From contig JACQSC010000004.1 of assembly GCA_016206155.1 (NCBI GenBank), positions 75,699 through 139,698 on the forward strand: a DNA stretch of 64,000 nt, given 5' to 3'. Below are positions 1-64,000 of the stretch, piece by piece. The notes under the pieces were generated by a model. The model had not been told where the DNA came from and made no database searches. It saw only the letters and a list, made by a program, of their open reading frames with translations. This DNA comes from Candidatus Uhrbacteria bacterium. Its GTDB lineage: Bacteria; Patescibacteriota; Patescibacteriia; JACQRZ01. How positions within the stretch are numbered: position 1 is the stretch's first letter; each line of letters begins with the position of its first letter. Position numbers and translations under genes: made by a program.

Positions 1-962
1 CCAAGAATTTTTGTCGCAACGGCTTGCACTGGCGCAAGTACTTCTCCGCCCGGTTGTGGCGTGACAGCTTCCATTCCTGCAGGTCCTTCCGGGGCTTTAG
101 TTTGCTCTCCTGTGCCTGTCACTGTTTCTTTGCCTGTTGGAGAAACGGTTCCTTGAGCGGGTTGGGCCGTCTGTTCAGTCGTTGGAGGAGGAGAAGTCTG
201 TTTCTGGGGAGGAGGAGATGTCTGTTTCTGGGGAGGAGGTGCCTGCTCAGTCGCTGGAGGGGTCGCAATTTCAGCAGTAGACGGCGCCGTTTCCACTTCT
301 GCAGTTGTTCCGCTCGGGGTAGTAGAAGAAGATGTACTCGTCGAAGTCTGCGCTGGCGCCGCTGTAATACCCGATGGAACGGTTGCGCTTGCCGGTTCCG
401 GCATAGTGATGTTTGGATTTGCCAAAATTGCTATTGCAAACACCCGCGAATCGTTCGGCGTTCGAATTGAAGCCATGTGACTCCCTGCTGAGGCATTCGT
501 CATTTGTGCATCGCCCCCGCTTGCATTGGTACCAATGAGAATGCTAACCGTTGCTCCCGCAGAAATCGCTGCGCATGGAGATGTGCACGATGTTGGATAG
601 GTGAGAGTAAGAACACCGCCTGTAATTGTCGCCCCCCACGTGTTAGCAGCTGCGCTTGCTGCAAGCGTCTGGTCAACACCGCCATTAGAAAGGTCAACAT
701 CAGAAAAATTTACTGAACCGACATCTGAAACGACGTTACTCAAATTGACAACCATTGTTCCGGAACTCATGCCGCTTGTTGCGATGAAGGTAATGGCGTG
801 ATTCGATGCGGTACTTGCCTTCGGCGCGCTAAGCACATCGCGCACCTGATTGAGGGAGGCGCCACGCGCGGAATAAAATGAGGCAAAAAGAAAAGAAAGG
901 GCAAAAAAGATGAGGAGTGGCCCGAATGCTCTTACTGTTGACTGAATGCTATATGAATTCAT
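1..962 (-). CDS. secreted/cell-surface protein, incomplete (C-terminus beyond window start); hydrophobic signal/TM-like N-terminus and Pro/Thr-rich linker with tandem TSPPPQKQ repeats
   Basis: Minus-strand ATG at 962 overlaps the stop of the upstream gene (ATGA). The frame stays open to position 1. The N-terminus reads MNSYSIQSTVRAFGPLLIFFALSFLFASF. The ORF is missing from the track because it runs off the window; the plus-strand Arg-rich ORF 24..470 is its antisense. Confidence 0.5.
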   Translation of the reverse strand, partial: MNSYSIQSTVRAFGPLLIFFALSFLFASFYSARGASLNQVRDVLSAPKASTASNHAITFIATSGMSSGTMVVNLSNVVSDVGSVNFSDVDLSNGGVDQTLAASAAANTWGATITGGVLTLTYPTSCTSPCAAISAGATVSILIGTNASGGDAQMTNASAGSHMASIRTPNDSRVFAIAILANPNITMPEPASATVPSGITAAPAQTSTSTSSSTTPSGTTAEVETAPSTAEIATPPATEQAPPPQKQTSPPPQKQTSPPPTTEQTAQPAQGTVSPTGKETVTGTGEQTKAPEGPAGMEAVTPQPGGEVLAPVQAVATKIL

Positions 963-1870
963 TTTTTTAAAACGCGGATAAGAATCATGATACATGTAAG
1001 GACAGCGCTCAATGCGATAAACAAGGCGGTTATGACGGCTGTCCGCGAATATTCCGAGAATGCCGTTTCTGCCTTGAGAATCCCAGCTCCTTGGGCATCC
1101 ATGGTTAGCAGTGCACGATAGGTCCCAAATGCCCACGCACCTTCCCAACGTGCGAATAATGTGCGTGACGTTCCCGGAAGAATCCGTGTCTCAACACTGG
1201 CTCTACCGTCGACTCGTGATCGGAGAGGGAGTGTGGCAACCCTTTTGTTGAAGATATTGCGAATCTCAACTTTTCCCTCGGGCACGAAGTGATGCCCCCC
1301 TACGTTCTGAATGCTGACCTCAAAGAGCGTCGACTCAACCTTACGCGCCAACTCCTCGCTCTTGGCGCTAAATGAGACAATACGTGCTCCTTCCGAAACA
1401 TCCCCGCGGACAGTAATTGCGAGATTCACTCCGGGCTGTCCAGAAAGAGGAGCGGCGCTCAAAACAGACGAGCTTCCCCATGAGACAACACCATAATATC
1501 CTCCTGCAGAAATATCCGGTGGCGCGGAAACGCGAAGGGCAAGCTTTTTCTTCTCTCCGGGCGCCAGACTTTGCTCTGCGCCGTCAGGAAACGAAATCAT
1601 ACGGCTAAGCGGGGCATCGCGAGAAACGCTTTGAATCTGTGGAAATCCGCTCTCATCCGTTCCGGCAACCTGAAATAGCGTTGGTAAAACATTCACCCGG
1701 ATCCCTCCCTCATTGATAATCGTAATCTCCTTTTCCTGAACAGATCCCGGCGAAAGATCAAAGTCTATTACGACCGGCGAAACCGTAAGGGCATTAACAG
1801 AAGAGACGCCACCCAGCAGAAACGCAAAAACCAAAAAAATGAAAAAGAACTTTTTCATCGGCGTAACCAA
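959..1870 (-). CDS. hypothetical secreted protein with N-terminal signal peptide and C-terminal TM anchor
   Basis: 303 aa. N-terminal MKKFFFIFLVFAFLLGGVSSVNA signal-like segment; C-terminal hydrophobic helix followed by KK. Translationally coupled to the downstream gene. Confidence 0.6.
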   Translation of the reverse strand: MVTPMKKFFFIFLVFAFLLGGVSSVNALTVSPVVIDFDLSPGSVQEKEITIINEGGIRVNVLPTLFQVAGTDESGFPQIQSVSRDAPLSRMISFPDGAEQSLAPGEKKKLALRVSAPPDISAGGYYGVVSWGSSSVLSAAPLSGQPGVNLAITVRGDVSEGARIVSFSAKSEELARKVESTLFEVSIQNVGGHHFVPEGKVEIRNIFNKRVATLPLRSRVDGRASVETRILPGTSRTLFARWEGAWAFGTYRALLTMDAQGAGILKAETAFSEYSRTAVITALFIALSAVLTCIMILIRVLKK

Positions 1871-1982
1871 ATTGAGATCCCTCGGGGTACTCGGGATGAT
1901 TCTGTGGCCATTCCAACAGAGTCAGTTATCCACTTACACTTCTGAGTATATCATCTTTTAAAAAACTCGTGAACGTATTGTT

Positions 1983-2034
1983 GAAAATGGTGTCAGGAAT
2001 AGTTTTTGCAGAAACTATTCCTGACACCATTTTC
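1983..2034. terminator. intergenic perfect palindrome of the AAAATGGTGTCA family, positioned as the terminator of yraN
   Basis: GAAAATGGTGTCAGGAATAGTTTT...AAACTATTCCTGACACCATTTTC lies immediately 3' of the yraN stop on the minus strand. Confidence 0.55.
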
Positions 2035-2036
2035 AC

Positions 2037-2417
2037 TCAGTAAAGTGGCAATTCGACGTTTCTGATATGTCGAACAGAGCACCTGTCATCGCTCATGTCC
2101 AAATCGCAGGCTATAATATCAGCCCGAATATAGGTACGTTCAGAAACATGAGAGCGACGGACATATTCCTTTATGGCGCGGGCAAAAAAACGTGCCTTAA
2201 AAAAATCCACCCTCTCCTCGGGGTAGGCGCCTGCACTGTATGCTCGCGTTTTGACCTCTATGAATACCAACTCATCGCCGTGCCTTGCGATGATGTCAAT
2301 TTCTCCTCCGCGAACTCTGCAATTCCTCTCCAGAATAGTATAGCCGCCTGAAGCGAGATAGCGCACTGCCTCATCCTCCCCTCGCTTGCCAATCTCCAAA
2401 GCCGTTCGTCCGCTCAT
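2037..2417 (-). CDS. yraN: YraN/UPF0102 family endonuclease
   Basis: 126 aa with the GEDEAVRYL...GEIDIIA...LVFIEVKTR pattern typical of UPF0102. Confidence 0.75.
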   Translation of the reverse strand: MSGRTALEIGKRGEDEAVRYLASGGYTILERNCRVRGGEIDIIARHGDELVFIEVKTRAYSAGAYPEERVDFFKARFFARAIKEYVRRSHVSERTYIRADIIACDLDMSDDRCSVRHIRNVELPLY

Positions 2418-2839
2418 CTCTTTGTTTTTCGCGTAAAATACTTCTGCCGATGATCACGCTCCCTATCAGCATGCACAATATCCTGAACCCGATAACGCGC
2501 GTAATGAAAGATGCCATACGCCCAAATGACAAGGACAAGAAACCAAGCGGCAAGCCAAAACCGTGCCGAAAAGAAGGGAACGAGCTCGTAGCGCAGAAAA
2601 ACCCACACAAGCCCGAGCACACCAAGAGTGAGGCAGAGTGTCTCGACACGATGAAGCACCTTCTGCTGTGCCTTGTGCAGCCCGTGCACATATTGGCGCC
2701 CCATATACCGAAAAAGGATTTTAAAAATGATAAACGCTCCAAAGAAGACAATAAAAAAATAGAGGTAGGCGTCGCTCAGCTCGCCGGGTCCCGGATTAAG
2801 CCAATAGGAAATATCGACAAGTTTTAAAAAATCAACCAT
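2414..2839 (-). CDS. hypothetical integral membrane protein
   Basis: 141 aa with several hydrophobic helices; 4-nt ATGA overlap with yraN. Confidence 0.5.
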   Translation of the reverse strand: MVDFLKLVDISYWLNPGPGELSDAYLYFFIVFFGAFIIFKILFRYMGRQYVHGLHKAQQKVLHRVETLCLTLGVLGLVWVFLRYELVPFFSARFWLAAWFLVLVIWAYGIFHYARYRVQDIVHADRERDHRQKYFTRKTKR

Positions 2840-2903
2840 ACAGAACTGCGATCATCATGAATGATTATGAATCATAGCAAACCGCTCCGCTCCTCGTCAA
2901 CTG

Positions 2904-3461
2904 CTATTTTTTCAAGATAAGCGCGTAATGGTAATCGCCCACATCAAAAACACGCTCTTCCTTGAGCCCAAGCCGCTGAGCGATTTTCCCTGCCTGATCT
3001 GCGGAGATTCTCAGCTCATCAGGTGGCCCAAATGGCGCTTTGAAGTGCTTCCAGTCAACAACAACAAGCTCGCCGCCCTCTTTCAGCATGCGTGCAGCCT
3101 CGCTGAGTATTGCCTCATGATTTTTATTCTGAAATAGGACGTTGGCAAGAATAGCAATATCGCACGATCCATCAGGAACCTCCGCAGCGCCAATATCCTC
3201 CAGGTTGCTCCATACAATCTTAACATTCGTAATATGCTGAAGCTTCAGCGACGAATCAAGCGAACTGAGTACTTTTTTCTGGATATCGACTGCGTAAACC
3301 ATGCCACTCGATCCGACAAGGGCAGCAGTTGGGGCAACAAAGTGACCACTTCCACCACACCCAAGGTCAGCGACGACATTTCCCGGACCAATACCAATTT
3401 TCTTAATGAGATCTGGCACGTCAATAAGCGCTGTTCCACCTTTTAATAATGGGATTACCAT
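2904..3461 (-). CDS. class I SAM-dependent methyltransferase
   Basis: VADLGCGGSGHF motif I and an acidic motif II (VYAVDI). Confidence 0.75.
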   Translation of the reverse strand: MVIPLLKGGTALIDVPDLIKKIGIGPGNVVADLGCGGSGHFVAPTAALVGSSGMVYAVDIQKKVLSSLDSSLKLQHITNVKIVWSNLEDIGAAEVPDGSCDIAILANVLFQNKNHEAILSEAARMLKEGGELVVVDWKHFKAPFGPPDELRISADQAGKIAQRLGLKEERVFDVGDYHYALILKK

Positions 3462-3691
3462 AGATTATCAGTAAAAATTTGTTATATTTCGACAAACACT
3501 AACTTGCCGACTTACATTTTAAACTCGGCTAGCTAGTTTTTTTGTACCCTTTTTCGCCTATTTAACGGTGTATCTCTTCTTTTTGAGCTATTTTATCTCA
3601 TTTTTTATTTTCGCTCATGAAATTCTCCATGGTGGTATATTTTTGTTAATCCAATTATATCACACCGACTTTGGTCCTCCTGTGTATAACT

Positions 3692-4057
3692 TTATACCCC
3701 TATTCCGTCAATCTTCAGACAATATCGTTCTTGATACTGCTCACCCGTACAGCAATCTCTGACCATGATCAGCCTCTTGATCCTCTTTGCGATAACCTTG
3801 AGTCCACGTATCGCTGCCCTTTGTATGCCTATTTTATCGATAGTTTCCCAAGAAACGAACGAAAAGCAAAAAGTTGAGTTTTTTCTCAAAAATGCAGCTG
3901 AACGCTCTCTCTGGGGCCTGCTAAGCACCTTAGAATCGCGTATAGGAACAGATAGAGGAATCGTGACCCCCTCCGCCAGCAAGAGAGCACAAAAAACCAA
4001 TGGTCCGGCCCAAGACCCTCTCCCAACCTCGTCACTGCCAACATCTACTATGCGCAT
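3692..4057 (-). pseudogene. rnhB: ribonuclease HII N-terminal fragment (about 120 aa; apparently truncated)
   Basis: MRIVDVGSDEVGRGSWAGPLV and RDSKVLS motifs match RNase HII (GxDE(A/V)GRG...AGP and DSKKLS). The frame ends after ...KIDGIGV and no C-terminal half is found in any frame downstream. The ORF-track N-terminal extension up to 4234 is spurious. Confidence 0.45.
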
Positions 4058-4404
4058 ATAGGCTCTTATTATAGTCTTCTTCCTCCAGCCGCCCTGACCA
4101 AGATGCTGGCGGTTTGCGTGCACGGGTAATGGCTGGCGCCTAGCCACCCAGCCCTTCTCCGAAGGCCTATGGAGAAGTGAGCTAAAAAGATGTGTTACGC
4201 ATTGGGCTTTTGGCGCCCTGAATATTCGCCACATTTGCGGACAAAGAAGTCAGAGGTTCTGCCAGACAGACGGAAAGCCCTGCTTTCGGTTTCCGTTGTT
4301 ACGGAAGATTGACATGGTTGTCGTCCTGCGTTTATTTGCAACCAACAACCTTTATGCGGTTGCTCATTGATCGGTGACCGCTTTTACTTTTATTTAAATC
4401 ACAA

Positions 4405-4478
4405 TGGGCCAGGTGGGACTCGAACCCACGACCGCGTCGTTATAAGCGACGTGCTCTAACCAGCTGAGCTACTGGCCC
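4405..4478 (-). tRNA. tRNA-Ile, anticodon UAU, no encoded CCA
   Basis: Cloverleaf folds as gggccag/ctggccc acceptor, gctc/gagc D stem, anticodon loop CUUAUAA and GGTTCGAGTCC T arm. Confidence 0.7.
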
Positions 4479-4850
4479 AATAAATGCCTCATTGGCACTT
4501 AATATAGTGAAGTGCCAATTCTTATCAACTTGCTATAATTTAAAAAAATAGATTGGCTATTACTGTAGGTATGATGATGGACAATATCATCTGTCCTAGC
4601 GCCATCCCTGTGTGAATGCGACGGCTTATGGGAATGTGGCGGCTTAATTTTCCTTGCAGCAAAGTCCATACTGTGCTATAATTATACCATAAGATGTGTC
4701 TGCTGTACAGCGCAGTCACTATGTTTGTGTTATACCTTCCTATAACCGATAGCCTTGAGGATATGCTTGCTAGAGAACGGCCGCACAGAGCGGTCTTGAA
4801 AGGCGAAGGGGGCATTCGTACGTTGAGAAAGCTTAGCTCGGCAGTTTGGT

Positions 4851-7523
4851 ATGAATGAATTGGCGAAGACATACGAAGCATCGCAACACGAGGATGCGAT
4901 CTATCACGCATGGGAGGCGTCGGGATTTTTTAATCCCGATAATCTGTCGCGCGCAAAGGAGCCGTTTAGCATTGCCATTCCGCCGCCCAATGCGACAGGT
5001 ACGCTCCACATGGGGCATACGATGTTTCTCACGTTACAGGATCTCATGACGCGGTTTGCCCGCATGCGCGGAAAAAAAGCGCTCTGGCTTCCGGGCACTG
5101 ACCACGCATCAATCGCTACACAAAACAAAGTTGAAAAACTGCTCGCGAAGGAGGGAAAAACGCGCCACGACATGAGCCGCGATGAGTTTGTCGGGCGCAT
5201 CGATGATTATGTCGCGCAATCGCGCTCAACCATTCGCAATCAGATTCGAAAAATGGGCTCGAGCTGTGATTGGAGCCGAGAGCGCTACACGCTCGACGTC
5301 GGACTTTCTCACGCTGTGACAGAGATGTTTGTCCGCATGTATGGCGATGGGCTAATCTATCGCGGAAATCGCATCGTCAACTGGTGTCCCCGATGCAAAT
5401 CAACGCTAGCCGATGATGAGGTGAAGTACAGACCGGAGAAGACCCCTTTCTATTATTTCAAATACGGCCCTGTTGTCATCGGAACCGCCCGTCCTGAGAC
5501 AAAATTTTTAGACAAAACGATTGTCGTCCATCCCGACGATGGCCGTTATAAGGAACTCGTTGGGAAGGAGTTTGACGTAGAATGGATTGAGGGACCCATC
5601 CGCGCCCATGTGATTGCTGATGCAATTGCGGACAAAGAGTTTGGTACCGGCGCCATGACGATTACCCCCGGCCATAGCTTTGAAGACTTTGAGCTCGCAG
5701 GGAAGTATCATCTCCCGGTCGAAAAAATTATTGACGAGAATGGTAACCTCACAGAACACGCGGGATCATTTGCGCTGCGAAATGCGCGCGATAGCCGCGC
5801 CGCCATTGTGAAAAAGCTCCAAGAAAAAAATCTTGTTGACCATGTCGACGAGAACTACGAGCATAATCTTTCTGTCTGCTATCGCTGCGACACGCCCGTG
5901 GAACCACTCCCGTCGCTCCAATGGTTCATTGCGGTCAATAAAAAAATCGAAAAACGGGGAAAGTCACTCAAGGAGCTTGCGAGCGAGGCAGTGAGTTCGG
6001 GACGCATTACCATTCTGCCAAAACGCTTCGACAAGATCTATTTCTCGTGGATGAACGGTTTGCGCGATTGGTGCATCTCTCGCCAAATTGTCTTTGGCCA
6101 CCGCATGCCGGTATATTATTGCGAAAAAGAGCAAGGGGGGTGCGGGGAGGTGATCGTTTCTGGAGAACCGCCGACAGAGTGCGCCAAGTGCAAACACACA
6201 AATGTGCGCCACGATGAGGATACGCTCGACACCTGGTTCTCCGCAGCGCTCTGGACATTTTCAACCCTTGGTTGGCCGGAGAATGTTGAAGATAAAAACG
6301 GAAAAATTAAAAAGAAGGGAGACCTCGCAACATTCCATCCGACAACGGTAATGGAGACAGGGTATGACATTATCTTCTTCTGGGTTGCGCGCATGATCAT
6401 CATGTCTGAGTACGCGCTTCATGAGGAGCCCTTCAAAACCGTGTATCTCCACGGCCTTGTTCTTGACGAGAACAGAAAAAAGATGAGCAAATCGCGCGAA
6501 GAGACGCAGATAGATCCGCTCGACATGATCCCGCAGTATGGCGCCGACGCCCTGCGTATGAGCATGCTTGTCGGCGTTACTCCCGGCAACGACTTATTCA
6601 TAAGCAAGGAAAAAATTGCCGGCTATCGCAACTTCGTCAACAAACTCTGGAATGTCAGCCGTTTCATTCTCCAGTTTTCACATGATGAAAGTGAAAAAAA
6701 ACATCCGCTCACGCTTGCCGACCGATGGATCTTTTCGCGGCTTGCTTCAACCATTTCCCGCATTACCAACCACATTGAGGCGTTTCAATTCTCCCGCGCG
6801 GCAGAGGAACTGCGTCGGTTCACCTGGGACGAAGTTGCCGATTGGTATCTCGAGGTGGCGAAGATAGAAAAGAACAAGCGACAACATCTCTTGCGGATGC
6901 TCGAACATCTTCTTGCGTTATGGCATCCCTTTACGCCATTTGTCACCGAGGTTGTCTACCAACACATGCGCAAAACGACCCATCCTCATTTTATCTCTCT
7001 GATGATTCACTCGTGGCCCTCGGCTGACAAAAAAATGATTGACGAGAAGAGCGAACGCGCGTTCTCGATCGTTCAGGAAATGATCCGCCAGATACGAAAT
7101 GCGCGGCAAGAACACGCGATTCCGCCGTCCCAAAAAATCCAATGTTGGTTTCAGACAAAAAATTCTGAGACGCTCATTGCGGACAATGCGGAGATTGTCA
7201 TGCGCCTCGGCAGGATCGATATGCTCAAAAAGCTGGAGTCCGACGAGAAGCCGCACAACGCTGTTTTTCTAAAAATCTCAGATGACCTTGACGTCTATCT
7301 GCCACTGGGCATGAAGCCACGCGAGGAAGAGCGAGGCTTTATCGAAAAGGAGATTGCAATGCTTGGAGGCCTCATTCAAGACATCAATCAGCGCCTCACA
7401 AACAATGAGTTCTTGACGGGCGCGCCAAAACATATCCTTGAGGCTGAGACAAAAAAACGAAACGATTATCTCGGCAAAATAGAAAAACTCGAAGAGCAGC
7501 TCAAAAAAATATCTAACTCTTAA
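4851..7523 (+). CDS. valS: valyl-tRNA synthetase
   Basis: PPPNATGTLHMGH (HIGH motif) and KMSKS; 890 aa with editing and anticodon-binding architecture. Confidence 0.95.
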   Translation: MNELAKTYEASQHEDAIYHAWEASGFFNPDNLSRAKEPFSIAIPPPNATGTLHMGHTMFLTLQDLMTRFARMRGKKALWLPGTDHASIATQNKVEKLLAKEGKTRHDMSRDEFVGRIDDYVAQSRSTIRNQIRKMGSSCDWSRERYTLDVGLSHAVTEMFVRMYGDGLIYRGNRIVNWCPRCKSTLADDEVKYRPEKTPFYYFKYGPVVIGTARPETKFLDKTIVVHPDDGRYKELVGKEFDVEWIEGPIRAHVIADAIADKEFGTGAMTITPGHSFEDFELAGKYHLPVEKIIDENGNLTEHAGSFALRNARDSRAAIVKKLQEKNLVDHVDENYEHNLSVCYRCDTPVEPLPSLQWFIAVNKKIEKRGKSLKELASEAVSSGRITILPKRFDKIYFSWMNGLRDWCISRQIVFGHRMPVYYCEKEQGGCGEVIVSGEPPTECAKCKHTNVRHDEDTLDTWFSAALWTFSTLGWPENVEDKNGKIKKKGDLATFHPTTVMETGYDIIFFWVARMIIMSEYALHEEPFKTVYLHGLVLDENRKKMSKSREETQIDPLDMIPQYGADALRMSMLVGVTPGNDLFISKEKIAGYRNFVNKLWNVSRFILQFSHDESEKKHPLTLADRWIFSRLASTISRITNHIEAFQFSRAAEELRRFTWDEVADWYLEVAKIEKNKRQHLLRMLEHLLALWHPFTPFVTEVVYQHMRKTTHPHFISLMIHSWPSADKKMIDEKSERAFSIVQEMIRQIRNARQEHAIPPSQKIQCWFQTKNSETLIADNAEIVMRLGRIDMLKKLESDEKPHNAVFLKISDDLDVYLPLGMKPREEERGFIEKEIAMLGGLIQDINQRLTNNEFLTGAPKHILEAETKKRNDYLGKIEKLEEQLKKISNS

Positions 7524-7729
7524 ATGAATCTGCCGGTACTCCTCCCAAGCCTTGCCGTCACCGAACGGCGTTTGCACGACACCGGACGCAAAGGTGGATA
7601 ACAAATACGGCCCCAATCCCAAGGGCGATTCTGCGCCAAGCGCCACGCCCAAAACCCCGACACCTGCCCCCGTGCAGTAAGCGTTATTAAAAAAGCAGAG
7701 CGCCGAGTGGGAGTGCCATCCGACGCTTA

Positions 7730-8014
7730 TTAATTCTCCTTTCTCCTGGCGCGAGGCATGTAGCCACGCGCCTCGAGCTCTTGGATATCAAGGGGCCCAA
7801 GAAATTGGGTCCCCTTGACGCAGAGTCGGTCCGTCTCCCGGCGGCGGAGTTCCGCCGTGGAGAAGGACCGCTCCGGCGGTCCTATGTGTCTCGGCCGCTC
7901 GTAGAGCAGCGACACGCGCTCCGCCCCCTCGCCGGAGGGGGGCGGAAATTCTTCTCGCGCGTCCTTCCGTGGTCGCGCGAAAAACTTTTTGATCTGCCCG
8001 AGCAGATCTAGCAT
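7730..8014 (-). CDS. hypothetical small Arg/Glu-rich protein (94 aa) with a strong Shine-Dalgarno sequence
   Basis: AGGAAGGAGGGG lies 3 nt upstream of ATG(8014). The track ORF reaches 8086 through the palindromic element, so the inner start is preferred. Confidence 0.4.
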   Translation of the reverse strand: MLDLLGQIKKFFARPRKDAREEFPPPSGEGAERVSLLYERPRHIGPPERSFSTAELRRRETDRLCVKGTQFLGPLDIQELEARGYMPRARRKEN

Positions 8015-8064
8015 GCGCCCCTCCTTCCTTTGTAGCCGCGCTGATGGAGCAATGATATACTTTC

Positions 8065-8131
8065 GAAAAATGGTGTCAACTCTCATTTAACGTAAATGAG
8101 AATTGACACCATTTTTTGTGACACCATTTTC
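8065..8131. repeat. AAAATGGTGTCA-family nested palindrome in a divergent intergenic region
   Basis: GAAAAATGGTGTCAA...TTGACACCATTTTT with an inner palindrome TCTCATTTAACGTAAATGAGA and an extra half-copy TGTGACACCATTTTC. Confidence 0.55.
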
Positions 8132-8279
8132 TGACATTGATCGCAGATTCACAAGTCAAACCGGGAGCAAAGCGCATAAAAGGGGTCTGACTCCTTTTAT
8201 CCGGGACTGGTCATATATATGTTATTGCCAGTCGTGTATCTGCCTGTTACAATACACATACTATTCATAACGTGCAAAT

Positions 8280-9662
8280 GTGGTGCGCGGCGAAACTCAT
8301 TTCCTTGAACAAAAAGTGGAACCAGCGAGACTAGATTCGTTATTTGATCGTATCAAAAAACTTGGTATGCCGTTAGCATTTCTTGTAACCACAGGGTGTC
8401 ATCCGTCGCCGGTTTCGCCAAAAGTTGAAACGCCGACCTCACTAGAACAGCAAGAAAAAATGATTGAAATTCCGGTTCGTCAGAATATATATGAAGAACC
8501 GGCGCTTGATATATTTTCTTCAGCACCGGAAACAGAGGAGGCGCGCGCATATCAAAGCGCTGTATTTAAATATCTTACTACTCACACAGATTATCAAAAA
8601 ATGAAAGACGGGAATATCATATTCAAAAAAGATATTACTGACCCGGATAAAGAGAACGTATCGCATCTTAATCCTCAAGCTCTTTCTCTGTCTATCACGT
8701 GCATAGCCCACACACTTCGACAAAATATGAGTGTTCCGCCGTGGGAGTTGCCCGACATGCTTCCGAAAATCCAGAAGGAATTTGGCATACCGGATTCTGG
8801 GGGAGTATTAAATGAACAGACGCTCCATGCGCTGGATGCCGCATGGAAACCGCTTGAAGATAGGTATCGCGAGTCAAATCAGAGATGGAAAGAGCTATGT
8901 AAAAATGTAAACATTGAATCTCGCGTTAAAGGCACTACCGGCGTTCCGTTTCTTGACGCATTAGTTGTCTTGAGAAATAGATCGTATCAAGAAAAACTTA
9001 TGCAAAAAATTCCGGATCATTTGAGAAAATATTCCGCCGGCGAAGGTAATACATTTTTATATCAAAAGAATGAATCTCCTTTTTGGCTTACTGTTTTTTC
9101 CGACGAAAAAAGTACGCATAATTTTTTTATCCATGAGCTTGGTCATAATATATTCGGCTTTGGTCTGCAGGGAGGAAAAAATAAAACAATAAATAAAAGA
9201 TTTCCCGGTGGCGCGTACGGCGACTCTGCCGAGAGGAGCGCAGATCTCGCGCCATTTTTTGCGGCAGTATTTGGCGGAAGAAAAATTCCCGCATCGTATG
9301 TGGATAACGATCTCTCGAGCGGCGTTATTCTTCGATATGAAGATAGCCCCATGAATGAGTTTGATGAGATCTCGTGGAATTTTCTTGTGACGCCAAAACA
9401 GACAGGGCTGAAAGGAAAGTATTTCGTGGGTGATGGTATTGAAAAGACCGCGCGAGATGGGTTTGCGTCCGGCTATGCGACATCAAACTCCATGGAGGAT
9501 GAGGCGGAAACATTTACTACGGTTTTTCTCTATCCGGATCGTGTTGCAAAAGCCATGGGGCTTGCAGGCGCCGACTCCGACATTGCAAAAAAGTTTGCGT
9601 TTATGAAAAAAGTTTTGGATAAAGATATCTTTGCCGCGTGGCAGGAGAAATATAATTTTTAA
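8280..9662 (+). CDS. putative lipoprotein zinc metallopeptidase (HEXXH)
   Basis: LAFLVTTGC lipobox-like segment and a FIHELGHNIFG zinc-binding motif. The true start may be the internal Met near 8367. Confidence 0.55.
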   Translation: MVRGETHFLEQKVEPARLDSLFDRIKKLGMPLAFLVTTGCHPSPVSPKVETPTSLEQQEKMIEIPVRQNIYEEPALDIFSSAPETEEARAYQSAVFKYLTTHTDYQKMKDGNIIFKKDITDPDKENVSHLNPQALSLSITCIAHTLRQNMSVPPWELPDMLPKIQKEFGIPDSGGVLNEQTLHALDAAWKPLEDRYRESNQRWKELCKNVNIESRVKGTTGVPFLDALVVLRNRSYQEKLMQKIPDHLRKYSAGEGNTFLYQKNESPFWLTVFSDEKSTHNFFIHELGHNIFGFGLQGGKNKTINKRFPGGAYGDSAERSADLAPFFAAVFGGRKIPASYVDNDLSSGVILRYEDSPMNEFDEISWNFLVTPKQTGLKGKYFVGDGIEKTARDGFASGYATSNSMEDEAETFTTVFLYPDRVAKAMGLAGADSDIAKKFAFMKKVLDKDIFAAWQEKYNF

Positions 9663-9712
9663 AAACAATTTCCACCACTGCAAAAGATGAGATACATCGG
9701 GGGAAAAATGTG

Positions 9713-9766
9713 GAAAAATGGTGTCAAGTCCGAATTTTGTAAAATTCGGACTTGACACCATTTTTC
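9713..9766. terminator. AAAATGGTGTCA-family palindrome, positioned as the terminator of the 8280 gene
   Basis: GAAAAATGGTGTCAAGTCCGAATTTTGTAAAATTCGGACTTGACACCATTTTTC, followed by a partial extra arm. Confidence 0.55.
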
Positions 9767-9952
9767 AAATTCGGACTTGACATCATTTTCCCACAATATC
9801 AGAAACCATTGCGGTTTACAACAAAAGTCGGTATGATACGGGGAAAGCGGTATATGAGAGAATATACGTCAGCGGGAATTCGTGCATTAATAAAACGGGG
9901 TAGGATTTCACCACAATTGCGAAAAAGCGTCGACAACTTTTTAAAACATCCT

Positions 9953-11173
9953 ATGAAAAAACCAGACCGGATTACAGAGCTTCTGACACGCGGAGTGGCG
10001 GAGGTTATTGTGAAAGATGACCTAGAGGAAAAACTACGAAGCGGTAAAAAGCTCCGTGTAAAATTTGGGATTGATCCAACCTGGAATCTGCTTCATCTCG
10101 GTCACTCTGTCGCCCTTCTTAAGCTAAAAGAATTCCAAAATCTTGGACATACGGTTATATTCCTTATCGGTGACCATACTGCAGAAATCGGTGACCCGAG
10201 CGGACGCAGCAAAGAACGCACTCCGCTTTCACAAGATCAAATTAAAGAAAATATGGCGTCGTATCGTGAGCAGGCCGGGCACGTTATTGATTTTAAAAAA
10301 GTCGAGGTGCGCTACAACAGTGAATGGTACGACAGACTCGGGATCAGAGAATTTGCCGATCTCACATCGAAGATCACCATTCCTCAAATCCTCCAACGGG
10401 CGGATTTTAAAAAACGTCTCAAGGAGGGGGGTGACGTTTCAGCGCGCGAGGCATTCTATCCTCTTCTTCAGGGATATGATTCGGTCATGCTTAAAGCGGA
10501 CGTCGAGCTTGGGGGCACTGATCAAAAATTTAATCTCCTTATGGGGCGGCAAATTCAAAAACGTTACGGACAGAAGGAGCAAGATATTATCACCGTTGAA
10601 CTTCTTGAGGGAACCGACGGATCTGCGAAAATGAGCAAAACGGCTGATAATTTTATCGCCATAACCGAGAGCGCAGAAATAATGTATGGAAAGGTTATGT
10701 CTATTCCCGATTCACTCATTGGTAAATATTTTGTACTGACGACACGAGTACCCATGAATGAGGTGGGGGAAATAGAAGAGCAGATGAAAAAAAATACACT
10801 CAATCCGCGTGACGCGAAGATGCACCTTGCCCGCGAGATCGTCACGCTTTATCACGGTGCAAAAAAAGCAGGGCAGGCGGAAGAAAACTTTATTGCCCTG
10901 TTTCAAAAAAAGGAATTGCCCGATGACATGCCGACTATTAAACTCAAAAAGAAGGAATGGCCTATCGTTGATCTTATGGTGGAGACCAATCTTGCATCGA
11001 GTAAAAGCGAAGCGCGCCGTCTTATCGCACAGAAAGGGGTTGTGATGAGACGGCCCGGCGCACAGAGCGATACCGCCATGAATGATCCGGCACTGGTAAT
11101 TTTGCCCGAGGATATAGCGAAGGGATTTGTCATTAAGCGCGGTAAGCGTCACTTTGTTGCCATTACCTCATGA
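9953..11173 (+). CDS. tyrS: tyrosyl-tRNA synthetase
   Basis: GIDPT...HLGH, KMSKT and a C-terminal S4 domain. The track ORF begins inside the palindrome at 9752, so the start was moved to the Met giving the canonical N-terminus (MKKPDRITELLTRG). Confidence 0.88.
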   Translation: MKKPDRITELLTRGVAEVIVKDDLEEKLRSGKKLRVKFGIDPTWNLLHLGHSVALLKLKEFQNLGHTVIFLIGDHTAEIGDPSGRSKERTPLSQDQIKENMASYREQAGHVIDFKKVEVRYNSEWYDRLGIREFADLTSKITIPQILQRADFKKRLKEGGDVSAREAFYPLLQGYDSVMLKADVELGGTDQKFNLLMGRQIQKRYGQKEQDIITVELLEGTDGSAKMSKTADNFIAITESAEIMYGKVMSIPDSLIGKYFVLTTRVPMNEVGEIEEQMKKNTLNPRDAKMHLAREIVTLYHGAKKAGQAEENFIALFQKKELPDDMPTIKLKKKEWPIVDLMVETNLASSKSEARRLIAQKGVVMRRPGAQSDTAMNDPALVILPEDIAKGFVIKRGKRHFVAITS

Positions 11174-11246
11174 TCTGTGTCGCCAGAAAGTAACACCCTT
11201 GCTCATAAAAAAAATTGCTGATACGCTAACCGCAGATATCATCCAT

Positions 11247-11462
11247 ATGACATCATTGTTATTTTATGCCTATCTTATTCTTGTCGGTATCTGGCTGCTC
11301 ATGAGCCTGGTCGTATTTATCTTTACAGTTCGCCATCACCCGCTTTCGGTCACGAGCTGGGCGGTTGTCCTCCTCTATATTCTTATATCCTCCCAAATAG
11401 TTACCATCACGTTCACAGCACTGGGACGATACATCCCGTTACGCACCCTTCTTCAATTTTAA
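11247..11462 (+). CDS. small hydrophobic membrane protein (71 aa)
   Basis: Two predicted TM helices; start chosen to avoid overlap with tyrS. Confidence 0.3.
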   Translation: MTSLLFYAYLILVGIWLLMSLVVFIFTVRHHPLSVTSWAVVLLYILISSQIVTITFTALGRYIPLRTLLQF

Positions 11463-11465
11463 TCT

Positions 11466-11984
11466 ATGTCGCTCCTTGCTCCAAAAGAAGTAACCATCCT
11501 GCGCCTTCGAAGACATCCGCTTGTGTTCCTGAAAGAAATATCGATCTTTCTTTTTCTCATGATCGTCCCGCTTCTGGTTGTTTTTTTGCTAAACACAACC
11601 CACGTCCGCCTTCCCAACAATGGCGTTGTTCCTGTCCTCGTTATTCTCGGTGGCAGCATCTATTATCTCTACCTCGCGCTCTTTATCTTCTACAACTTTT
11701 TTGTTTTTTTTCTCGATCGCTGGGTTGTGACCAACAAGCACATCATTAACATCGAACAGCATACGATGTTTCACCGCACGATCTCAAAGCAAGAGCTGGA
11801 GCGCGTGCAAGATGTCACCGCAGAGATGAACGGACTCATGCAGACGCTCTTTAACTATGGCAACGTATCGATCCAGACTGCTGGTGAGCAAGAGCGCTTT
11901 CTTTTTCACGATGTCCCTGCGCCAAATTTTGTTGCCAATACGATCTTGCGCCTTGTCGATCAAACACGGAAAAAAGAAGTCTAG
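11466..11984 (+). CDS. membrane protein with bacterial PH-like (YdbT/DUF304-type) domain
   Basis: Two N-terminal TM helices followed by a soluble beta-rich domain, 172 aa. Confidence 0.55.
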   Translation: MSLLAPKEVTILRLRRHPLVFLKEISIFLFLMIVPLLVVFLLNTTHVRLPNNGVVPVLVILGGSIYYLYLALFIFYNFFVFFLDRWVVTNKHIINIEQHTMFHRTISKQELERVQDVTAEMNGLMQTLFNYGNVSIQTAGEQERFLFHDVPAPNFVANTILRLVDQTRKKEV

Positions 11985-12700
11985 ATCCAGCCCTTGGCTT
12001 GGAGTCCTTTCTGGGCCGCTGATACTTGAGCTTCTTGCTTGCTCGTTCCCTCACCTTTTGCAATCAATTCTTTCTCTAAAAATATGCCGACCGTAAAGCG
12101 CTTTGCATGGTCGGGTCCTGTTTCTTGCAGCACTTCGTAGCGAGGAGTAATTTTCATCTTTTCTTGCGCAAGCTCCTGAAATCGGCTCTTAGGATCAATG
12201 TCAAGCCCTTTTTCCAAGATCGTGGGCAGCTCTGGAAGGACAAAACGATGGATGAATTTCTCTGCGGTCTTGTATCCACGATCAAGATAGATCGCGCCAA
12301 TAAGCGCTTCAAATGCGTTTGTAACAATGTATTTCCGTGCCTTACTGCCCGCATCCTTGCCCTCACCGCGCGAAAGATAGAGCATTGGATCGAGGCCGAT
12401 TGATGACCCGATTTTACTCAGCATATCGCTGTTTACAAGGCTTGCGCGCCAGCTCGTCATCGATCCTTCCGGCGCATCAGGAAATGTGTGATAGAGATAA
12501 TCGGTTACAACCAACTCCAGCACCGCATCGCCCAAAAACTCCAGTCGTTCATTGTGGCCAAGGCGGAACGACGGATTCTCGTTGAGATACGAACGGTGTA
12601 CCACGGCCTGCCGAAGAAGGTCTTTATTCTTGAACCTAACTTTTATTTTCTTCTCAAGCGTTTCGAATTCTTTATCTTCCATAGTAAAACGAAGAATCAC
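11981..12700 (-). CDS. rnc: ribonuclease III
   Basis: ERLEFLGDAVLEL signature and a C-terminal dsRBD. Confidence 0.92.
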   Translation of the reverse strand: MILRFTMEDKEFETLEKKIKVRFKNKDLLRQAVVHRSYLNENPSFRLGHNERLEFLGDAVLELVVTDYLYHTFPDAPEGSMTSWRASLVNSDMLSKIGSSIGLDPMLYLSRGEGKDAGSKARKYIVTNAFEALIGAIYLDRGYKTAEKFIHRFVLPELPTILEKGLDIDPKSRFQELAQEKMKITPRYEVLQETGPDHAKRFTVGIFLEKELIAKGEGTSKQEAQVSAAQKGLQAKGWI

Positions 12701-12769
12701 GAATCATTAATTAAGAATCAGGGATTCTTTTTCTTAATTCTTGCTTCTTAATTCTTAATTCTTTTATGA

Positions 12770-13264
12770 TTAAGCTTTGTCATTTTGATTTTTTAATCTC
12801 CCCTTCTCCTCCTGCACTTTCTGCAATCGTTCTTCCTTCTCCGTGATCTGGGGGAGGATCTCTTTGTATAACGACCCAAGAACGCCGTTCACAAACTTTG
12901 AAGAAGCGGGACCACCATAGGCCTTTGCAAGCTCTATTGCCTCATTGATCGCAACGCGTGCCGGAATGTTTTCGTGAAAGAGAATTTCAAAAATGCCGAG
13001 GCGCAAAATATTACGATCAACGATCGTAATATTTTCAAGCGGCCATTCTGTTGCATACGTGGTAATATGGGCGTCGATTTCACTTTTTCGCGCTAGCACG
13101 CCACGGACAAGCTCCTCGGCAAATCCGTCATCATGGAAGTCTGGCGCAAACTCTTCAAAGTTGTAGCGAAGGACATCCGGCAATTTGTCTGTGCCATATT
13201 GGCGGAAGTCCAACTCAAAGAGCGTTTGAACCGCGATGGTTCTCGATAAGTACCGATGTGACAT
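12770..13264 (-). CDS. nusB: transcription antitermination factor NusB
   Basis: [13 protein letters not shown] and FVNGVLG motifs, 164 aa. Confidence 0.85.
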
Positions 13265-13269
13265 TGCTA

Positions 13270-13470
13270 TTATTTCTTCTCCGCTTTTGTTCTTGCTTTT
13301 GGCGCAACAATTTCTCGCATTTTATAAGTGCCGCATGACACGCATACACGATGGGGCGCCATTGCCTTTTTACACTGCGGACACGCAACCAATACGCGCT
13401 TTTTCATCGCAAAGTGAGAGGCGCGACGACGCTTGGAGGAAGAAGAAAGTCGTTTTCCGGGAAGACCCAT
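13270..13470 (-). CDS. rpmF: 50S ribosomal protein L32 (zinc-ribbon type)
   Basis: 66 aa, basic N-terminus and CPQC...C..CG zinc ribbon. Confidence 0.85.
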
Positions 13471-13474
13471 AAGA

Positions 13475-13506
13475 ATAGGGTTTAGGGTTTAGTGTATAGG
13501 GAGTAG
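13475..13506. repeat. telomere-like TAGGGTTTAGGGTTTAG tract immediately upstream of the rpmF start
   Basis: AATAGGGTTTAGGGTTTAGTGTATAGGGAG; on the mRNA strand this reads CCCTAAACCCTAAACCCTATTCTTAT-ATG. Confidence 0.6.
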
Positions 13507-13595
13507 TCTAGCAAATTAGTGAATAAAGGCAAGCCCCGCCAGAAGTCTTATCGACCATTTACAGAGTTGATTGTTTATGCCACACTACTTTTAAC

Positions 13596-14132
13596 GTGGC
13601 AAGGGGTATGGTATCCTCAACCTATATGTCGACAATCAAAGATAAACGCGTTATCCAAAACATCATTCAACACACGGGGATCGCAAAGAACCCTTTGCGC
13701 ATTCGCGACCACATCCGCCGATTTGCCAAGGATGAATCGGAAAAAACGCGTCTTCTTAAAGATTATAATCGGCTTCTTCAGGAAAAGCCAACGACAAAGC
13801 ACGAACTGAGGGTGTTTCTTAAAGAGCTGGGCAACAAGGGAAAATTTCATATCACCGGCACCTATCTGCACACCATCGCACACAATCCCGATGACGTAAT
13901 GAAACATGCCGAGCGAACGGTGAGGGCAGAACGGCACAAAGAGGCGGCAGAACAAAGAATCCATGGGCGCGAACAAGAAAAACTTGAAAAGGAACAAGAA
14001 AAAGAGGAAATAGAGAAGGCAAAAAAGGCTGCCGAAATTAACGAAGTTACTCCCGCCCACCACGGACACGAACCCCAAACAAAAGAGGGCCGCGAACCTG
14101 TTGCGGCACACTACACAGACAAGGACGCTTAG
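13596..14132 (+). CDS. hypothetical Lys/Glu-rich protein
   Basis: 178 aa with a plausible charged coiled-coil C-terminus. The antisense ORF is Phe/Leu-rich low complexity. Start codon is uncertain (GTG 13596, ATG 13608 or 13626). Confidence 0.45.
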   Translation: MARGMVSSTYMSTIKDKRVIQNIIQHTGIAKNPLRIRDHIRRFAKDESEKTRLLKDYNRLLQEKPTTKHELRVFLKELGNKGKFHITGTYLHTIAHNPDDVMKHAERTVRAERHKEAAEQRIHGREQEKLEKEQEKEEIEKAKKAAEINEVTPAHHGHEPQTKEGREPVAAHYTDKDA

Positions 14133-14136
14133 GGTA

Positions 14137-16590
14137 TCACAACAGCGTCACCGTTGCAACAGTGTCTTTTTCTTCTTTGAAACGCATCACGCGTACACCT
14201 TGTGTCTGGCGCCCGAGAACTGGAACGTTCTTTAGCGCAATGCGAATCACCTGCCCGTTTGCAGACATAATCAACAGGTCTCCTGTTGCACCATCTGATA
14301 ACGCTGATGCATCTACCGCTCGAGCCATCACAATCGGTCCGGTCTTGTCTGTAATTTTTGCGGTTTTAATTCCAGAACCGCCCCTTCCTTGAGCTTTATA
14401 GCCCTTGAGAGGAGAGCGCTTGCCAAATCCGTTTTCCATGACGGTCAGAAGATCGGCGTTTTTCATCTCTGCGCCGACAATATCCATGCCGACAACGCTA
14501 TCGCCCCTCTTAAGACGAATGCCGCGCACGCCGGCAGCCGCGCGACCCATCGGACGAATATCTTTTTCTTTGAATCGAATCGCTTGCCCGCGAGCGCTCA
14601 CGAGCAACACCTCGTCCTTACCGGTCGTGGGCTTAACCCACTCGAGGAGATCGTCGCCCTTCAGCTTCACCGCTATAAGACCTGATCGCCGCACGTTTAC
14701 AAAATCCGCAATCTCGGTTTTTTTGATCAGTCCATGCGTCGTCACTGTCATGAGATATGAATACTTTGAGAGATCGGCAAGCGAAAGAACTGCGGATACT
14801 TTCTCGTTTGGGGACAGTGAGAGAAAGTTTACAATCGCCTGTCCCTTGGCTGTACGCGACGCAAGCGGCACATCGTATGCCTTCAACTGAAAGACGCGGC
14901 CCTTTGTGGTGAAGAAAAGGATGTCGTTATGCGTCATGCAGCTCATGATCTGATCAACGACATCTTCTTCCTTTGTCGTCAAGCCAATGATACCCTTACC
15001 GCCACGCGATTGCACCTTAAAGGTGTCAGGGGGGAGCCGCTTAATATATCCATCGCGCGTAATGACAACAAGAGCGGCTTCATTGGGAATAAGGTCTTCT
15101 TGTTTAAATGCATCGACACCGGTCTTGACGATATGTGTTCTTCGCTCATCGCCATACATTTCCCTGAGGTCTTCAATCTCCTTCCTTACCACGCCCATAA
15201 GTTTCTTTGGCGATGCAAGGATTGACTCAAGCTCCTTGATGAGTGCGCGCTTTTCGCGAAGCTCCTGCTCGATGCGCATGCGCTCAAGATTGGCGAGCTG
15301 AGAGAGCTTCATCTCGAGAATCGCAAGCGCCTGCCGCTCTGAGAGCTTAAATTTTTTCATCAAATTAACCTTTGCCTCATCCTTGTCTTTTGATTGCTTG
15401 ATTGTTTTAATAATGGCGTCAATTGATGCGAGCGCAATATGCAAGCCCTCCAAAATATGCGCGCGGTCCCTGGCGCGGCCAAGCTCATATTCGGTGCGTT
15501 TCACAACAACCTCTCTGCGGAATTTAATGAACTCCTCCAAAATGAGCTTCAGGGTCAATGTGCGCGGCTGGATACCGTCGACAAGCGCGAGGAGGTTCAC
15601 ATGAAAGGTGTCTTGGAGTTGCGTGTGCTTAAACAGTTGATTGAGAATCTTCTTGGGATAGGCATCTTTTTTTAATTCGATCACCGCGCGAATGCCCTCT
15701 TTACTGGACTCGTCGCGCAGATCTTTGATGCCCTCAATCTTTTTTTCGCGCACAAGATCCGCTATCTTCTCAAGCACATTTGCCTTGTTCACTTGGAAGG
15801 GGACTTCCGTAACGATGATAGCGTAGGATCCCTGCTTATTTTCAACGATCTCAGTTTTCGCGCGCATTACAATACCGCCTCGGCCCGTCGCGTATGCTTC
15901 TTTAATCGCTTTGGTGTCGTAGATGATGCCGCCGGTTGGGAAATCGGGTCCTTTGACGTGTTCCATGAGGTGATCAATAGAACAGTCAGTGCACTCGATC
16001 CGGTGAATAATCGCGTCGGACAACTCGGTGAGATTGTGCGGCGGAATGCTTGTCGCCATACCAACCGCGATACCGACGGTGCCATTCAGCAAGAGGTTTG
16101 GAAGAAGCGACGGAAAAACTGCCGGCTCCTTGTATACGCCATCGTAGTTTGGAACAAATGGTACGGTCTCCTTGTCAATATCGGCCAACAGTTCATCGGA
16201 AATTTTGTATAATTTTGCTTCAGTATAACGCATCGCGGCCGGAGAATCTCCGTCAATGGAACCCCAGTTGCCTTGACCGTGAACAAGCGGATAGCGCAAT
16301 GAAAAATCCTGCGCCATGCGTGCCATCGCGTCATACACCGCCGAGTCGCCGTGCGGATGGAATTTGCCCAATGTGTCGCCAACGACCGCCGCTGACTTGC
16401 GATATTTCGCGCCGGAGCGCAGGCCCATCTCCCACATCGCGTAAAGAATGCGGCGGTGCACGGGCTTGAGGCCGTCACGCACGTCGGGAAGCGCACGGCT
16501 AATAATGACTGACATCGCATAGTCGAGATACGACTCGCTCATCTCGTCGACAATGTTGCGCGGAATGATTGTTCCTTCATTTTTTTCCAT
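14137..16590 (-). CDS. gyrA: DNA gyrase subunit A
   Basis: [28 protein letters not shown], a catalytic Tyr region and a GyrA box QSRGGKG. Confidence 0.95.
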
Positions 16591-17107
16591 AGGATGTTTT
16601 CATGAGATCTTCTGAAACTTGCGTCTGACCCTCTTTGCAGGCGCCCGATTGGAACATTGTTTGCTCGCACTCGCTTCCGTCAGAAAAAATACAGACGTCA
16701 TAACCCCCATACTGCTGACTTGAGCGCGATTGGTGGAAACCCTTGCGCCCTTCGCAAAACGCGCGAGTTGTTATAGAAGAAGGTGGCGTTTCGATTGGCG
16801 CGACAACAGCAGGCGCGCTGTCTTCAGATTCAGAACCGTTGGACGCTCCATCGGCGTTTTGAGAGGACGGCTGTACGTTCGCCGGAAGCTGCTTCATGAG
16901 CGTTTCGAATGTTTTCTTGAGCTCATCAATTTGCGGCGTGACATTTTTTTCGAACTCTTGTGCGGATTCGCTAGACCTCGATCCGATTGAGTCTGCGAGC
17001 GTTCTCACGCTTTCGATAAAGCCGGGGAGCCAAAAAAGAAACACAACAAGAAAAATGCCAACGACAAGCGCCCAGAAAAGAATTGGTTTTTTATCCGTTT
17101 GTTGCAT
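16577..17107 (-). CDS. membrane-anchored DUF333-domain protein
   Basis: N-terminal TM helix and a C-terminal Cys-rich motif (AFCEGRKG...[24 protein letters not shown]) of DUF333 type. 14-nt overlap with gyrA. Confidence 0.55.
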
Positions 17108-17109
17108 CG

Positions 17110-17787
17110 CTATATTGGATTGAGCATAATCACCTTTGTTTCTTGGGCCGGAAGATCTTTTTTGAGCACCTTTATCTTGTCCTCACGCTGAACATCCTTT
17201 ACTCCGTATTCCTTTAAAAAATCATCGGCCCCACGCAGGTCAGTTTTCACTCCAGCCAGCTTGTACATCATGGGAACAACAATGCGCGGCTCGACCTGGG
17301 TAATGACATCGATCGCCGTGCGTGGATCAAGCGATGCGCCCCCGCCAACAGGGAGAAGCAACACGTCAACTCTTCCCAATGCGTCAAGCTCATGCTCTGT
17401 CAGCGATCGGTCGAGCGTACCAAGGTGTCCGACATAAACATCGTCAATGCCAACAACATAAATCACGCATCCGGCATCGGAGCCTCTTTTCCCGCCCGCC
17501 TTCTTGGGGGCGTTGATGCCATACGCAAATACACCCTTTACCTCATATTCGCCTGGAGAGGTGATAAAGAACGGCGCGCTTCCTTCCTGCCTGCCGGCAG
17601 GCATGGCTCGAGACTTTACACTGAGCGCCGATGTTTTCACGGTTGGATCTGAGGAAAGCACGATGTCCGCCGATGGTCGAGGAAGGCGCCAGCCAGAATT
17701 CTGATCAAAAGGATCAAAAACAACAGAAACGTCCGACTGATTCCCCTGCGCTCGAAAGAAGGAGAGACCGTAGTATTGGAGGATCAT
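17110..17787 (-). CDS. MBL-fold metal-dependent hydrolase (UPF0173-like)
   Basis: 225 aa with a metallo-beta-lactamase-like pattern (DVLLLPVGG). Confidence 0.6.
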   Translation of the reverse strand: MILQYYGLSFFRAQGNQSDVSVVFDPFDQNSGWRLPRPSADIVLSSDPTVKTSALSVKSRAMPAGRQEGSAPFFITSPGEYEVKGVFAYGINAPKKAGGKRGSDAGCVIYVVGIDDVYVGHLGTLDRSLTEHELDALGRVDVLLLPVGGGASLDPRTAIDVITQVEPRIVVPMMYKLAGVKTDLRGADDFLKEYGVKDVQREDKIKVLKKDLPAQETKVIMLNPI

Positions 17788-17952
17788 GGAACTTTAAACT
17801 TTATGATTTCAACTTTCAACTTTGAGCTTAAGGACAGTATATCACTCAAACCGAAGATTTCAAGAGGGGGTTGTTGGGAAATTGACGCGCCGACTGGCTG
17901 CTGTTATTATTTGAAGAACGTTCAATGTATAAACCGGTATATCCATTGAAAT

Positions 17953-17978
17953 CCCTAAACCATGTACCCTAAAACCCT
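17953..17978. repeat. CCCTAAA-type tract immediately upstream of the 17979 start codon
   Basis: CCCTAAACCATGTACCCTAAAACCCT-ATG. Confidence 0.55.
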
Positions 17979-19283
17979 ATGAACATTACAATAATTGGAA
18001 CCGGTTATGTTGGTCTCGTCACTGGTGTTTGTTTTGCTGAATTGGGACATGCCGTCACCTGCCTTGACATCAACCAGGAAAAAATCGACGCGCTCAAAGA
18101 GGGTGAATGCGTCATATTTGAAGAAAATCTCGAGGGTTTGTTGAAAAACAATATCGCGAATGGCCGTCTTTCTTTTACAGCCGAGTACGAAAGCGCCATC
18201 CCAAAGGCCGATCTCGTCTTCATTTGTGTCCAAACGCCCTCCGGTGAATATGGCAAGGCAAACCTCTCGTATCTTTATGCAGCGGTCAGAGCGTGCGCAC
18301 AGCACCTGAACGGATATACGGTACTCATCAACAAATCAACAGCACCCGTCGGCACGGTCACCGCAATCAAGGAGCTCCTGAGAGAAATTGCTCCAGAAAA
18401 AAATTGCGACGTGGCCTCGAATCCGGAATTTCTTGCAGAGGGGGTTGCAATAAATGATTTTCTTGAGCCGGATCGTGTCATTGTCGGCGTTGACACCCCG
18501 CGAGCGGAGAGCGCTCTTCGCGAGGCCTACGCACCATTGATTTCCAAAGGGTATCCCTTTTTGGTTACGATTCCACAAAGTGCGGAGCTCATGAAGTATG
18601 CATCCAATTCGTTTCTTGCAATGAAACTTTCATTTATCAACGAAATTGCCGACTTCTGCGAACTGGTTGGCGCCGATGTTGAGGAGGTCGCGTACGGTAT
18701 GGGCCTTGATAAAAGAATCGGCACACGCTATTTGAAGGCAAGCATCGGATTTGGCGGAAGCTGTTTTGGCAAAGATGTGCGCGCGCTCGTCCATCGCGGA
18801 GAAGAGGAGGGATATGAATTCAAGATGGTAAAGGCTTTGATTGCCGTGAATACTGTCCGCTATCTCGTCGTCATGAACAAACTTGAAAAGCATCTTGGTC
18901 GCCTCAAAGGGAAGACGATCGCGGTCTTGGGCTTGGCATATAAAGCGGGAACCGACGATGTGCGCGACGCCCAGAGTTTGCGCATTATCTTTGAGCTGCT
19001 TGACCACTGTGCGCGAGTACGGGCAACCGATCCGGAGGCGACCGAGCAGTTCAAAAAAGACTTTGCGCGGGCAGATGAGGTTGCCTATTTTGACACAGCG
19101 CTTGAAGCTGCGCAAGGCGCCGATGCGACGCTCATTCTCACCGAATGGGACGAATACAGACAGTTGGATCTTGTAAAATTAAAAAGCGCCATGACAGGCG
19201 CCCTTATTGTCGACGGACGAAACATTCTCAACAGAAAAACCAGCGAGGCTGCGGGCTTTACGTACGAGGGGATTGGGAGGTAG
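17979..19283 (+). CDS. UDP-glucose/GDP-mannose dehydrogenase family enzyme (UDP-glucose 6-dehydrogenase-like)
   Basis: N-terminal GTGYVGL Rossmann motif and a catalytic GFGGSCFGKD cysteine region. Confidence 0.85.
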   Translation: MNITIIGTGYVGLVTGVCFAELGHAVTCLDINQEKIDALKEGECVIFEENLEGLLKNNIANGRLSFTAEYESAIPKADLVFICVQTPSGEYGKANLSYLYAAVRACAQHLNGYTVLINKSTAPVGTVTAIKELLREIAPEKNCDVASNPEFLAEGVAINDFLEPDRVIVGVDTPRAESALREAYAPLISKGYPFLVTIPQSAELMKYASNSFLAMKLSFINEIADFCELVGADVEEVAYGMGLDKRIGTRYLKASIGFGGSCFGKDVRALVHRGEEEGYEFKMVKALIAVNTVRYLVVMNKLEKHLGRLKGKTIAVLGLAYKAGTDDVRDAQSLRIIFELLDHCARVRATDPEATEQFKKDFARADEVAYFDTALEAAQGADATLILTEWDEYRQLDLVKLKSAMTGALIVDGRNILNRKTSEAAGFTYEGIGR

Positions 19284-19782
19284 ACTGCCGCTTCATTTCC
19301 CGCTCCTCTTCTTTTAATTTTTCAATCCATGCTGCTTCTTTTTCGGACCCTCCGAACTGCTCACGTATACGGTCTAGCGGATGGTCAGGATATAATGAAT
19401 CGAGACAGAGAAGAATGAAATTTTTTGATTTTTCAACACGCTGCTTCCATGTAAATTTTTGATTCCCAACATCTCTAAGAAGTTGTTCTGCATATTGATC
19501 AAGTTGAATATTTTTTTCTGGGCCCACAAATTTTTCCATGCGACCACTCATAACTGGCATGGTCGGAGCCATGATCCAGTTTGCAATTCCGTGCCGCAAC
19601 ACCGCCCGCCGCTCTTTTTCATCATCAGAAATATCATCAAAATCCTCTGCATCTTGCCCGCTCATGATCTTGTCAATGTCGGCAAGCACTTCGTCAAAGA
19701 GAAAGTAAAATTTATAATATTCACGTCCAAGTTTTTCTCGCTCTGCTTCTATTTTTAGATCTGGAATTTTCGGTTCCTGCAT
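19258..19782 (-). CDS. hypothetical acidic protein
   Basis: 174 aa ORF, tail-to-tail with the dehydrogenase. Confidence 0.45.
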   Translation of the reverse strand: MQEPKIPDLKIEAEREKLGREYYKFYFLFDEVLADIDKIMSGQDAEDFDDISDDEKERRAVLRHGIANWIMAPTMPVMSGRMEKFVGPEKNIQLDQYAEQLLRDVGNQKFTWKQRVEKSKNFILLCLDSLYPDHPLDRIREQFGGSEKEAAWIEKLKEEEREMKRQSTSQSPRT

Positions 19783-19784
19783 AG

Positions 19785-20855
19785 TTATTCTTTTTTTATT
19801 CCTAAAATCTCTTTGAGTTTCTCAACGTCGGTTCCGCCAGTTTGTTCATTTTTAATGTCGGGGTACAGCGCCAAAAATATTCTATCCACGAGGAGGTCGG
19901 CTCTATCAATGTATATCTTTGCCTGTGCCACAAGCCCGTCAATTTCGCGCTGGCTGTCGACGCCACCCTTCGCGGCATACTCTTCAATCATTGTTCTGAT
20001 CTTGCTCAAATATGCATCGATCGATTGGGCCTCCTTATAAAATTTGACGAATTCACCACCAAGCGCCTCGAGAATCTCTGTGCGACCTAAGATTCCGGCA
20101 AACCAGGTCCCCGTGAGTTTATTGCGAGATATTTGATATAACAGTATCTCCTCATCGCTTGCTTCCCTGCGTTCAATTTTTTTAAAAATGCGGTCAAGGT
20201 TTGTGTCGTTATCCTGACTGTCAAAATGCTTTTTCCAAAGCTCTTTTCGCAGGGCGCGGCGATCATCATGAGTCATTCCTTTTGCCGCGTCGGGAAAATA
20301 CCCCCACGCATATCGGTGACTATAAAGGGATTGAGCGTGCGGCAAAATGAGCTCCATTCGCTCCTCTTCTTCTGATGCGCCATGTAATCCACCTTCATCG
20401 GCGCCTTCCGTAAAATCCTGTTCGTGAGCGAGTTCATCCTCAACTTGAACGATTGATGTCGTACCGGGATGGAGCCGATAAAGAAACTCCTCGATAAACT
20501 TAACCACTCGCTTCACATCCGCTTGTTTTACGGCCTTCCCAGAACCAAGAACCTTCTCGATTTGATTAAGCTGATCGCTCGCCCAATCATAAAGACCATC
20601 CGGAAGAGACTCCCTCGTCATTCTCTCCCGAACGCCGGAGAAGAATGGTGCAATCATTTCCTCCACATTGATAGCTTCCTCTTCTGCCTGGGTCAACTTA
20701 TGTTCTTTTTCGGTAACTTGGAGCTCGTACTCCCACTGCCAATACGTCTCAAGAAGCTTGATTGCCAAAATTTTCTTCTCGCTGACGAGGTTTCTTTCGG
20801 GTGGTAAGTCAACTGATTGTGCAAAACCTCCTATCATGTGTTGTATTTCGTCCAT
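19785..20855 (-). CDS. hypothetical protein
   Basis: 356 aa ORF of coherent composition. Confidence 0.5.
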   Translation of the reverse strand: MDEIQHMIGGFAQSVDLPPERNLVSEKKILAIKLLETYWQWEYELQVTEKEHKLTQAEEEAINVEEMIAPFFSGVRERMTRESLPDGLYDWASDQLNQIEKVLGSGKAVKQADVKRVVKFIEEFLYRLHPGTTSIVQVEDELAHEQDFTEGADEGGLHGASEEEERMELILPHAQSLYSHRYAWGYFPDAAKGMTHDDRRALRKELWKKHFDSQDNDTNLDRIFKKIERREASDEEILLYQISRNKLTGTWFAGILGRTEILEALGGEFVKFYKEAQSIDAYLSKIRTMIEEYAAKGGVDSQREIDGLVAQAKIYIDRADLLVDRIFLALYPDIKNEQTGGTDVEKLKEILGIKKE

Positions 20856-20860
20856 AAGTT

Positions 20861-20935
20861 TGGTGGACCTGAGGGGAATCGAACCCCTAACTTGACTATG
20901 CCATAGTCATGTATTAACCATTATACTACAGGCCC
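20861..20935 (-). tRNA. tRNA-Ala, anticodon GGC, CCA encoded
   Basis: G3:U70 wobble pair (the Ala identity element), anticodon loop AUGGCAU, T arm AGGGGTTCGATTCCCCT and a 3' ACCA. Confidence 0.85.
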
Positions 20936-30370: not shown

Positions 30371-31360
30371 TCAAGCGACACGAAGTTCGGCAAGATTTTT
30401 TTCAAAATCCTCGCCCGGCAAAACGGTATATTCACGCGCTTCCCCAGAAAGATCGCGGAACGCAAGATGCTCGGCGTGCAACATGAGCCGTCCACCTTCG
30501 CGAAACGGCTTCGGCGCGATTTTGCCTCCTTTTTTTCGTGGCGTATAAATCATATCGCCAACAATCGGATTTCCTTTAGAAAAAAAATGCACGCGTATCT
30601 GATGGGTGCGTCCGGTCTCAGGCATGACGCGTACAAGCGAATATTTTTTAAGATACTCCTCTACGTGGTATCGAGTCAGCGCAGAGCGCGTACCGTGTGA
30701 ACCCGCCGCCTGTTTTGTATAGTTCGTTTTTGAGCGGCTGATAGGGACATCAATAGTGCCCTCTTTTGGTATCACGCGCCCAAATGTGACGATGCGATAG
30801 CGCTTTACGACCTGCCGAAGCTTGAACTGGCGGACAAGCGAATCAAAACTCTCGTTCGTGCGAGCGACAACCATGATCCCTGATGCATCCTTATCCAATC
30901 GGTGCACAATGCCTGGACGAAGCGGATCGTCACCGACTTTTCGTATCTCGGGATATTTTTCTAAAATCCAATCAGCAAGCGTGGGGGGCTCGCCTTCACC
31001 ATGGCTTCGGCGCAGCATCGCTTCGCTCTGATGCACAACCATGCCCGCTGGTTTGTCAAGAATAATATAGTCGGGAGTTTCTGTGATAATGCGCGGCGAG
31101 AAAATGGGGTCTGGTCCCGTTACCACTGCTTGATTCTTAATTCGTAATTCTTGATTATGTCCTGTGCCTGACCTCATTTCAATGCTGTCGCCCTCTTTGA
31201 GAAAATGATGAGGTGCAACCTTCCGTTCGTTTACCGTAATCACCCCCTCCTTCACCATCTTCTGAATCTGGCTGCGCGAATATTCCTGAAGTTTCTTGGT
31301 TAAAAATAGATCAAGACGTTTGCCGATCTCTTCATTTCTAATTCTTAATTCCTGATTCAT
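30371..31360 (-). CDS. RluA-family 23S rRNA pseudouridine synthase (RluD-like) with S4 domain
   Basis: S4 domain and an HRLDKDASGIMVVAR catalytic motif. The start was set at Met18 of the track ORF. Contains low-complexity NQELRI(R/K)N repeats encoded by AATTAAGAA-type DNA repeats. Confidence 0.8.
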   Translation of the reverse strand: MNQELRIRNEEIGKRLDLFLTKKLQEYSRSQIQKMVKEGVITVNERKVAPHHFLKEGDSIEMRSGTGHNQELRIKNQAVVTGPDPIFSPRIITETPDYIILDKPAGMVVHQSEAMLRRSHGEGEPPTLADWILEKYPEIRKVGDDPLRPGIVHRLDKDASGIMVVARTNESFDSLVRQFKLRQVVKRYRIVTFGRVIPKEGTIDVPISRSKTNYTKQAAGSHGTRSALTRYHVEEYLKKYSLVRVMPETGRTHQIRVHFFSKGNPIVGDMIYTPRKKGGKIAPKPFREGGRLMLHAEHLAFRDLSGEAREYTVLPGEDFEKNLAELRVA

Positions 31361-31376
31361 AATTCTTCGTGGAGAT

Positions 31377-33047
31377 TTATGATTGCGCACCGTTACAGCG
31401 CAACCAGGCACCTGCTTGACGCCTTGTCTTTATTCTCCCCGATAGCTGTTCTTCGCGCAACAGTTCTCGCAGTTCGCCGACGCGCGGACCCGGTTTAATG
31501 GCGCATATTCGCATAATCGCATCCCCGTCAAGCAGTGGCGGAGGAAGCGCGTGCTTGCGCAGGGTAAGGTTGTGCTGTTTTTCAAACGCGTGGCGCCGCT
31601 TCTTAAAAGCATAATATCCTTGAATGCCGACCCTCCCGCTTTCCTGAATCGAGGCAGACGAATCGCAAAAAACAAGACGCTGAAGCAGAGCTCCGCGGCG
31701 AGGATCATCATAAAAATACTTTTCAATCGTCCGGCTCCGCAGTTTATCAACGGTCGTCGTGAGAACAAGGAGGTGATTGCGCACGAGCCATGCAAGATCA
31801 TCGGCTGTTCCGTCAAACTCCGCGGCAGATGCCAAACGCAAACGATCTGCAACATGCCGCGCAATCTCCGCGCCTGCGCGATCGTGGCCATGCGTGCGGA
31901 TCCTGTCCGTCCCGTGCGTTTCTGGCGTTTGGAGCGTGGAGGGCTTGCCCGCATCATGAAACAACACCGCGAATGTAAGGAGCGCTGAATTGTTTTTCTC
32001 GCCAAACTCATTGGCGAATTTCTTACCCGCCAATACTGAGAGGGCCAGCCGCGTGTGCGTCCACACATCGCCCTCGCTGTGCCACCGCTTCTCCTGCGGG
32101 CATCCCTTCATTGTCAGCAATTCGGGAATGAGCAATTTGATAATGCCAAGATCGTCATACATATCTAACGCGCGGACAGGATCGGCAACAAACGTCTTTA
32201 CTATTTCCCTTGCGATGATCTCATAGGCAACAACACGCATGGTATTGCGATCTATTTTTTTTGTCAGCCGTTTTTCCGGAGCCATTTCTTTGTTGAGAAA
32301 TTTCGCCTTCTTCCTGATTACCTCAAGCGTCTCCTGCTCAATTTGAAATCCCAGTTGGCACGCAAAGCGCACTGCCCGGAGTATGCGCGAATAATCCTCG
32401 GCAAAGCGCGCCTGTGGTTTTCCAACCGTACGAATAATTTTTTTCTTTATGTCGGCAACCCCGCCGAACGGATCGATAACTTCCCTCGTTTTCAGATTTA
32501 GCGCAAGGGCATTGATGGTAAAGTCGCGCCGCGAAAGATCTTCTTCAATTGGAAGGCGGTGATCGGTCTTGATTTGAAAATCGCGATAGTGGCCGGTGCC
32601 GGCATCGGTGTGCTCGGTACGCGGAAGCGCAATATCGAAAACGGGGTCTGGCTCTGGTGGGGTCTGGCTCAATTTCGCGAAGCGAATTTGTGCCTGACCC
32701 CGTTCTGTGCCAGACCCCATTTTTGACATTTTTGGCAGAAACTTGAGAATGCCGAACTTTTTGCCGACCAAGCGCACGGTTCCATGTTTTTTGAAAAATC
32801 GCAAAAGCGCAGTAATCGGCACATTGCGTACGACAAAATCATAATCCTTTGTTGGCCGCGAGAGCAGCATATCGCGTACCGCACCGCCAACGAGAAATAC
32901 CTCTGCCAAAGGAAATTCCCTGCAAAGCGCTCTTACGAATCCAAACTGTGGATTACGTAATAGGGGCATTGTTTTTTTCTTTTGTGAAAAGGTTTTTTTC
33001 ATGCCATTGATGCCTTGACAAAAAGTTGCGTGATTAGGTTCATTCAT
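31377..33047 (-). CDS. cca: tRNA nucleotidyltransferase (CCA-adding enzyme) / poly(A) polymerase family with HD domain
   Basis: GGAVRD...DxD polymerase-beta head, RRDFTINAL and an HD motif LFHDAGK. Carries an in-frame insertion of a palindromic element (32643-32718). Confidence 0.75.
   Translation of the reverse strand: MNEPNHATFCQGINGMKKTFSQKKKTMPLLRNPQFGFVRALCREFPLAEVFLVGGAVRDMLLSRPTKDYDFVVRNVPITALLRFFKKHGTVRLVGKKFGILKFLPKMSKMGSGTERGQAQIRFAKLSQTPPEPDPVFDIALPRTEHTDAGTGHYRDFQIKTDHRLPIEEDLSRRDFTINALALNLKTREVIDPFGGVADIKKKIIRTVGKPQARFAEDYSRILRAVRFACQLGFQIEQETLEVIRKKAKFLNKEMAPEKRLTKKIDRNTMRVVAYEIIAREIVKTFVADPVRALDMYDDLGIIKLLIPELLTMKGCPQEKRWHSEGDVWTHTRLALSVLAGKKFANEFGEKNNSALLTFAVLFHDAGKPSTLQTPETHGTDRIRTHGHDRAGAEIARHVADRLRLASAAEFDGTADDLAWLVRNHLLVLTTTVDKLRSRTIEKYFYDDPRRGALLQRLVFCDSSASIQESGRVGIQGYYAFKKRRHAFEKQHNLTLRKHALPPPLLDGDAIMRICAIKPGPRVGELRELLREEQLSGRIKTRRQAGAWLRCNGAQS
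32643..32718. repeat. GGGGTCTGGCTCA...TGTGCCTGACCCC palindromic element inserted in-frame in the cca coding sequence
   Basis: Two left arms, a core palindrome AATTTCGCGAAGCGAATT, a right arm and an inverted left arm. Encodes KMGSGTERGQAQIRFAKLSQTPPEPDP. Confidence 0.65.
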
Positions 33048-34019
33048 TCTATACTGTTATAAGAACCTTTACAACGATTAACATCCTGGGCCGAGCGGCG
33101 CAGAGCGTCTTACGAGAGTAGGATGTTCACGCCGCTTGACCCCAGCCCCTCTCGGCTGAAGAGCGAGCCGCCCCCCGCGGCTCGCTCTCAAAAGCTTAAC
33201 GACGACATGGAGACCGGTCGTGGCTCACCCACGGCTCGAGAGAGACCTTAGAAGGTTCCTCGCCCTTCCGCTATGGAAGGTGGGTAGAAATGTCTCGGGA
33301 GAGAAGAGGGGGAGTGACCGCGCGAACACAGCGCCGCGGTCCCGAAAGGTGCTTCAGAGAAACAAGTTTTTTTGAAGCCTCCCTCCTCTTCCCGCCGAAA
33401 GTCGGGGTCCTCGGCTTGAGGTTCGATGAATATCGGACTTCGCTCTGAGTTGATCTCGCACCCCCCTAAACGGCCCTCTTGTTTTGTAAAACAAGCTGGG
33501 CTGTTTTTCATTTTTATATTTTTTTACACAGCTTATACACAAGCAACGCACAGCCCATCACCAGCTTTTCACCATACTTATCATCAGAACTGTGAACAAA
33601 CACCTCCTTGAAATAAAATAAAAAACAGGTAACATTGATGCCACTGCTCCGGGGGAAAAATGCCTCCCGTTCCTCTCTTGGTGGGAGGGAACGCCACGCA
33701 TTCACATTAAGGAGCTCCACGGAGCTTCAGCAGATGCGTGGATAAAGGAGACACCCCCACAGGGCACGCCCTCCAATGGAGGGGTGGGGCAGGGCGCGCC
33801 GACAACGGCGACAATTATCCAAGCGACGCTTGTTCGCGCGCCCGCCCCTCGATTTCGAGGGCGCTTGAACGTACTCCGTTCGCGCCCTCAACTCTTTTCA
33901 AAATAGGATATTTGTGCTATCATAATATATAGGTATGCTGAAGTGCATGCTATGGTTTTTGTTATGTTTGCACGCATGGCTCAGTTCGTTATCAACCTTA
34001 AATTGATTCTCCTTTCTAT

Positions 34020-34096
34020 GGGCGGCTAGCTCAGTTGGTTAGAGCGTCACATTGACATTGTGAAGGTCACAGGTTCGAGTCCTGTGTCGCCCACCA
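34020..34096 (+). tRNA. tRNA-Val, anticodon GAC, CCA encoded
   Basis: Acceptor GGGCGGC/GTCGCCC, anticodon loop UUGACAU, T arm ACAGGTTCGAGTCCTGT. Confidence 0.85.
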
Positions 34097-34103
34097 TTTT
34101 CCA

Positions 34104-34176
34104 GGGCCGGTAGTTCACCTGGTAGAACGCCTCGTTTGCAACGAGGAGGTAAGCGGTTCGAGTCCGCTCCGGTCCA
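34104..34176 (+). tRNA. tRNA-Ala, anticodon UGC, no encoded CCA
   Basis: G3:U70 pair, anticodon loop UUUGCAA, T arm AGCGGTTCGAGTCCGCT. Confidence 0.85.
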
Positions 34177-34398
34177 AAATGAATGAAATGAATTTTTGAA
34201 CGGAAGAAGTATCCAGTGGATACTTCGGCGGACGAGAAGGGTTGCGACAACGGGAAGCAACCCCGGTGCCCGAGTCGGAGCGAGGGAGAGTCCCCGCACG
34301 AGGCGGGCAGGCGCTCCGGTCCAAAAAAATTTTTAATAAAAACATTGTGAAAACATTCTCGCGATGTTTTTTTTGTGCTATACTAAAAGAAGTTTAAA

Positions 34399-34440
34399 TT
34401 GCCGCGTTCCTGCCTACCGCAGGCAGGCACGGGAATGACA
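34399..34440. repeat. degenerate copy of the TGTCAT...GGGAATGACA hairpin family
   Basis: TTCCTGCCTACCGCAGGCAGGCACGGGAATGACA. Confidence 0.4.
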
Positions 34441-34465
34441 CATAACAAGGAAGGAGGTGAACGAC

Positions 34466-34570
34466 ATGCCAGCAAAAAAGAAAAAGGCGCCAGCAAAGAA
34501 AGCAGCGCCAAAGCGCAAAGCAGCAAAAAAAGCAGCGCCAAAGCGCAAAGCAGCAAAGAAAAGGAAATAA
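34466..34570 (+). CDS. 34-aa Lys/Ala/Pro-rich basic peptide (histone H1-tail-like)
   Basis: MPAKKKKAPAKKAAPKRKAAKKAAPKRKAAKKRK. Strong SD (AAGGAAGGAGGTG) 7 nt upstream, a tandem AAPKRKAAKK repeat, and an intrinsic terminator immediately after. Confidence 0.45.
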   Translation: MPAKKKKAPAKKAAPKRKAAKKAAPKRKAAKKRK

Positions 34571-34595
34571 GATCGTTCTTTCTGCACGCAGAAAA

Positions 34596-34639
34596 ACACA
34601 TAATCCCGTATTCACATGAAGCGGGATTATGTGTTTTTT
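34596..34639 (+). terminator. rho-independent terminator after the Lys-rich peptide gene
   Basis: ACACATAATCCCG...CGGGATTATGTGT stem followed by a T6 run. Confidence 0.65.
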
Positions 34640-34714
34640 GTTATGTTCAAAGGTTTTCTAGTCTCATCTTCAATGTGGTCGATGAGATGCTCGCTATAAA
34701 AAATTTATACTTTT

Positions 34715-36022
34715 TCACTCAAATAATTCTTTCTGCGCCTTCTTCTTTGCGTGTGTAACAGCGATGCGTCCATATTCACCATCATATCCAGGAATGATGT
34801 CCACGTTACCGGCACGCATGTTCTCTATCGCATGAGCAATATCTTCTCCAACGTTCATAGAAATTTCTTCGATCGCACAATTCAACAAAACATCAAATTC
34901 TGTACCACACCTGTTGATAACTTTTTTATACATCTCTTTCACTTTTTTTGATTGTATACCAACACCAAGCGTATGCGAGATGAGTTCTTGCAATGGAATG
35001 ATGTTGGTGAATGGTGTGCGAGAAATTTTTTTTATCTGTTGCTCGTCTTGATCGGCAAGATTCATAACGCGATTCAGTACGCCAACCGTTAATGGTTTTT
35101 TGCAGTGCGGGCAAATGCCATGGAGTTTTCTCGTTTGCGCAGGTTCGCAGGAAAATCCGCACAAACGATGTCCGTCCAGATGATACTTCCCCTCCTCTGG
35201 AAAAAATTCGATAGTAGAATCAAGCGACAATTCTGGCGTTTGGCGCACGCCTTCGCTTATTGAGCGAACAAGAGAGGCGTACGTCAGTGTATCGCCTGTA
35301 AACACCGTTGCCTCGCGGCCGAGTTTTTCAAGTGAGTGTGCGTCGGAGTTGGACACAAGCGCAATATCATTGAGCCCAGACAAACGCCAGTTCATGGCCG
35401 GATCTGATGAAAGCCCTGTTTCAATAGCGCGTATACGCGGAGTCAATTCGTCAAAACATTCCTCCAAAGAATCAAATCCGGAAAACGAACCGAATACCGA
35501 GAACCACGGCGTCCACGCGTGGGCGGGAATAAAAAAACAATCATCGGAAATATCAAGAATCATTCTCATGAGTTTTGTCACGTCGATTCCCAAGATGGGA
35601 CGGCCGTCTGATGCGATGTTGCCGATTTTGGAAAGTGCGCTGTTAATTTTTTCAACAACAGCAATGGTTGGCGCAAAGACAATGATATGAATGCGCCGAC
35701 CCTTTCCATTTTTTGAATAGATGCATGAGAGCTCGGTCGTGAGAATAAATTGCTGAGGCGCACGTACAAGAGCAGGAGAAAATTCCCCGGTAATATCATC
35801 GGCGATTTTTCGATATTCTTTTTTTAGTTCATACAAACCGTCTGATGTTTCTTCAAGTTTTTCTTTGAGTTCGCAAAACCACTGCGGATGCGTAAAATCC
35901 GCGCATGACACGACATTGATTCCCTTGATGCGCGACCACGCGGATATATGCTCAAGATCGAGACTCTTGCTGCACGCGCGCGAATACTTTGAGTGGATAT
36001 GAAAGTCGGCGATGTATTTCAT
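34715..36022 (-). CDS. PHP-domain protein with zinc-finger, endonuclease Q-like
   Basis: MKYIADFHIHSKYSRACS PHP N-terminus, a CPHCKKP zinc finger, 435 aa. Confidence 0.6.
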   Translation of the reverse strand: MKYIADFHIHSKYSRACSKSLDLEHISAWSRIKGINVVSCADFTHPQWFCELKEKLEETSDGLYELKKEYRKIADDITGEFSPALVRAPQQFILTTELSCIYSKNGKGRRIHIIVFAPTIAVVEKINSALSKIGNIASDGRPILGIDVTKLMRMILDISDDCFFIPAHAWTPWFSVFGSFSGFDSLEECFDELTPRIRAIETGLSSDPAMNWRLSGLNDIALVSNSDAHSLEKLGREATVFTGDTLTYASLVRSISEGVRQTPELSLDSTIEFFPEEGKYHLDGHRLCGFSCEPAQTRKLHGICPHCKKPLTVGVLNRVMNLADQDEQQIKKISRTPFTNIIPLQELISHTLGVGIQSKKVKEMYKKVINRCGTEFDVLLNCAIEEISMNVGEDIAHAIENMRAGNVDIIPGYDGEYGRIAVTHAKKKAQKELFE

Positions 36023-36029
36023 GTGGGAA

Positions 36030-36058
36030 GGGTATAGGGTTTATGGTATAGGGTTTAG
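36030..36058. repeat. TAGGGTTTA-type tract immediately upstream of the 36022 start codon
   Basis: GGGTATAGGGTTTATGGTATAGGGTTTAG. Confidence 0.55.
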
Positions 36059-36084
36059 TAAGGATGCGCAATACCAAAAAAACA

Positions 36085-36111
36085 AAAAATCACCCGCGAG
36101 GGTGATTTTTT
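36085..36111. terminator. hairpin plus T/A run downstream of 5S rRNA
   Basis: AAAAATCACCCGCGAGGGTGATTTTT. Confidence 0.6.
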
Positions 36112-36117
36112 GATAAA

Positions 36118-36222
36118 CTGGCACTGACCTACTTTCCCGCAGAGCAGTATCATCGGCGCTGAAGTGCTTAACGACCGAGTTCGGGATGGGATCGGGTGTT
36201 TCCACTTCGCTAAAAGCACCAG
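36118..36222 (-). rRNA. rrf: 5S ribosomal RNA (ends +/-5 nt)
   Basis: CUGGUGCUUUUAGCGAAGUGGAAACACCCGAUCCCAUCCCGAACUCGGUCGUUAAGCACUUCAGCGCCGAUGAUACUGCUCUGCGGGAAAGUAGGUCAGUGCCAG matches the bacterial 5S consensus. Confidence 0.85.
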
Positions 36223-36603
36223 AGAGATAGACCCCATTATCATGGGGCGCATGTCTCTGGAGGGCTTCAGATTTTATCTGAAGCCCTGCATATACAAAAG
36301 TCCTTATTATGGTCGAGATATATCGATCTATTAGTACGGCTCGGCTCAAAATCTTGCGATCCTTACACCTGCCGCCTATCAACCTCGTAATCTCCGAGGA
36401 ATCTTATAACGAAACCTAATCTTGAAGACGGCTTCACGCTTAGATGCTTTCAGCGTTTATCCGTGCCGAACGTAGCTACCCAGCGGTGCTCTTGGTAGAA
36501 CAACTGGTACACTAGAGGTTCGTTCATTGAGGTCCTCTCGTACTATCAATGAGCCTTCTCAAGTTTCAACGCCCACGGTGGATAGGAGACCGAACTGTCT
36601 CAC

Positions 36604-36812
36604 GCATGTTAATCCTTCTGTTTCCAGATGGCATGGACTATATCTTCACCCTTCAAAAAAATTCGAAGGGGCCAACGTGTAGTCTCTACGGACCCCCCGA
36701 TGGATATCGGGGTTGCCTCGGTATTCCCTTTGCCTAATGCTTTAGGGTTCACCGATATAGTTGGTGCTAGAACGATATTACTATCGCCAAACGCCGTATC
36801 GCAGATTGCGAT
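36604..36812 (-). mobile_element. group I intron, ORF-less, at the 23S site equivalent to E. coli 2593 (GAACGUC^GUGAGACAG)
   Basis: Exon sequence resumes exactly across the gap. The intron carries GAGACUACACG and AAGAUAUAGUCC group I core elements. Confidence 0.65.
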
Positions 36813-36846
<34 letters not shown>

Positions 36847-36873
36847 TGGCGAACAGCCAAACCCTTGGGAGCT

Positions 36874-37620
36874 CATTTCTGTTTTCCCGCATTACTGCGG
36901 ATATCAGACTATACCTTCACCATGGCATACCATGTTACCATGGTTGCTATAGGTGCGAACCGTATGATAAAAATTAATTTTATCGCATGATAATCTCCAA
37001 AAAAACTATCAATTAGTCGTTACGGGAGCTTCATTCTTTGATCATTATCGCATAGTTCCTCCGTCGACTTTTGGATCGAACGTTGAACGACGATAATGTA
37101 TCCGCCAACCGCGCAATATCGTACAGATTTTTTTTAGAACGAATATCTCTCTGCAAAATTGATTGTGCGATCACAATCTGTTTTTTCTTGCAGCGAGAAT
37201 ATGGTGCAATCTGTTGAAGGAACATGATTATTTCTTTTTGATCTCTCGCGACCCATTCATAGGTAGTGCGATTTGATCTGATATAACCAATTCCTGTCAC
37301 TGGAACTAACCACTCAACATCGTGCTTATGATATTGGGTTATCTTTACCGTAATGCGCACTCGAAAACCAAAACGCTTTTCGGCGTGTTTTTCAAGTGTC
37401 GCCATGATGGCACCGTCGCCATCTAAAAAACCTGCGATATATGCTCGGTCGACTTGGGAAAGAAGCTTTCCCACGGTATTAACCTTCATATACTCTCATT
37501 ATACCTGGGACCTGCGAAGTTGCAAGCCACCCGTTATAATGGAACCATCGAAGGCCTTCACCGTTTTGGGCTCGTTTATTACTCCGACGTTTCCGTCGGA
37601 GAGAGAAGGTAAATGGTTTT
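36874..37620 (-). mobile_element. group I intron at about E. coli 2535 region (CCUGGGGGUGGAG^AGCUCCCAAGG) carrying a LAGLIDADG ORF
   Basis: Exon identity is interrupted for about 750 nt, and the interruption contains ORF 37031..37489. Confidence 0.55.
37031..37489 (-). CDS. LAGLIDADG homing endonuclease (intron-encoded)
   Basis: IAGFLDGDGA motif, 152 aa. Confidence 0.85.
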   Translation of the reverse strand: MKVNTVGKLLSQVDRAYIAGFLDGDGAIMATLEKHAEKRFGFRVRITVKITQYHKHDVEWLVPVTGIGYIRSNRTTYEWVARDQKEIIMFLQQIAPYSRCKKKQIVIAQSILQRDIRSKKNLYDIARLADTLSSFNVRSKSRRRNYAIMIKE

Positions 37621-37652
37621 CTCCACCCCCAGGATGCGATGAGCCGACATCG

Positions 37653-38447
37653 TACATTCTTCTATTATTACTAATAGTGTGGACTATATCTTCTTCCTGC
37701 TTTAATCCGTGCAGGAGATGGCGTATTAGCCCTTCTTACATATAAGGGCTCTGATCGTTTCCGATCAAGTCTCTACGGGGTCATTACTCAATTTTATACT
37801 TCATGGAAGGAATCACGAATTTCGCGACTATCCCCTTCAGCGTGCGCACGCTTTCTTTCATAAACCTCACTCGATAGTAGGTCTTATCTTTATTCAAGCG
37901 CGCGTTCAGTCCCATATCCTTCAAGAATGCCAGCAGGGAGCTCTGGTCTGTCGGGGTAAATTGTTGAGTGTTCAAATAGAAGTCTGAATCTCTACATTTA
38001 CTTCCGTCATCCATAAACCATACCGCCAAACTTAATGGATTGAGTGTAATTGTGGGTACAACTTTCTTCCCCTCTTTATAAAAGAGGTTATAGAACTTGG
38101 TAATCTCTGGATGCTGCCGTGTGGTGAAGCGATATGCGATTCTTGAATTATTTCCTCTCCTTATTTTAGGACCGCTGGTAGAAATATTTTTCAGTATACT
38201 GTATTTCCAGTCAACGTATTCCTTCTGTATATACGAGTGATTAATTTCAAGAAGTACGTTTCGCCTTCCTTTCACAATGCGAGCGTATCCATCGCCAAGC
38301 AATGTACCTACTATTACGGATTTCTGAACTTGAGTAAGACTTCCCACGATATTGTCCATATGAGTATAGTATACCATATGGAGTTCATCGTTATAAGCCA
38401 TATTTTTGGTATGACATTACTGTCATAGCACCCCGATTTCGTCGTTA
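37653..38447 (-). mobile_element. group I intron at about E. coli 2500 (GGCACCU^CGAUGUCGG) carrying a LAGLIDADG ORF
   Basis: Exon breaks bracket ORF 37784..38401. Confidence 0.6.
37784..38401 (-). CDS. LAGLIDADG homing endonuclease, double-motif
   Basis: VGTLLGDGY and LAVWFMDDGS motifs, 205 aa. Confidence 0.85.
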   Translation of the reverse strand: MAYNDELHMVYYTHMDNIVGSLTQVQKSVIVGTLLGDGYARIVKGRRNVLLEINHSYIQKEYVDWKYSILKNISTSGPKIRRGNNSRIAYRFTTRQHPEITKFYNLFYKEGKKVVPTITLNPLSLAVWFMDDGSKCRDSDFYLNTQQFTPTDQSSLLAFLKDMGLNARLNKDKTYYRVRFMKESVRTLKGIVAKFVIPSMKYKIE

Positions 38448-38496
38448 AGGTGCCGAACCTTGCCGTCGCTGTGGACGCTTGGGCAAGACTAGCCTG

Positions 38497-39351
38497 TTCG
38501 TATTTTTTCTCTTATTCCTAAGAGTACTGACTATATCTTCATCCTCACATCACTCATGTGAGGAGTACGGCGTATTGGCCCGATATACTTCGGGCCCTCG
38601 TCCATAATGGACTTCAGTCGATACGGGGTTCTTCATCGATTTTATATCGCATACTTTGTATCATATGCGGAGCGATAATAGTACTAAGTTTTTTTGTTTC
38701 TGCTACAGAAAATTTGAGATTCATTGATCCATTTTTCTTCTTTTCGAGTTTCGGATGAAGGTCAAAATTTTCTTGAATCGCCCGTAAGAGTCGCCGCGTA
38801 TCGCGATCAGTATGTTTTGAGAGATAGATATACGCGGTCTTGTCGCGTTTATAATAATATCCATCATCCATATACCATACCGCCAATACAAGCGAATCTT
38901 TTAACAATCGACTTATACTTTCTGGAATCTGCTTTGCATGATCCTGATAAAAGATCATCCGCAGCTTTCCAAATTCTGACGATGAGTGTGATTGGCATCG
39001 AATAGAATAATAGAATTTTTTCCATGTTGGATGAAAGCGCGTGAGGATGCTCGGCTTTTGCATAAACCGACGCAACTCAGAAACCTTCCAAAGAAGGTAA
39101 TCCTTTTGCTGAAGCGAATGCTCCAGTCGAAGGCGCGCACTCTTTGTGCCAACACGTTGAATAAATCCATCACCCAGTACACATCCAATCACTATGTTTC
39201 GTTCACGTTGTGTCATAGTAGTTCTTGACAACGATGAAGAACTTCCCTCGGTATTACCCGTCCGATTGTCATCGGGTTTGGGCTTCACCGATATCAGCCG
39301 TTTTCGTGATCGAGCGTTGCCGCTCGATCGGGACAACAACCCTTTAAGGGT
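38497..39351 (-). mobile_element. group I intron at the E. coli 2449-equivalent site (GGGGAUA^CAGGCU, the I-SceI/omega site) carrying a LAGLIDADG ORF
   Basis: Exon breaks bracket ORF 38614..39216. Confidence 0.6.
38614..39216 (-). CDS. LAGLIDADG homing endonuclease, double-motif
   Basis: IGCVLGDGF and LAVWYMDDGY motifs. The start was set at the Met preceding the first motif; the track N-terminal extension lies in intron RNA. Confidence 0.8.
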   Translation of the reverse strand: MTQRERNIVIGCVLGDGFIQRVGTKSARLRLEHSLQQKDYLLWKVSELRRFMQKPSILTRFHPTWKKFYYSIRCQSHSSSEFGKLRMIFYQDHAKQIPESISRLLKDSLVLAVWYMDDGYYYKRDKTAYIYLSKHTDRDTRRLLRAIQENFDLHPKLEKKKNGSMNLKFSVAETKKLSTIIAPHMIQSMRYKIDEEPRID

Positions 39352-39540
39352 CTATCCCCGGAGTAGCTTTTATCCGTTGAGCTTCGACCATCCTATAATG
39401 GATCGTCGGATCACTAACTTCCGCTTTCGCGACTGCGCGACTTGTAGGTCTTGCAGTAAAGCTGGCTTTTGCGTTTGCACGTCTGCTTCCGTTTCCATCG
39501 GAAGTAAGCCAACCTTTGTAAACGCCTCCGTTACCTTTTA

Positions 39541-40499
39541 GGCATTGTGTTAATCTAACCCTTTAAGTTTATACAGCATGGCTTGATGTATGTATGGTCG
39601 CACGATTCGAGCAAAATCGTCAGCCGATTCGGCAAGAATCATGATCTGTAATCCATCTGTTTGCTTCCTCGCATGCGAGGAAAGCGCATAGCGCGATTTC
39701 AATGCATTCATCAATCGTTCGATGTCCTTTGCGTGAAAGGACTGTGTATTCAGGATTCGCGCTCTGTGATGTTTTGACTTTACCGATCCGTCATCCATAT
39801 ACCATACTGCGAGAGCAAGCGGAGTCAGCCATCGATGAATCAGTTTTGGCACTTTCTTCACTCCGTTTTTCTCATAGTACTGATGCGCATAGAAACGCAA
39901 TGCGCCATGACTGACGGTAGAGAACCCGTAGTTTACACTTCGGATTCCTTCACGTTTTTTTATTTTTTCTCTTGGGAGTGTCAGGATCCATTTTCGAAAT
40001 TCATCATAGAGCCAATCGACATATTCCTTTTGTTTGATCGAGTGTTCGATCTTCAAACGATATGTTCGACCGTTATTTTGCGTCTCGAGATGACCATCCC
40101 CCAACAGGAGCCCAAATAAAATTTCTTTTTGCCGTTTTGTCAGTGCCAATTGTTTCTTCGCGTCTTCAATAGTTCGTGAATACATACATCATGTATTTAG
40201 TTAGATCCTCAATCTGCGTCATAGGCGGTTGGTATGACACGTTTCTCCATGTTCATCGGAGTGATTGAAGTCTCAAGGTTTCCCTTGAGATCAGACTCTA
40301 TCATTCCGGTATATGCTACCGGACCGACGTAGAGTCGTTGAGGAGTCCCATTCTTCTTAGAAAACGGGTTCCCTGCTGATTGTCTGCCGACGTATGTCTT
40401 CTTCAAAACATTTTTACTAAGCAGTAGTTTTGAATTTTTGCAGATGTTCCAGCATATAGTCGGTTTTCCTTCGATTACTCGAAGGGCCCCATTGCGTTA
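39541..40499 (-). mobile_element. group I intron at about E. coli 2263 (GGUCGCCU^UAAAAGGUAACGGAGG) carrying a LAGLIDADG ORF
   Basis: Exon breaks bracket ORF 39550..40185. Shares CUAUAUGCUGGAA and CAAUCAGCAGGGAA core segments with the 1917-site intron. Confidence 0.55.
39550..40185 (-). CDS. LAGLIDADG homing endonuclease, double-motif
   Basis: FGLLLGDGH and LAVWYMDDGS motifs, 211 aa. Confidence 0.85.
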   Translation of the reverse strand: MYSRTIEDAKKQLALTKRQKEILFGLLLGDGHLETQNNGRTYRLKIEHSIKQKEYVDWLYDEFRKWILTLPREKIKKREGIRSVNYGFSTVSHGALRFYAHQYYEKNGVKKVPKLIHRWLTPLALAVWYMDDGSVKSKHHRARILNTQSFHAKDIERLMNALKSRYALSSHARKQTDGLQIMILAESADDFARIVRPYIHQAMLYKLKGLD

Positions 40500-40786
40500 A
40501 GGCGACCGCCCCAGTCAAACTACCCACCAGATACTGTCTCCCTTGCGGATAACGCAAGTAGATCAAGAATTACAAATGCACAAGGGTGGTGTCTCATTGT
40601 TCCCTTGCGGGTCCCACCTACACTGAACAGGTGCATCCATAATCCAATATCAAGTTGTAGTAAAGCTTCACGGGGTCTTTTCGTCCAGCCGTGGGAAAAG
40701 AGCATCTTCACTCCTCTTGCAATTTCGCCGGGTCCCTTGTTAAGACAGTTATTTAGTTGTTATGCCATTCGTGCAGGTCGGAACTC

Positions 40787-41518
40787 CACAGTTCATCATG
40801 TTGCCATAATGGCAGACTATACATTCATCTTCCTGTCATCCGTAGGAGACTCTCCATTGTATATCGCCTCGCTCCAAGACCATTCATCTGATAGGCGCGT
40901 GTGATGATTATTTTTAAACCATCGCTCGTTCTGTGTTGCCGCTTCAATACATTGGCACAGATTGATCGCCATGTCTCAAAGTCATGATACTTTGATGAGC
41001 GAAGGGGATACTGTTCGAAGTGTGGAATAATCTTTTCACAAAGATCGTTAATGTTTCGAACTTCATATTTGTATGTTCCGTCGTGGATATTGAATCGGAT
41101 TGTCCCGCATCCAAAGAAGTCTTTGAGGTCATCAAGAACCACTTTACTTCTTTGGTGCTGACTAATCGTGAAGCTTGGACGCGTTTCGACGCCAAGAAGA
41201 AATTTTTTCCGTATCGAAAATGATACGAGAAAACTTCCTTCACCATCAACAAACCCTGAAACATACCATGGATTGAGCTCCATAGATTGACTTATTTACT
41301 TAGGAAGAGTCGGCGTGTTACCTCTGCTCATTGCAGAAGTCTTCTCTTTCGAGGCAGTCGTTACGGGGTCAAGTCCGATTGACATCGGACCGACTTCCCA
41401 CGGTATTATCCATATATTATATCATAGTATGGACTTCACCGTTATGAGCCGATTTACATGTATCGCGTCACCACGATACTCGGGCAAGTTCTCTCCGACC
41501 AAGGAGGAACATGTGTTC
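40787..41518 (-). mobile_element. group I intron at the E. coli 1931-equivalent site (GUCGGGU^AGUUCCGACC) carrying a LAGLIDADG ORF
   Basis: The exon stops after GUCGGGU and resumes at GUUCCGACCUGCACGAAUGG. 235 nt of intron separate the exon end from the ORF ATG. Confidence 0.65.
40825..41283 (-). CDS. LAGLIDADG homing endonuclease, single-motif I-CreI-like
   Basis: YVSGFVDGEGSF motif, 152 aa. Confidence 0.85.
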   Translation of the reverse strand: MELNPWYVSGFVDGEGSFLVSFSIRKKFLLGVETRPSFTISQHQRSKVVLDDLKDFFGCGTIRFNIHDGTYKYEVRNINDLCEKIIPHFEQYPLRSSKYHDFETWRSICANVLKRQHRTSDGLKIIITRAYQMNGLGARRYTMESLLRMTGR

Positions 41519-41539
41519 ACCCGACAAGGAATTTCGCTA

Positions 41540-41797
41540 GCCGCTTCCTTTGTGCGACGAACTCTCTCTTCACCCATTTATACTATCATTATAGCATAAA
41601 TGGGGCACGGCGTAGAGTTTCTGGAGGGTCCGATTGACGTCGGACTTCCCTGCTGATTGCCCAAGGCATTTGGGTTTCCAGCATATAGCCATGTTTTGAC
41701 CATTTCCATATTACTATGGAATGAGGCAGCTTTTTCTATTTACCCATTCACTATAACGGTCCCAGTCCTTCTCGATTCCACCATTGTGAAATCGAGA
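41540..41797 (-). mobile_element. group I intron, ORF-less, at the E. coli 1917-equivalent site (GGUCCUAAGGU^AGCGAAAUUCC)
   Basis: About 255 nt separate perfectly conserved exon flanks; no ORF inside. Confidence 0.6.
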
Positions 41798-43570
41798 ACC
41801 TTAGGACCCTTATAGTTAGGGCCGGCGTTCATCAGCGCTTCAGTTCAAAGCATTCCAGATAAATCCAGTCAACTTCTCCCTTTAACGTTCTGACACTGGC
41901 CAGGCATCAGCCCCTATACATAGCCTTTCGGCTTAGCAGAGACCTATGTTTTTGGTAAACAGTCACTAAATAAACGTTAGCTGCGCCCGGCCTAAAGGCC
42001 GGGGAGGCATATCCCGAAGTTACGCCTAGCTTTTTTGCCGAGTTCCTAAACAAGGGTTCTCCCGTACACCTGAGTATACTCAACCCGTCCACCTGTGTCG
42101 GTTTGCGGTACGAGTGCTCACCAGTTAACTCGTGGGGTGCAGGAACTAATCCAGTATCGTTTGAGCGATATTGTTCTGTGTCCATATTCAAGGCGCGAGG
42201 AGCGACACGATGTAAATGCATCGTTAGCGATCTCGCAACACAGAATATGGCACAGAACAAATCGCCCGAAGGGAGACTAAAAAATGGCCGATTTTTTTGT
42301 TGCTCCTCCTCGAAGTACTACTCAGTACTCCTTTGTCGTCGCGCCTCGAAATCGTCTCATTTTTTAGCCTCTCAAGACAATGCTGGATTAGTTCCTGCAC
42401 CCCTGGGCTTTTCTAGGCTTCTCCGTCTCCCGGCTTGCAGAATATCGCTATTCCGCTCGATCCCATACCTTACGATATGGTCTGCGCGTATAACCAAAAC
42501 ACGCCCGGAACGTGGAAAAGCGTCCCCCATCGAAACTGATGAGCAGTTCAGGAATATTAACCTGATATCCATCGGCTACCCCTCATTAATCAAGGACTCA
42601 CCTTAGGATCGACTAACCCTGGGTCGATTTGCGTTGCCCAGGAATCCTTGGACTTTCGGTGTTGAAGGTTTTCACTTCAATTTTTGCTACTTATGCCAAC
42701 ATTCGCACTTCTGTACGCTCCACCATTTTTCACAAAACAGCTTCATCGCCTACAGAACGTTCCTCTACCGCCCAGGCCTAAAGGCCTGGGCCCATATCTT
42801 CGGTACCACGTTTGAGCCCCGATATATTTTCGGCGCGCGGCAACTGGACCAGTGAGCTATTACGCTTTCTTTAAATGATGGCTGCCTCTAAGCCAACATC
42901 CTGGTTGTATAAGTCGCGACACCACCTTTTACACTTAACGTGGATTTAGGGACCTTAGATGATGATCTGGGCTGTTCCCCTTTAGACGGACGGACCTTAG
43001 CGCCCATCGTCTGACTCCCGCTGTATAGCATTTCCAGTATTCGGAGTTTGGTTGGGGGCGGCAGGATTTCTCCACCCGACCCCATTCAGTGCTCTACCCC
43101 TGGATGCCACAACGAGGCTAGTCCAAAAACTATTTCGAGGAAAACAAGCTATTACCGAGTTCGATTGGAATTTCTCCCCTAACCTCAGCTCATCCCCATG
43201 CGTTGCACGACATGTGGGTTCGGGCCTCCTCCGACCTTTCGGACGGACTCACCCTGGCCAAGGCTAGCTCACCCGGTTTCGTGTCTTGTGCATGCTGCTT
43301 CTTGAGGGTGTAGGGTTCAGGGGTCAGGGTTTAGATTGCGGTGACCGCAACCCTCTACCCTTTACCCTAAACCCTTTACCCTCAAATGCGCCCCATTCAG
43401 ACTCGGTTTCCCTTCGCTTCCTCCGCTTCATGCGGATTAAACTTGCAACATACAGCAAACTCGTTGGCTCATTCTTCAATAGGAACGCCGTCACCCCCGG
43501 ATTACTCCGAAAGCTCCGACTCCTTGTAAGCACACGGTTTCAGATACTATTTCATCGGCCTCCCGGCCTG

Positions 43571-43610
<40 letters not shown>

Positions 43611-44637
43611 GTCAAAAGTGTTTAGCCTTACCAGATAGTCCTGGCGGATTCCCGCTCGCTTTCACGAGGCGCGCGGTACTTGGGAACACATACGACAGAT
43701 TGGAAGATTGTTTTTGCATACGGGGCTTTCACCCTCTTTGGCAGGCCTTCCCAGACCTTTCTCCTAACAATCCGCCGCTCTGCATGGTTGGATCAGCAAC
43801 CACATATATGCGTCCCGCTACCCCAAAAAAACCTATAGCCCGATCGCCTTCCCTCACAACTTGAAATCTTCCTTGCGGAAAAAACCTTATCATGAGTTAG
43901 AGTTTTCTTGGTTTTGGCTCTTCCCTTTTCGCTCGCCACTACTCGGGGAATAAACTCTTGTTCTCTTTTCCTCCGGCTACTGAGATGTTTCACTTCACCG
44001 GGTTGTCCCCCCGACGTACGTCGGGGTACCACGATCTTCCATCGTGGTGGGTTTCCCCATTCGGAAATCCTCGGATCACAGGTTGCTTGCCACCTTCCCG
44101 AGGCTTATCGCAGGCTGCTACGTCCTTCATCGTCTTTTGACGCCAAGGCATCCTCCGTGTGCCCTTAACTATATCTCGACCATAATCAAGACTTTTGCTC
44201 ATATCCGCCGCGCAAATACGGCAGTATGAACGTGTATACGTTTGAACTATGCTCTTTTCGTTTACTTTCTATTCAATTCAATTGTCAATGTGCGCTCTCT
44301 TTTTTAAGGAGAGTGGCGGGGGATTGAGCCTTTCTATCTCCCGTCACCATCCTCAAGCGTCAATTTTTTCTAAAGACAACAAAAAAACCGCCGGTAAGCG
44401 GTCTCATGAGGCGATTAGTCGTCTCGTTCAAGGCCCCTTACGTGTGCTTCTTTTTACTTTGTAGCAATCGAAACATTCGTTTTTAAGAGAAAATCGTTGA
44501 ACGAGACTGATGCGTCTCTCCTTGTTATTAAAACAAGTATTGCCATTATAGATGATAATAAAGGGATGTCAAGCCCCTATTTATAGGAAAAAATTTCCTC
44601 TGCTGTGCATGAAATGGGGATATTTTGGGGAAAAATA

Positions 44638-44721
44638 TGCTCCTGAGAGGACTCGAACCTCTAATCCCTTGCGAGAACAGCGTTCTAAGCGCTGCGCGTA
44701 TGCCAATTCCGCCACAGGAGC
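44638..44721 (-). tRNA. tRNA-Leu, anticodon UAG, long variable arm, no encoded CCA; located in the 23S leader region
   Basis: Acceptor GCTCCTG/CAGGAGC, anticodon loop CUUAGAA, T arm AGAGGTTCGAGTCCTCT. Confidence 0.8.
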
Positions 44722-44806
44722 AAATATCTTTGTATGTTTTGTTATATCACAAATACGAAAAATATGGTATACTATGTGTGGTGTATTTAATGCCTGTGGA
44801 AAACTC

Positions 44807-44834
44807 GAAATCATAAAGATAATTTTATGATTTC
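44807..44834. promoter_or_regulatory. perfect 11-bp-arm palindrome with a GATAAT centre, upstream of the surface-protein gene
   Basis: GAAATCATAAA-GATAAT-TTTATGATTTC lies 36 nt before the 44870 start. Confidence 0.3.
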
Positions 44835-44869
44835 ACCCTGAGCATAGCCGAGGGGTTTCTTTTGAATTT

Positions 44870-47578
44870 ATGATTGCAGATATCTCCTTTCTTGAGCGCC
44901 GCATAGAAGTGAAACAAAAACTGGCGCAAAAAAAATTCCGAGGGCAAAAACGCACCCCGGTTTATTCTCTGCTTGCCTTAATCGTTATGATTACCGGCAC
45001 GCTGGGAAGTTATTTGACACTTTCTTATGCCGCAACATCAATACGCCGCAGCCCGCTTGTGTTTCAGGGAAGGATTACTGACGCGAACTATGTTCCGATT
45101 GCTGATTCAACAACGCGGAGAATGGTCTTTCGCATCTATAACGCTGCAACTGCGGGAAATTGCCAATGGTCAACAGGAAACGCTGCTGACACGGCAGAAG
45201 CAACAAACTGCGCCATTGATATCACGCTCGCCGGAGACAACGCCGCGGAAGACAATGCTTCGGTTGCGACGACAATCACACGTGGCGTGTTTTCAGTGCC
45301 GATTGGAGACACTGGCTATCATGCGAATATGCGCGCGCTTCGCCTTGACTTTAACAACGCGGCAAACGAAGTATATTATATTGAGATAAGCGTCAAAAAT
45401 TCGAGCGGGGAGTATGAAACCCTTTCCCCGCGCATACGCATCGGATCGAGCGCGTATGCGTACAATGCGGATGAACTGGACGGAATCACGTCAGCGTCAT
45501 TCGCACAATTGGTCGGACAGGCAGGAGGACAAATACTTATCGGCGGAACAGCGACAACTGACGATTTGACATTGAGAACCACATCTGGAGCGGGCGAAAG
45601 CGGCGCTGACATGATTTTTCAGGTTGGAAACAATGGCGCGACAGAGGCGATGAGGATACTAAATGGCGGGAACATAGGCATAGGCGATACGTCGCCTGAT
45701 TCACTTCTGAATATTCAGTCTAGCGCGGCCGAGAATAATGGCATCATCGTTTCCCAAACAAATGCCGGGGATTATGATCCGTTCATACAATTTGAGCTTA
45801 CGGACGGCACTGCGTCGTATACCATGGGCATTGATGACAGCGTTGCTGGCGACCCATTCAAAATTTCAACAACCGCACTCGGGTCTGGAGATCTTCTTAC
45901 AATTGATTCAAGAATAAACACTTCCGGAGTTAGCGCATTTTCGTTTACCACTCCATTTCATACAGCAGGCATTACAAGCGTTTCAACGGCAGAATATACA
46001 ACGCTTACTGTCACGCCGCCCGTTATTCTGCTCTCAGGACAAACACAAGTAACATCGCAAATGGATTCAATCGTATTCAGCCAGCCAACCGTTTCAGACG
46101 CGCAAGCAATCACTGTAGATGATGCGGCGCTTCTCACGCTCCAAGGAGCGCCACTGGGCCAAACAGGAGTTACGATCAGTGATTCATACGCTCTAAAAAT
46201 AAACACCGCGACTGCCGGGGGAACCACTCGAACATATGGTCTGTATGTGGATGCGATGACAGGAGGCGTGGGTACGCATTATGCGGCCGCGTTTGCAAGC
46301 GGCAATGTCGGAATCGGCACGGCAACGCCAGGGCAAAAATTATCCGTTGCTGGAACTTTTGGTATTTTAGAAGGTGGGGCGTCACCAACTTATTATACCA
46401 TCTTCCAGGGTGGAGATCAGGCCGCGAACTTAACCTATACGCTCCCTTCAGCCGATGGAACGAACGGACAAGTCCTCGCTACAAATGGCGGCGGCACATT
46501 AAGTTGGACCACATCATCAGCTGGTTCTTCTTGGTCGCTTTTGGGCAATGCGTTTTCCGGAACAGAAAAATTGGGTTCAACGAACGATTACTCCGTTGTA
46601 ATGATCAACAACAATACCGATAGATTCCGCTTCACTACCAAAGGACAAATCGAGATATTAAGTTCAGCGGAATCTGTATTGATTGGCGAGGAAGCCGGGA
46701 AAAATCAAGACAACTCGGCAGGTAGGTATAATGTTTTCGTTGGACGCCAGGCCGGTCTTTCCAACACCACCGGCTCTGAGAATGTAGCAAGCGGATATCA
46801 AGCCCTTTATTCAAACACAACAGGCACTTATAACACGGCAATCGGACCTTACGCCCTTTTGTTAACCACTACTGGAACTAGAAACACGGCAAGCGGATTC
46901 GAGGCCCTTCGTGGTAACACCACAGGCTATGATAACACAGCAAACGGGTATGTAGCGCTTCGTTCCAACACCACAGGCTATCATAATGTCGCAAGCGGAC
47001 GCGGAGCGCTTTATTTAAACACCACGGGTTATCAGAATGTAGCAAACGGATTTGAAGCGCTTTATTCAAACACCACAGGCACTTATAACACAGCAAACGG
47101 ATATCAGGCGCTTTATTCAAACACCACAGGCACTTATAACACAGCAAACGGGATTAGCGCCCTTAGTGGCAACACCACTGGCAGCAATAACATCGCGATT
47201 GGCGTTGGCGCAGGCGATAACATTACCTCTGGTTCAAATAATATAATAATTGGTTTTAGTGTTGATGCGCCGGTTGCCACAAACAGCAACCAACTTTCCA
47301 TTGGCAACCTTATCTTTGCCACGGGCGGCTTTGGCACAGGAACTACTATTGGAAGCGGCAATGTCGGTATTGGCACGGCAACACCGCAAAGCACCCTCCA
47401 GGTAGATGGGGGATATATTCAGTTTGATTTTGTTACAGTCGCGCCCAATGCCGCAGATTGTGATGACGCAGCTGAAGCGGGACGTGTCATTGTTTTTGCA
47501 AATGGCGCAGGCGCCGCGCAACTCTATGTCTGTGATTCTGATGATGGCGATGGCAGCCCAGGCTGGGTCACGAAGTAA
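44870..47578 (+). CDS. large cell-surface protein with N-terminal membrane anchor and tandem NTTGxxNTAxG beta-helix repeats (tail-fibre/adhesin-like) and a GNVGIGTATP motif
   Basis: 902 aa with repeated (A)L(Y/R)SNTTG(T)YNTA(N)G units and a C-terminal GIGTATPQSTLQVDG segment typical of tail-fibre/adhesin stalks. Confidence 0.65.
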   Translation: MIADISFLERRIEVKQKLAQKKFRGQKRTPVYSLLALIVMITGTLGSYLTLSYAATSIRRSPLVFQGRITDANYVPIADSTTRRMVFRIYNAATAGNCQWSTGNAADTAEATNCAIDITLAGDNAAEDNASVATTITRGVFSVPIGDTGYHANMRALRLDFNNAANEVYYIEISVKNSSGEYETLSPRIRIGSSAYAYNADELDGITSASFAQLVGQAGGQILIGGTATTDDLTLRTTSGAGESGADMIFQVGNNGATEAMRILNGGNIGIGDTSPDSLLNIQSSAAENNGIIVSQTNAGDYDPFIQFELTDGTASYTMGIDDSVAGDPFKISTTALGSGDLLTIDSRINTSGVSAFSFTTPFHTAGITSVSTAEYTTLTVTPPVILLSGQTQVTSQMDSIVFSQPTVSDAQAITVDDAALLTLQGAPLGQTGVTISDSYALKINTATAGGTTRTYGLYVDAMTGGVGTHYAAAFASGNVGIGTATPGQKLSVAGTFGILEGGASPTYYTIFQGGDQAANLTYTLPSADGTNGQVLATNGGGTLSWTTSSAGSSWSLLGNAFSGTEKLGSTNDYSVVMINNNTDRFRFTTKGQIEILSSAESVLIGEEAGKNQDNSAGRYNVFVGRQAGLSNTTGSENVASGYQALYSNTTGTYNTAIGPYALLLTTTGTRNTASGFEALRGNTTGYDNTANGYVALRSNTTGYHNVASGRGALYLNTTGYQNVANGFEALYSNTTGTYNTANGYQALYSNTTGTYNTANGISALSGNTTGSNNIAIGVGAGDNITSGSNNIIIGFSVDAPVATNSNQLSIGNLIFATGGFGTGTTIGSGNVGIGTATPQSTLQVDGGYIQFDFVTVAPNAADCDDAAEAGRVIVFANGAGAAQLYVCDSDDGDGSPGWVTK

Positions 47579-47616
47579 TAGCTATGTTCGACATCGGATG
47601 TCGAACATAATGTAAC

Positions 47617-48342
47617 ATGCGTTTCCTCACTCAAAAGAAACTTTTTGTTATTAGTATCGTCATAATACTTGCGTTGCCAGAATTTGGGAATGCGCAATTG
47701 TCGTCCGATAGTTTCCGCGTGACATCTGATTCGGTCAACTGCGGCGGGGGGGGCAGTACATCAAACAGCTTTGCGATCTCCTCAACCATTTGCGAGCCCT
47801 CTGATGCGCGGACGCTTACCTCGACGAGCTTTGTTGCTGAATCGGGTTTCCAATATATGGAGGACACACCGTTCATCACCGTTTCCCTCCTTAACGCTGC
47901 GGGAAGCGCGGCAAAAAATTCGATCGCTTACGGTTCGATGACCCCGACGAGCGGAACAAAAAGTGACAGTATCCTTGTCAGGGTCACGACCAATGCCGCC
48001 AATGGATATGTTGGCTCAATACTCTCCGACGGTCTCCTTCGTACTGGGTCAAGCTCCATCGATTTTTCAATCCAAAACGTTGCGGATGGGTCGGTCGACG
48101 GGTCGGCAAACGGTTCTCCATCAGGGGAATCGGGCTTTTCGGTCTCAAGCTCTGATACCACAAATTGCACCCGCCCTTCCGGCGACCAGGGAATTGTGAC
48201 AAGCGGGACGCCATTCGCCACCTGCACCACATGGAAAACCCAATCCGACAACACACTCACTTTCAAAGCCGCTGTTTCGTCCAATAACTTGTCCGGGTCG
48301 TATTCTCAAAACCTTACAATTGTCGTTACAGGATCCTTTTGA
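47617..48342 (+). CDS. secreted Ser/Thr-rich hypothetical protein
   Basis: Signal peptide (ILALPEFGNA), 241 aa. Confidence 0.55.
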   Translation: MRFLTQKKLFVISIVIILALPEFGNAQLSSDSFRVTSDSVNCGGGGSTSNSFAISSTICEPSDARTLTSTSFVAESGFQYMEDTPFITVSLLNAAGSAAKNSIAYGSMTPTSGTKSDSILVRVTTNAANGYVGSILSDGLLRTGSSSIDFSIQNVADGSVDGSANGSPSGESGFSVSSSDTTNCTRPSGDQGIVTSGTPFATCTTWKTQSDNTLTFKAAVSSNNLSGSYSQNLTIVVTGSF

Positions 48343-48444
48343 TGGACATATTTCGTCCACAGGCACCTCTTTACAGAAAAAAACAGATGGCTATAATACC
48401 GATACGCTAAAAATGCGTATTTTTATTCTTTTCTGCACACCCCT

Positions 48445-50898
48445 ATGGCGTATGCAAAGGTAGGCACTGAGGAGGAGTCCAATATAAAGGATCAATGGTC
48501 TGTAATGCTCGATCGTGTCCTCGAGTGGTCGTTTGTCGGTCTTGTTTTTTTAATGCCCCTGTTTTTCTTGCCCCTCACAACGGAAGCGCTTGAATTAAAC
48601 AAGCAAATGCTTCTTTTTGTCGGCGCGTTGTGGCTCGGCCTTTTGTTTACAACCCGCATTGTCGTTACCGGCCATATCGAAGTAAGGCGCTCGCCCCTCT
48701 ATTGGGGATTCCTTGGCATGCTGGTCGCATGGATTCTGGCAACTGTTTTTTCTTCATATCCCTATAACAGCGTTATCGGCCTTGAGCGCCAGGAGTTTGT
48801 AAGCCTTGCCTCAATCGTCGCGCTTCTTGTTATCACCTTTATCGTTGGCAACACCGGCACGCCGCGTATTGCCAATAAGACGGTATGCGCTCTTCTCTGC
48901 TCGACAACGCTTGTTACAATCATCGGCGGATTTCACATGTTTGGCGTTTCGCTCTTCCCTTGGGATTTCACAAAAGTTTCCGCCTTTAACCCTGTCGGCC
49001 TCTATGTTCTATGGGGTGTTCTTGCAACTATAACGCTCGTCATGGCGGTAACGGAAATAATTCGCGTCTCCCTTGTCGAATCAAAGAACAAAGCGCTCAC
49101 CACCATTCTTCTTGCGCTCTATTCCGTACTGCACCTCGTACTTCTTATCATGTTTGACAACACGGTCCTCTGGCTTGCACTCGCCGTTGGCCTTGTCATT
49201 TCGTTGGTTGTCCTCTATCTCAAGCTCCCGCAGAACCAAAAGGTTAGCTGGTTGATGCTTCCATGCTTTCTGGTTGTCTTTGCTATCACCATGACAATTG
49301 TGAATCCTCCGCGCTTTGTCACTCTGCCGATTGTTGCCATGCCATCTCTGCAAGCGAGCGCAGACATCACCCTCGGCGCCCTCAAGGAATCTCCGGCTTT
49401 GGGAATCGGGCCAGGCAACTTTTTGAGCGCCTTCACGAAAAATCGCCCCGCAGAACTCAACAGGGTAAGCCTCATGGATCTCTGGACATCACGCTTTGAC
49501 CAATCAAGCTCATACTTCCTTACCAAGGTGGCGGAAACCGGCGCTGCTGGACTCATCGCAATGCTTGCGCTTATCCTGTTGGTCATCTGGCAGGTTCTTG
49601 CCTACCTTAAACGCGAGGATCTCAACGAAACAACGCTCTCATTTGTGGGAGCCATATCAGCCCTTGGCGCCATGGGGGTTGCCGTTGTCCTTCTCCCCTC
49701 AAACATGACCGTTACATTCGTCTGGTGGCTGCTCATTGCGCTCGTCCTTCTCTTTACAGCACAGCCGGGGAAAGTACTGTCAGGAAGCCAATCAAACAAA
49801 TTCGTTATTCTTTCTTCCGTTGTACTGTATACGCTTGTCATGCTTGGCTTTGTCGGCATCCTCTTTGCCGGCAATCGCTACCGAGCGGACATGGCGTTTG
49901 CCAATGCCATGATTGTCGACCGCAAACTTGCCGTCGATGTATCCAAGCGCGGCGAGGCCGCAAAACCCGAAGAGATCGATTCGCTTATTCGAGGAATCGG
50001 GGACGCAATTGCTATCGACCAGAACAATCACCTCTATCCGCGGGCACTTTCTCAGGCGATCAACTATAAACTATCGCGCGTAATTGCGAGCGCAAAATCA
50101 GAAGATGAAGCGCGTGCGGCGCTCCAAACGCTCCCTCAGCAGGCGATTGCCGCGGCAAATCGCTCGGTTGCGCTCAACTCAAAGGATGTGCGCAATCATG
50201 GCAACGTTGCGCGGGTATACCAATCCATCTTGCCGTTTGCCAATGACGCGGAAAAGCTCGCGCTTGAATCATACAAAAAAGCCGCAGAGCTTGACCCAAC
50301 CAATCCTGTCGCGCGCTTTGACCTCGCGCGCCTGTATTTGGATAGCGCAGTGCTCCATAAACGCCGAGCAAACGTAAAAGACGTAAAGGAGGAGGTCAAG
50401 AAAAAGGAAACAGATGCAATGAATGCCGCTCTTGGCGAGGCGGAAAAATACCTCAATGAAACGCTTGAGTTAAAACAAGACTTTGCGCCGGCCTACTTCC
50501 ACAAGGCAACAATAGAATCAGAGCGCGGACGCAAAGAAGAGGCGCTGAAACTGCTTGATACCGCTCTTGTGGTCAATGCCCGCCTCGCAAAGTTGCGCAG
50601 CGCGGATGAGGGACTTTTCTATCTCACCGGCCTTGCCTATGCGAGTCTGAACGAAAAGGATCGCGCGTCAAACGCATTCCGCGCCGCATTCACGCTACGC
50701 CCAAACTACCAGCTGGCACTCTGGAACTACTCGATATTACAGCTTGACAAGGGTAACAAGGACGAAGCAATTGCCGCATTGGATCGCATCCTGCAATATG
50801 ACCCGGAGAACAAGACCGTGAAGGAACAGCTTGAGAAGATCAAGTCCGGGAAAACCGATGCGAAAGAAGCGCCAAAGGAAGGTGAAAAGAAAAAATAA
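48445..50898 (+). CDS. polytopic membrane protein of the O-antigen ligase/Wzy_C family fused to C-terminal TPR repeats
   Basis: About 12 TM helices followed by a TPR-rich soluble domain and a Lys/Glu tail, 817 aa. Confidence 0.65.
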   Translation: MAYAKVGTEEESNIKDQWSVMLDRVLEWSFVGLVFLMPLFFLPLTTEALELNKQMLLFVGALWLGLLFTTRIVVTGHIEVRRSPLYWGFLGMLVAWILATVFSSYPYNSVIGLERQEFVSLASIVALLVITFIVGNTGTPRIANKTVCALLCSTTLVTIIGGFHMFGVSLFPWDFTKVSAFNPVGLYVLWGVLATITLVMAVTEIIRVSLVESKNKALTTILLALYSVLHLVLLIMFDNTVLWLALAVGLVISLVVLYLKLPQNQKVSWLMLPCFLVVFAITMTIVNPPRFVTLPIVAMPSLQASADITLGALKESPALGIGPGNFLSAFTKNRPAELNRVSLMDLWTSRFDQSSSYFLTKVAETGAAGLIAMLALILLVIWQVLAYLKREDLNETTLSFVGAISALGAMGVAVVLLPSNMTVTFVWWLLIALVLLFTAQPGKVLSGSQSNKFVILSSVVLYTLVMLGFVGILFAGNRYRADMAFANAMIVDRKLAVDVSKRGEAAKPEEIDSLIRGIGDAIAIDQNNHLYPRALSQAINYKLSRVIASAKSEDEARAALQTLPQQAIAAANRSVALNSKDVRNHGNVARVYQSILPFANDAEKLALESYKKAAELDPTNPVARFDLARLYLDSAVLHKRRANVKDVKEEVKKKETDAMNAALGEAEKYLNETLELKQDFAPAYFHKATIESERGRKEEALKLLDTALVVNARLAKLRSADEGLFYLTGLAYASLNEKDRASNAFRAAFTLRPNYQLALWNYSILQLDKGNKDEAIAALDRILQYDPENKTVKEQLEKIKSGKTDAKEAPKEGEKKK

Positions 50899-50954
50899 TA
50901 GCGCGCAAAAAAGAACCCCGTGTGATTCGGGGTTCTTTTTTTGTTCTATCTTCC

Positions 50955-51030
50955 TGGCGGGGGGTAGAGGAATCGAACCTCTCTCTTCGATTTTGGAGAT
51001 CGAAATTCTGAACCGATGAACTAACCCCCC
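50955..51030 (-). tRNA. tRNA-Trp, anticodon CCA, CCA 3' end encoded
   Basis: Acceptor GGGGGGT/ACCCCCC, anticodon loop CUCCAAA, T arm AGAGGTTCGATTCCTCT, discriminator G, 3' CCA. Confidence 0.85.
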
Positions 51031-51041
51031 ATAATAAACAA

Positions 51042-51055
51042 TAGGGTATAGGGTT
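51042..51055. repeat. TAGGGTATAGGGTT tract 11 nt upstream of the tRNA-Trp 5' end
   Basis: ATAGGGTATAGGGTTGAG between the folD stop and tRNA-Trp. Confidence 0.45.
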
Positions 51056-51059
51056 GAGA

Positions 51060-51890
51060 TTATTTCGTCAAATTTTTTGCCGCCCTCAATACATTCTCCA
51101 TCAATACGGCGACCGTAAGCGGCCCAACGCCGCCGGGGACTGGTGTGATAGCCCGTGCCTTCCTTGACACCGACGCAAAGTCAACGTCTCCAACAACTTT
51201 TTTCCCATTCTTAGTAATCCCAACGTCAACGACTACCGCACCTTTTTTAACCATTGTGCCGGCTAAATATCCCGCTCGTCCCACTGCCGTGATTACAACA
51301 TCTGCCTCACGCGAAAGCTGCATGAGCCGTGCCGCGCGGCTATGCACGAGCGTCACAACCGCACCCTGATTAAGGCAGTGCGCGCTAATCTGCCGAGCAA
51401 AAAACCCGTCGCCAATGACGACGACATCTGATGTCTCAAGCGACTGACCTGTTGAGCGAATAAGCCTCAAGACCGCTTCTGGTGTCGGAGGGGGAAATGG
51501 CAGCGGCTTATTCAAAAAAAGTTTTGCAAGGTTGTCGGGATGAAAACAATCAATATCCTTTTCCGGTGCGATGTGATGAGCGACCTCATCAAGAGCAATA
51601 TGCGGCGGAAGAGGCACCTGAAGAATAATGCCGTGAATGTTCTTGTCCTTGGAAAGCGCATCGAGCGCGGCAATAACTTTTTTTTGTGATGCGTTTTTTG
51701 GAAGCTGCACTTTTTTAAAATAAAAACCAAGCTCATTCGCCATCTGCCCTTTTCGTCCAACATACAGCACCGAAGCGGGATCCTCACCGACCAGGACCGC
51801 GGCAAAACCCGGCCGTGCTTTTATTTTTTTTGCTCGCCGTTTAATATCATATTTTAATGTGTCGGCAATTTTTTTTCCGTCGATGACCAT
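51060..51890 (-). CDS. folD: bifunctional methylenetetrahydrofolate dehydrogenase/cyclohydrolase
   Basis: 276 aa with the FolD pattern (GIILQVPLP, VGVGPLTVAVLMENV). Confidence 0.88.
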   Translation of the reverse strand: MVIDGKKIADTLKYDIKRRAKKIKARPGFAAVLVGEDPASVLYVGRKGQMANELGFYFKKVQLPKNASQKKVIAALDALSKDKNIHGIILQVPLPPHIALDEVAHHIAPEKDIDCFHPDNLAKLFLNKPLPFPPPTPEAVLRLIRSTGQSLETSDVVVIGDGFFARQISAHCLNQGAVVTLVHSRAARLMQLSREADVVITAVGRAGYLAGTMVKKGAVVVDVGITKNGKKVVGDVDFASVSRKARAITPVPGGVGPLTVAVLMENVLRAAKNLTK

Positions 51891-51966
51891 TTTAAGTAAA
51901 TGAAGGTTGAATACTTGGTCCGTGTAAGTAGCATGGAGGAATTTGACATGATAGTCAACACCTTAG

Positions 51967-53034
51967 TCAAAAACGTCCGCCGCTTTGCATTTCTTTAATA
52001 TGCCGCTTAAGACTGCACGCATTGCAATGATTGAGCGTGCTAAGATAGGATTGAATCGCGCTGCGCACATACGGCTCCTTCACAACTCCGGCTTTTTGTC
52101 CTTCGACCATGTGGGCGATCTTTTTCAGCACTCTCTTCTTCGTTCGTACACGAAGCACAACGTGGCATGGAAAAAGAACATAGCCAAGAAAGTCGATTCC
52201 ATGAGAAAACTTTCTCACATGTACCTTGCTTGGGTGTAACTCGAGACGAAGACGATCATCTATAAACGTGTTGATGGATGATATGAATCCAACAAGCTGC
52301 TTTTTATCATGACTTACTACCACAAAATCATCGCAATAACGAACATAGTTTGGTGCCTTAAGACTATGCTTCATGAACACGTCAAGCTCATTGAGATAGA
52401 TGTTGGCAAACAATTGGCTTGTCACATTACCGAGTGGTATGCCTTTTCCTCTTTGTCCTGCAAAACTACCGATGATTGCTTGGAGCAAGGAAAGAGTTCG
52501 CTCGTCTTTAATATGCCGCTTCAAGAGCTTCAAAAGTATTGAATGATCAACCGAATCAAAAAACCTTCGTATATCACATTTCAAAACATAGGGTATCCGC
52601 GTATTATTTTTTCCTTCCTTTCTTAAAAATACTTGCAGTCGCCGTATCGCTCGATGCGCGCCCTTACCCACGCGGCAAGAATAGGAATCAAAGATAAACG
52701 ATCGGTCAAACATTGGATACAGCGTCCGAAAAACAGCGTGATGCACAACCCTATCGCGAACAGACGCTTTATGGATATGGCGCACCTTTGGATCAACAAC
52801 GAAAAATGACGTATACTGTCCATGACGATAAGCACCTCGAACAAGCTCTTGATGGAGCGAGAAAATAGTATCCTCCAGATGGAGATCGCGGACATGTATT
52901 TCGCCTCTACTCCATTTCCCTCGCACAAATTCACGCCACGCGATAAAAAGATTTTCAAGACTTACTATCTCATCAAATAACCTATGAGTATTACCCCCCC
53001 CCCCAACGATTTCGGAACTGTTCCGGTTATTCAT
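51967..53034 (-). CDS. diversity-generating retroelement reverse transcriptase
   Basis: RT motifs YVLKCDIRRFFDSVDH, IPLGNVTSQLFANIYLNELD (the DGR-type SQ motif, in place of the group II QG...SP) and YVRYCDDFVVV (YxDD). Size 355 aa is typical of DGR RTs. Confidence 0.85.
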   Translation of the reverse strand: MNNRNSSEIVGGGGNTHRLFDEIVSLENLFIAWREFVRGKWSRGEIHVRDLHLEDTIFSLHQELVRGAYRHGQYTSFFVVDPKVRHIHKASVRDRVVHHAVFRTLYPMFDRSFIFDSYSCRVGKGAHRAIRRLQVFLRKEGKNNTRIPYVLKCDIRRFFDSVDHSILLKLLKRHIKDERTLSLLQAIIGSFAGQRGKGIPLGNVTSQLFANIYLNELDVFMKHSLKAPNYVRYCDDFVVVSHDKKQLVGFISSINTFIDDRLRLELHPSKVHVRKFSHGIDFLGYVLFPCHVVLRVRTKKRVLKKIAHMVEGQKAGVVKEPYVRSAIQSYLSTLNHCNACSLKRHIKEMQSGGRF

Positions 53035-53349
53035 AAAGCATCGGAATGGTATAAAGCCATTTATACATTCTCCTCAAAAATATCGAAAAAAGATCGCTTT
53101 GGTATTTATCTGAAAATTGAACACGGGGCGCTCGAACTGATCGACCTTCTTCTTGTCGCCGCGTTAGAAGACAAAGATAAAAAATATCTTCCCCTCCGTA
53201 ACGCGCGCCTCAAAACAGAATCATTAAAGCGGCTTATAAGAATCTGTTATGAAATAGGAGTCGTAGACCTCAAACACTATATCAACTTTGAATACCCACT
53301 TCAAGAAATATCGAAAATGATCAATGGTTGGATAAAATATCTCCGATAG
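52984..53349 (+). CDS. DGR accessory variability determinant (Avd; four-helix-bundle family)
   Basis: 121 aa with the KDRFG...L..A......KM.NGWIK pattern of Avd/TIGR02436. Encoded divergently, with 51 nt of its start region overlapping the RT start region. Confidence 0.7.
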   Translation: MSITPPPNDFGTVPVIHKASEWYKAIYTFSSKISKKDRFGIYLKIEHGALELIDLLLVAALEDKDKKYLPLRNARLKTESLKRLIRICYEIGVVDLKHYINFEYPLQEISKMINGWIKYLR

Positions 53350-53380
53350 CAAAAGAGCTCCGCGCGGAGCTCTTTCATAT

Positions 53381-53512
53381 CAAGGAGATTGCCTGGCGAG
53401 CGCGCAGATTCTCGTTCGCATTACCGGGGTTGTTCCAGTTGACGTTGAGCTTGCCGTCACTGTTCGTGTTCACGTTCGGAACATTACCGTCGCTATTGCG
53501 CGACCCAGCACA
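53381..53512 (-). repeat. DGR template repeat (TR)
   Basis: 132 nt matching the VR except at 21 positions. On the minus strand every differing TR base is an adenine. In the VR frame it is rich in AAC/AAT codons. Confidence 0.85.
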
Positions 53513-53741
53513 TGATGCATGATTCCATCCGCTATCACCGGCTGTTCTTTTTCAAAAACACCTGTGTTCTCCAAACATCTGTCTGGATTTTTTTACAAAG
53601 CATCGCGAGTTTTGTGCTCGCAAACCTTCCGTAAAATCATGCACGCAGTTTCCTTGATAACCGTAGGGCAAATCGCTATCCTGGATTGGACCGATTGTAT
53701 AAGCCATAGTGTAATGGTATACAAGCAAGAATAAAAAGCAA

Positions 53742-53769
53742 GAGACCCGAGCGTAAAACGTCGGGTCTC
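53742..53769 (-). other. GC-rich hairpin 3' of the VR (DGR hairpin/cruciform candidate), followed by a second hairpin at about 53777-53808
   Basis: GAGACCCGACGTTTTACGCTCGGGTCTC, about 55 nt beyond the target stop. Confidence 0.5.
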
Positions 53770-53821
53770 GATAGAAGTTCTTGCGCTCGCCTCCACGAAC
53801 GCAAGAAAAAAGGGGAAAGGG

Positions 53822-54592
53822 TTACAAGGAAACTGCCTGGCGAGCGCGCAGATGCACGAGCGCATCACCGGGGCGGATCCAGTGGACGCGGAGCTTGCCG
53901 TCACTGCGCGTGTCCACGCTCGGAACATTACCGTCGCTAAGGCGCGACCCAGCACACAACGTAACGTTCACCACGTCGAGGCGCTTCCCGGTTTCCCGAA
54001 AAAACGCCAAGTTGTGGATCAGGCACTCGAGTAGAGTTTCGGTCGTGATGCCGCGTTCGGCAATTTGATCCGCCGACGTGTTCTTGAGCTCCTCGTCGGC
54101 TTCAGCCCCATCACGCACCCAGATCGCGTAGGACCCATTTGAGGTGTCCCGTTCGTTCTGAATGATGACCTCGTCAAGAGATGTCTCCGTGTACTTCCAC
54201 GACCCGAACGCGGTCTTGCACTGCTGGTACGCCCCTTCAATCGTGACACCACTGGCGATCACGAGGAGCCGCCATTTGCCCTGATCGGGCTGTGGCGGGA
54301 TATTCTTCTCAGCCAGATTCACTGCGAGTCCGAATTCCTTTTCGTAAAACTCGCCCCACGGATCAAGAAGAGTTGGACTCCTCAGAAACCGCGCCATCAT
54401 GGCACGGGTGATCCTTCCGGCATCGCTCTGAGCGATTAGCTCAGCGATTTGTCCGGTCGTGATCTTCGCCATTTTTTCATCTCCTTCACCAATCCGGTAA
54501 TAAGGAAAGACATCGCGCGCTAACGCAACATCCGCTTCCGTAAACCGAAAAGGCAAACACGGCCAGAATCCCTGCTCCAGCCTTGTAACCAA
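53822..54592 (-). CDS. DGR target protein; variable C-terminal approx. 40 aa encoded by the VR
   Basis: 256 aa. The C-terminus ...CAGSRLSDGNVPSVDTRSDGKLRVHWIRPGDALVHLRARQAVSL is encoded by the VR up to the stop codon. The N-terminus may begin at an internal Met. Confidence 0.7.
   Translation of the reverse strand: MVTRLEQGFWPCLPFRFTEADVALARDVFPYYRIGEGDEKMAKITTGQIAELIAQSDAGRITRAMMARFLRSPTLLDPWGEFYEKEFGLAVNLAEKNIPPQPDQGKWRLLVIASGVTIEGAYQQCKTAFGSWKYTETSLDEVIIQNERDTSNGSYAIWVRDGAEADEELKNTSADQIAERGITTETLLECLIHNLAFFRETGKRLDVVNVTLCAGSRLSDGNVPSVDTRSDGKLRVHWIRPGDALVHLRARQAVSL
53825..53956 (-). repeat. DGR variable repeat (VR), ends at the target stop codon
   Basis: See TR. Substitutions occur only at TR adenine positions, except in the last 10 nt (IMH-like region). 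Confidence 0.85.
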
Positions 54593-54615
54593 TACGAAAA
54601 GAAAAATATCAAATA

Positions 54616-57399
54616 CTATTCAAAAGTCAAGGCATGCATATCGCCCCAGTTCGCGCCTACTTTCACATCCGCCACGAGTGGCGCAGCCAACGCAACAACA
54701 CTCTCCATCTCCTTCTTGATGAGGGACGCGAGCTCTTGTTCCATACCTTTTGGAATCTCAAACACCAACTCATCATGAACCTGTAAAATCATTCCTCCTT
54801 TTGTCATCCCGGCGGGAGGCCAGCTTGCCCGGCTCTGCCGGGGGATCCAGTTCGTAAAATGTTTCTCTATTTCAATCATCGCGAGCTTGATGATATCTGC
54901 GCCTGTCCCCTGAATAGGCATATTGATGGCGGCGCGCTCTGCGGCGGCACGAACCTGAAACATCCCAGAGGAAAGCTCTGGAATATACCTGCGCCGCCCA
55001 AACATCGTTTCGACATATCCGGCTTTTCTCGCCTCGACAAGCGTCCTATCCATATACTCCGCAATCCCGGGATACACGCTAAAGTACCGATCAATAAAAT
55101 CACGCGCCTCATCCTGCGAAATCCCCGTACTTCGAGCAAGGCCATGCGGCCCCATACCATAGATAATGCCAAAATTAACCTCCTTCGCCGCTCTTCGCAT
55201 CTGAGGGGTTACATCCTTGATATCAACGCCCTGCACCGCTGAGGCAGTCATGGCATGAATGTCTTTCCCTTCGCGAAACGCGGAAAGCATTGCTTCGTCT
55301 TTTGCAAATGATGCCACAATACGCAGTTCAAGCTGGGAATAGTCAGCGGCAAGCAATATATATCCTTCTTGTGCAACAATGCTTTTTCGAATTTCGCGAC
55401 CCATTTCCGTACGAATCGGAATGTTTTGAAAGTTCGGATCAGATGAAGATAACCTACCCGTCGCTGCAATCGTCTGATTAAATGACGTATGCACACGTCC
55501 CGTCGTCACATCAATCAACTTTGGTAGTGCGTCGACATACGTATTTGCGAGCTTGGCGCGCTCGCGGTATTCAAGAATTTCATCGATAATCGGGTGAAGC
55601 CCACGCATCTTCTCAAGCTCCGACGCCGCGGTTGATATGCCTGTCTTGCCCTTCTTTAATTTCGGTGCATTGATCGCAAGTGTTTCAAACAATACTTTCT
55701 TGAGTTGAATGGGGGAGTTGATGTTAAACTCCTCGCCGGCGAGCGCATGAATATTTTTTACCAATCCCGAGAGTTCTTTGTGGAGCTTGGCAGACAGCGT
55801 GTTCAAAAAATCAACATCGATCTTCACACCCCGCCGCTCCATGCGCGCCAAAATGGGAATAAGGGGAATTTCAAACTTCTCACACACAGAAAGAAGGTTC
55901 TCTGTTTTGAGTTTTTCCATCACACGACTGCGCAATCGCCATGTATAGTCAGCATCCTCGCACGCATATTCGGACAACTGCTCAAGTGGAACGTCGGCCA
56001 TGGAAATCTGCTGCTTCCCTTTTCCGATCAATAATTCAATCGAAATCTTTTGATGGCCAAACTCTTGAAAGCTCATGGCGTCCAAGCTGTATGCCCTCCC
56101 GCCGGGATTTTCGACATAGGCGCCCACCATGGTGTCCATCTCAATGCCGGATAGTTCAATGCCGACATTGTGTAACACGTGCAGGTCGTATTTAATGTTA
56201 TGCCCTGTTTTCTTAACGCCGAAATCATCAAGAATCGCTTTCAGTGCGCCTCTGTGAGTCTTGGAGGCGAGCTTCCAGGGAAGGAAAAAAGCAGTACCAT
56301 CCTCAAATGAGAAACTAACACCAACCAACTCCGCGCGCAGAGCGTTAAGGCTTGTTGTCTCTGTGTCAACGGCAAAGTGCCGCACGCCGGAAAGTGTCTT
56401 CAGGAATGCATCGATCTTCTCGGTGGTGTCCAGCAGCTGATAATGAGAAAATGGGGTCTGGCTCAATTTCCGCAAGGAATTTGTGCCTGACCCCATTTTC
56501 TCGAAGCCTTGCGCGAAGGCTGACTGGAGGCGGGGAATGAGTGTTCGAAATTCTAGCTCCTGAAAAAGCGGTATGAGCACGTCGCCGTGAGGCGCTTTCA
56601 GCGCCGAGGCCTCAATGTCAAAATCAATCGGTACATCATATCGAAGCTGAACCAATGCATAGCTCATTGCAAAATCCTCGGCATGAACTTTAAGAAGCGA
56701 ATGCACCTTTGCTTTGATTGTCGGATCCCCTTGCTGCACAGCATCTTCAAGAGCCTCGCGGGAAGGAAATTGCTTCACAAGCTCTATTGCGGTCTTCTCG
56801 CCAATGCCCTTCACGCCCGGAATATTGTCAGAAGGGTCTCCACGCAGCGCTTTATAGAGAGTAAGATCGCGGGGCATAAGCCCGTCGTACCGTTCGCGTA
56901 CCGCCGCTTCGTCAAATATCGTTGTTTCAACGATGCTCTTTTTTAACGTATACACTTTTGTGTGATCGTCAACGAGCTGGAGGGTGTCCATATCACCGGT
57001 AACGATAACCGTCTCTGTGTCCGGATGGTCATGCGCCATTCGCCGCGCGAGTGTCGCAATGATATCATCGGCCTCAAACCCATCTTTTTCAAATATGGGG
57101 ATACCGAATCCGTGAAGAATTTGCTTGATGCGATCAATTTGATCGTAAAGCTCTTGGGGCTGTTTTACGCGCGTTGCTTTGTATGCTTTGTATTGTTCGT
57201 GTCGAAACGTCGGACCCTTTTTGTCAAATGCAACAACGCAATATGCCGGTTCGAGCTCCTTGAGCGCCTTCATCAGAATCTGAGTAAAGCCGTATACGGC
57301 GTTAACAACCTCTCCCTTTTGTGTTGTCAGCGGCGGTAATGCGTGCCATGCGCGATGCAACAACGCATTGCCGTCGATGATCATGAATCGTTTGTTCAT
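54616..57399 (-). CDS. polA: DNA polymerase I
   Basis: 5' nuclease (FMIIDGNALLHRAWHA), 3'-5' exo and a family A polymerase with motif A. The start was set at Met23 of the track ORF because upstream codons overlap tRNA-Cys. Contains two in-frame palindromic-element insertions. Confidence 0.9.
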   Translation of the reverse strand: MNKRFMIIDGNALLHRAWHALPPLTTQKGEVVNAVYGFTQILMKALKELEPAYCVVAFDKKGPTFRHEQYKAYKATRVKQPQELYDQIDRIKQILHGFGIPIFEKDGFEADDIIATLARRMAHDHPDTETVIVTGDMDTLQLVDDHTKVYTLKKSIVETTIFDEAAVRERYDGLMPRDLTLYKALRGDPSDNIPGVKGIGEKTAIELVKQFPSREALEDAVQQGDPTIKAKVHSLLKVHAEDFAMSYALVQLRYDVPIDFDIEASALKAPHGDVLIPLFQELEFRTLIPRLQSAFAQGFEKMGSGTNSLRKLSQTPFSHYQLLDTTEKIDAFLKTLSGVRHFAVDTETTSLNALRAELVGVSFSFEDGTAFFLPWKLASKTHRGALKAILDDFGVKKTGHNIKYDLHVLHNVGIELSGIEMDTMVGAYVENPGGRAYSLDAMSFQEFGHQKISIELLIGKGKQQISMADVPLEQLSEYACEDADYTWRLRSRVMEKLKTENLLSVCEKFEIPLIPILARMERRGVKIDVDFLNTLSAKLHKELSGLVKNIHALAGEEFNINSPIQLKKVLFETLAINAPKLKKGKTGISTAASELEKMRGLHPIIDEILEYRERAKLANTYVDALPKLIDVTTGRVHTSFNQTIAATGRLSSSDPNFQNIPIRTEMGREIRKSIVAQEGYILLAADYSQLELRIVASFAKDEAMLSAFREGKDIHAMTASAVQGVDIKDVTPQMRRAAKEVNFGIIYGMGPHGLARSTGISQDEARDFIDRYFSVYPGIAEYMDRTLVEARKAGYVETMFGRRRYIPELSSGMFQVRAAAERAAINMPIQGTGADIIKLAMIEIEKHFTNWIPRQSRASWPPAGMTKGGMILQVHDELVFEIPKGMEQELASLIKKEMESVVALAAPLVADVKVGANWGDMHALTFE
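54802..54850. repeat. TGTCATCCCGGCG...CCGGGGGATCCAG element inserted in-frame near the polA C-terminus
   Basis: Encodes WIPRQSRASWPPAGMTK between conserved IIK.AM and MILQVHDELVFE segments. The same termini occur in the intergenic composite element at 24743-24886. Confidence 0.65.
56453..56494. repeat. GGGGTCTGGCTCA-N17-TGTGCCTGACCCC palindromic element inserted in-frame in polA
   Basis: Encodes KMGSGTNSLRKLSQTP in the linker between the 5' nuclease and 3'-5' exo regions. It is the same family as the cca insert and the 57525 array. Confidence 0.7.
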
Positions 57400-57403
57400 A
57401 AAT

Positions 57404-57479
57404 TGGAGGCCACGACCGGAATCGAACCGGTGCGATAGCTGTTTTGCAGACAGCCGTGTTACCACTTCACCACGTGGCC
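57404..57479 (-). tRNA. tRNA-Cys, anticodon GCA, discriminator U73, CCA encoded
   Basis: Acceptor GGCCACG/CGTGGCC, anticodon loop CUGCAAA, T arm ACCGGTTCGATTCCGGT, 3' UCCA. Confidence 0.8.
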
Positions 57480-57524
57480 AGAATATTTCAAAAGTATATC
57501 ACCGCATGCAAAAAAAGAGAAACG

Positions 57525-57656
57525 TGGTCTGGCTCGCGTATGGGGTCTGGCTCAGTTTTTGTTACTGCGTATGGGGTCTGGCTCAGTTTTTGCTACTGCA
57601 AAATCTGTGCCTGACCCCGTTCCACCGTTCCCCGTTCCACATGCGTGCCTGACCCC
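57525..57656. repeat. intergenic array of GGTCTGGCTC / GCCTGACCCC element halves plus a CCGTTCC triplet
   Basis: Three left arms (two followed by AGTTTTTG(T/C)TACTGC), two right arms TGCCTGACCCC, and CCGTTCCACCGTTCCCCGTTCCAC. Confidence 0.65.
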
Positions 57657-57669
57657 TATTTTCTTTGTG

Positions 57670-58290
57670 TTAGAAATTAACGGCAACCTGAGTCTCTGAA
57701 GGCTGCGTTATTGTTTTCTGCTGGTTGTGGAGAACAACAATGTGAGCTCGCTTTACGCCGAATTGCTTTGCGCGCGTGCGAGAGGTCATCCAAACATCAA
57801 CACGATTTGAATACCGTGTGTTCATCCTATCCTGTACAACGAATTCTTTGTCACCAAAAAGCTCCGGAATTGTTACCCGCGTGCCAAAGGGGAGAAAGTT
57901 TGCGGCGATAACGTTTTCGGTGTTGTGCGCACAAACGTTAAAACCGTTAGCGGTAATACAGGGGGTAGCGTCGGTTTGGTCTCGGGTGCTCGAATATGCG
58001 GTAATAACCGTTTTCGTTGTGCGTGGCGAATTGCTTTTTGCAACGGGGCTCTGTTTTTTGTTCAGACCCAAGAGACGCGCCCTTCGCGCCCCTTCACGTA
58101 CCGCAAAGACGTCGTCCCGATAGGGAACGGTGCGATTCTGGTCTATTCTAACGGCAAAAACCATGGGGCCCGCTGCAGTGCTCCCTGCTGCCGAGACGGC
58201 CAAAAGCGAGGCTTGGGGCAGATGAAACTGCACCAAAATGCTTATAATGATAGGAAAAACGTGCTTTTTTGAGATACGCGCAAAACGCAC
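57670..58290 (-). CDS. 3D (Asp-Asp-Asp) domain cell-wall-binding protein
   Basis: N-terminal membrane anchor and a C-terminal 3D-like segment (TANGFNV...GTRVTIPELFGDKEFVVQDRMN...DVWM). Confidence 0.55.
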   Translation of the reverse strand: MRFARISKKHVFPIIISILVQFHLPQASLLAVSAAGSTAAGPMVFAVRIDQNRTVPYRDDVFAVREGARRARLLGLNKKQSPVAKSNSPRTTKTVITAYSSTRDQTDATPCITANGFNVCAHNTENVIAANFLPFGTRVTIPELFGDKEFVVQDRMNTRYSNRVDVWMTSRTRAKQFGVKRAHIVVLHNQQKTITQPSETQVAVNF

Positions 58291-58366
58291 AAAATTCGCC
58301 TCAAAAATAAAACCCTCTTTTGGAGGGTTTCACAAGAATAGCAAGTTTTTAAAAAATGTCAATCGT

Positions 58367-58441
58367 TGGAGCGGGTAGCGGGAATCGAACCCGCATTTTC
58401 AGGATGGAAACCTGACATAATAACCATTATACTATACCCGC
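58367..58441 (-). tRNA. tRNA-Gly, anticodon UCC, CCA encoded
   Basis: Acceptor GCGGGTA/TACCCGC, anticodon loop UUUCCAU, T arm GCGGGTTCGATTCCCGC, 3' UCCA. Confidence 0.85.
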
Positions 58442-58446
58442 GCAAC

Positions 58447-59700
58447 TTAATCCCAAAACACAACCAAAAATCCGATGGAAAGGACCATGGCGGTAAGCGT
58501 CAGCCCATTCAGAACATTGGAGAGCCGTCCGTTCCGCCACTTTCCCATAATTTTCTTATTATTACCAATGATCATGATGCTCGTCAAGATCACCGGTGCC
58601 ACCAGTCCGTTAATAAATGCCGTCCAGAGCAACAGCTGGATGGGGTTAACGCCTATTGCATTGATCATAAGCCCGACGAGTGTGGCGATGGTAATGACAC
58701 CATAAAATCCATGCGCCTCGCGAAGCTTGCGATAGAGTCCGGACTTCCAGCCGAACACCTCTGAAACAGCGTATGACGCGGAGCCGGCAAGAACGGGAAT
58801 ACTTAACAGGCCGGTGCCGATAATGCCAACAGTAAAAAGGAGCGATGCGAATGGGCCGGCAACCGGCGCGAGCGCCATAGCGGCATCCTCGGCGGTCTCC
58901 ACGATAATTCCGCCTGGGAATAACACGACCGCCGCCGTAAGCATCACAAAAAATGCAACGACATTTGAAAATAACATCCCGCTGATGACATCGATGCGCA
59001 TATCGTGAATCTCTTCTTTCGATGCTCCCCTGCGCTGAAGAAGCGTTACCCTGCCAAGTGCAATCTCCTCTTCAACTTCTGACGATGCTTGCCAGAAGAA
59101 AAGATACGGGCTTATTGTTGTTCCAAGAATAGCAACAAGTATAAAAAAGAAATCTCGCGACGGCGAAAACGTCGGCATGATAATGGCACTAACAACCGAC
59201 ATCCAATCAGTCGTGACAATCAGCGCGACAACAACATAAGAAAGAAGACAAAGGGTTAAAAATTTTAAATACCGCGCATAGAGTTTATACGAAACAAAAA
59301 TTTCAAGCACAAGCGTCAGAACCGTGAAAAAAATCGCCAAGAAGAAGAACGGAAGCGGGGCTAACAGTTGAGTTGCGGCCGCCATCGCGCCAATATTCGC
59401 GGCGATATTTACGGTATTTGCAAAAACGAGGAGCAGGACGATACTTGCCAGAACCGATCGAGGCATGTGCTTCTTCATGTTTGCCGCAAGGCCCCGTCCC
59501 GACACTTGCGCGATGCGCGCACACATCTCCTGCACCGCCGACATGAACGGCAACGTGAAGAGCAACGTCCACAACGGCGCGAGTCCAAATCGCGAACCCG
59601 CATACGTATAGGTCCCGATACCCGACGGGTCATCATCCGCCGCGCCAGTAATCCAGCCGGGGCCCAATTTCTTTAGATAGGCAACTACACGCTTGGTCAC
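58447..59700 (-). CDS. mntH: NRAMP-family divalent metal (Mn2+/Fe2+) transporter
   Basis: GPGWITGAADDDPSGIGTYT NRAMP signature, 11-12 TM helices. Confidence 0.85.
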   Translation of the reverse strand: MTKRVVAYLKKLGPGWITGAADDDPSGIGTYTYAGSRFGLAPLWTLLFTLPFMSAVQEMCARIAQVSGRGLAANMKKHMPRSVLASIVLLLVFANTVNIAANIGAMAAATQLLAPLPFFFLAIFFTVLTLVLEIFVSYKLYARYLKFLTLCLLSYVVVALIVTTDWMSVVSAIIMPTFSPSRDFFFILVAILGTTISPYLFFWQASSEVEEEIALGRVTLLQRRGASKEEIHDMRIDVISGMLFSNVVAFFVMLTAAVVLFPGGIIVETAEDAAMALAPVAGPFASLLFTVGIIGTGLLSIPVLAGSASYAVSEVFGWKSGLYRKLREAHGFYGVITIATLVGLMINAIGVNPIQLLLWTAFINGLVAPVILTSIMIIGNNKKIMGKWRNGRLSNVLNGLTLTAMVLSIGFLVVFWD

Positions 59701-59703
59701 ATG

Positions 59704-60255
59704 TTACTCATTTTTGCTGTGATGATCGACACCGCGATACTTTTTAATAAAGGTATCGATGCGCTCCTCATCAAATTGCTCAAGTTTCAAAAGCTGCGTC
59801 CACGCAGTCAACACAATTGGCGAGGGAAGCGCTGGCTGAGTATACGGCTCAAGGATAAGCTGTGATACGTATTTGCCTGCCATGGTGCGTAGCTTTTCAA
59901 TCGTGTCGCCATCAACGCGCACCGGATCATAGTGAATAATAACACCACCGTCTTCCAAATTGTGAACCTGCAATTCGTCGGGAATTTGTTCATCGTGCAC
60001 ACCCCATGGAGCAACAGACGATCCGATATGGGGGCCGCTTGTTGGTGGCACAGAATTATATGACGCGTGCTCATCCTCCTTGCTATCAATATGCTGATTG
60101 CCAAGGTCGGCAAATCGCTCGTCCCGGGAAACGGAAGGGGTCACGCTGACAGATTCTTTATTCTCGCGGACAAACGATGCGGCGAGCGCCAAAACGCCGG
60201 CCGCGACCAAAAGAAGTGAAAAAAACAAAGGGGGGCGTTGTTTTTCCGAACGCAT
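59704..60255 (-). CDS. membrane-anchored DUF3105-domain protein
   Basis: N-terminal TM helix and a PPTSGPH...W motif. Confidence 0.55.
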   Translation of the reverse strand: MRSEKQRPPLFFSLLLVAAGVLALAASFVRENKESVSVTPSVSRDERFADLGNQHIDSKEDEHASYNSVPPTSGPHIGSSVAPWGVHDEQIPDELQVHNLEDGGVIIHYDPVRVDGDTIEKLRTMAGKYVSQLILEPYTQPALPSPIVLTAWTQLLKLEQFDEERIDTFIKKYRGVDHHSKNE

Positions 60256-60260
60256 AGCAT

Positions 60261-60626
60261 TTATGTTAGGAGTTCTTTAATTTTTTTAAGAATATCCTGC
60301 GGCGTGTGATGGGCCTTAATGCAATACTCATGCGCACCGAGATGGCGCGCGCGCGCCACATCTTCCTCGTGCCCCAATTCGGTAAAAAGCACGACCGGAA
60401 TATCTTTTGTCTCTTCTTTTTCATTCATTCGGCGCAAAACCTCAAACCCATCAATTTTAGGTAACAAAATTTCAAGCAGAACACAGTCTGGCTGCTCGCG
60501 CCAAATGAGATCAAGCCCCGCCTTACCGTCAACGGCGGTATGCACCTCGAACCCCTCGGCTCCCAACAGCTCCCGATACTCCTCTCTCACCGCACTATCG
60601 GGTTCTATAATGATAATCTTTTTCAT
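60261..60626 (-). CDS. single-domain response regulator (CheY-like receiver)
   Basis: 121 aa with receiver-domain acidic pocket, phospho-acceptor Asp context and conserved Lys. Confidence 0.8.
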   Translation of the reverse strand: MKKIIIIEPDSAVREEYRELLGAEGFEVHTAVDGKAGLDLIWREQPDCVLLEILLPKIDGFEVLRRMNEKEETKDIPVVLFTELGHEEDVARARHLGAHEYCIKAHHTPQDILKKIKELLT

Positions 60627-60638
60627 GCAACTTCAATC

Positions 60639-63600
60639 TCACATTTTAGAATGAAACGCTTTCCATAGAGTATAGCACACCTGAACGATTCCATATATGA
60701 TCAAAAGAAACAAGAGTGCCGCTGCTGGGAACACGTATTTTGGTATTGAAGCTCCGCCCGAATCATCGCGCACCTCCTGGATTGTTTGCGCTGGTTGTGG
60801 AATTGGTTTGCTGACGAAAAATCGATCCGACGACGACACGGTCTCACTACGATATACAGCCTCGACCGTAACGGTATAATATCCTCCGGGGATATCGTTG
60901 CTAAGTTCGATATTTTTTGTAAACACGCTTCGTTCAGCGAGAACAAATTCTCCTTTCTGATCAAGAATGCGAACACCGCTCTGGTCGGAGATAAGAAAGC
61001 GCAGCAACACGGGCTCTCGCTTTGCGGTGCTTTTGATAATCTCTCCATTAATAATCAACGTGCCGGAATCGGTGAGCGTTCGTGACGCGTCGTCAACGGA
61101 AATCGACAGCTCAAAAACCTCAGCGGCTATGAAGGGCTTACTATCACTCACTGCTTCTTTCGCCACCTTCGGTATCGCGAGAGGCGAGGGAAAACGTTTT
61201 ATTCGCTTCTTGGTTTGTCGGACGGTGGTCGATACGTTTTGCTCTTGCGTTGGTGTTATCGGCTGAACCGAATCCTCGGTTGTGGTAGATTCGACTGTTG
61301 GCGACACGGAAACGACCAGTGGCCCTTCTACATCCTCTATTTTTCGAGCTTCTTCATTTTCCGCGAATTTTTGTTCAGTTTGTGATGATTGCGACGCACT
61401 CAGAGGCGATGATTGTTGCACGGGCACAATTCCTGATATGAGAGGAGCTGTGATACTGTTACCGCTCTCTTGTGCGGATGTCGATATCGGAAGAAGGGCT
61501 GTGGGCGTTGGAGGTGCCTTTGGCACGATAGGGGCAAACACCGAGAAGTGGGGTGGCACGCCGGACAACACGGCATTTACCGAGTCAACAGTTGTCGCAA
61601 ATGGCATCCACTGTTGTTTGCTGTCTGACCACACGGCAAGCATCAATTTTTTTTCATCAACACTGAGCGCTGCCGTTTCGTTTTTTGAATAGGGAATGGA
61701 AATTTTCACATCGCTGCCCACGGCTGCCAACGATGAAATCGACTTTCCTGATGCATCCCTTGGTGTAATTTCAATACCCTTTCCACCGACAACCTCTGCG
61801 GTCGGCGTTTTTGCAACGACTGCGGTAGTAACCTTGGTACTCACCGATCCACTGTCTGATGAATTGCCAAGAGCGCCTGCGGGCAATATGATAGCAAACT
61901 TTTCACCCGCATCCGTGTTCTTGACGACCCCACCCTTTGAGGGAGAAATCGGAGTCGTCATACGTTCTGTATGTACGTATCCCGGAATGTTTGCCAAACT
62001 CAAGTTCAATGTTTTTCCACCAGTAACGGCAATCATGTGTCTTGATGATTCATACCCATCGGCACGGGCAAAAACCGTCCATGTACCTGTCGTTAAATTA
62101 AGGGTATAATTGTTTCCTGTTTTGACCGCCGTGTCGACGGACGCGGATTGTACCGTACCTGTCACACTTTCAGCAATAATCTTGGTTTCGAACGATACGT
62201 GCTTCCCGCCAACCTGAACCGAGCCCGATACCAAAGAAGATGCTGGCACCAGCCGACGGTCATCGACAACAATCGCACCACCCTTGATCACGAAAAAAAG
62301 CGGGGCATCGCCATCAACGCATCCTTTTTTTGAAGCAGTCATGGCGTAAATGCCCGGTGAAAGCGTCAACACATACGCACCACCTATATCGGTCGTTGCT
62401 TCAATAAGACGTCCATTCTCTGTGTCGACGACCGACACGGCGACGTTTTCCTTGCACGCGTTTTCGTCAGACACAATCATTCCTTGCGCGACGAATGACG
62501 TCGGCAGCGTAAACGATACGGTTGCGATCGTCCCTGACGATATGGTGACCCCAGACTTTTTCCCGATCACGCCATAGCGCGGATGCTGCGCGGTCACTGT
62601 ATATGTGCCAGGTGGCACGGACACTCGGTATTGTCCGGGAACAGAATTGAGCGACGTTCCATCGCCATTAAAATGAGCATCGCGCACATCAACAAAGGCA
62701 TCGGTCACTCCGGCGACCGTCACAACAACCGTTCCGGGGGTGTTGATTGCAAAATTCTTTTCGCTAATCGTTTGTCCGGCAGTCACGATCACGTTCTCGA
62801 TGGGAGCGAGGCGTCCTGCGCCCTTCACCATCGCCTCGACACTATATCCACTTCCCGCCTTCACGCGTATTGAATAATTTCCATCGGTATCTGTCGTGAC
62901 TGCTCCGGTTCCTGCAGATCCCGCTATACTCACGAATGCTCCGGAAACGCCCCTCCCTCCCCTCGTAACTCTTCCCTTTACTGTTCCATACTGAGCAAGC
63001 GAAACGCGCATGTCCTGTCCTGACACATTTTTTCCCGAGAGAACGACGGTCTTACCGGGAATTTCTCCGGCCGTCGGCGCAATCGCACGCAACCTAAATC
63101 TTCCGTCAGTAACAAAAAGGGTAAACTGCCCTGTCGCATCTGTTGGTCTTTCAACGCGTGCCCCAATCACACGACCGTCCTCATCAACTTCCTCTGCATT
63201 CACAACTGCAAACGCGATAGGACCGCCATTGTCATCGAGCACGCGCCCCGAGATTGAACGTTCGCCCCGAGGAACACGGAAAATCAGGTCGCTTGCGCCG
63301 CCACTTCCACTGTTCGTGACAAGTATGGCATCGCGATACACGTCTGCACTCGCATTGCTGTCAACGATGCTGTTTCCGCTGTCCTCGCGAACGTGAATAT
63401 CGATCGCGCTGACCGGTGGCATGCCAGGCGCTGAAACCTCAAGGCGATATAATCTGGCAGCGAGCGTCAATTCAAACGAACCGTCAATGAGTGATTGTGT
63501 TACCAGCTCCTTTGTTGTACCGTCCGTACGATCACGAGGAACCGCAAAAACGGTCGCGTTTGGAATGCCGATATTGTGTGCATCAACAACGCGCCCAACA

Positions 63601-63989
63601 ACACGCAGTTTTGCGGGATAGAGATACAGTGTCTCCTCGTAGGTATCATCGCCAGAGATACGAACTTGCCTTGGAGTGGGAATGATAAAGAGCGGTGCGC
63701 GTTCGCCCATGGGTTCGACCCCGACGCCCCACGTCCCATCAACAACCGGAAGTGCTATCGAACGCATCGTCTGTCCGTTCCATAGTACGTCGCGAGCAAT
63801 ATGTCCCGAGCCGTCATCGCCGCCTGAGGCAAAAACACGCACATCGGTTTGGTCGGGAATGTGAATAACGCGCACTGTTATGGTGCGGCTGGCTGGCGCG
63901 AACGCAAAATTAAGTCCCGTTCTGTTCTGCCCTCCAGAAAGTTCAACATCTACGTAAAAGGGTCCGCCCACCACATTGCCACTTGTCAT
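60639..63989 (-). CDS. very large cell-surface protein with repeated carboxypeptidase-regulatory-like/Ig-like beta domains and a C-terminal TM anchor; N-terminus probably beyond the window
   Basis: At least 1116 aa with several PGxYxVT-type beta-sandwich repeats and a C-terminal hydrophobic helix. The frame stays open upstream of Met at 63989 to the window end. Confidence 0.6.
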   Translation of the reverse strand: MTSGNVVGGPFYVDVELSGGQNRTGLNFAFAPASRTITVRVIHIPDQTDVRVFASGGDDGSGHIARDVLWNGQTMRSIALPVVDGTWGVGVEPMGERAPLFIIPTPRQVRISGDDTYEETLYLYPAKLRVVGRVVDAHNIGIPNATVFAVPRDRTDGTTKELVTQSLIDGSFELTLAARLYRLEVSAPGMPPVSAIDIHVREDSGNSIVDSNASADVYRDAILVTNSGSGGASDLIFRVPRGERSISGRVLDDNGGPIAFAVVNAEEVDEDGRVIGARVERPTDATGQFTLFVTDGRFRLRAIAPTAGEIPGKTVVLSGKNVSGQDMRVSLAQYGTVKGRVTRGGRGVSGAFVSIAGSAGTGAVTTDTDGNYSIRVKAGSGYSVEAMVKGAGRLAPIENVIVTAGQTISEKNFAINTPGTVVVTVAGVTDAFVDVRDAHFNGDGTSLNSVPGQYRVSVPPGTYTVTAQHPRYGVIGKKSGVTISSGTIATVSFTLPTSFVAQGMIVSDENACKENVAVSVVDTENGRLIEATTDIGGAYVLTLSPGIYAMTASKKGCVDGDAPLFFVIKGGAIVVDDRRLVPASSLVSGSVQVGGKHVSFETKIIAESVTGTVQSASVDTAVKTGNNYTLNLTTGTWTVFARADGYESSRHMIAVTGGKTLNLSLANIPGYVHTERMTTPISPSKGGVVKNTDAGEKFAIILPAGALGNSSDSGSVSTKVTTAVVAKTPTAEVVGGKGIEITPRDASGKSISSLAAVGSDVKISIPYSKNETAALSVDEKKLMLAVWSDSKQQWMPFATTVDSVNAVLSGVPPHFSVFAPIVPKAPPTPTALLPISTSAQESGNSITAPLISGIVPVQQSSPLSASQSSQTEQKFAENEEARKIEDVEGPLVVSVSPTVESTTTEDSVQPITPTQEQNVSTTVRQTKKRIKRFPSPLAIPKVAKEAVSDSKPFIAAEVFELSISVDDASRTLTDSGTLIINGEIIKSTAKREPVLLRFLISDQSGVRILDQKGEFVLAERSVFTKNIELSNDIPGGYYTVTVEAVYRSETVSSSDRFFVSKPIPQPAQTIQEVRDDSGGASIPKYVFPAAALLFLLIIYGIVQVCYTLWKAFHSKM

Positions 63990-64000
63990 AGACGGGACAA

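Follow-up and report, generated by a model that had tools for sequence, protein, structure and literature searches.

A palindromic repeat in frame in the cca gene of an Uhrbacteria bacterium, probably related to the REP-like elements of Y1 transposases

We analysed a 64-kb stretch of DNA (the window) from a Candidatus Uhrbacteria bacterium, a tiny groundwater bacterium of the CPR with a reduced genome. It contains the gene for Cca, a class II CCA-adding tRNA nucleotidyltransferase with an HD domain, which is essential for tRNA maturation. The ORF contains the Pfam domains PolyA_pol (50-206) and HD (343-431) and is a 100% match to [quoted passage not shown] from NCBI. Because the matching protein has 541 amino acids, the annotated start is probably M16. 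Within this gene, and in frame with it, is a 76-base insert (32643-32718). The features of the locus are:

31377..33047, minus strand: Cca, the host gene (from the ORF, Pfam domains, and NCBI protein match)
~32637..32724, plus strand: the whole hairpin-forming element with A-rich and T-rich flanks (AAAAC...ATTTTT; from the fold as single-stranded DNA)
32643..32654, plus strand: outer left arm, GGGGTCTGGCTC (from reading the sequence and counting repeats)
32659..32671, plus strand: inner left arm, GGGGTCTGGCTCA, T-type (the polA and intergenic copies have an identical arm)
32672..32688, plus strand: inner variable stem-loop, ATTTCGCGAAGCGAATT, which pairs as (((((...)))))
32689..32701, plus strand: inner right arm, TGTGCCTGACCCC (reverse complement GGGGTCAGGCACA), A-type, which is the type of the terminal inverted repeats (TIRs) of transposase genes and matches them
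32706..32718, plus strand: outer right arm, TGTGCCAGACCCC, a hybrid that exactly complements the 10-mer of the left arm

The insert encodes KMGSGTERGQAQIRFAKLSQTPPEPDP, and the minus-strand ORF reads ...LPKMSKMGSGTERGQAQIRFAKLSQTPPEPDPVFDIALPRTE... across it. It lies inside the head domain (PolyA_pol), whose 157 residues compare with 126 positions in the profile. A preliminary description of this DNA took the insert for an expanded member of a repeat family lying in frame in the head domain, and both the ORF and the domain span bear this out. The insert is indeed encoded, as it had stated, and the loop is 31 residues longer than in the insert-free orthologues P0009 and P0010, rather than about 27. 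In an AlphaFold2 model of Cca (mean pLDDT of 86), the insert falls in a low-confidence loop of the head-domain sheet, where residues 109-131 have pLDDT below 50 and lie between strands 100-105 and 137-140. As modelled, the insert is a floppy surface loop of about 30 residues in a permissive beta-hairpin (beta4-beta5) of the head domain.

At the DNA level, the insert is a nested palindrome, with two left arms (of the GGGGTCTGGC type), a small inner hairpin, and two right arms. The order, from 32643 to 32718, is GGGGTCTGGC TC TGGT GGGGTCTGGCTCA ATTTCGCGAAGCGAATT TGTGCCTGACCCC GTTC TGTGCCAGACCCC, and the 10-mer of the last arm (GCCAGACCCC), when reverse-complemented, matches the left arm exactly. 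Folded as single-stranded DNA, the element is far more stable than its shuffles on the plus strand (-32.7 kcal/mol, z = -9.75) and on the minus strand (-30.7 kcal/mol, z = -8.24). T.T mismatches recur at every fourth base. The arm layout that had been proposed (two left arms, a right arm, and an inverted left arm) stands; the "perfect core palindrome" does not, as the 18-mer AATTTCGCGAAGCGAATT pairs with one unpaired or mismatched T, which belongs to the regular pattern, and only TTCGCGAA is perfect. The hairpin also reaches past the limits 32643-32718 that had been given, into the flanks (~32637-32724). For each arm, two of the three reading frames have no stop codons.

The arms are repeated across the window. 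With up to one mismatch allowed, the arm 10-mer occurs 14 times (2.2 expected; 0 of 100 shuffles reach 14), and the arm 15-mers occur 14 and 12 times (about 1 expected). Besides the insert in Cca, these copies are:

56445..56502, plus strand: a simple one-hairpin copy, in frame in polA (54616-57465, minus strand; from the fold, ORF, and domains)
31100..31179, plus strand: a copy with a foreign core (a TTCTTAATTC-type repeat), in frame in the gene for an RluD-like pseudouridine synthase (30371-31411, minus strand)
57524..57658, plus strand: an intergenic composite copy with three left and two right arms, adjoining tRNA-Cys

The polA copy (-25.1 kcal/mol, z = -9.9) sits in the linker that joins the 5'-3' and 3'-5' exonuclease domains and encodes EKMGSGTNSLRKLSQTPFS. 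The Cca and polA copies are both short imperfect palindromes with regular single mismatches and stable hairpins (z of -8 to -10). Aligning the two loci at the nucleotide level, a check that had been suggested, shows that the similarity holds: the arms are exact and there is a 19-nt identity. The translation of the polA copy also confirms that the two peptides share KMGSGT...LSQTP, as previously noticed. The copy in the RluD-like gene lies between the S4 and catalytic domains, and JACQWH01 has a copy at the same position of the orthologous gene.

More broadly, we found 487 arms in 868 kb of loci, so the copies are many and dispersed, and some are clustered into multi-arm arrays (32643-32718 and 57524-57658). 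Of the 20 complete copies in the Uhrbacteria sequence, 16 fall within open frames that run for at least 150 codons without a stop; both orientations and several frames are represented. The same arms give different peptides depending on the frame, orientation, and gene (MGSGT or RGQAQ; LSQTP or EPDP; GSGS...VPDP). This variety of frames and orientations rules out an origin at the peptide level. Together with the insert-free Cca of L003 and the insert-free PolA homologues, this upholds the earlier claim that the peptides derive from the repeat and not from the host genes.

Could the peptide still be a selected protein module (GSGT...LSQTP/EPDP) that gives Cca, PolA, and RluD an additional function, such as a shared interaction motif? 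The window's three intragenic copies are all in nucleic-acid enzymes (Cca, PolA, and the RluD-like protein) and in the same orientation, and there is a curious excess of intragenic REPs in repair, replication, and pseudouridine synthase genes (PMC3733652). However, the same DNA encodes different peptides in different frames and on both strands, intergenic copies exist, AlphaFold gives no confident structure for the insert, and orthologues lack it, so we give this idea almost no credence.

The comparison of Cca homologues that had been called for does turn up insert-free orthologues, and L003 has an empty site. The same element is present in the Cca loops of L001, L002, and the window, with different numbers of arms (1, 2, 3, or 4 at the orthologous site). 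The loop of L116 has an R'-R form, L117 has a decayed copy, and L118 and L119 have unrelated hairpin-forming inserts. Since orthologous loops are empty, differently built, or filled by unrelated hairpins, the Cca loop is an insertion hotspot. The polA insert is missing from all of the 30 closest PolA homologues, one of which is at 74% identity.

The hypervariable Cca loop might instead reflect local replication slippage or hairpin-primed duplication, with the likeness to other loci due to sequence bias. Some local process does seem to be needed to explain one to four arms at one orthologous site. But the same 13-19-nt arms are found at unlinked loci, in other phyla, and beside transposase genes, so slippage may account for the expansion and not the origin; the identity across loci and phyla refutes it as the sole explanation, and we view it as highly improbable.

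The element is also much better conserved than its host gene. Between two Uhrbacteria, the core is identical at 41 of 43 positions and the arm and junction at 21 of 22 (~95%), as compared to 60.6% for the whole Cca gene. Simple neutral junk would behave otherwise, so gene conversion, re-insertion, or selection is needed. One form of selection would be for a nucleic-acid module that affects expression, such as an mRNA stability element, a terminator-like structure, or a protein-binding site. This would explain the conservation at orthologous sites and why the inner stem varies while its pairing is kept. Furthermore, the Uhrbacteria stem lies between an A-run and a T-run, as in a bidirectional intrinsic terminator, and one intergenic copy follows tRNA-Cys. 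On the other hand, a strong terminator within essential genes would be harmful, and the copies are in both orientations, at unrelated positions, and in unrelated genes. Close orthologues manage without the element, it matches no Rfam family, and gene conversion among many copies or recognition by a transposase would explain the conservation equally well. Overall, a role in expression seems quite unlikely.

The element extends well beyond this lineage. We found the module GGGGTCTGGCTCA-[variable hairpin]-TGTGCCTGACCCC at 111 or more loci, mostly from Planctomycetota, Nitrospirales, and Uhrbacteria, with arms that are nearly unchanged across three phyla; the arms were set by the search pattern. 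The inner part differs among lineages yet stays self-complementary: there are 74 distinct inner sequences, and 90% of them still fold when each sequence is compared to its shuffles. (We dropped a single consensus structure with pair counting in favor of folding each sequence because the register in which the inner hairpins pair is not the same from lineage to lineage.) Four of the 111 loci (Sulfitobacter L006, Thermomicrobiales L040, Anaerolineae L079, and Chloroflexota L115) appear to be chance matches, with neither the GG/CC flanks nor the inner hairpin. RecQ of four Planctomycetota contains in-frame copies. In Planctomycetota bin1449, the module is within a 105-bp palindromic unit that has T(A/T)A at both ends, which is a possible target duplication. 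Viral contigs from IMG/VR contained no matches to the module, so they give no evidence of a phage vector. In the window, Rfam's gathering thresholds gave nothing at the element, and a scan by E-value gave only sub-threshold miRNA-hairpin noise at three loci. Full-text literature searches with the arm sequences returned only noise from eukaryotic primers and miRNAs, and we found nothing specific on palindromic insertions in CPR or Patescibacteria.

The arms are linked by sequence to a family of transposases. The arm GGGGTCAGGC is the terminal inverted repeat that brackets RAYT-like Y1 (IS200-like) transposase genes in Planctomycetota and on at least 120 metagenome contigs, with the genes flanked by AAATGGGGTCAGGC/GCCTGACCCCATTT; we found this link via inverted arm pairs. 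In Planctomycetota, the arms flank such genes at L055, L065, and L120. The L055 gene matches PF01797 (E = 1e-15) and has a perfect 19-bp TIR, AAAGGGGTCAGGCTACTTT, on both sides, and at L120, a homologue that was fetched independently, the arm is ~45 bp upstream of the start codon. The metagenome loci (at least 120) were identified with the pattern "AAATGGGGTCWGGC + 70-100 nt + YH[VI]..RGN". Their ORFs are Y1_Tnp proteins with matches to PF01797 and NF047646, and their best NCBIfam match is "REP-associated tyrosine transposase". The inverted arm GCCTGACCCC lies at or over the stop codon in 48 of the 60 complete ORFs. The preliminary description included neither the Y1 transposase link nor the distribution across phyla. 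Separately, we weighed a possible likeness of the left arm to the Tn3 terminal repeat (GGGGTCTGACGCTCA) and to a tRNA 5' half, and set it aside: arms of this length are too short, and the link to transposases leads in another direction.

We built an HMM from 120 RAYT homologues and ran it on all six-frame ORFs of the window and of all loci. It matched only L055, L065, L066, and one fragment. Neither the 64-kb window nor the 12 Uhrbacteria loci (~90 kb) yielded a Y1 gene; together these come to ~150 kb of sequence from genomes of ~1 Mb. When the transposase-bearing metagenome loci were compared to Uhrbacteria proteins, there were no close relatives, and none of these loci looks like Uhrbacteria.

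The arms could also be the transposase-binding TIRs of a classical MITE, that is, a deletion derivative of a DDE insertion sequence that moves by double-stranded cut-and-paste, with GGGGTCTGGC arms as the TIRs. The element is small, is present in multiple copies, and has terminal inverted repeats, and the T(A/T)A on both sides of the 105-bp unit of bin1449 may be a target duplication. But we could define neither an excision footprint nor a direct target-site duplication for the Uhrbacteria copies: AAAAT and ATTTT on their two sides form an inverted pair that is part of the stem, not direct repeats. Nor did we find a parent DDE element. When we clustered the 2,142 ORFs within 2.5 kb of 117 copies of the hairpin, no gene family was regular and no DDE gene recurred, and the sole gene family that we found with matching termini is Y1/HUH. 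Also, an element of ~42 bp would probably be too short for the looping of a DDE transpososome. We consider a MITE to be very unlikely.

We propose that the 76-bp segment in Cca is probably a nested (two-in-one), non-autonomous REP/REPIN-like palindromic repeat whose arms correspond to the TIRs of RAYT-like ("TIRYT") Y1/HUH genes. What we observe is a multi-copy, hairpin-forming element that occupies, in frame, a permissive loop of Cca's head domain and whose module is also present, frequently in frame within genes, in Planctomycetota and Nitrospirales. RAYT from E. coli and TnpA from IS200/IS605 recognize imperfect hairpins on single-stranded DNA, and a Y1 transposase might recognize this hairpin in the same way and copy or move it. 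Insertions into coding regions would survive only if their length and frame keep the ORF open and the added residues end up in a linker or in a loop at the protein surface. Translation of the Cca copy would then give a disordered loop of about 30 residues that serves no designed function. The extra arms may date from a second insertion, into a copy already in place, or from recombination with such a copy. Because every intragenic copy leaves the frame open, we see no need for translational bypassing or excision of the insert. Against a REP-like reading, no Y1 gene was found in the Uhrbacteria sequence examined, neither a target-site duplication nor a footprint of excision could be defined, the GTAG/CGTC tag is missing, the copies are mostly intragenic, and the element is better conserved than its host gene.

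A more far-reaching view, which we think is unlikely, is that these are copies from an actively maintained population of REPIN-like replicators that is common to Planctomycetota, Nitrospirales, and CPR Uhrbacteria. Intragenic copies at orthologous sites would be kept nearly invariant, while the divergence of the host genes is saturated, by transposase-mediated gene conversion or by selection on DNA or RNA structure. Uhrbacteria, with their reduced genome, might do this with no transposase of their own: contact with other bacteria would let them acquire the element or have it serviced. If so, elements of this kind would repeatedly invade permissive loops like the Cca beta-hairpin and be a general source of odd insertions in CPR proteins.

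The contrast between ~95% conservation of the element and ~60% for the host gene raises a testable question. For annotators, a REP-like repeat offers a simple explanation for odd loop insertions in proteins from CPR, Planctomycetota, and Nitrospirales, with GSGT/GQAQ...LSQTP/EPDP or GSGS...VPDP as tell-tale peptides, and it flags the beta4-beta5 loop of Cca and the inter-domain linker of PolA as naturally permissive insertion sites.

How does this element compare to known systems? Bacterial MITEs such as Correia/NEMIS, ERIC, and RUP are small non-autonomous repeats with TIRs that also form hairpins and occasionally create in-frame fusions (PMC10969869). However, these are 70-300 bp and have target-site duplications and DDE partners, neither of which we found for our element. 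IS200/IS605 elements and PATEs rely on Y1/HUH enzymes that act on imperfect subterminal hairpins in single-stranded DNA, and include short non-autonomous palindromic derivatives. Our element shares the enzyme family, the short non-autonomous palindromes, and, we predict, the recognition of hairpins. But the ends of IS200/IS605 are two different hairpins without TIRs, whereas here the gene lies between true inverted repeats, as in RAYT/TIRYT.

According to the passages about them in PMC10969869 and PMC3733652, the Rickettsia palindromic elements (RPEs; Ogata et al. 2000) are ~100-150 bp, are found in Rickettsia and a few relatives, and have no identified transposase. Like the RPEs, our element is a palindromic selfish repeat that lies in frame in unrelated housekeeping genes of a reduced genome, where it is tolerated in loops and linkers and presumably translated. 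It differs in its length (42-76 bp), its phylum, and its link by sequence to the TIRs of Y1 transposases (RAYT-like genes with GGGGTCAGGC inverted repeats). We treat it as an analogue of the RPEs rather than a member, set apart by length and host phylum from RPE-1 to RPE-10 as these are described. After Rickettsia, this would be the second clear example of a reduced-genome bacterium with palindromic selfish DNA in frame in its essential genes.

The closest parallels are with REP/REPIN-RAYT systems, including TIRtrons/TIRYTs. These are also short imperfect palindromes with conserved mismatches, in many copies and often as dimers or clusters. RAYT-like genes have TIRs with the common motif GGGGWSAS (Di Nocera et al. 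2013, PMC3733652), and our arm GGGGTCAG fits this motif and flanks Y1/HUH genes whose best NCBIfam match is REP-associated. Intragenic REPs have been reported in genes for DNA polymerase I and pseudouridine synthases (PMC3733652), which are hosts for our element as well. There are several differences. REPs are predominantly extragenic, unlike most of the Uhrbacteria copies (16 of 20 complete copies are in long open frames). REP sequences are usually lineage-specific, whereas these nearly invariant arms are common to three phyla. Our element consists of two TIR arms and a small variable hairpin, and we found no RAYT in ~150 kb of Uhrbacteria sequence. It also lacks the GTAG/CGTC end tag (the 5' flanks are CGG, TGG, AGG, and others, with GTAG only sporadically, as in L108 and L073); the TIR-type repeats of PMC3733652 lack this tag as well. 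On our best reading, the Uhrbacteria element belongs to an already known kind of repeat (REP-like, RAYT/TIRYT) as an additional member.

We conclude that a palindromic repeat, REP-like and of the RAYT/TIRYT kind, has genuinely inserted in frame in a permissive loop, where it forms the extra segment in the head domain of the CCA-adding enzyme (Cca). (RAYTs are REP-associated tyrosine transposases, and TIRYTs are RAYT-like variants with terminal inverted repeats.) The copies of this family ("family 2") in the window, with the ORF that hosts the first, are:

32643-32718, plus strand: copy in cca, GGGGTCTGGC-TC-TGGT-GGGGTCTGGCTCA-ATTTCGCGAAGCGAATT-TGTGCCTGACCCC-GTTC-TGTGCCAGACCCC
31377-33047, minus strand: the cca ORF, 556 codons, the sole long ORF spanning that copy
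56445-56502: simple copy, in frame in polA, GAGAAAATGGGGTCTGGCTCAATTTCC-GCAA-GGAATTTGTGCCTGACCCCATTTTCTC
31100-31179: copy whose core is foreign, placed in frame between the S4 domain and the catalytic domain of an RluD-like gene
57524-57658: intergenic array of 3 left and 2 right arms, adjoining tRNA-Cys

The preliminary description placed an expanded copy in frame within the Cca head domain, and this holds: the ORF reads ...GKKFGILKF-LPKMSKMGSGTERGQAQIRFAKLSQTPPEPDPVF-DIALPRTE..., and the PolyA_pol domain (residues 50-206 by Pfam; 157 residues versus a 126-position model) encloses the insert, with an HD domain C-terminal to it. The protein is 100% identical to NCBI's "CCA tRNA nucleotidyltransferase" from a 288-kb contig of Candidatus Uhrbacteria bacterium. 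Read directly, the cca copy is a nested palindrome, with a complete inner unit within an outer arm pair. The description is correct except in three small details: perfect symmetry within the 18-mer "core" is limited to TTCGCGAA, the stem runs on into the flanking AAAAC/ATTTTT, and the extra residues number 31 relative to insert-free orthologues, not about 27. With up to one mismatch, the arm 10-mer occurs 14 times in the window (2.2 expected), and the two 15-mers of the arms have 14 and 12 occurrences (about 1 expected). Folded as a single DNA strand, the element reaches -32.7 kcal/mol, versus -11.1 ± 2.2 for shuffles (z = -9.8). Two positions distinguish its two types of arm (GGGGTCTGGCTCA versus the reverse complement GGGGTCAGGCACA). 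These differences and a third mismatch, immediately inward of the arms, give the hairpin a T.T mismatch at each fourth base (A.A on the other strand).

The repeat acts at the nucleotide level. Two arms of the cca copy are read in different frames (MGSGT in one, RGQAQ in the next), as are the opposite arms (LSQTP, then EPDP). Uhrbacteria-type copies occur in both orientations, giving ...GSGTNSLREIEPDPIF... or ...GSGSISxRNLCLTPF/...VPDP... peptides; the polA copy encodes EKMGSGTNSLRKLSQTPFS, in the linker that joins the 5'-3' exonuclease domain to the 3'-5' one. Of the 20 complete copies in 15 Uhrbacteria-type sequences (14 fetched loci and the window), 16 are inside frames that stay free of stops for 150 codons or more. 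Direct reading shows each arm to be stop-free in two of its three frames, so open insertions are easily obtained.

The multiple alignment proposed as a check in the preliminary description bears out the insertion. Between GKKFGVLKF and DIALPRTE, the 26 aligned homologues of Cca (48-74% identity) have from 3 residues (proteins P0009 and P0010) to over 40. We also compared the DNA at this loop in seven orthologues (L-numbers are fetched loci):

L003: empty site (AAAGATTAC)
L001, L002 and the window: same element, same orientation, with 3, 2 and 4 arms respectively
L116: R'-R form (GGGGTCAGGAAAGGGGTCTGTGCCTGACCCC)
L117: decayed copy
L118 and L119 (Uhrbacteria): unrelated inserts of 111-114 nt that fold into long hairpins

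These sequences show that the family-2 copy in cca is an insertion and that the loop is a hotspot. To judge by the inserts in L118 and L119, several palindromic repeat families evidently target or survive in this loop. The polA insert is absent from all 30 of the closest PolA homologues, one of them 74% identical.

Cca was modelled with AlphaFold2 from a 27-sequence alignment (mean pLDDT 86, pTM 0.84). The model falls below a pLDDT of 50 only at the N-terminus and at residues 109-131, which are element-encoded; in the head-domain sheet, these residues are flanked by strands 100-105 and 137-140. Alignments with class II enzymes of solved structure are interrupted at the same segment. Together, these place the insert at the predicted tip of a beta-hairpin. 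The strand after it starts with an invariant Asp (D138), which we take to be the third catalytic carboxylate of class II enzymes.

The element is better conserved than its host genes. Comparing the window with JACQWH01, an Uhrbacteria MAG, gives a nucleotide identity of 60.6% for cca as a whole, versus 41/43 for the core of the element and 21/22 for the 3' arm and junction; for the RluD-like gene, the values are 77% for the gene and ~93% for the element. The shared 3' junction suggests a single ancestral insertion in cca. The numbers of arms at this site are unequal, so the site keeps being remodelled. The conservation needs gene conversion among copies, repeated re-insertion into a remnant, or selection on sequence or structure.

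A different repeat, of the TTCTTAATTC type, is at 12689-12756, 31121-31152 and 31336-31370. One of these forms the core of the copy in the RluD-like gene and encodes QELRIKNQ; the JACQWH01 orthologue has the same composite (L017 876-945). This suggests that one repeat family is nested in another.

RAYT-like tyrosine (Y1) transposase genes of the TIRYT type are flanked by inverted repeats with a common GGGGWSAS, and intragenic REPs have been reported, notably in the genes for DNA polymerase I and pseudouridine synthase (PMC3733652). Our arm GGGGTCAG matches that motif. Searching the fetched loci for inverted arm pairs gave L055, whose ORF (3690-4580) has a Y1_Tnp domain (PF01797, E = 1e-15) and scores 80.1 bits against NCBIfam's REP-associated tyrosine transposase (cut-off 80). 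It lies between perfect 19-bp inverted repeats (AAAGGGGTCAGGCTACTTT / AAAGTAGCCTGACCCCTTT), the second of which overlaps the stop codon. Its homologues number in the thousands, are named RayT or REP-associated tyrosine transposase by their sources, and come from Planctomycetota and Nitrospira. In L120, a homologue fetched independently of the repeat, AAAAGGGGTCAGGCTACTTTTT is ~45 bp upstream of the start codon; L065 is arranged likewise. All three genes contain in-frame module copies just past the catalytic domain (L055 4133-4345, L065 5306-5405, L120 1106-1175).

Scanning metagenome contigs for the Uhrbacteria-type terminus and an N-terminal motif at the right distance (AAATGGGGTCWGGC-N70-100-YH[VI]..RGN) gave at least 120 loci (G+C 0.34-0.66). 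Among the loci listed, 121 of 122 arms are of the type flanking transposase genes (A-type), the ORFs are Y1_Tnp proteins of ~225 or ~310-330 amino acids, the longer class with a DnaA_C-like helix-turn-helix tail, and GCCTGACCCC is at or over the stop codon in 48 of 60 complete ORFs. From these loci we conclude that family-2 arms are the terminal inverted repeats belonging to a RAYT-like transposase unit that is widespread, and that two such arms and a short joining hairpin make up the hairpin module. A profile search of the window and ~90 kb from other Uhrbacteria loci found no Y1 gene, none of the listed transposase-bearing metagenome loci is Uhrbacteria-like, and no target duplications could be defined at element copies. 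We infer mobility, translation of the insert and its effect on Cca.

In the ~320-residue Y1 class (L238, L143 and ~60 further metagenome loci), the C-terminal domain matches PF08299 at 28 bits, slightly under the cut-off, and the TGA stop is often part of the downstream inverted repeat GCCTGACCCC. A different hairpin with a GTAG tag (GTAGGGACACGCTGCCGCGTGTCCCTAC) occurs twice downstream of the Planctomycetota RAYT-like gene in L065 (5617-5730), so classical GTAG REPs and the GGGGTCAGGC family coexist there. A second family in the window, family 1 (GAAAAATGGTGTCA...TGACACCATTTTTC; 1982-2035, 8066-8116 and 9709-9795), has termini like those of family 2 (AAAATGG-GTC / GAC-CCATTTT) and different arms; it may represent the repeat belonging to a further Y1-type unit.

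An exact-pattern scan for GGTCTGGCTCA-N(5-35)-TGTGCCTGACC, with each GTDB species represented by a single genome, found at least 111 stretches; the pattern sets the arms and leaves the inner part free. Planctomycetota are the majority of the matches listed, with Nitrospirales and a few Uhrbacteria. The closed 4.28-Mb Planctomycetota chromosome CP070790.1 has at least 13 stretches, and one Planctomycetaceae MAG (contigs up to 1.3 Mb) at least about 25. The inner hairpins vary with lineage:

Uhrbacteria: ATTTCC-GCAA-GGAATT
Nitrospirales: TTTTCT-TCCG-AGAAAA
Planctomycetaceae: TCCGCC-CAA-GGCGGA

A hairpin of at least 3 bp is kept by 90% of the 74 distinct inner sequences (median z = -2.8 versus shuffles). 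RecQ has in-frame copies in four Planctomycetota species (GEGVRHNFGELPPKLSQTP, KGSGSRSVPDP, LGSGTKELAGEGQAQ...EPDP), and in bin1449 the module is at the centre of a 105-bp palindromic unit. Four pattern matches, without GG/CC flanks or an inner hairpin, were taken as chance. A scan of the viral contigs of IMG/VR found no copy, and an Rfam scan gave no family matching the element.

The RecQ genes (L021, L035, L047, L110) each have 1-3 copies at corresponding places, with compensatory inner-stem changes (e.g. CGGCGGCAGTTCGCCG versus CGCCGGCAGTTCGGCG). Loci L023 and L111 (CAZKXN01, labelled a Gammaproteobacteria MAG) have the Uhrbacteria-type element, with an AATTTCC...GGAATT inner stem and A/T-run flanks; either these contigs are mis-binned or a further lineage has this element.

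The window has other features:

36323-44175, minus strand: 23S rRNA gene split by at least three group I introns
36614-36819, 40272-40514, 41548-41798: those introns (Rfam)
36116-36223: 5S rRNA
4404-4479: tRNA-Ile, anticodon TAT (UAU)
13476-13507, 22743-22788, 36028-36059, 43304-43335, 51042-51073: short runs of TAGGGTTTAGGG-type heptamers (telomere-like TTTAGGG units), five dispersed sites
27758-27984 and 29564-29807: 187-nt inverted repeat, 83% complementary
46742-47243: 51-bp unit, 7 tandem copies, 60-74% identical

A 23S rRNA gene with three group I introns fits a CPR organism. Repeated ORF-like segments between the introns (direct repeats D8 and D9 at 36.6-39.8 kb) are probably homing-endonuclease genes. 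A tRNA-Ile with a UAU anticodon is uncommon in bacteria. The 187-nt repeat and near-perfect terminator-like palindromes (AACAAAGCCCCGCGTGAAGCGGAGCTTTGTTTTTT) enclose a ~1.6-1.9 kb segment adjoining tRNA-Leu, possibly an inverted duplication or a further mobile unit. The 51-bp array is probably a repeat-containing gene.

Family 2 stands out for invariant arms in three phyla (the arms being fixed by the search), for being mostly intragenic in a CPR genome, and for being conserved above its host genes. The functional analogue of the Cca insert is the Rickettsia palindromic elements.

Follow-up and report, generated by a model that had tools for sequence, protein, structure and literature searches.

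The largest unannotated gap in the window, by which we mean the whole 64,000-nucleotide stretch of a Candidatus Uhrbacteria contig that was analyzed, probably encodes two independent noncoding RNAs on its + strand, followed by the promoter and leader of a tRNA-Val/tRNA-Ala operon. The first of them, RNA gene 1 (~33062–33509, ~449 nt, 57% GC, + strand; placed by folding, nhmmer homology and G–U pairs), shows no coding signal, has homologues in related genomes in which its structure is conserved through compensatory changes, and matches nothing in Rfam. On its sequence, it is a candidate for a new and narrowly distributed family of structured noncoding RNA that matches no RNA family described so far. 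A preliminary description of the region had proposed one large structured RNA of ~950 nt. The noncoding, structured character of the locus has held up, but its unity has not: each of the two GC-rich blocks has a promoter-like site and an intrinsic terminator, which argues for two transcription units. Read along the + strand, the layout is RNA gene 1, an AT-rich spacer containing a promoter, RNA gene 2 and, finally, the tRNA promoter and leader.

The gap itself extends from 33048 to 34019. With ORFs of at least 90 aa and RNA genes masked, and the uncovered window sequence measured, its 972 nt put it at the top of the ranking, as the preliminary description had claimed, ahead of a next largest gap of 488 nt and a median of 72 nt. 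It had also been called ORF-free, which is borne out by a longest ORF of 87 aa when all frames are checked, and GC-rich, which is true of two islands (57% GC at 33060–33510 and 62% at 33641–33895) but not of the AT-rich spacers that separate and trail them (34% at 33511–33640 and 33% at 33896–34019). The whole-window mean is 47.9%, and both islands resemble the tRNAs (55–62% GC). No tandem repeats were found in the gap region; the promoter scan returned five promoter-like sites, against 1.4 ± 1.1 expected. As described, the tRNA genes lie directly downstream, beginning one nucleotide after the gap ends: tRNA-Val(GAC) at 34020–34096 and tRNA-Ala(UGC) at 34104–34176, both on the + strand and both identified by ARAGORN, with Rfam tRNA model scores of 70.1 and 64.5 bits, respectively. 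Duplications of the tRNA-Ala 3′-end and a GIY-YIG insertion adjoin the locus. Its neighbors (CCA-adding enzyme, RluD-like synthase, L19, PHP protein and 5S/23S rRNA) are conserved housekeeping genes, and relatives keep the order PHP protein, small (37-aa) Lys-rich ORF, tRNAs, RNA 2, RNA 1, divergent CCA enzyme, RluD and L19. A 10-nt inverted repeat (33039–33048/34178–34187) brackets the whole cassette, and a 13-nt stretch (33161–33173) is complementary to the 5′ end of tRNA-Val; neither is kept in relatives, and we treat both as chance.

Folding set both islands apart from shuffled sequence. For 33060–33510, the + strand has a minimum free energy (MFE) of −213.7 kcal/mol, equivalent to z = −8.7 against dinucleotide-preserving shuffles, with none of 100 shuffles folding as well; the − strand gives z = −3.5. 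The corresponding scores for 33620–33900 are −6.1 (+) and −5.75 (−). Because the shuffles preserve dinucleotides, composition alone is insufficient to explain z-scores of −8.7 and −6.1. RNA 1 is encoded on the + strand, as seen from the difference between its two z-scores, from eight G–U pairs within its covarying helices that fit this strand only and from the orientation of its terminator; the terminator of RNA gene 2 is also oriented for the + strand.

RNA gene 1 would be transcribed from a promoter lying back-to-back with, and overlapping, that of the CCA-adding enzyme gene. The putative promoter (33015–33055, + strand), which we read from the sequence, comprises a CTTGACAA box (33014–33021), a −35-like TTGCGT (33026–33031), an 18-nt spacer and a −10 TATACT (33050–33055). 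The CTTGACAA box and TATAC(T/A) occur in all nine RNA 1 homologues; a consensus promoter scanner made no call at the site, where the −35 matches at three of six positions. For the CCA-adding enzyme gene, the promoter scan called a divergent promoter (TTGTAA, then TAGAAT after 17 nt; 33046–33074, − strand), with the same site called in the relative L091. The −10 of this promoter abuts and overlaps that of RNA 1, and its −35 sits within the RNA 1 5′ leader. Since the two −10 elements overlap, initiation at either promoter probably excludes initiation at the other. Two aspects of this arrangement count against our reading: the −35 of RNA 1 is weak, and the divergent CCA promoter, lying as it does over the conserved 5′ leader, could alone explain that conservation. 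Transcription of RNA 1 would end at an intrinsic terminator (33468–33509, + strand; sequence and MFE fold), in which a U-run comes after a nested GC stem, AACGGCCC ... GGGCUGUU. A simple terminator scanner missed this element, the loop of which exceeds 8 nt; it is present, with stem bases changed, in all complete homologues.

Homologues of RNA 1 were found at eight distinct related Uhrbacteria loci, always at the same site and divergent from the CCA-adding enzyme gene. The nhmmer E-values were 1.7e-18 for L082, 3e-17 for L092, 3e-13 for L091, 2e-8 for L094, 7e-8 for L084 and 4e-6 for L083. RNA 1 belongs to a candidate RNA family of 449–884 nt occupying one site in a single Candidatus Uhrbacteria subclade, with the window copy as the shortest complete member; longer homologues have two parts that this copy is without, a ‘CUGGUAAAC...ACAAGGAGGAGGAGGGG’ module and an additional 3′ domain. 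A four-way junction, a CUCACC-loop hairpin and a second multi-helix junction are common to the homologues and contain many compensatory changes, which is the covariation that the preliminary description had suggested looking for. Turnover is nonetheless striking. L082 is without ~330 nt present in L091, despite close similarity between the two over the initial ~430 nt (E 1e-83), and most of the four-way-junction domain is missing from L083 and L088. Such large differences between close relatives speak for weak constraint on much of RNA 1. In the more distant Uhrbacteria L095 and L096, whose CCA enzymes are 48–50% identical, neither RNA 1 nor RNA 2 is present at the syntenic site. A conserved motif of the longer homologues, which the window copy does not carry, had no match in viral contigs. 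Nor did the tRNA-Val...tRNA-Ala pattern, which in metagenome contigs returned no loci beyond two already in our comparison. The family stands at nine sequences, and every one of them comes from a single narrow clade, which weighs against our reading.

The fold of RNA 1 would be modular, running from a 5′ hairpin region through a 12-bp hairpin, a four-way junction with its CUCACC loop and a second junction to a 3′ hairpin. All three strong stems quoted in the preliminary description are present, 1–2 bases off their implied positions. The first, AACATCCT (33080–33087) with AGGATGTT (33120–33127), is there in the window sequence and matches a long-range helix of relatives, but is missing from the window MFE fold, where the hairpin at 33088–33142, with which it competes, forms instead. 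As a helix (AACAUCCU/AGGAUGUU, + strand), it would be the local version of one that in L083, L091, L088, L084 and L094 closes a domain of 377–507 nt; there the 5′ strand is conserved and lies equally far into the RNA, and its partner lies 377–507 nt downstream. The other two, AGAGCGAGCCG and CGTGG-CTCAC-CCACG (33219–33233), are conserved in relatives with compensatory changes. Inverted repeat I4 is a perfect 12-bp hairpin, AGAGCGAGCCGC-CCCCC-GCGGCUCGCUCU (33160–33188, + strand), with arms AGAGCGAGCCGC (33160–33171) and GCGGCTCGCTCT (33177–33188); L082, L091 and L092 retain this hairpin, and in two of its pairs both bases have been replaced (RNAalifold columns 121–156).

The four-way junction (33204–33294, + strand) emerged from MFE folds and a hand-built alignment. 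It consists of H1a (33204–33208/33290–33294), H1b (33213–33215/33283–33285), H2 (33216–33223/33229–33236, with the loop CUCAC at 33224–33228), H3 (33237–33262) and H4 (33264–33269/33275–33280), and is closed by an A-rich strand, UAGAA. Folded separately, five of seven homologues give essentially the same junction, with L082 and L084 differing in one helix. The H2 loop CUCACC is conserved in five of the seven and reads GUCACC in a sixth. Scored on the hand-built alignment, the junction has canonical pairs in 189 of 190 cells, although this 99.5% arises partly by construction, the alignment having been fitted to the structure; controls in which the alignment was slid gave 35–43% pairing. Both sides have changed at 31 of 38 pairs, against a shuffle mean of 15 ± 2.4; this count, our strongest for covariation, comes from the fitted alignment as well. 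Downstream lies the second multi-helix junction (33298–33396, + strand; inverted repeat I6 and MFE folds), in which the closing stem GGAGAGAAGAGGGGG/CCUCCUCUUCCCGCC encloses three hairpins (33316–33342, 33343–33350 and 33351–33379). Its helices are kept with compensatory changes in an unfitted MAFFT alignment of four relatives, for which RNAalifold returned 69 pairs, 17 of them compensatory; for distant homologues, MAFFT alignments were inconsistent with the structure. The 3′ hairpin domain, GGUCCUCGGCUUGAGG ... CUGAGUUGAUCUCGCAC (33401–33459, + strand), was delimited by blastn, nhmmer and 3′-end alignment. It is among the few parts still alignable with L083, and the stretch 33434–33513 matches L082, L083 and L091 by both blastn and nhmmer.

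RNA gene 2 (~33642–33899, ~255 nt, 62% GC, + strand; from folding, inverted repeat I2 and positional counterparts) would be another structured RNA, evolving faster than RNA 1 and equipped with a promoter and a terminator of its own. The promoter scan placed TTGAAA, a 16-nt spacer and TAACAT at 33608–33635 (+ strand); equivalents were called in L091 (TTGACT-16-TAACAT) and L094 (TTGATT-16-TATACT) and are readable in L082, L083, L084 and L093. After a 5′ domain come a long GC-rich hairpin (33787–33848) and a terminator, in which GAGGGCGC (33858–33865) pairs with GCGCCCUC (33882–33889) ahead of AACUCUUUUC. Positional counterparts of 192–486 nt occur in L082, L091, L088, L084, L093 and L094, and share a promoter, a long hairpin of purine-rich and pyrimidine-rich strands, a terminator hairpin and a CUCUUUUCAAA end. 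Between the window RNA 2 and these counterparts, nhmmer detected no sequence similarity; what RNA 2 retains is its location, promoter, terminator and general architecture. Both RNA genes have what is expected of an intrinsically terminated sRNA gene at the level of sequence, a putative promoter and a Rho-independent terminator of their own, conserved in relatives. We infer the transcription start sites of RNA 1 and RNA 2, their stability in the cell and any function. The 120 nt between the end of RNA 2 and the start of the tRNA-Val/tRNA-Ala genes are taken up by the promoter and leader of the tRNA operon (33895–34019, + strand; promoter and terminator scans). Two promoter sites, TTTTCA-17-TATCAT and TTCAAA-18-CATAAT, fall within 33895–33926, and the leader has a conserved hairpin and U-run at 33932–33960; the promoter is also called in L091, and the leader hairpin is also found in L091 and L094.

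Searches for known families came back empty. With Rfam 15, at the gathering threshold and at E ≤ 10 on 32900–34450, GOLLD, ROOL, OLE, HEARO and raiA went unmatched, and none of them was matched in the corresponding regions of L082, L083, L084, L088 and L094, which were scanned at E ≤ 1 or E ≤ 10. Across the window and relatives, the only Rfam matches were to tRNA, rRNA and group I introns; the earlier suggestion of a GOLLD, ROOL, HEARO, OLE or group II remnant found no match at the gathering threshold or E ≤ 10 in either. The preliminary description had also reported no RNase P P4 motif, tmRNA end or SRP domain IV, and here Rfam, ARAGORN and motif searches agree with it. RNase P, tmRNA, SRP and 6S models gave nothing at E ≤ 10 on 1.1–1.5-kb stretches of three homologues, with matches reported down to ~15 bits, a level below which an extremely diverged RNase P RNA would have escaped notice. 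Approximate searches for P4, the tmRNA T-arm and SRP domain IV gave isolated matches that form no pattern across nine RNA 1 and seven RNA 2 sequences. In the same sets, RNase P CR-V (ACAGAA..CGGCUUA) had no approximate match, and CR-I (GGAAAGUCC) found isolated similar strings only, GGAAAGCCC in L093 and GCCGAAAGUCGGGGU in the window, the latter forming a local tetraloop hairpin; both search strings follow the E. coli RNase P sequence. With no P4 motifs, no covariance-model match and modules lost between relatives, RNase P RNA was rejected. ARAGORN found no tmRNA in the window, Rfam matched none and the blocks contain no T-arm motif; SRP RNA had neither an Rfam match nor a GGAAGCAGCC-like domain IV motif in the window RNAs. 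RF00013 (6S RNA) was unmatched, and the MFE folds of RNA 2 homologues (192–486 nt), compared by eye, are branched. A TIGR-type guide array, brought to mind by ‘hairpin + UGGUA’ units in relatives, was discarded: a Tas/Nop-domain gene is missing from the neighborhood, as is any regular repeat.

The preliminary description had named three observations that would speak against a structured RNA: no Rfam hit, no conservation in related genomes and a frameshifted pseudogene. Only the first was made; related genomes conserve the locus, and nothing points to a pseudogene. That the region holds such a pseudogene, or genes for small proteins, is highly improbable. It contains ORFs of 42–87 aa, and in L082 and L084 automated pipelines have called genes of 96–97 aa within the corresponding region. 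The eight gap ORFs of 51–87 aa, however, have no credible Pfam match (best E-value 0.22), the called genes lie on opposite strands, belong to no Pfam family and were judged spurious, short ORFs after the AUG of a AAGGAUGUU element differ completely between relatives, and substitutions are compensatory in stems rather than codon-like. A more serious proposition, though still an unlikely one, is that the GC-rich blocks serve no function or are in decay and can drift freely, either as insertion remnants at a tRNA-linked hot spot or as transcribed spacer, with hairpins produced by composition and slippage. Very fast turnover, with whole modules present or absent between close relatives, is what such DNA would show; RNA 2 cannot be aligned even with its nearest relatives, L095 and L096 have neither RNA, and the tRNA-Ala duplications and adjoining GIY-YIG insertion mark the locus as insertion-prone. 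Decay sits badly, however, with the z-scores against dinucleotide-preserving shuffles, with a four-way junction kept through both-side changes at 31 pairs in barely alignable sequences, with loop sequences such as CUCACC that stay constant while stems vary, and with promoters and terminators retained in every relative.

We consider it very unlikely that the two are diverged housekeeping RNAs missed by Rfam, RNA 1 being RNase P RNA and RNA 2 being 6S or SRP RNA. The neighborhood is tRNA-related (CCA-adding enzyme, tRNA genes), and GGUAA-/ACAAGG-type strings in longer homologues are loosely reminiscent of strings in the specificity domain of E. coli RNase P RNA. Diverged CPR RNase P RNAs below Rfam cut-offs have been reported, with extended or missing helices; in that study, thresholds had to be lowered for 10 of the 35 circular genomes (PMC8172020). 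Set against this are the empty searches at E ≤ 10, CR-I, CR-V, T-arm and SRP domain IV strings that are isolated at best, the failure of ARAGORN to find a tmRNA, and the 192–486-nt span of RNA 2, which is no rod with a central bubble. Nor would an essential ribozyme be expected to differ between close relatives by the loss of domains hundreds of nucleotides long, as seen here, or to be missing from its locus, as in L095 and L096. As for a single ornate RNA of ~950 nt of the GOLLD/ROOL type, its tRNA adjacency, large size and multi-junction folds are as anticipated, but the idea is scarcely credible: the region is interrupted by a terminator, AT-rich spacer sequence and a further promoter, the context is housekeeping rather than prophage, and the longer-homologue motif is absent from viral contigs. 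Membership of the GOLLD or ROOL families was refuted, the covariance models being unmatched at the gathering threshold and at E ≤ 10, as were those of OLE, HEARO and raiA.

Returning to two lineage-specific RNAs, the known systems offer instructive likenesses. GOLLD and ROOL often occur in phage or prophage surroundings. RNA 1 resembles them in its hundreds of nucleotides, its multiple junctions and its adjacency to tRNA genes, the last of which is not specific to these families; a further likeness is that one half of GOLLD varies while the other is conserved. RNA 1 differs in lacking a covariance-model match, in its chromosomal setting among housekeeping genes, in its confinement to one Uhrbacteria subclade and in the gain or loss of whole modules between close relatives. 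OLE RNA (~600 nt, Bacillota) is a ribonucleoprotein scaffold that works with OapA/B/C proteins. By analogy with this large stand-alone structured RNA, a protein-bound scaffold would be the most likely mode for RNA 1, although no model match links the two, no oap genes lie nearby and OLE, unlike RNA 1, is highly conserved in sequence and length. 6S RNA is a rod of ~180 nt that is closed by a stem, opened at its center by a large bubble and capped by a terminal loop. RNA 2 is comparable as a stand-alone sRNA gene of an abundant type, conserved in structure but poorly in sequence; it departs from 6S RNA in its length (192–486 nt), its several hairpins in place of a bubbled rod and its lack of an RF00013 match. 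CPR RNase P RNAs come from the same organism group, measure 350–800 nt, evade standard thresholds and have a tRNA-related context (PMC8172020). RNA 1, in contrast, has no CR-I/CR-V core and no RF00010 match at E ≤ 10, no P1 helix with a P4 3′ strand after it closes its ends, and further relatives lack it at the syntenic site.

What might such RNAs do? The genomes of CPR/Patescibacteria are tiny and contain very little noncoding DNA, which makes it unlikely that nearly 1 kb given over to two structured RNAs is idle. RNA 1 and RNA 2 would be stable, trans-acting RNAs. Our best guess is that RNA 1 is a protein-binding scaffold; as a binder of protein or RNA, it would use its conserved loops and junction strands for recognition and leave its helices free to drift. 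We tentatively entertain, at somewhat less than an even chance, a broader proposal: RNA 1 may found an undescribed class of large (450–880 nt), modular, multi-junction noncoding RNA specific to the Candidatus Uhrbacteria lineage, a scaffold for ribonucleoprotein or RNA assembly built from interchangeable modules and possibly in contact with tRNAs or the translation apparatus, with RNA 2 as its second, equally lineage-specific partner RNA. Those modules would include the CUCACC-loop four-way junction, UGGUAA-type junction strands, perhaps tertiary motifs of the T-loop or UAA/GAN-like type, and the GGAGGAGG hairpin. Large orphan structured RNAs (OLE, GOLLD, ROOL and raiA) are rare, and each has proved biologically unusual; in the literature searched, we found no report of one in CPR bacteria. 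The family is narrow, at nine sequences. If confirmed, it would add a CPR-specific class of large structured RNA, and the turnover of modules between close relatives would provide a natural series for finding the indispensable parts of a large RNA.

The gap between the CCA-adding enzyme gene (31377-32969, - strand) and tRNA-Val(GAC)/tRNA-Ala(UGC) is best read as a pair of structured ncRNA genes, lineage-specific and each with its own transcription, ahead of a tRNA promoter and leader. The enzyme shares 100% identity with a Candidatus Uhrbacteria protein in NCBI, which places the organism among the CPR/Patescibacteria. The preliminary description had called it the largest non-coding stretch, and so it is. 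Once ORFs >=90 aa and RNA genes had been masked, 33048-34019 (972 nt) outranks every other uncovered stretch of the window, the second longest measuring 488 nt against a median gap of 72 nt. Its longest ORF is 87 aa, and Pfam gave no credible match for eight of the ORFs in it (51-87 aa). It also folds far beyond dinucleotide shuffles, with z = -8.7 (+) and -3.5 (-) for 33060-33510, and -6.1 (+) and -5.75 (-) for 33620-33900. The three stems originally quoted are present (33080-33087/33120-33127, 33160-33171/33177-33188 and 33219-33233). 'GC-rich' suits two islands (57% and 62%, against a window mean of 47.9%) but not the AT-rich spacers between and after them (33-34%).

The idea of a single unit of ~950 nt had to be given up, for the gap splits into block 1, a promoter-bearing AT-rich spacer, block 2, and the tRNA promoter with its leader. 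Block 1 (the first RNA gene, ~33062-33509, +) is preceded by a -10 element, TATACT (33050-33055, +), and ends in a nested GC hairpin and U-run (33468-33509, +). A promoter scan placed TTGAAA-16-TAACAT in the spacer (33608-33635, +), ahead of block 2 (the second RNA gene, ~33642-33899, +), whose terminal hairpin, GAGGGCGC...GCGCCCUC, leads into AACUCUUUUC. The same scan found a third promoter-like site upstream of tRNA-Val (33895-33926, +). Then comes a leader hairpin, GGTATGC...GCATGCT, with a U-rich run (33932-33960), ~60 nt before tRNA-Val; it is conserved, is rated terminator-like in the window and in two relatives (L091 and L094), and could be an attenuator or processing signal. On the other strand, the scan gives the divergent CCA gene a good promoter, TTGTAA-17-TAGAAT (33074 to 33046, -), also called in L091. 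The -10 of this site abuts the block 1 -10, and the -35 sits within the block 1 leader, an overlap suggesting that initiation at the two would be mutually exclusive.

Relatives were reached through homologues of the CCA enzyme, on contigs with a conserved gene order: PHP/MJ0043_C protein, small Lys-rich ORF, tRNA-Ala/Val, block 2, block 1, and the divergent CCA enzyme, RluD-like synthase and L19. The conservation in related genomes that the preliminary description asked for is there. With blastn, block 1 was picked up at its two ends alone; by nhmmer it is homologous to six loci, L082 (E = 1.7e-18), L092 (3e-17), L091 (3e-13), L094 (2e-8), L084 (7e-8) and L083 (4e-6). There is no second copy within the window. 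Homologues run from 449 to 884 nt, the window's being the shortest complete one. The longer ones carry an extra 'CUGGUAAAC...CCCGACAAGGAGGAGGAGGGG-hairpin' module and an extra 3' domain (AAAAGCUUGGAGC...) with an ACCGCCA-loop hairpin, both missing from the window and L082; the four-way-junction domain is largely missing from L083 and L088. The first ~430 nt of L082 and L091 match almost perfectly (E 1e-83), but a ~330-nt block sets the two apart. In two more distant Uhrbacteria (CCA enzymes 48-50% identical) the syntenic site holds no RNA of either type, and the CCA gene of L095 directly adjoins the tRNAs.

When seven homologues were folded one by one, the MFE structures of five showed essentially the same domain, with L082 and L084 off by one helix: a closing stem (H1a and H1b) around hairpins H2-H4, then a second multi-helix junction. 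H2 is the CGTGG-CTCAC-CCACG stem noticed at the outset. Five of the seven keep CUCACC as the H2 loop and a sixth has GUCACC, against a stem that changes (GGUCGUGG/CCACGGCU, AGCCGC/GCGGCU, ACCGA/UCGGU, GGCUGUU/AACAGCU, ACCAGGG/CCCUGGU). Compensatory changes appear in two alignments, one built by hand and one left unfitted. The hand-built one followed the structure, so its percentages are upper bounds: canonical pairing holds in 189 of 190 cells, both sides change in 31 of 38 pairs (15 +/- 2.4 in column shuffles, 0/1000 reaching the observed value), and pairing falls to 35-43% when partners are slid by 1-2 columns. For the unfitted one, the four closest sequences were aligned with MAFFT alone and passed to RNAalifold, which returned 69 pairs, 17 with compensatory changes; the 12-bp hairpin is among these, as are H2 and the second junction. 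G-U pairs in the covarying helices, terminator orientation and z-score asymmetry point to the + strand. In the window, the first of the quoted stems, AACAUCCU/AGGAUGUU, would form locally in place of the MFE hairpin; relatives have its 5' strand at the same position and its partner 377-507 nt downstream. The 5' arm of the 12-bp hairpin (33161-33173) is complementary at 12 of 13 positions to the tRNA-Val(GAC) 5' end (34020-34032), which the 3' arm of that hairpin resembles. This complementarity is not seen in L082 or L091 and so is probably chance.

Positional counterparts of block 2 (192-486 nt) have five features in common: a promoter TTGAnn-16/17-TAnnnT, a long-range stem that closes the 5' domain, a long hairpin whose 5' arm is rich in purines, a hairpin terminator, and CUCUUUUCAAA at the end. 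Only some pairs are similar in sequence (L084-L093 at 2e-27, L082-L091 at 4e-8). The window's block 2 has no detectable sequence similarity to any counterpart, and is thus a homologue by position and architecture only.

Rfam 15 gave no match in the gap, at the gathering threshold or at E<=10, none in the equivalent regions of relatives, and nothing relevant at E<=1 over the whole window; ARAGORN found no tmRNA. CPR RNase P RNAs are reported to have diverged below Rfam cut-offs (PMC8172020), so we added a motif search of all homologues, mismatches allowed, for the P4 strands (CR-I, CR-V), tmRNA T-arm and SRP domain IV string. It gave isolated approximate matches only, patternless across homologues, with none for CR-V. 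The suggested GOLLD/ROOL-type membership fell away: the likeness to ROOL, GOLLD and OLE goes no further than large size, branching, orphan status and nearness to tRNA genes. Their covariance models are not matched and their genomic context is absent.

Several neighbors deserve mention. The tRNA-Ala 3' end (CGCTCCGGTCCAAAA, 34165-34179) is repeated 147 nt downstream (34312-34326), where the second copy terminates a relic, GAGTCCCCGCACGAGGCGGGCAGGCGCTCCGGTCCA (34165-34326 region). In L084 (7900-8420) the relic's counterpart forms the 3' portion of a gene resembling tRNA-Ala(GGC), which has an 18-nt T-arm insertion and is interrupted by a GIY-YIG ORF and a complete tRNA-Ala(UGC); L085, L086 and L088 (2540-2720) have two to three 3'-end copies. 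It looks like repeated insertion of a homing/integrating element into a tRNA-Ala gene. A 37-aa Lys/Ala-rich ORF (MNDMPAKKKKAPAKKAAPKRKAAKKAAPKRKAAKKRK, 34457-34570, +) has a strong Shine-Dalgarno and its own promoter-like site, with small ORFs of 47-48 aa called there in L084 and L088; its product could be a basic nucleic-acid-binding protein, conceivably a partner of the block 1/2 RNAs. Between the tRNA cluster and 5S rRNA, a position kept in relatives, lies a 435-aa PHP/MJ0043_C-domain protein (34715-36022, -). Some PHP-domain proteins are RNases (RNase AM, for example), and by analogy this one may have a role in rRNA or tRNA maturation.

Farther afield, the window also carries an intron-split 23S, one 5S and, in all, ten tRNA genes. 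Group I introns stretch the 23S gene (36323-44175, -) to ~7.8 kb; of these several introns, three pass Rfam's gathering threshold and others score below it. Relatives' introns contain LAGLIDADG ORFs. The absence of a 16S gene from the window agrees with a report of unlinked rRNA genes in CPR (PMC8172020). A palindromic element at 24735-24873, in a 380-nt gap upstream of tRNA-Val(UAC), resembles Rfam WsnRNA46 on both strands, below gathering score (45.6/40.5 bits; E 2e-6/6e-5). Three unannotated gaps of 470-490 nt (471-958, 27775-28251 and 53350-53821; GC 0.44-0.50) have no Rfam match.

What, then, are blocks 1 and 2? Constraint on much of their sequence is weak, as the gain and loss of modules, the narrow distribution and the block 2 drift show. 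The same traits would suit decaying or neutral DNA, a reading we consider unlikely: covariation, conserved loops, retained promoters and terminators, and tRNA-like GC in a compact genome all speak against it and for selection on structure. Weak constraint of this sort also weighs against either block being an essential ribozyme, to which we give very little credence.

Our preferred reading remains two structured ncRNA genes. We found no description in the literature of structured ncRNAs of such kind in Uhrbacteria or CPR, and we rate the block 1 RNA, on the support of nine sequences from one clade, as a new family in an already recognized category, the orphan structured ncRNAs of bacteria. OLE and other orphan RNAs supply the analogy for the role we favor, a putative protein- or RNA-binding scaffold, in which the conserved loops and junction strands would be the contact sites.

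Follow-up and report, generated by a model that had tools for sequence, protein, structure and literature searches.

In the 64-kb window (the whole stretch of the Candidatus Uhrbacteria contig that was analyzed), a reverse transcriptase (RT) gene, an avd accessory gene, a template repeat (TR), a variable repeat (VR) within a target gene and several GC-rich hairpins were found side by side. The initial annotation had called this set a complete diversity-generating retroelement (DGR), an RT-based system by which the end of one protein is rewritten, and every test run supported that description. The RT gene (51967..53034, minus strand) encodes 355 aa from an ATG at 53034; the NCBI annotation is shorter, with 319 aa starting at GTG codon 37. 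The conserved RT N-terminal region (GGG..H.IFE.IISLENLF) was covered by homologues, and the LGNVTSQ and YCDDF motifs assigned earlier to this ORF were confirmed. The RT matched RVT_1 in a profile search (E-value 1.7e-20), and its top PDB match was 8ub7_A (328 aa, E-value 1.5e-47), which we take to be the Bordetella phage bRT, compared with 6.7e-25 for a group II intron RT. The avd gene (52984..53349, plus strand, 121 aa) is divergent from the RT gene and, as had been described, overlaps its start on the opposite strand, with 51 nt shared by the two 5′ ends. Its identity as Avd, a four-helix-bundle pentamer in DGRs, was upheld in part: the ORF covered the whole of the bAvd (PF22296, E-value 4.6e-9) and DivGenRetAVD (NF033474, E-value 5.8e-12) models, with both scores under the curated cut-offs. 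Searches of Avd against PDB sequences returned chance ankyrin matches only, and a single-sequence AlphaFold model of Avd (pLDDT 39) was unusable.

The TR (53381..53512, minus-strand sense) and VR (53825..53956, minus strand) were verified as a 132-nt direct repeat of 86% identity. The initial annotation had counted 21 differences between them, all at TR adenines. On recount 19 mismatches were found, 18 of which correspond to TR adenines when the coding (minus) strand is read; the wording "exclusively adenines" is not strictly true because of a single C-to-T change at 53387, located 7 nt from the repeat 3′ end on the sense strand. The adenine bias itself held, with a probability of 6e-10 that at least 18 of 19 mismatches would fall on A when 35 of the 132 nt are A. 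The enrichment of the TR in AAC/AAT was likewise borne out, AAY accounting for 12 of the 44 codons in the VR frame, and 11 of these 12 were altered in the VR. The VR 3′ end is GC-rich (CTGCGCGCTCGCCAGGC...) and IMH-like, and together with the non-A mismatch it marks an IMH-type 3′ boundary. No further VR copy was detected within the 64-kb window.

The VR comprises the final 44 codons of the target gene (53822..54592, minus strand) and ends exactly at its stop codon, the extreme 3′ position claimed for it. The longest ORF of the target is 256 aa, with the true start likely to be the ATG at 54472 (216 aa), which has AAGGAG just before it. No match to the target was found by sequence in the PDB or in Pfam/NCBIfam. 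According to the structural model, the target is composed of a helical N-terminal part and a C-terminal C-type-lectin (CLec)/FGE-like domain bearing the VR, a fold also present in TvpA and Mtd. DGR targets typically carry the VR at the C terminus of a CLec or Ig fold. Compared with Treponema denticola TvpA and other CLec-fold variable proteins, the target has no detectable sequence similarity, carries a helical N-terminal domain particular to the CPR family and, when inspected by eye, displays neither an apparent lipoprotein sequence nor an obvious hydrophobic signal-peptide-like N-terminal segment. The two GC hairpins proposed 3′ of the VR were found directly behind the stop codon (53778-53807 and 53742-53769, minus strand), with −39.3 kcal/mol for the 96-nt stretch. 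In 56 of 66 related loci, a folding energy of −20 kcal/mol or lower was reached by the 90 nt past the VR, compared with 222 of 660 controls.

These features were also weighed against a different reading, in which an RT of the group II intron or retron type happens to lie beside an ordinary duplicated segment. This reading is in line with the NCBI naming and with a group II RT model as the top NCBIfam match, yet that match, at 149 bits, fell far short of its cut-off of 300, and no NCBIfam model for group II, retron or DRT reached its cut-off. Furthermore, the nearest structural relative is bRT, the mismatch spectrum is adenine specific, and the Avd, IMH-like end and hairpins are all in place. 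Rfam detected no group II intron RNA at the locus, yet group I introns were present elsewhere in the window, where they break up the host 23S rRNA. The mismatch spectrum, the model cut-offs and the structural relative effectively refute this reading, and by its sequence the RT appears to belong to the DGR lineage rather than to the group II intron, retron or DRT lineages.

Gene order and VR turnover in related loci

The initial annotation had regarded both the orientation of avd and the placement of the TR as unusual, and neither point survived comparison with related loci. In 72 of 80 loci, an avd homologue lay immediately upstream of the RT gene and was encoded on the other strand, and the layout of target/VR, spacer and TR with A-biased mismatches recurred in 66 of the 80, with the VR upstream of the TR in 64. 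Architecture B3, described as TR-(avd reversed)-RT and as "90% of the CPR set" (Wu et al. 2018, PMC5758913), fits the order found in the window and its CPR host; the layout is the published norm for CPR and no oddity. Membership in DGR clade 2 (Roux et al. 2021, PMC8144416) is plausible from the host phylum and from the cellular, domain-less target. With the CPR DGRs of these two descriptions, the window element shares (i) gene order, orientation and host phylum; (ii) a small cellular target without recognizable domains or transmembrane segments; and (iii) chromosomal placement among housekeeping genes, here FolD, a tRNA and DNA polymerase I; no architectural difference from them was found.

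Within relatives of the same architecture, VR alleles differ by sample. Two relatives were represented by contigs from several samples that were at least 99.3% identical and differed mainly in the VR, and in the group that was tabulated (L087) 23 of 26 variable VR columns corresponded to TR-A positions. At the window locus, all DGR parts are present and intact, and the VR bears the adenine-specific footprint. Overall, we assign a probability of roughly 0.93 to the reading that this is a chromosomal, intact CPR (Patescibacteria)-type DGR of Architecture B3 which diversifies its target as in the Bordetella phage paradigm. On this model, the minus strand would be transcribed through a structured leader and the TR; Avd and RT would bind the leader-TR RNA and copy the TR into cDNA, with misincorporation opposite adenines; and the GC-rich IMH-like end, along with the hairpins behind the VR, would guide the cDNA as it takes the place of the VR in the 3′ part of the target gene. 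As an outcome, some 12 Asn codons would be recoded in the presumed ligand-binding face of the C-type-lectin-like domain, and these steps may be currently active in the window organism. A scan for promoters and terminators gave no excess over the shuffled expectation.

Structured RNA flanking the TR

A conserved, covariation-supported structured RNA was found directly 5′ of the TR (53502..53698, minus strand). Its elements include P1 (53696-53692/53675-53671), an invariant GAAACUGC (53652-53645), a 12-bp long-range helix (53644-53633/53526-53515) that stops 2 nt short of the TR, and a hairpin (53562-53540) followed by GGUGA, all on the minus strand. When 30 loci were aligned (alignment A3), 91.6% of cells were paired versus 71% after shuffling and at most 51% after sliding, with compensatory changes detected in 22 of 26 pairs. 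A search of 696 kb with a covariance model (R1) gave 57 matches, no source having more than one and all being on the RT strand; those matches that were checked ended at the TR start, and the match in the window scored 112.9 bits. No Rfam family fitted this RNA. The possibility that the spacer holds an element complementary to the 3′ end of the TR was considered and rejected, p ≤ 0.05 against shuffles being reached in only 7 of 66 loci, and the motif and covariation analysis took over from this complementarity test. An inverted 15-18-nt copy of the VR/TR end, at first taken for the remnant of a plus-strand VR (ORF 53519-53734), is now seen as part of the leader RNA, namely its primer-like strand, and the ORF is regarded as spurious. 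The predicted position of the cDNA-RNA branch is at or next to a GAAAC motif (53652-53648).

On the 3′ side of the TR, a perfect 10-bp stem with a GCGC loop (53352..53375, minus strand) is positioned 5 nt past the TR 3′ end and 2 nt past the avd stop codon. A strong hairpin just 3′ of the TR was found in 62 of 66 loci, with a median of −18.8 kcal/mol compared with −10.6 kcal/mol in controls. Handa et al. 2024 (bioRxiv 10.1101/2023.10.23.563531) described stem-loops that bind Avd a short way past the TR for 207 of 278 DGRs, and the hairpin in the window is a candidate for such a stem-loop and/or for a bidirectional terminator.

The locus was then compared with the Bordetella phage BPP-1 DGR (mtd-avd-TR-brt), including the cryo-EM structure of the bRT-Avd-RNA complex (Handa et al. 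2024, bioRxiv 10.1101/2023.10.23.563531). The two are alike in having closely related RTs, an Avd, adenine mutagenesis, a VR at the C terminus of a CLec-fold protein, a GC-rich IMH-like end with hairpins behind it, a stem-loop immediately 3′ of the TR, and a primer-like strand followed 0-3 nt on by a duplex strand that pairs just 5′ of the TR. They differ in that the BPP-1 element is of a phage while that of the window is cellular with an inverted avd, and in the position of the RNA elements: the primer strand, stop-duplex strand and RT-binding elements of BPP-1 are 3′ of its TR (in Sp), whereas in the window their equivalents precede the TR on its 5′ side and only the stem-loop is present in the 3′ flank. 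The structured RNA 5′ of the TR looks like the RNA core of the phage DGR in permuted form, and the connectivity of the window RNA would be circularly permuted relative to that of BPP-1.

Homopolymer tract in the avd/RT overlap

An 11-nt tract, which is poly(C) when read on the plus strand and poly(G) in the sense of the RT gene, was detected within the avd/RT overlap (52994..53004). The tract is read as PPP in Avd and GGGG in RT in one codon register, and both genes are in frame here. As computed, a change of ±1 or ±2 nt cuts Avd to 16-43 aa and RT to 13-23 aa; since the two divergent genes overlap at this one tract, both are affected by a single slip. About three quarters of relatives have the tract, and related loci totalling 612 kb contained 68 G/C runs of at least 8 nt, 64 of which were this avd/RT tract. 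The genes were in frame in 22 of 61 loci with the tract and out of frame in the other 39, compared with 12 of 12 in frame without it (Fisher p = 3e-5). Length polymorphism was determined from contigs of relatives, the window organism being known from one contig. In one organism, G9, G10 and G11 were each found in independent assemblies among contigs 99.3-99.9% identical, as the sole indels outside the VR across 3.3 kb; a second organism had G9 and G10, and a third probably has G9, G10 and G12. No tract variation was found in P0012, P0113 or P0101; P0012 lacks the tract altogether, and identical contigs were found for the other two.

That the tract is a frameshift hot spot, with so many related loci out of frame, and that a single VR allele on a single contig is visible for the window are both compatible with a fossil DGR, whose VR was diversified formerly and is silent now. 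This is an unlikely account of the window, given that the ORFs are all intact and in frame, that the TR retains its 35 A and 12 AAY codons, and that the RNA elements match the clade model well; moreover, VR turnover between samples was seen even in relatives with an out-of-frame consensus.

Whether the tract acts as a regulatory switch is more evenly contested. Its lengths may instead reflect sequencing errors, or its purity may be a by-product of dual coding with translation starting elsewhere, an explanation that is possible but to which we give somewhat less than even odds. Homopolymers of 9-13 nt are error-prone in sequencing and assembly; GGG/CCC is forced because Gly-Gly-Gly and Pro-Pro-Pro are coded in the same register on opposite strands; alternative starts are called by gene callers in some loci; and in one organism every contig that was read is out of frame (G9 or G10), with TTG starts near the tract, and the VR is still turning over. 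However, the assemblies were nearly all from Illumina data (SPAdes or MEGAHIT names), and the consensus calls are reproducible, given that one organism has G9 in at least 13 contigs and another has G10 in 7. Error or dual coding is also difficult to reconcile with the three tract lengths from independent assemblies of one organism, with the in-frame state of every tract-less locus, and with at least 20 out-of-frame loci that have no ATG, GTG or TTG ahead of the conserved RT N terminus.

A joint reading of the tract and the RNA, which we put forward tentatively, is that CPR-type DGRs may have two layers of control. In the first, a hypermutable avd/RT poly(G/C) switch, one slipped-strand event would toggle both Avd and RT and therefore turn targeted hypermutation on or off; in the second, a circularly permuted DGR RNA would place the primer strand (the invariant octamer), the stop duplex and the RT-binding hairpins 5′ of the TR, not 3′. 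Neither the tract nor the 5′ RNA is mentioned by Wu et al. 2018 (PMC5758913) or Roux et al. 2021 (PMC8144416), the two studies covered here, and both looked to be undescribed features of the clade. The element in itself is another example of a well-catalogued class and of little import; the tract and structured RNA bear on DGR regulation and on template RNA recognition beyond the sole phage system studied. If the tract does toggle Avd and RT jointly, mutagenesis itself would be a bet-hedging trait. Similarly, a permuted but recognizably homologous RNA core would allow the cis-priming and stop-duplex model to be tested a second time and independently, and it would supply a covariance model with which to locate TRs in CPR genomes.

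Phase variation at poly-G/C tracts is known in Campylobacter, Neisseria, Haemophilus and the Bordetella fim genes. The CPR tract is similar to such homopolymer contingency loci in being a pure G/C run of 7-13 nt in 5′ coding sequence, with length polymorphism in natural populations and on/off effects on frame. It differs in that it spans two divergent overlapping genes and in that its putative target is a mutator system, not a surface antigen.

Organization of the DGR and its place among known layouts

On the minus strand, positions 51967-54592 were found to encode, in order, a target ORF (54592-53822 in its longest form, up to 256 aa), a 309-nt non-coding spacer, a 132-nt repeat copy serving as the TR (53381-53512) and an RT ORF (53034-51967, 355 aa). 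Between the repeat copy and the RT lies an avd ORF on the plus strand (52984-53349, 121 aa), and it overlaps the RT ORF by 51 nt, 5′ end against 5′ end. The TR forms a direct repeat of 86% identity with the VR (53825-53956, minus strand), which occupies the last 44 codons of the target ORF and abuts its stop codon, as the initial annotation had described; the two hairpins it had placed 3′ of the VR were located at 53778-53807 and 53742-53769. The same annotation had counted 21 VR differences, all at TR adenines. Neither the number nor the exclusivity held, as 19 mismatches were found and one of these is a C-to-T change at 53387, 7 nt from the 3′ end of the repeat; the adenine bias itself stood, with the remaining 18 falling on A of the coding strand (P = 6e-10 for at least 18 of 19, given 35 A in the 132-nt TR). 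The AAC/AAT richness of the TR was likewise evident, with 12 AAY codons in the VR frame, 11 of which are altered in the VR. No further VR-like copy was detected in the 64-kb window.

The RT matched RVT_1 by profile search, and its closest solved structure was 8ub7_A (E 1.5e-47); the record carries no name beyond "Reverse transcriptase", and we take this 328-aa chain, in line with its length, to be the Bordetella phage RT (bRT). Group II intron RTs reached E 6.7e-25 at best among solved structures, and the NCBIfam group II, retron and DRT models all scored well under their cut-offs. The public RT annotation appears to begin at GTG codon 37 (319 aa) and thereby loses a conserved N-terminal region, presumably to avoid the avd overlap. 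The plus-strand ORF matched bAvd (E 4.6e-9) and DivGenRetAVD (E 5.8e-12) over the whole model length; because both matches are under the curated cut-offs, it is considered a likely, rather than proven, member of the Avd family. The target has at least 150 homologues, all unnamed and without Pfam domains, and the few with a taxon name are almost all from Patescibacteria (CPR). Its AlphaFold model (56 sequences, pLDDT 81) combines a helical N-terminal part with a C-terminal domain, with low confidence for residues 1-40 of the long ORF. An AAGGAG site precedes the ATG at 54472, and this codon (yielding 216 aa) is probably the true start, in preference to the TTG that opens the longest ORF and to the start of the 244-aa call.

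[quoted passage not shown] 2018, PMC5758913). When 80 loci encoding RT relatives (45-57% identity, nearly all labelled CPR or unclassified MAGs) were compared, an avd family member was found at the same position, immediately upstream of the RT and on the other strand, in 72, and an A-biased TR/VR pair in 66. The order of target/VR, spacer, TR, reversed avd and RT was shared by 64 of these 66, with a VR-TR spacer of roughly 160-620 nt (median about 285), and the divergent 5′-end overlap of avd and RT is conserved among the relatives (median 51 nt). DGR clade 2 has been described as cellular, restricted to Patescibacteria and associated with targets without recognisable domains (Roux et al. 2021, PMC8144416). 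Thus, what had seemed to set the element apart is the published norm in its clade. That the DGR is complete was supported by the RT affinity, the A-specific mismatches, the VR at the target end and the hairpins, and the element is a genuine and apparently functional DGR. Variants among the relatives included: (i) two targets with a VR, one on each side of the cassette, or a target located 3′ of the RT (L047, 3444-3564 and 5704-5826; L015, 5769-5880); (ii) a further avd-like ORF and A-biased repeat pair, a few kb from the first (L021, 7650-8634); and (iii) an AbiEii-family gene directly downstream of the RT (L121, 2420-3587).

The contig belongs to Candidatus Uhrbacteria. With FolD and a tRNA as neighbours on one flank and DNA polymerase I on the other, the DGR is chromosomal, with no obvious sign of a prophage around it. 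Elsewhere in the window, at least three group I introns, together with long ORF-containing insertions, split the 23S rRNA gene (36116-44175, minus strand), and the 5S lies downstream. Such broken 23S rRNA genes are typical of CPR genomes.

With the layout already known, it is a homopolymer tract in the avd/RT overlap and a structured leader RNA 5′ of the TR that lift the significance of this DGR above routine identification. Neither a published description of tract and leader as clade properties nor a published link between DGRs and such a tract was found in a comparison that left Paul et al. 2017 outside.

RNA elements flanking the TR

A strong stem-loop directly 3′ of the TR was present in 62 of 66 loci, and in the window takes the form of a 10-bp stem with a GCGC loop (53352-53375). 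It fits the Avd-binding stem-loop that has been reported to follow the TR closely in 207 of 278 DGRs (Handa et al. 2024, bioRxiv 10.1101/2023.10.23.563531), and is a candidate for that role; it also looks like a bidirectional terminator that would serve avd as well.

Immediately 5′ of the TR lies the leader (53502-53698, minus strand). It includes a small stem, P1, followed by a conserved 8-nt motif, GAAACUGC, within which GAAACU is invariant in the 30 loci aligned; this hexamer has a density of 1.9 per kb in the spacers vs 0.32 per kb elsewhere. After 0-3 nt comes one strand of a 12-bp helix whose partner strand ends 2 nt before the TR, and which encloses hairpins and a conserved GGUGA. Across the 30 loci, 91.6% of the alignment cells were paired, compared with 71% after shuffling and at most 51% when the partners were slid; the covariation score was 0.685, compared with 0.27 and at most 0.17, respectively, and 22 of 26 pairs displayed compensatory changes. 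A covariance model built from this alignment (R1) yielded 57 matches in 696 kb, at most one per source and always on the RT strand, with about 26 in loci outside the seed alignment; where matches were compared with mapped TRs, they stop at the beginning of the TR. The window contained no second R1 match, and no Rfam family matched the leader.

The GAAAC of the leader is the complement of GUUUC, with which most TRs end immediately 3′ of the last mutagenised adenines. In the window this pairing is shifted, joining UAUCAAGG with CCUUGAUA (15 of 18 pairs overall), and is predicted by the minimum-free-energy fold of the 401-nt region. The arrangement resembles the Bordetella phage RNP core (Handa et al. 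2024) in that a very short linker separates a primer-like strand from a duplex, which here abuts the 5′ edge of the TR; however, these strands lie 3′ of the TR in the phage and 5′ of it in the window clade. With matching strands on opposite sides of the TR, we propose from this anatomy that the RNA of B3-type DGRs may be circularly permuted.

A homopolymer tract in the avd/RT overlap

The overlap of avd and RT contains a run of 11 C on the plus strand (52994-53004), coding for GGGG on the RT side and PPP on the Avd side in a codon register common to both; in the 64-kb window just one further G/C homopolymer reaches 8 nt, a G8 at 47746-47753. About three quarters of related loci have a G run of at least 7 nt at this position, and when G/C runs of at least 8 nt were counted over 612 kb of these loci, 64 of 68 proved to be this tract. 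Same-register Gly/Pro coding alone could keep the run pure. Conserved start codons lie on either side: the RT ATG, antisense of a conserved Avd His codon, was present in 57 of 61 tract-bearing loci, and the Avd ATG, antisense of a conserved RT His codon, in 60 of 61. Only 22 of the 61 have both genes in frame with those ATGs, the other registers numbering 28 and 11, and the frame state among species looks random. By comparison, all 12 loci without an uninterrupted run are in frame (Fisher p = 3e-5). Decay is not seen in the out-of-frame loci, which have intact RT bodies and TR/VR pairs.

Tract length was also found to differ within organisms. Independent assemblies of a Wildermuthbacteria locus (L002, L104-L113) carry G9 (eight), G10 (two) or G11 (one), while two proteins in the same 90% cluster point to G12 as well, and these changes are the sole indels outside the VR in 3.3 kb. 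A second organism (L087-L100) has G9 in at least 13 contigs and G10 in one; a third (L114-L120) has G10 in DNA, with G9 and G12 implied by cluster mates. Such differences may reflect homopolymer sequencing error. The tract of the window has the "on" length, with both genes in frame, and the gain or loss of 1 or 2 nt would leave 16-43 aa of Avd and 13-23 aa of the RT; no alternative Avd start was found in the first 50 codons. Judged from these sequence patterns, the tract is read as hypermutable and as most likely phase-varying avd and RT together.

VR turnover occurs in relatives with the B3 architecture. One organism sampled in several JGI metagenomes has three VR alleles with 26 differing columns, 23 of them TR adenines, and ten contigs of the Wildermuthbacteria locus, 99.3-99.9% identical, differ almost exclusively in the VR. 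As a caveat to the phase-variation reading, in one organism the VR turns over although all contigs read have out-of-frame lengths; TTG starts lie close by, and the proteins must there be supplied by a minority of in-frame cells, slippage during expression or alternative starts.

Among loci lacking the tract, four (L045, L048, L073, and L076) have avd and RT start codons that overlap by 2 nt, with a palindromic CATG at the overlap in L045 and L076, and are in frame; L015, L022, and L044 have an interrupted G run and are likewise in frame. A single MAG (L030, 1800-2002) has G13, C15, and G11 runs within 200 nt at the avd/RT junction, representing either an assembly artefact at a homopolymer or an expanded tract region.

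Follow-up and report, generated by a model that had tools for sequence, protein, structure and literature searches.

A putative simple-repeat ON/OFF switch at the antisense-overlapping avd and reverse transcriptase starts of Patescibacteria DGRs

Introduction

Contingency loci of Neisseria, Campylobacter, Helicobacter and Haemophilus carry a G/C run of about 8–12 nt near the 5′ end of an ORF, where slippage shifts the reading frame between ON and OFF. The repeat is conserved in relatives, and its length is polymorphic between near-identical genomes. Simple repeats can also act on promoters, as in the hifA/hifB fimbrial switch of Haemophilus influenzae, where a (TA)n repeat in overlapping divergent promoters alters the −10/−35 spacing. 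In phasevarions, the genes switched by simple repeats are phase-variable DNA methyltransferases. The pilus G-tract of Bifidobacterium breve resembles the contingency loci and is an ON/OFF switch that operates by replication slippage in tracts of G10–G12 (PMC9187656, which also mentions the hif fimbrial switch). The diversity-generating retroelement (DGR) described here has in common with that of Bordetella phage BPP-1 (mtd-avd-TR-brt) and with the Patescibacteria DGR clade (‘clade 2’ of Roux et al., bioRxiv 10.1101/2020.04.01.020958) a reverse transcriptase (RT), the accessory protein Avd, an adenine-specific pair of template repeat (TR) and variable repeat (VR), and a VR placed at the 3′ end of the target gene.

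The locus described here lies in a window of 64 kb, the whole stretch of Candidatus Uhrbacteria DNA that was analysed (64,000 nt). With the contingency loci and the B. breve tract it shares the G/C run near an ORF start, the conservation of the repeat in relatives, its length polymorphism and the expected ON/OFF frameshifting. It differs from them in that the genes concerned are the RT and accessory protein of a targeted-mutagenesis retroelement rather than a surface antigen or modification enzyme, and that one tract lies in two antisense-overlapping ORFs, both of which it would switch; the host is an uncultivated Patescibacteria (CPR) bacterium. As at hifA/hifB, one simple repeat between or within divergent genes would co-regulate both. 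However, hif control is transcriptional, whereas the repeat here is inside both coding regions and would act by frameshift, presumably at the level of translation. Phasevarions are similar by analogy only: a repeat-switched gene has genome-level downstream consequences and its product is not itself the phenotype, but the consequence here would be mutagenesis of one target gene and not a change of methylome or gene expression. In contrast to BPP-1 and other canonical DGRs, the locus has avd nested in inverted orientation between TR and RT, where it overlaps the RT start, and the overlap contains a hypervariable repeat. Descriptions of BPP-1 and the DGR surveys searched mention no regulatory repeat of this kind.

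Materials and Methods

For the comparison of related loci, 80 metagenomic loci with 46–55% RT identity were fetched. Two redundant loci were removed, and the window and one locus from a genome collection were added, so that the analysed set again numbered 80, its non-redundant metagenomic relatives having 47–55% RT identity. As the negative control, a further 80 DGR loci were taken from viral contigs; with seven exceptions, their RT identity was 33–40%. In the phase test, the run was varied in silico from −2 to +2 nt and those loci were scored that have a unique ATG phase for both genes (n = 26).

Every tract-length difference was read from a consensus assembly, and both Illumina sequencing and assembly are prone to errors at G/C homopolymers. 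ON and OFF states were read from the DNA and not from gene calls. Truncated gene calls were considered as a proxy for the OFF state and rejected, as callers truncate the RT despite an intact ORF (L002/L085, L087).

Results

The RT of the window (355 aa, positions 51967–53034, minus strand, ATG at 53034) matches RVT_1 (E = 1.7e-20). Its residues 1–18 (MNNRNSSEIVGGGGNTHR) are an extension preceding the conserved LFDEIVSLENLF core, which starts at residue 19. The avd gene (accessory variability determinant, 121 aa, 52984–53349, plus strand, stop at 53349) matches Pfam bAvd over residues 18–119 (E = 4.6e-9). This match scores 37.2 bits, slightly under the curated cut-off of 40 bits, and an HMM made from 36 relatives recovers the Avd family. 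Avd residues 1–12 (MSITPPPNDFGT) are an extension preceding the Avd fold. The two copies of a 132-nt direct repeat (D1, 86% identity) differ at 19 positions, and at 18 of these the first copy has an adenine (A-to-N, minus strand), which identifies this copy (53512→53381) as the TR and the second (53956→53825) as the VR. The VR encodes the C-terminus of the target protein, at the 3′ end of a minus-strand gene (256 aa, 53822–54592) that has no Pfam match. By its RT, Avd, A-biased TR/VR pair and VR at the target 3′ end, the element is a bona fide DGR. Target gene, VR, TR and RT are all on the minus strand, and only avd is inverted. A FolD gene neighbours the locus. The VR of the window is identical in L002, the single independent assembly that spans it. 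A scan of positions 52600–53900 for consensus promoters and terminators gave sites no more numerous than in shuffled sequence, and none was usefully placed.

Homologues of the RT are numerous (7741 found). The relatives are annotated as Parcubacteria-group CPR bacteria, and thousands of the homologous Patescibacteria RTs adjoin bAvd genes and TR/VR pairs. A GGG motif aligns across the relatives, 8–10 residues ahead of a conserved IFExIISLENLF block in the Patescibacteria homologues; G12 is invariant, and the protein alignment shows conservation of both G12 and G13. The NCBI entry for the RT (P0001, 319 aa, from a Candidatus Uhrbacteria MAG) is annotated from a GTG at V37, the next start after the ATG. 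A protein starting at V37 would lack the family-invariant residues S25, N28, F30, A32, W33 and F36.

The 5′ coding ends of avd and RT overlap in antisense over 51 nt (52984–53034, both strands), and the overlap encodes the N-terminal extensions of both proteins. Within it, the plus-strand sequence cctATGagtattaCCCCCCCCCCCaacgat holds a C11 run at 52994–53004 (G11 on the minus strand), which is the proposed slipped-strand switch. It is read as PPP in Avd (residues 5–7) and GGGG in RT (residues 11–14), and the predicted N-termini, if the tract is translated, are MNNRNSSEIVGGGG... and MSITPPPND... C11 is the longest homopolymer of the window. The runner-up runs are 8 nt long, other G/C runs do not exceed 8 nt, and about 0.008 G/C runs of at least 11 nt would be expected in 64 kb under a first-order Markov model. 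At 11 nt, the run, which lies inside both ORFs, exceeds the threshold above which G/C tracts are prone to slip (about 7–8 nt or more).

Each start codon lies beyond the far side of the run, so that both genes read through it. The RT ATG (53032–53034, minus strand) is CAT on the plus strand, where it is the codon for Avd His17 (in VIHK), and the avd ATG (52984–52986, plus strand) is CAT on the minus strand, where it is the codon for RT His17 (in NTHRLF). The codon boundaries of the two genes coincide before and after the run, with each ATG opposite a His codon of the other gene, and a tract length that is in frame for one gene is consequently in frame for the other as well. When the tract of the window was varied in silico, Avd and RT were both full length at C8, C11 and C14, making the C11 of the window an ON state. 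At C9, C10, C12 and C13, Avd was cut to 16–43 aa and RT to 13–23 aa simultaneously. A change of 3 nt in either direction adds or removes one Gly in RT and one Pro in Avd. The same dependence of full-length or truncated products on tract length applies to 36 relatives. Between its own ATG and its conserved core, neither avd nor RT of the window has an in-frame ATG, GTG or TTG, and neither ATG is preceded by a Shine-Dalgarno sequence.

In a preliminary description of this DNA, avd and RT were presented as divergent genes that overlap by 51 nt and read the same 11-nt C/G run as PPP and GGGG. The sequence confirms the overlap and the run; the layout needs correction in one detail, as avd is the sole inverted gene of the cassette. 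The expectation voiced there that slippage by one nucleotide would shift the frame of both genes together agrees with the in silico results for C10 and C12.

A simple repeat at the junction was found in 53 of the 80 related Patescibacteria DGR loci, mostly G8–G12, compared with 1 of the 80 more distant loci of the negative control, and that one locus is 49–51% identical. Genome contigs, when scanned, yielded only one distant DGR, from Saccharibacteria and without the repeat, and an RT from Bacillus with 33% identity over residues 83–291. Pure runs of G6–G12 within 130 nt upstream of the RT core occur in 52 of the 80 loci, with lengths of 6 (two loci), 7 (three), 8 (three), 9 (22), 10 (13), 11 (seven) and 12 (two). 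There are 47 G runs of at least 8 nt in 17.8 kb of junction sequence, against two G/C runs of this size in 356 kb of flanks. The frame in which the run is read differs from locus to locus.

In six loci without a G run, a dinucleotide repeat takes its position within the N-terminal extension of Avd: (GT)7–8 in L021, L051 and L060, and (GA)7–11 in L077, L078 and L084. Such repeats are also concentrated at the junctions (six in 17.8 kb versus one in 356 kb of flanks). L077 is in frame, and L021, L078 and L084 are out of frame. The runs of two further loci (L006, L042) have decayed and are locked in frame.

The gene that reads through the repeat is also variable, and in some relatives it is one gene of the two. 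In loci lacking avd (L027, L031, also L035 and L023) the run is found only in the RT extension; in loci of this kind it persists about 60 nt downstream of the TR. In a subgroup of seven loci (L030, L040, L046, L048, L053, L063, L066) an RT ATG is downstream of the run and avd alone reads through it. The distance from TR to run ranges from about 60 to about 400 nt among the loci. Judging from these comparisons, what is conserved is a slippery repeat, rather than a G motif or a Gly/Pro peptide, and the enrichment of the repeat at a site where its type is interchangeable suggests that it is maintained by selection. The interchangeable repeat types, together with the variable identity of the gated gene, point to selection favouring slippery repeats able to put one or more essential DGR proteins out of action, and argue against a sequence-specific RNA or DNA element.

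The two-gene layout of the window recurs in 36 loci, with overlaps of 46–116 nt. On the RT strand the order is RT ATG, 22–69 nt, the G run, 6–45 nt, and a CAT that is the antisense of the avd ATG. As in the window, the avd ATG of the relatives is the antisense of an RT His (GGGxxSHxIF) and the RT ATG is the antisense of an Avd His (V-I/L-H-K), and the Avd N-termini have the form M-x(1-14)-PP(P)-x-(V/I)(V/I)HK. The Avd His (VIHK) is confined to relatives that have the overlap. In relatives without the repeat (for example L065 and L076), the start codons are 4–6 nt apart and the proteins have no N-terminal extensions and neither His, from which it appears that the extensions exist to host the repeat.

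In 25 of the 26 loci of the phase test, the tract length that is ON for RT is also ON for Avd (binomial p = 2e-11 against 1/3). As assembled, six of these 25 phase-locked loci are ON, seven need a change of +1/−2, and 12 need −1/+2, a distribution with no departure from uniform (p = 0.29) in which about a quarter of the loci are in frame. In about 20 loci, no start codon follows the last stop in the frame of the RT core.

Tract length was then compared between near-identical genomes. A Wildermuthbacteria population is represented by 11 contigs from different groundwater samples and assemblers, which are 99.3–99.97% identical over 3.3–3.9 kb. Their tracts are G9 (three contigs), G10 (four), G11 (two) and G12 (one, with a scaffold N-gap at the run); the eleventh contig (L097) has a C-to-G substitution adjoining the run and keeps the frame. 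The run is the sole difference in three contig pairs. The ON lengths are G9 and G12, and avd is called as a gene in the G9 contigs only. Of the 27 variable columns, 25 are in the VR, one is 32 nt past it and one adjoins the run; this concentration in the VR indicates that the DGR is active in the population. One VR haplotype occurs with G9, G10 and G11.

In a second aquifer population, of Parcubacteria/Nealsonbacteria (99.2–99.97% identity), the tract is G9 in nine contigs and G10 in seven. ON would be G8 or G11, so both assembled lengths are OFF for the conserved ATGs, as is the G12 implied by the cluster proteins P0024 and P0137. Alternative TTG and GTG starts are present in this population, and the OFF state may be leaky. 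Protein clusters at 90% identity also contain proteins that differ as GGG and GGGG, or GG and GGG, and others in which the upstream sequence is read in another frame; MNNRGIIPGGG and YEQQGHYTGGG, for instance, are encoded by the same nucleotides in frames one base apart.

The closest relative of the window (L112, 77% RT identity) has G10, with both genes OFF, and its ON lengths are G9 and G12. Look-ups of the exact RT, Avd and FolD proteins returned only three Logan contigs. Two of these are independent assemblies that span the tract, are 100% identical to the window and also carry C11. The remaining contig, L086, stops 34 nt away from the tract, at a point that matches no k-mer branch point, and is uninformative. 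Length polymorphism between otherwise identical flanks was seen in the relatives, with C11 in all three assemblies of the window population.

Discussion

The C11/G11 tract is probably a contingency-type simple sequence repeat that switches the enzymatic core of the DGR ON and OFF in a stochastic and heritable manner. Slipped-strand mispairing during replication would alter the tract length at high frequency, and a change of one or two nucleotides in either direction would truncate both Avd and RT after 13–43 residues. Changes of 3 nt would be tolerated, since the tract would encode a Gly/Pro stretch in dispensable N-terminal extensions. A population would then always contain DGR-ON cells, in which the target VR is mutagenised, and OFF cells, in which the VR is frozen, and this would limit the cost of hypermutation and keep it available. 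For the family as a whole, the conserved junction repeats favour, somewhat less firmly, the view that a large clade of Patescibacteria (CPR) DGRs has a built-in repeat switch (G/C run, (GT)n or (GA)n) at the overlapping avd and RT starts, and that targeted hypermutation is phase-variable in it.

The preliminary description had offered two readings of the tract, a phase-variation switch for the whole retroelement or a sign that one of the two N-termini is not translated, and had proposed to look at tract length in related assemblies and at alternative downstream RT starts. The first reading is supported, as the repeat is conserved in the clade, varies in length, is replaced by dinucleotide repeats in some relatives and has both genes phase-locked to it. 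Among near-identical relatives the length changes by steps that are not multiples of 3, and it is C11 throughout the window's population. The second reading finds no support in the window: the two ATGs are conserved across relatives, each of them fixes a His codon in the opposite gene, and many relatives lack any other start for the RT core. The next RT start, V37 of the NCBI annotation, cuts off invariant residues.

The run could instead be a recoding site, at which RNA polymerase slips or ribosomes shift (on GGG-G or CCC-C), so that any tract length yields some in-frame product and the run throttles Avd and RT to a low level. CCC-C and GGG-G are prone to +1 shifts, and PPP stalls ribosomes. 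The near-uniform assembled phases, with most loci out of frame, fit such frame-tolerant expression equally well; one population shows only out-of-frame lengths in a DGR cassette that is otherwise intact, and a correction of −1 nt is the state most often needed (12 of 25). However, the excess of this state is not significant (p = 0.29), and recoding does not account for the differences in DNA length among otherwise identical contigs. The (GT)n and (GA)n repeats at the same site are classic substrates of DNA slippage and poor sites for ribosomal or transcriptional slippage; the latter is efficient chiefly on A/T runs. Taken together, recoding is an unlikely explanation, although it is the one that survives best beside slipped-strand switching.

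Slightly less likely still is that the length differences are sequencing or assembly artefacts, and that the run is conserved for some other role, for example as an element of the TR–RT transcript or as a spacer between divergent promoters. Contigs do end at the run (L019, L029, L070, L115) or have an N-gap there (L095), and the lengths of G-tracts in databases are unreliable, as cautioned in PMC9187656. The persistence of the run about 60 nt from the TR in loci without avd would suit another role, as would a TGnTATAAT-like motif located 12–21 nt upstream of the RT ATG in many relatives, a motif that is inseparable from the Avd ELYK codons on the opposite strand. Against an artefact, the spread from G9 to G12 in 10 assemblies and the roughly equal division between G9 and G10 in 16 assemblies exceed the stutter expected from errors. 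If a specific sequence were the functional element, neither its replacement by (GT)n or (GA)n nor a length range of 6–12 nt would be expected, and a fixed RNA element of the TR transcript is unlikely when length, TR distance (about 60 to about 400 nt) and repeat type all vary. A non-coding role also leaves the phase-locking of two conserved ATGs (25 of 26 loci) unexplained.

It is very doubtful that the true starts are downstream of the run, which would place the run in a shared untranslated or promoter region and make the read-through ORFs incidental. Avd matches its Pfam family from residue 18 onwards, the RT core begins with residue 19, the NCBI annotation starts the RT at V37, neither ATG has a Shine-Dalgarno sequence, and in one subgroup an RT ATG is indeed downstream of the run. 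In the window, however, there is no ATG, GTG or TTG between the run and either core, and a start at V37 discards six invariant residues. About 20 relatives lack any start codon after the last stop in the frame of the RT core, and the ATGs on both sides of the run are conserved and phase-locked.

That the run is a homopolymer due to chance, or encodes a conserved Gly-rich/Pro-rich linker peptide and has no role at the nucleotide level, is scarcely credible: GGG and PPP are plausible flexible linkers and G12 and G13 are conserved, but the expected count of 0.008 speaks against chance, all third codon positions in the run are G/C although GGG makes up 18% of Gly codons in RT bodies and CCC 22% of Pro codons in Avd bodies outside it, the frame of the run varies between loci, and repeats encoding ERERE, LSLSL or THTHT substitute for it in some loci, so that phase-locking, codon usage and replacement by other repeats effectively refute both versions.

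Slipped-strand switching of the DGR core therefore remains the reading that we favour. DGRs and phase variation by simple repeats are both known already, and what appears to be new is a repeat that gates a DGR's own enzymes through antisense-overlapping starts. No account of a repeat switch in a DGR was found in the full-text literature searched, and an earlier mention in Paul et al. 2017 (Nature Microbiology) is possible. If the proposal is correct, it would be the first described regulatory mechanism of its kind for DGRs.

The proposal also has consequences for annotation. RT and avd come out truncated, split or missing in the gene calls at these loci, those of PGAP included, and automated DGR surveys may therefore misjudge the completeness and activity of cassettes in this clade. 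A repeat switch could explain metagenomic DGRs that look ‘inactive’ and whose RT and avd are often mis-annotated or called frameshifted. The arrangement would represent a compact design principle, in which one repeat controls two genes by way of antisense start codons that each appear as a His codon in the opposite gene. Retrohoming without control is expected to be costly, as working variants of the target protein keep being destroyed. With a phase-variable DGR, each lineage would mix diversifying cells with cells whose VR is frozen, a form of bet-hedging on mutability itself.

The G run in the avd/RT overlap and its surroundings

The G run in the 51 nt overlap of avd and the DGR reverse transcriptase (RT) gene (G11 on the minus strand, window 52994–53004) has counterparts in related metagenomic contigs, several of which end exactly at it (L019:1, L029:1, L070:5 and L115:1), and in another the scaffold has an N-gap at the run (L095:~876–897). 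These ends and the gap are compatible with heterogeneity among the reads and equally with a tract that is hard to sequence. Two Wildermuthbacteria contigs, otherwise identical, differ by a C-to-G substitution adjoining the tract (L097:~870 versus L087:1392), which in L097 extends the run from G9 to G10, leaves the frame unchanged and replaces Phe with Leu in the RT extension. In some of the relatives (L027:2794–2982, L031:2781–2990), avd is absent from the surrounding 3 kb; there the RT start codon comes no more than about 35–55 nt after the template repeat (TR), and the RT extension still carries a G run.

The publicly annotated start of the RT (window 51967–53034, minus strand) is a GTG at V37, giving a protein of 319 aa (NCBI record P0001), and because the annotation begins there, invariant N-terminal RT residues are lost. 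For two contigs of the same population as the window (L002 and L085), the metagenome gene caller predicted only a 152 aa piece of the intact RT ORF, along with two spurious antisense ORFs.

Within both ORFs, the stretch from the tract to the RT ATG contains a perfect palindrome with a 6 bp stem (TCGGAACTGTTCCGG, window 53012–53026), which the scan classed as terminator-like. The closest relative, L112, holds a similar palindrome (ccggaacagttccg), and none resembling either was seen at the more distant loci. Another terminator-like hairpin (window 53623–53603, minus strand) lies inside the non-coding spacer of ~310 nt that separates the variable repeat from the TR on the minus strand (window 53513–53821).

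Other G/C runs

In related loci, long runs also occur away from the avd/RT junction, i.e., C12 at a contig end (L060:9), G11 about 2.1 kb downstream of the RT core (L125) and G8 at L026:1513. The second-longest G/C run of the window is a G8 (47746–47753), about 43 codons into a 241 aa ORF (47617–48342, plus strand), and could represent a second, weaker slippage site.

Follow-up and report, generated by a model that had tools for sequence, protein, structure and literature searches.

The palindrome that lies within polA, the gene for DNA polymerase I, in this Candidatus Uhrbacteria bacterium is a new example of a widespread and already known mobile hairpin, the REP/TIR type moved by RAYT transposases, and not a new phenomenon. 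It is a hairpin present in several copies, inserted in frame at disordered or variable sites of its host proteins, and its arms match the termini of RAYT genes found elsewhere. Because hairpins of this superfamily are linked to RAYT genes and the arms correspond to RAYT termini, we put the probability at about 0.8 that the element is a miniature, non-autonomous REP/TIR-class hairpin repeat of a RAYT/TIRYT system that is tolerated in protein loops and linkers.

In the 64-kb stretch of DNA analysed here (the window), polA extends over positions 54616..57402 on the minus strand and encodes a 927-aa protein, 100% identical to P0001, 'DNA polymerase I [Candidatus Uhrbacteria bacterium]'. The hairpin core at 56453-56494 reads GGGGTCTGGCTC aatttccgcaaggaattt GTGCCTGACCCC, with its arms at 56453-56464 and 56483-56494, and once the flanks GAGAAAAT and ATTTTCTC are added it becomes a REP/TIR-type hairpin of 58 nt (56445..56502, assigned to the plus strand, where the T:T mismatches and a loop of GCAA are found). 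Folded as DNA this hairpin reached -24.1 kcal/mol (z = -9.7), and none of 200 shuffled sequences folded as well. The sequence-only reading of this region had described a 42-nt nested hairpin inserted in frame; the frame was borne out, whereas the unit proved to be approximately 54-58 nt long. Its arms are imperfect complements, with two T:T mismatches in the arms of each copy.

The polA hairpin keeps the reading frame and encodes the peptide KMGSGTNSLRKLSQTPF, which corresponds to residues 301-317 of PolA; four of the six reading frames through this copy are open. As had been proposed, the added peptide lies in an inter-domain linker, which joins the 5'-nuclease domain to the 3'-5' exonuclease domain (that is, between the 5'-nuclease and the Klenow-like parts), and in the AlphaFold model of PolA (mean pLDDT 88.8) confidence dropped below 50 only at residues 302-314, within the insert, and at 853-866. 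The presence of a real palindrome, inserted in frame in a floppy protein linker, is thus confirmed. The peptide was absent from the 59 PolA orthologues that were aligned, the nearest included (P0002, 74% identity), and the length of the linker was highly variable among these proteins. Sequence comparison therefore supports the earlier view that the PolA segment is an insertion and not ancestral, and the polA copy is specific to its lineage.

Three further loci in the window carry the element. The gene for the CCA tRNA nucleotidyltransferase (Cca; 31377..33002, minus strand, 541 aa, identical to P0241) contains a longer nested hairpin (32637..32724, plus strand; -31.2 kcal/mol, z = -9.0), in which outer arms at 32643-32654 and 32707-32718 enclose a complete inner element at 32659-32701 with a GCGAAGC loop. 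This insert is in frame, exactly as had been described for 32643-32718, and contributes the peptide KMGSGTERGQAQIRFAKLSQTPPEPDPVF to a variable loop preceding the DIALPRTE motif. An intergenic array at 57524..57656 (plus strand; -32.2 kcal/mol, z = -6.5), upstream of a tRNA gene at 57407-57479, also agreed with its earlier description as a series of half-sites, with left arms starting at 57524, 57542 and 57573 followed by right arms at 57607 and 57645, which form nested stems. To these copies, which the sequence-only reading had listed correctly, has to be added a fourth, diverged one that it missed, in an RluD-like pseudouridine synthase gene (30371..31360, minus strand). This old and degenerate copy (31098..31183, plus strand, core 31106-31175) has the arms GGGGTCTGGTCC and GTGCCTGACCTC and a loop containing a AATTCTTAATTC-type repeat, and its fold is no longer significant against shuffled sequences (z = -1.2); it is in frame and encodes the peptide EMRSGTGHNQELRIKNQAVVTGPDPIF in the linker joining the S4 domain to the catalytic domain. 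Overall, four loci of the window have paired arms, 10 arm pairs in all, where Markov-shuffled sequence would be expected to give 0.23 pairs and gave 2 at most. Individual copies are 54-88 nt long, or 54-133 nt with the array counted, and none of them has an ORF of its own.

An orthologous RluD insert was found in another Uhrbacteria MAG (L257). Between the two orthologues the nucleotide identity of the insert was 88%, against 76% for the whole gene, and at third codon positions it was 82% against 59%, although the insert amounts to 28 codons only. The RluD copy is older than the split of the Uhrbacteria species and was inherited vertically as part of the protein, and the same probably holds for the Cca copy. 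Several Uhrbacteria Cca proteins have GSGT...EPDP-like peptides at the same loop, as would be the case if the peptide belonged to the PolA and Cca linkers by ancestry or for its function, its palindromy being incidental. This explanation is scarcely credible, however, since the peptide is missing from the PolA orthologues, including the closest, and from the shortest Cca orthologues, which have no insert of any kind at that loop; the same DNA also occurs outside genes, in the array, as well as in unrelated genes and phyla, and AlphaFold gives the PolA insert low confidence.

Besides the two T:T mismatches in the arms, copies in this genome have a third in the inner stem, the mismatches being spaced 4 nt apart. 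The T:T mismatches were kept in 135 of 136 arm pairs from loci that had been selected for them, and were present in 14 of about 120 matches of an unbiased scan. Among 129 distinct copies, the terminal loops on the T:T strand were GCA (23), GAA (9) and TCCG (6), while the complements of these loops were almost absent from that strand and GNA loops were confined to it, an asymmetry of loops and mismatches that is expected if the substrate is single-stranded. Stem mismatches are needed for both the activity and the strand choice of TnpA-REP (PMC8266576); the hairpin has such strand-specific features in its stem and loop, and an enzyme might use them. The T:T strand is the plus strand at all four loci of the window, and GC skew (-0.05) and rRNA orientation suggest that the plus strand is the leading-strand template. 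A T:T strand on the leading-strand template is contrary to the IS608-like prediction and speaks against the main reading, though n = 4, and either strand may be the active one.

The family is not confined to this genome: at least 63 assemblies from about ten phyla have identical 12-nt arms, down to the mismatches. When all ORFs of 238 fetched loci were searched with jackhmmer, seeded with E. coli RayT, RAYT genes were detected in 7 loci, with hairpins of the superfamily inside each ORF or at most about 90 bp from it. These ORFs match Pfam PF01797 (Y1_Tnp), and their sole NCBIfam match is NF047646, 'REP-associated tyrosine transposase'. The RAYT gene of three Planctomycetota loci examined closely (L015, L058 and L112) has GGGGTCAGGCTAC and GTAGCCTGACCCC as its terminal inverted repeats, with AAAAGGGGTCAGGCTAC located at -53 of the gene and GTAGCCTGACCCC overlapping its stop codon. 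Each arm in the window is equivalent to the Planctomycetota RAYT terminal repeat minus its A, the left arm having in addition an A7 -> T change. In another locus (L183) the RAYT gene has complete hairpins on both sides. Moreover, four RAYT relatives picked by protein similarity were each flanked by inverted repeats whose arms were related but different (GGGGACATTCTAC/GTAGAATGTCCCC; GGGGTCACTGCTCA/TGAGCAGTGACCCC), indicating that the repeats co-vary with the enzyme. In-frame copies were also seen between the RecQ helicase domains of Planctomycetota proteins (domains confirmed by Pfam), in Prevotellaceae proteins to which no more than an N-terminal domain could be assigned, and within RAYT genes.

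Hairpin-associated genes were sought as well by all-against-all BLAST of the ORFs from 118 loci. The largest cross-phylum cluster, composed of ABC-transporter ATPases, was rejected as chance paralogy; the RAYT cluster ranked third and did not stand out until jackhmmer had been run.

RAYTs adjoining the exact T:T variant were seen in Planctomycetota only, and the same arms occur in nine other phyla, which speaks against the main reading. No CPR-labelled protein was present among the best 120 homologues of the Planctomycetota RAYT. By jackhmmer the 64-kb window has no RAYT gene, a further point against that reading, and most of the fetched hairpin loci have none nearby. These last two observations, together with an in-frame habit that recalls the Rickettsia palindromic elements (RPEs), for which no transposase is known, could point to a selfish palindrome of the RPE kind, independent of RAYTs and propagated by some other route, its likeness to RAYT termini being coincidental or arising because RAYTs attract hairpins. 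We consider this very improbable, as the window arms match the RAYT terminal repeat save for the deleted A and the one left-arm substitution, in several genomes those terminal repeats occupy fixed positions relative to RAYT genes (-53 and overlapping the stop codon), and the arms co-vary with the RAYT clades. Furthermore, RAYTs are normally single copy (PMC5581495), so most copies of a repeat are expected to lie far from one.

Alternatively, the hairpins could have been domesticated and serve the host as DNA or RNA structures, for instance by stabilising mRNA, by making transcription pause or terminate, or in recombination. The conservation of the RluD insert above that of the rest of its gene would fit this possibility, as would the conservation of arms and mismatches across phyla, the selection of stable GNA/UNCG-type loops on one strand, and the effects on mRNA fate reported for E. 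coli REPs. We nevertheless judge it unlikely: the RluD copy folds no better than shuffled sequence, the third-position comparison involves few codons, a consensus scan gave no terminator-like site at the polA copy, and close relatives do without the polA insert. Nor did the hairpins have an orientation bias with respect to flanking ORFs, in rough ORF calls whose crudeness makes orientation relative to neighbouring genes untrustworthy in high-GC loci.

Other classes of element were considered and rejected. The consensus scan also had no match at the array, and an intrinsic terminator was rejected for both places. Rfam searches, performed on the whole window at the gathering threshold and on the element plus six small loci by E-value, returned only generic miRNA-type hairpin matches far below gathering scores. 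Integron attC sites have R''/R' core sites with the consensus RYYYAAC...GTTRRRY, and on inspection no GTTRRRY core was present in the copies; readings as a CRISPR repeat, an SRP RNA or a tRNA-like structure were likewise dismissed on inspection. The copies have no tnpA or tnpB between subterminal hairpins, as an autonomous IS200/IS605 element would, and a phage vector was discarded because 2.9 million viral contigs contained no more than 10 hairpins and a single weak RAYT relative.

RAYT/TIRYT proteins are Y1 HUH tyrosine transposases of the IS200/IS605 superfamily. If the element is a REP/TIR repeat of such a system, both of its arms would be RAYT/TIRYT terminal inverted repeats, fused around a short, variable and self-pairing core. 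By analogy with the characterised TnpA-REP enzymes, the transposase would recognise the hairpin-folded element in single-stranded DNA, the T:T mismatches, being conserved, would together with the GNA/GNRA loop mark the active strand, and the enzyme would cut beside the hairpin and transfer the strand to new sites. Insertion sites would be unrestricted, with many of them falling within genes, the CPR genome being compact, and the survivors would be those copies that are open in frame and placed in permissive positions, namely the linkers between domains in PolA and RluD and a variable loop on the surface of Cca. We infer the action of a RAYT in this lineage, and this single-strand cut-and-transfer chemistry presumably applies to the element too.

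With REP/REPIN-RAYT systems the element shares an imperfect palindrome, short and GC-rich, with a stable stem-loop fold as single-stranded DNA, and conserved stem mismatches like those of E. coli REPs. It is probably also a dispersed multi-copy repeat, with four loci in the 64 kb seen here, and in other genomes its copies form inverted doublets or clusters. In other genomes, too, the RAYT gene is flanked by inverted copies of the same repeat, and the GTAG tag of the flanking copy supplies the stop codon. It differs in that GTG takes the place of GTAG in the window copies (GTGCCTGACCCC being GTAG minus A, whereas the Planctomycetota RAYT-flanking copies have GTAGCCTGACCCC), in its long stems (12-bp arms plus a variable inner stem), and in its host, a CPR bacterium. 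Moreover, three of the four window loci (polA, Cca and RluD-like) are intragenic, which departs from the predominantly extragenic location of REPs, and REP/REPIN-RAYT systems have been described as lineage-specific and vertically inherited, while the exact arms seen here occur in about ten phyla.

The sequence-only reading had regarded in-frame proliferation as undescribed for this sequence family; the view that the element is of an undescribed kind is not supported. In the TIRtron/TIRYT repeats (PMC3733652), RAYT-like genes are bracketed by TIRs sharing GGGGWSAS, and families are moderately abundant, with single, dimeric or clustered copies; the arms of our element match RAYT terminal inverted repeats and fit that motif, with GGGGTCAG at -53 of the RAYT gene and its complement overlapping the stop codon. 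Unlike those repeats, the two TIRs are here fused into a compact, often intragenic hairpin, the likeness being one of motif. That REPs can lie in frame within genes for replication, repair and RNA modification is already published: the same study (Di Nocera et al. 2013, PMC3733652) reports REPs within the genes for DNA polymerase I, for pseudouridine synthases and for tRNA enzymes, the gene classes of PolA, RluD and Cca, and proposes that they lie in flexible linkers or loops, although in other species (Proteobacteria, Opitutus, Rickettsia) and with other REP families. A literature search with the four arm 12-mers matched only unrelated primer sequences, none in this context, and in a separate search on RAYTs and CPR bacteria none of the 15 top-ranked papers mentioned RAYTs. 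The resemblance to RPEs noted earlier did stand: like them, the element behaves as a palindromic repeat that proliferates, and in both cases palindromes lie in frame within genes for functional, often essential proteins and add a peptide at permissive sites. However, RPE-1 is described as longer, RPE-4 and RPE-6 of R. conorii have a CGTC tag, and RPEs are not known to have a transposase of their own, whereas the window element has an unrelated sequence and tag, is RAYT-linked and is spread over many phyla.

A bolder and rather doubtful extension is that a single REP/RAYT lineage, recognisable by 24 conserved arm bases, two T:T mismatches among them, has passed among ten or more bacterial phyla, including the CPR, and that the Uhrbacteria copies have become permanent protein linkers under nucleotide-level constraint. 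If true, such cross-phylum movement would contradict the picture of REPIN-RAYT systems as strictly vertical and lineage-specific. The constraint is suggested by third codon positions, which are more conserved in the RluD insert than in its host gene.

These findings extend the REP/RAYT world to a bacterium of the candidate phyla radiation. In compact genomes of this kind the hairpins come to add peptides to essential enzymes (Pol I, the CCA-adding enzyme and RluD), a point of relevance to the annotation and modelling of CPR proteins and to the interpretation of 'lineage-specific inserts'. In addition, arms that are exactly conserved across phyla, mismatches included, offer a concrete substrate for tests of DNA recognition by this RAYT clade, and allow the horizontal transfer of REP-RAYT systems to be tested.

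The in-frame palindrome reported inside polA by the sequence-only reading was confirmed and slightly extended. The + strand at 56453-56494 reads GGGGTCTGGCTC-aatttccgcaaggaattt-GTGCCTGACCCC, flanked by GAGAAAAT and ATTTTCTC, and as single-stranded DNA the 58-nt unit folds into a single hairpin (-24.1 kcal/mol, z = -9.7, matched by 0 of 200 shuffles) with three symmetric T:T mismatches at four-nt spacing and a GCAA loop; the complementary strand has the same fold with A:A mismatches instead. The hairpin encodes residues 301-317, KMGSGTNSLRKLSQTPF, of a 927-aa minus-strand ORF (54616-57402) that is 100% identical to P0001, a database DNA polymerase I from Candidatus Uhrbacteria bacterium. This assigns the window to a CPR bacterium, in keeping with a 23S rRNA gene that contains group I introns.

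Searching with the conserved 12-nt arms recovered ten arm pairs at four loci, against 0.23 expected in Markov-shuffled sequence. Besides the polA core these comprised the longer nested copy claimed in the CCA-adding enzyme gene (cca, 32643-32718) and the intergenic array of halves (57524-57656, three left and two right arms), both of which held up, and a diverged copy, missed previously, inserted in frame into the gene for an RluD-like pseudouridine synthase (31106-31175). The T:T strand was the + strand at all four loci. GC skew was -0.05 all along the window, which together with the way the rRNA and tRNA genes are oriented suggests that the + strand is the leading-strand template, a point of little weight with n = 4 loci.

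The window also carries other repeats and features. On the minus strand the 23S rRNA gene (36116-44175) is fragmented: Rfam matches mark at least three group I introns, at 36614-36819, 40272-40514 and 41548-41798, and the repeated ORF-like families lying between them (36617/37663/38510 and 38002/38859/39786) may be genes for homing endonucleases. A telomere-like heptamer rich in G, TTTAGGG/TTAGGGG, occurs in short runs at 13476, 17964 (minus strand), 22736, 36028, 43304-43376 and 51042; the run at 43304-43376 forms a palindrome (..GGGTTTAGATTGCGGTGACCGCAA..CTAAACC) inside the 23S rRNA match span and may be the family 1 of the sequence-only reading. There is a tandem repeat at 46742-47243 (period 51 nt, at least seven copies, 60-74% identity to the reference copy), a 132-nt direct repeat just downstream of polA (53381-53512 and 53825-53956, 86% identity, 444 nt apart), and a terminator-like conserved hairpin, AACAAAGCCCCGCGTGAAGCGGAGCTTTGTTTTTT, beside tRNA genes (27758-27805, 29760-29807 and 50909-50956).

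Across 60 aligned PolA proteins the stretch between the 5'-nuclease and 3'-5' exonuclease domains was highly variable in length and sequence, and the insert peptide was absent from all 59 orthologues, the nearest (74% identity) among them, so the segment is an insertion and not ancestral, as proposed. Compared with solved structures, the 5'-nuclease part ends at about residue 290 and the Klenow-like part begins at about 318. An AlphaFold model built from 53 sequences (mean pLDDT 88.8) fell below 50 in only two segments, 302-314, which places the insert as a low-confidence segment of the inter-domain linker, and 853-866. The latter (window ~54790-54830) is a second small lineage-specific insert or loop, RQSRASWPP, encoded by a GC-rich imperfect palindrome. 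The nearest orthologue (P0002, locus L246) lacks the linker insert and carries at 4996-5075 a different in-frame hairpin, GGGGTCATCCCC...GGGGATGACCCC (peptide GEKGSSPFFARGEKSVLQKRGMTPF), at the second variable loop, ahead of LQVHDEL. The linker insertion is lineage-specific, and hairpin insertion into polA has occurred repeatedly and independently in this clade.

The nested cca element lies in the loop that leads into the conserved DIALPRTE strand. In the shortest orthologues this loop is almost absent, which supports the view that this insert too is not ancestral; in several other Uhrbacteria the loop holds related peptides of the form GSGT...EPDP. In RluD the insert sits in the linker that joins the S4 and catalytic domains, and all three inserts occupy permissive places. 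A contig of another Uhrbacteria MAG (JACQWH01, Cca 57% identical) also has a hairpin in this Cca loop, together with an insert orthologous to the one in RluD; the RluD insertion is therefore old and vertically inherited, as probably is that in Cca. The RluD insert is better conserved than its host gene, with nucleotide identity of 88% versus 76% (third codon positions 82% versus 59%), over only 28 codons. A second repeat, of the AATTCTTAATTC type (peptide NQELRIKNQ), fills the RluD hairpin loop (31121-31152), where it is kept in another Uhrbacteria MAG (L257), and recurs as the RluD N-terminus (MNQELRIRNEE, 31336-31367) and at 12725-12756.

Scanning one genome per species for GGGGTCTGGCTC-N(4-34)-GTGCCTGACCCC returned at least 118 loci in at least 63 assemblies. 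Among the matches listed, at least 25 assemblies were Planctomycetota, at least 17 Pseudomonadota and at least seven Nitrospirota, with further carriers in Bacteroidota, Actinomycetota, Omnitrophota, Patescibacteria, Desulfobacterota, Armatimonadota and Acidobacteriota; cultured isolates (Duganella, Geomonas, Bordetella petrii) are among the carriers. The part between the invariant arms is variable yet self-pairing, and complementarity is commoner between the outer flanks of a copy than between flanks taken from different copies. Among 129 distinct copies the T:T strand showed the terminal loops GCA (23), GAA (9) and TCCG (6), the complementary loops being nearly absent. Triloops of the d(GNA) type with a C-G closing pair form unusually stable DNA mini-hairpins, and the bias suggests that a single folded strand is functional. 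In metagenomes, an unbiased scan that allowed N at the four variable arm positions matched the perfect palindrome GGGGTCAGGCAC...GTGCCTGACCCC 28 times, GGGGTCAGGCCC...GGGCCTGACCCC 14 times, the double T:T form of the window 14 times and a single-mismatch form 15 times, placing the hairpin by sequence in a wider superfamily; only ten such hairpins were in viral contigs.

Other in-frame T:T hairpins were seen in RecQ helicases of two Planctomycetota (L069, 1165-1311, between the DEAD and Helicase_C domains; L097, 313-362) and in Prevotellaceae proteins (L017, L041 and L056; peptide QGSGTSVTSQATSQMSQTP), the BT4734-like N-terminal domain being confirmed in L017 and L041 only. A ValRS candidate has its insert ahead of the first recognised domain, perhaps even before the real start of the protein.

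With E. coli RayT as its seed, jackhmmer was run on every stop-to-stop ORF from the fetched loci and from the window; it found REP-associated tyrosine transposase (RAYT) genes in seven fetched loci, in all seven at the hairpins, and none in the 64-kb window. Their ORFs match Pfam Y1_Tnp, and their sole NCBIfam match is NF047646, REP-associated tyrosine transposase (scores 66-81 against a cut-off of 80). In L183 complete hairpins lie on either side of the gene, and in three Planctomycetota genomes (L015, L058 and L112) the gene is enclosed by AAAAGGGGTCAGGCTAC, which lies 53 nt upstream, and GTAGCCTGACCCC, which overlaps its stop codon. Each window arm equals the RAYT terminal repeat minus its A, the left arm additionally changing A7 to T; with the deletion on both sides a T-A/A-T step becomes the inner T:T mismatch, and A7-to-T creates the outer one. 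Judged by these sequences the dispersed hairpin is therefore a miniature, non-autonomous derivative, two RAYT-unit ends fused around a short core. Inverted repeats with different arms (GGGGACATTCTAC/GTAGAATGTCCCC and GGGGTCACTGCTCA/TGAGCAGTGACCCC) flank each of four RAYT relatives chosen by protein similarity alone (60-63% identical), so the arms co-vary with the enzyme. In other clades, RAYTs linked to GGGGTC.GGC.C hairpins share only 30-38% identity with the Planctomycetota clade. Planctomycetota RAYT genes themselves hold, in frame, one to three of their own hairpins between catalytic core and C-terminal domain (e.g. ..AAWAEKGSGSRRVPDPF..; L015 6593-7462, L058 7015-7860, L112 3681-4580, L113 3-512, L024 1232-1870), the first at a position conserved in four genomes.

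We consider it likely, at a probability of roughly 0.8, that the element is a REP/TIR hairpin of a RAYT/TIRYT system. Di Nocera et al. (2013; PMC3733652) describe GTAG-tagged REPs in eight phyla, Planctomycetes among them, and RAYT-like TIRYT genes whose flanking terminal inverted repeats have GGGGWSAS in common, a motif that GGGGTCAG fits. They also report intragenic REPs in DNA polymerase I, pseudouridine synthases and tRNA enzymes, the same classes as PolA, RluD and Cca here, and propose flexible linkers or loops as their location. The interpretation is thus partly supported: in-frame insertion resembling Rickettsia palindromic elements stands, although sequence, tag, distribution and transposase linkage differ; the kind of element is already known, and the finding is a fresh example of a published phenomenon rather than a new class. 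The hairpin sequence family itself was not found in the literature searched, nor did any of the top-ranked papers for RAYTs together with CPR mention RAYTs.

If it acts like characterised TnpA-REP enzymes, the transposase would bind the repeat as a folded hairpin in single-stranded DNA, tell the strands apart through stem irregularities and the loop, cleave beside the hairpin and transfer the strand. Activity at E. coli REPs needs the conserved stem mismatches (PMC8266576). One-arm duplications are frequent (the window array, the nested cca copy, L060, L063 and L112) and are consistent with the foot of the hairpin being cut and rejoined repeatedly. Direct reading showed four of six frames open across the polA copy, and other hosts (RecQ, the ValRS candidate, Prevotellaceae proteins and RAYTs) use both orientations and several frames, so in-frame survival looks like selection following random insertion, not targeting. 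Since a RAYT adjoining exact T:T arms was seen, among the fetched loci, only in Planctomycetota, as against exact arms in at least ten phyla, the distribution would fit either horizontal spread or deep conservation of specificity.
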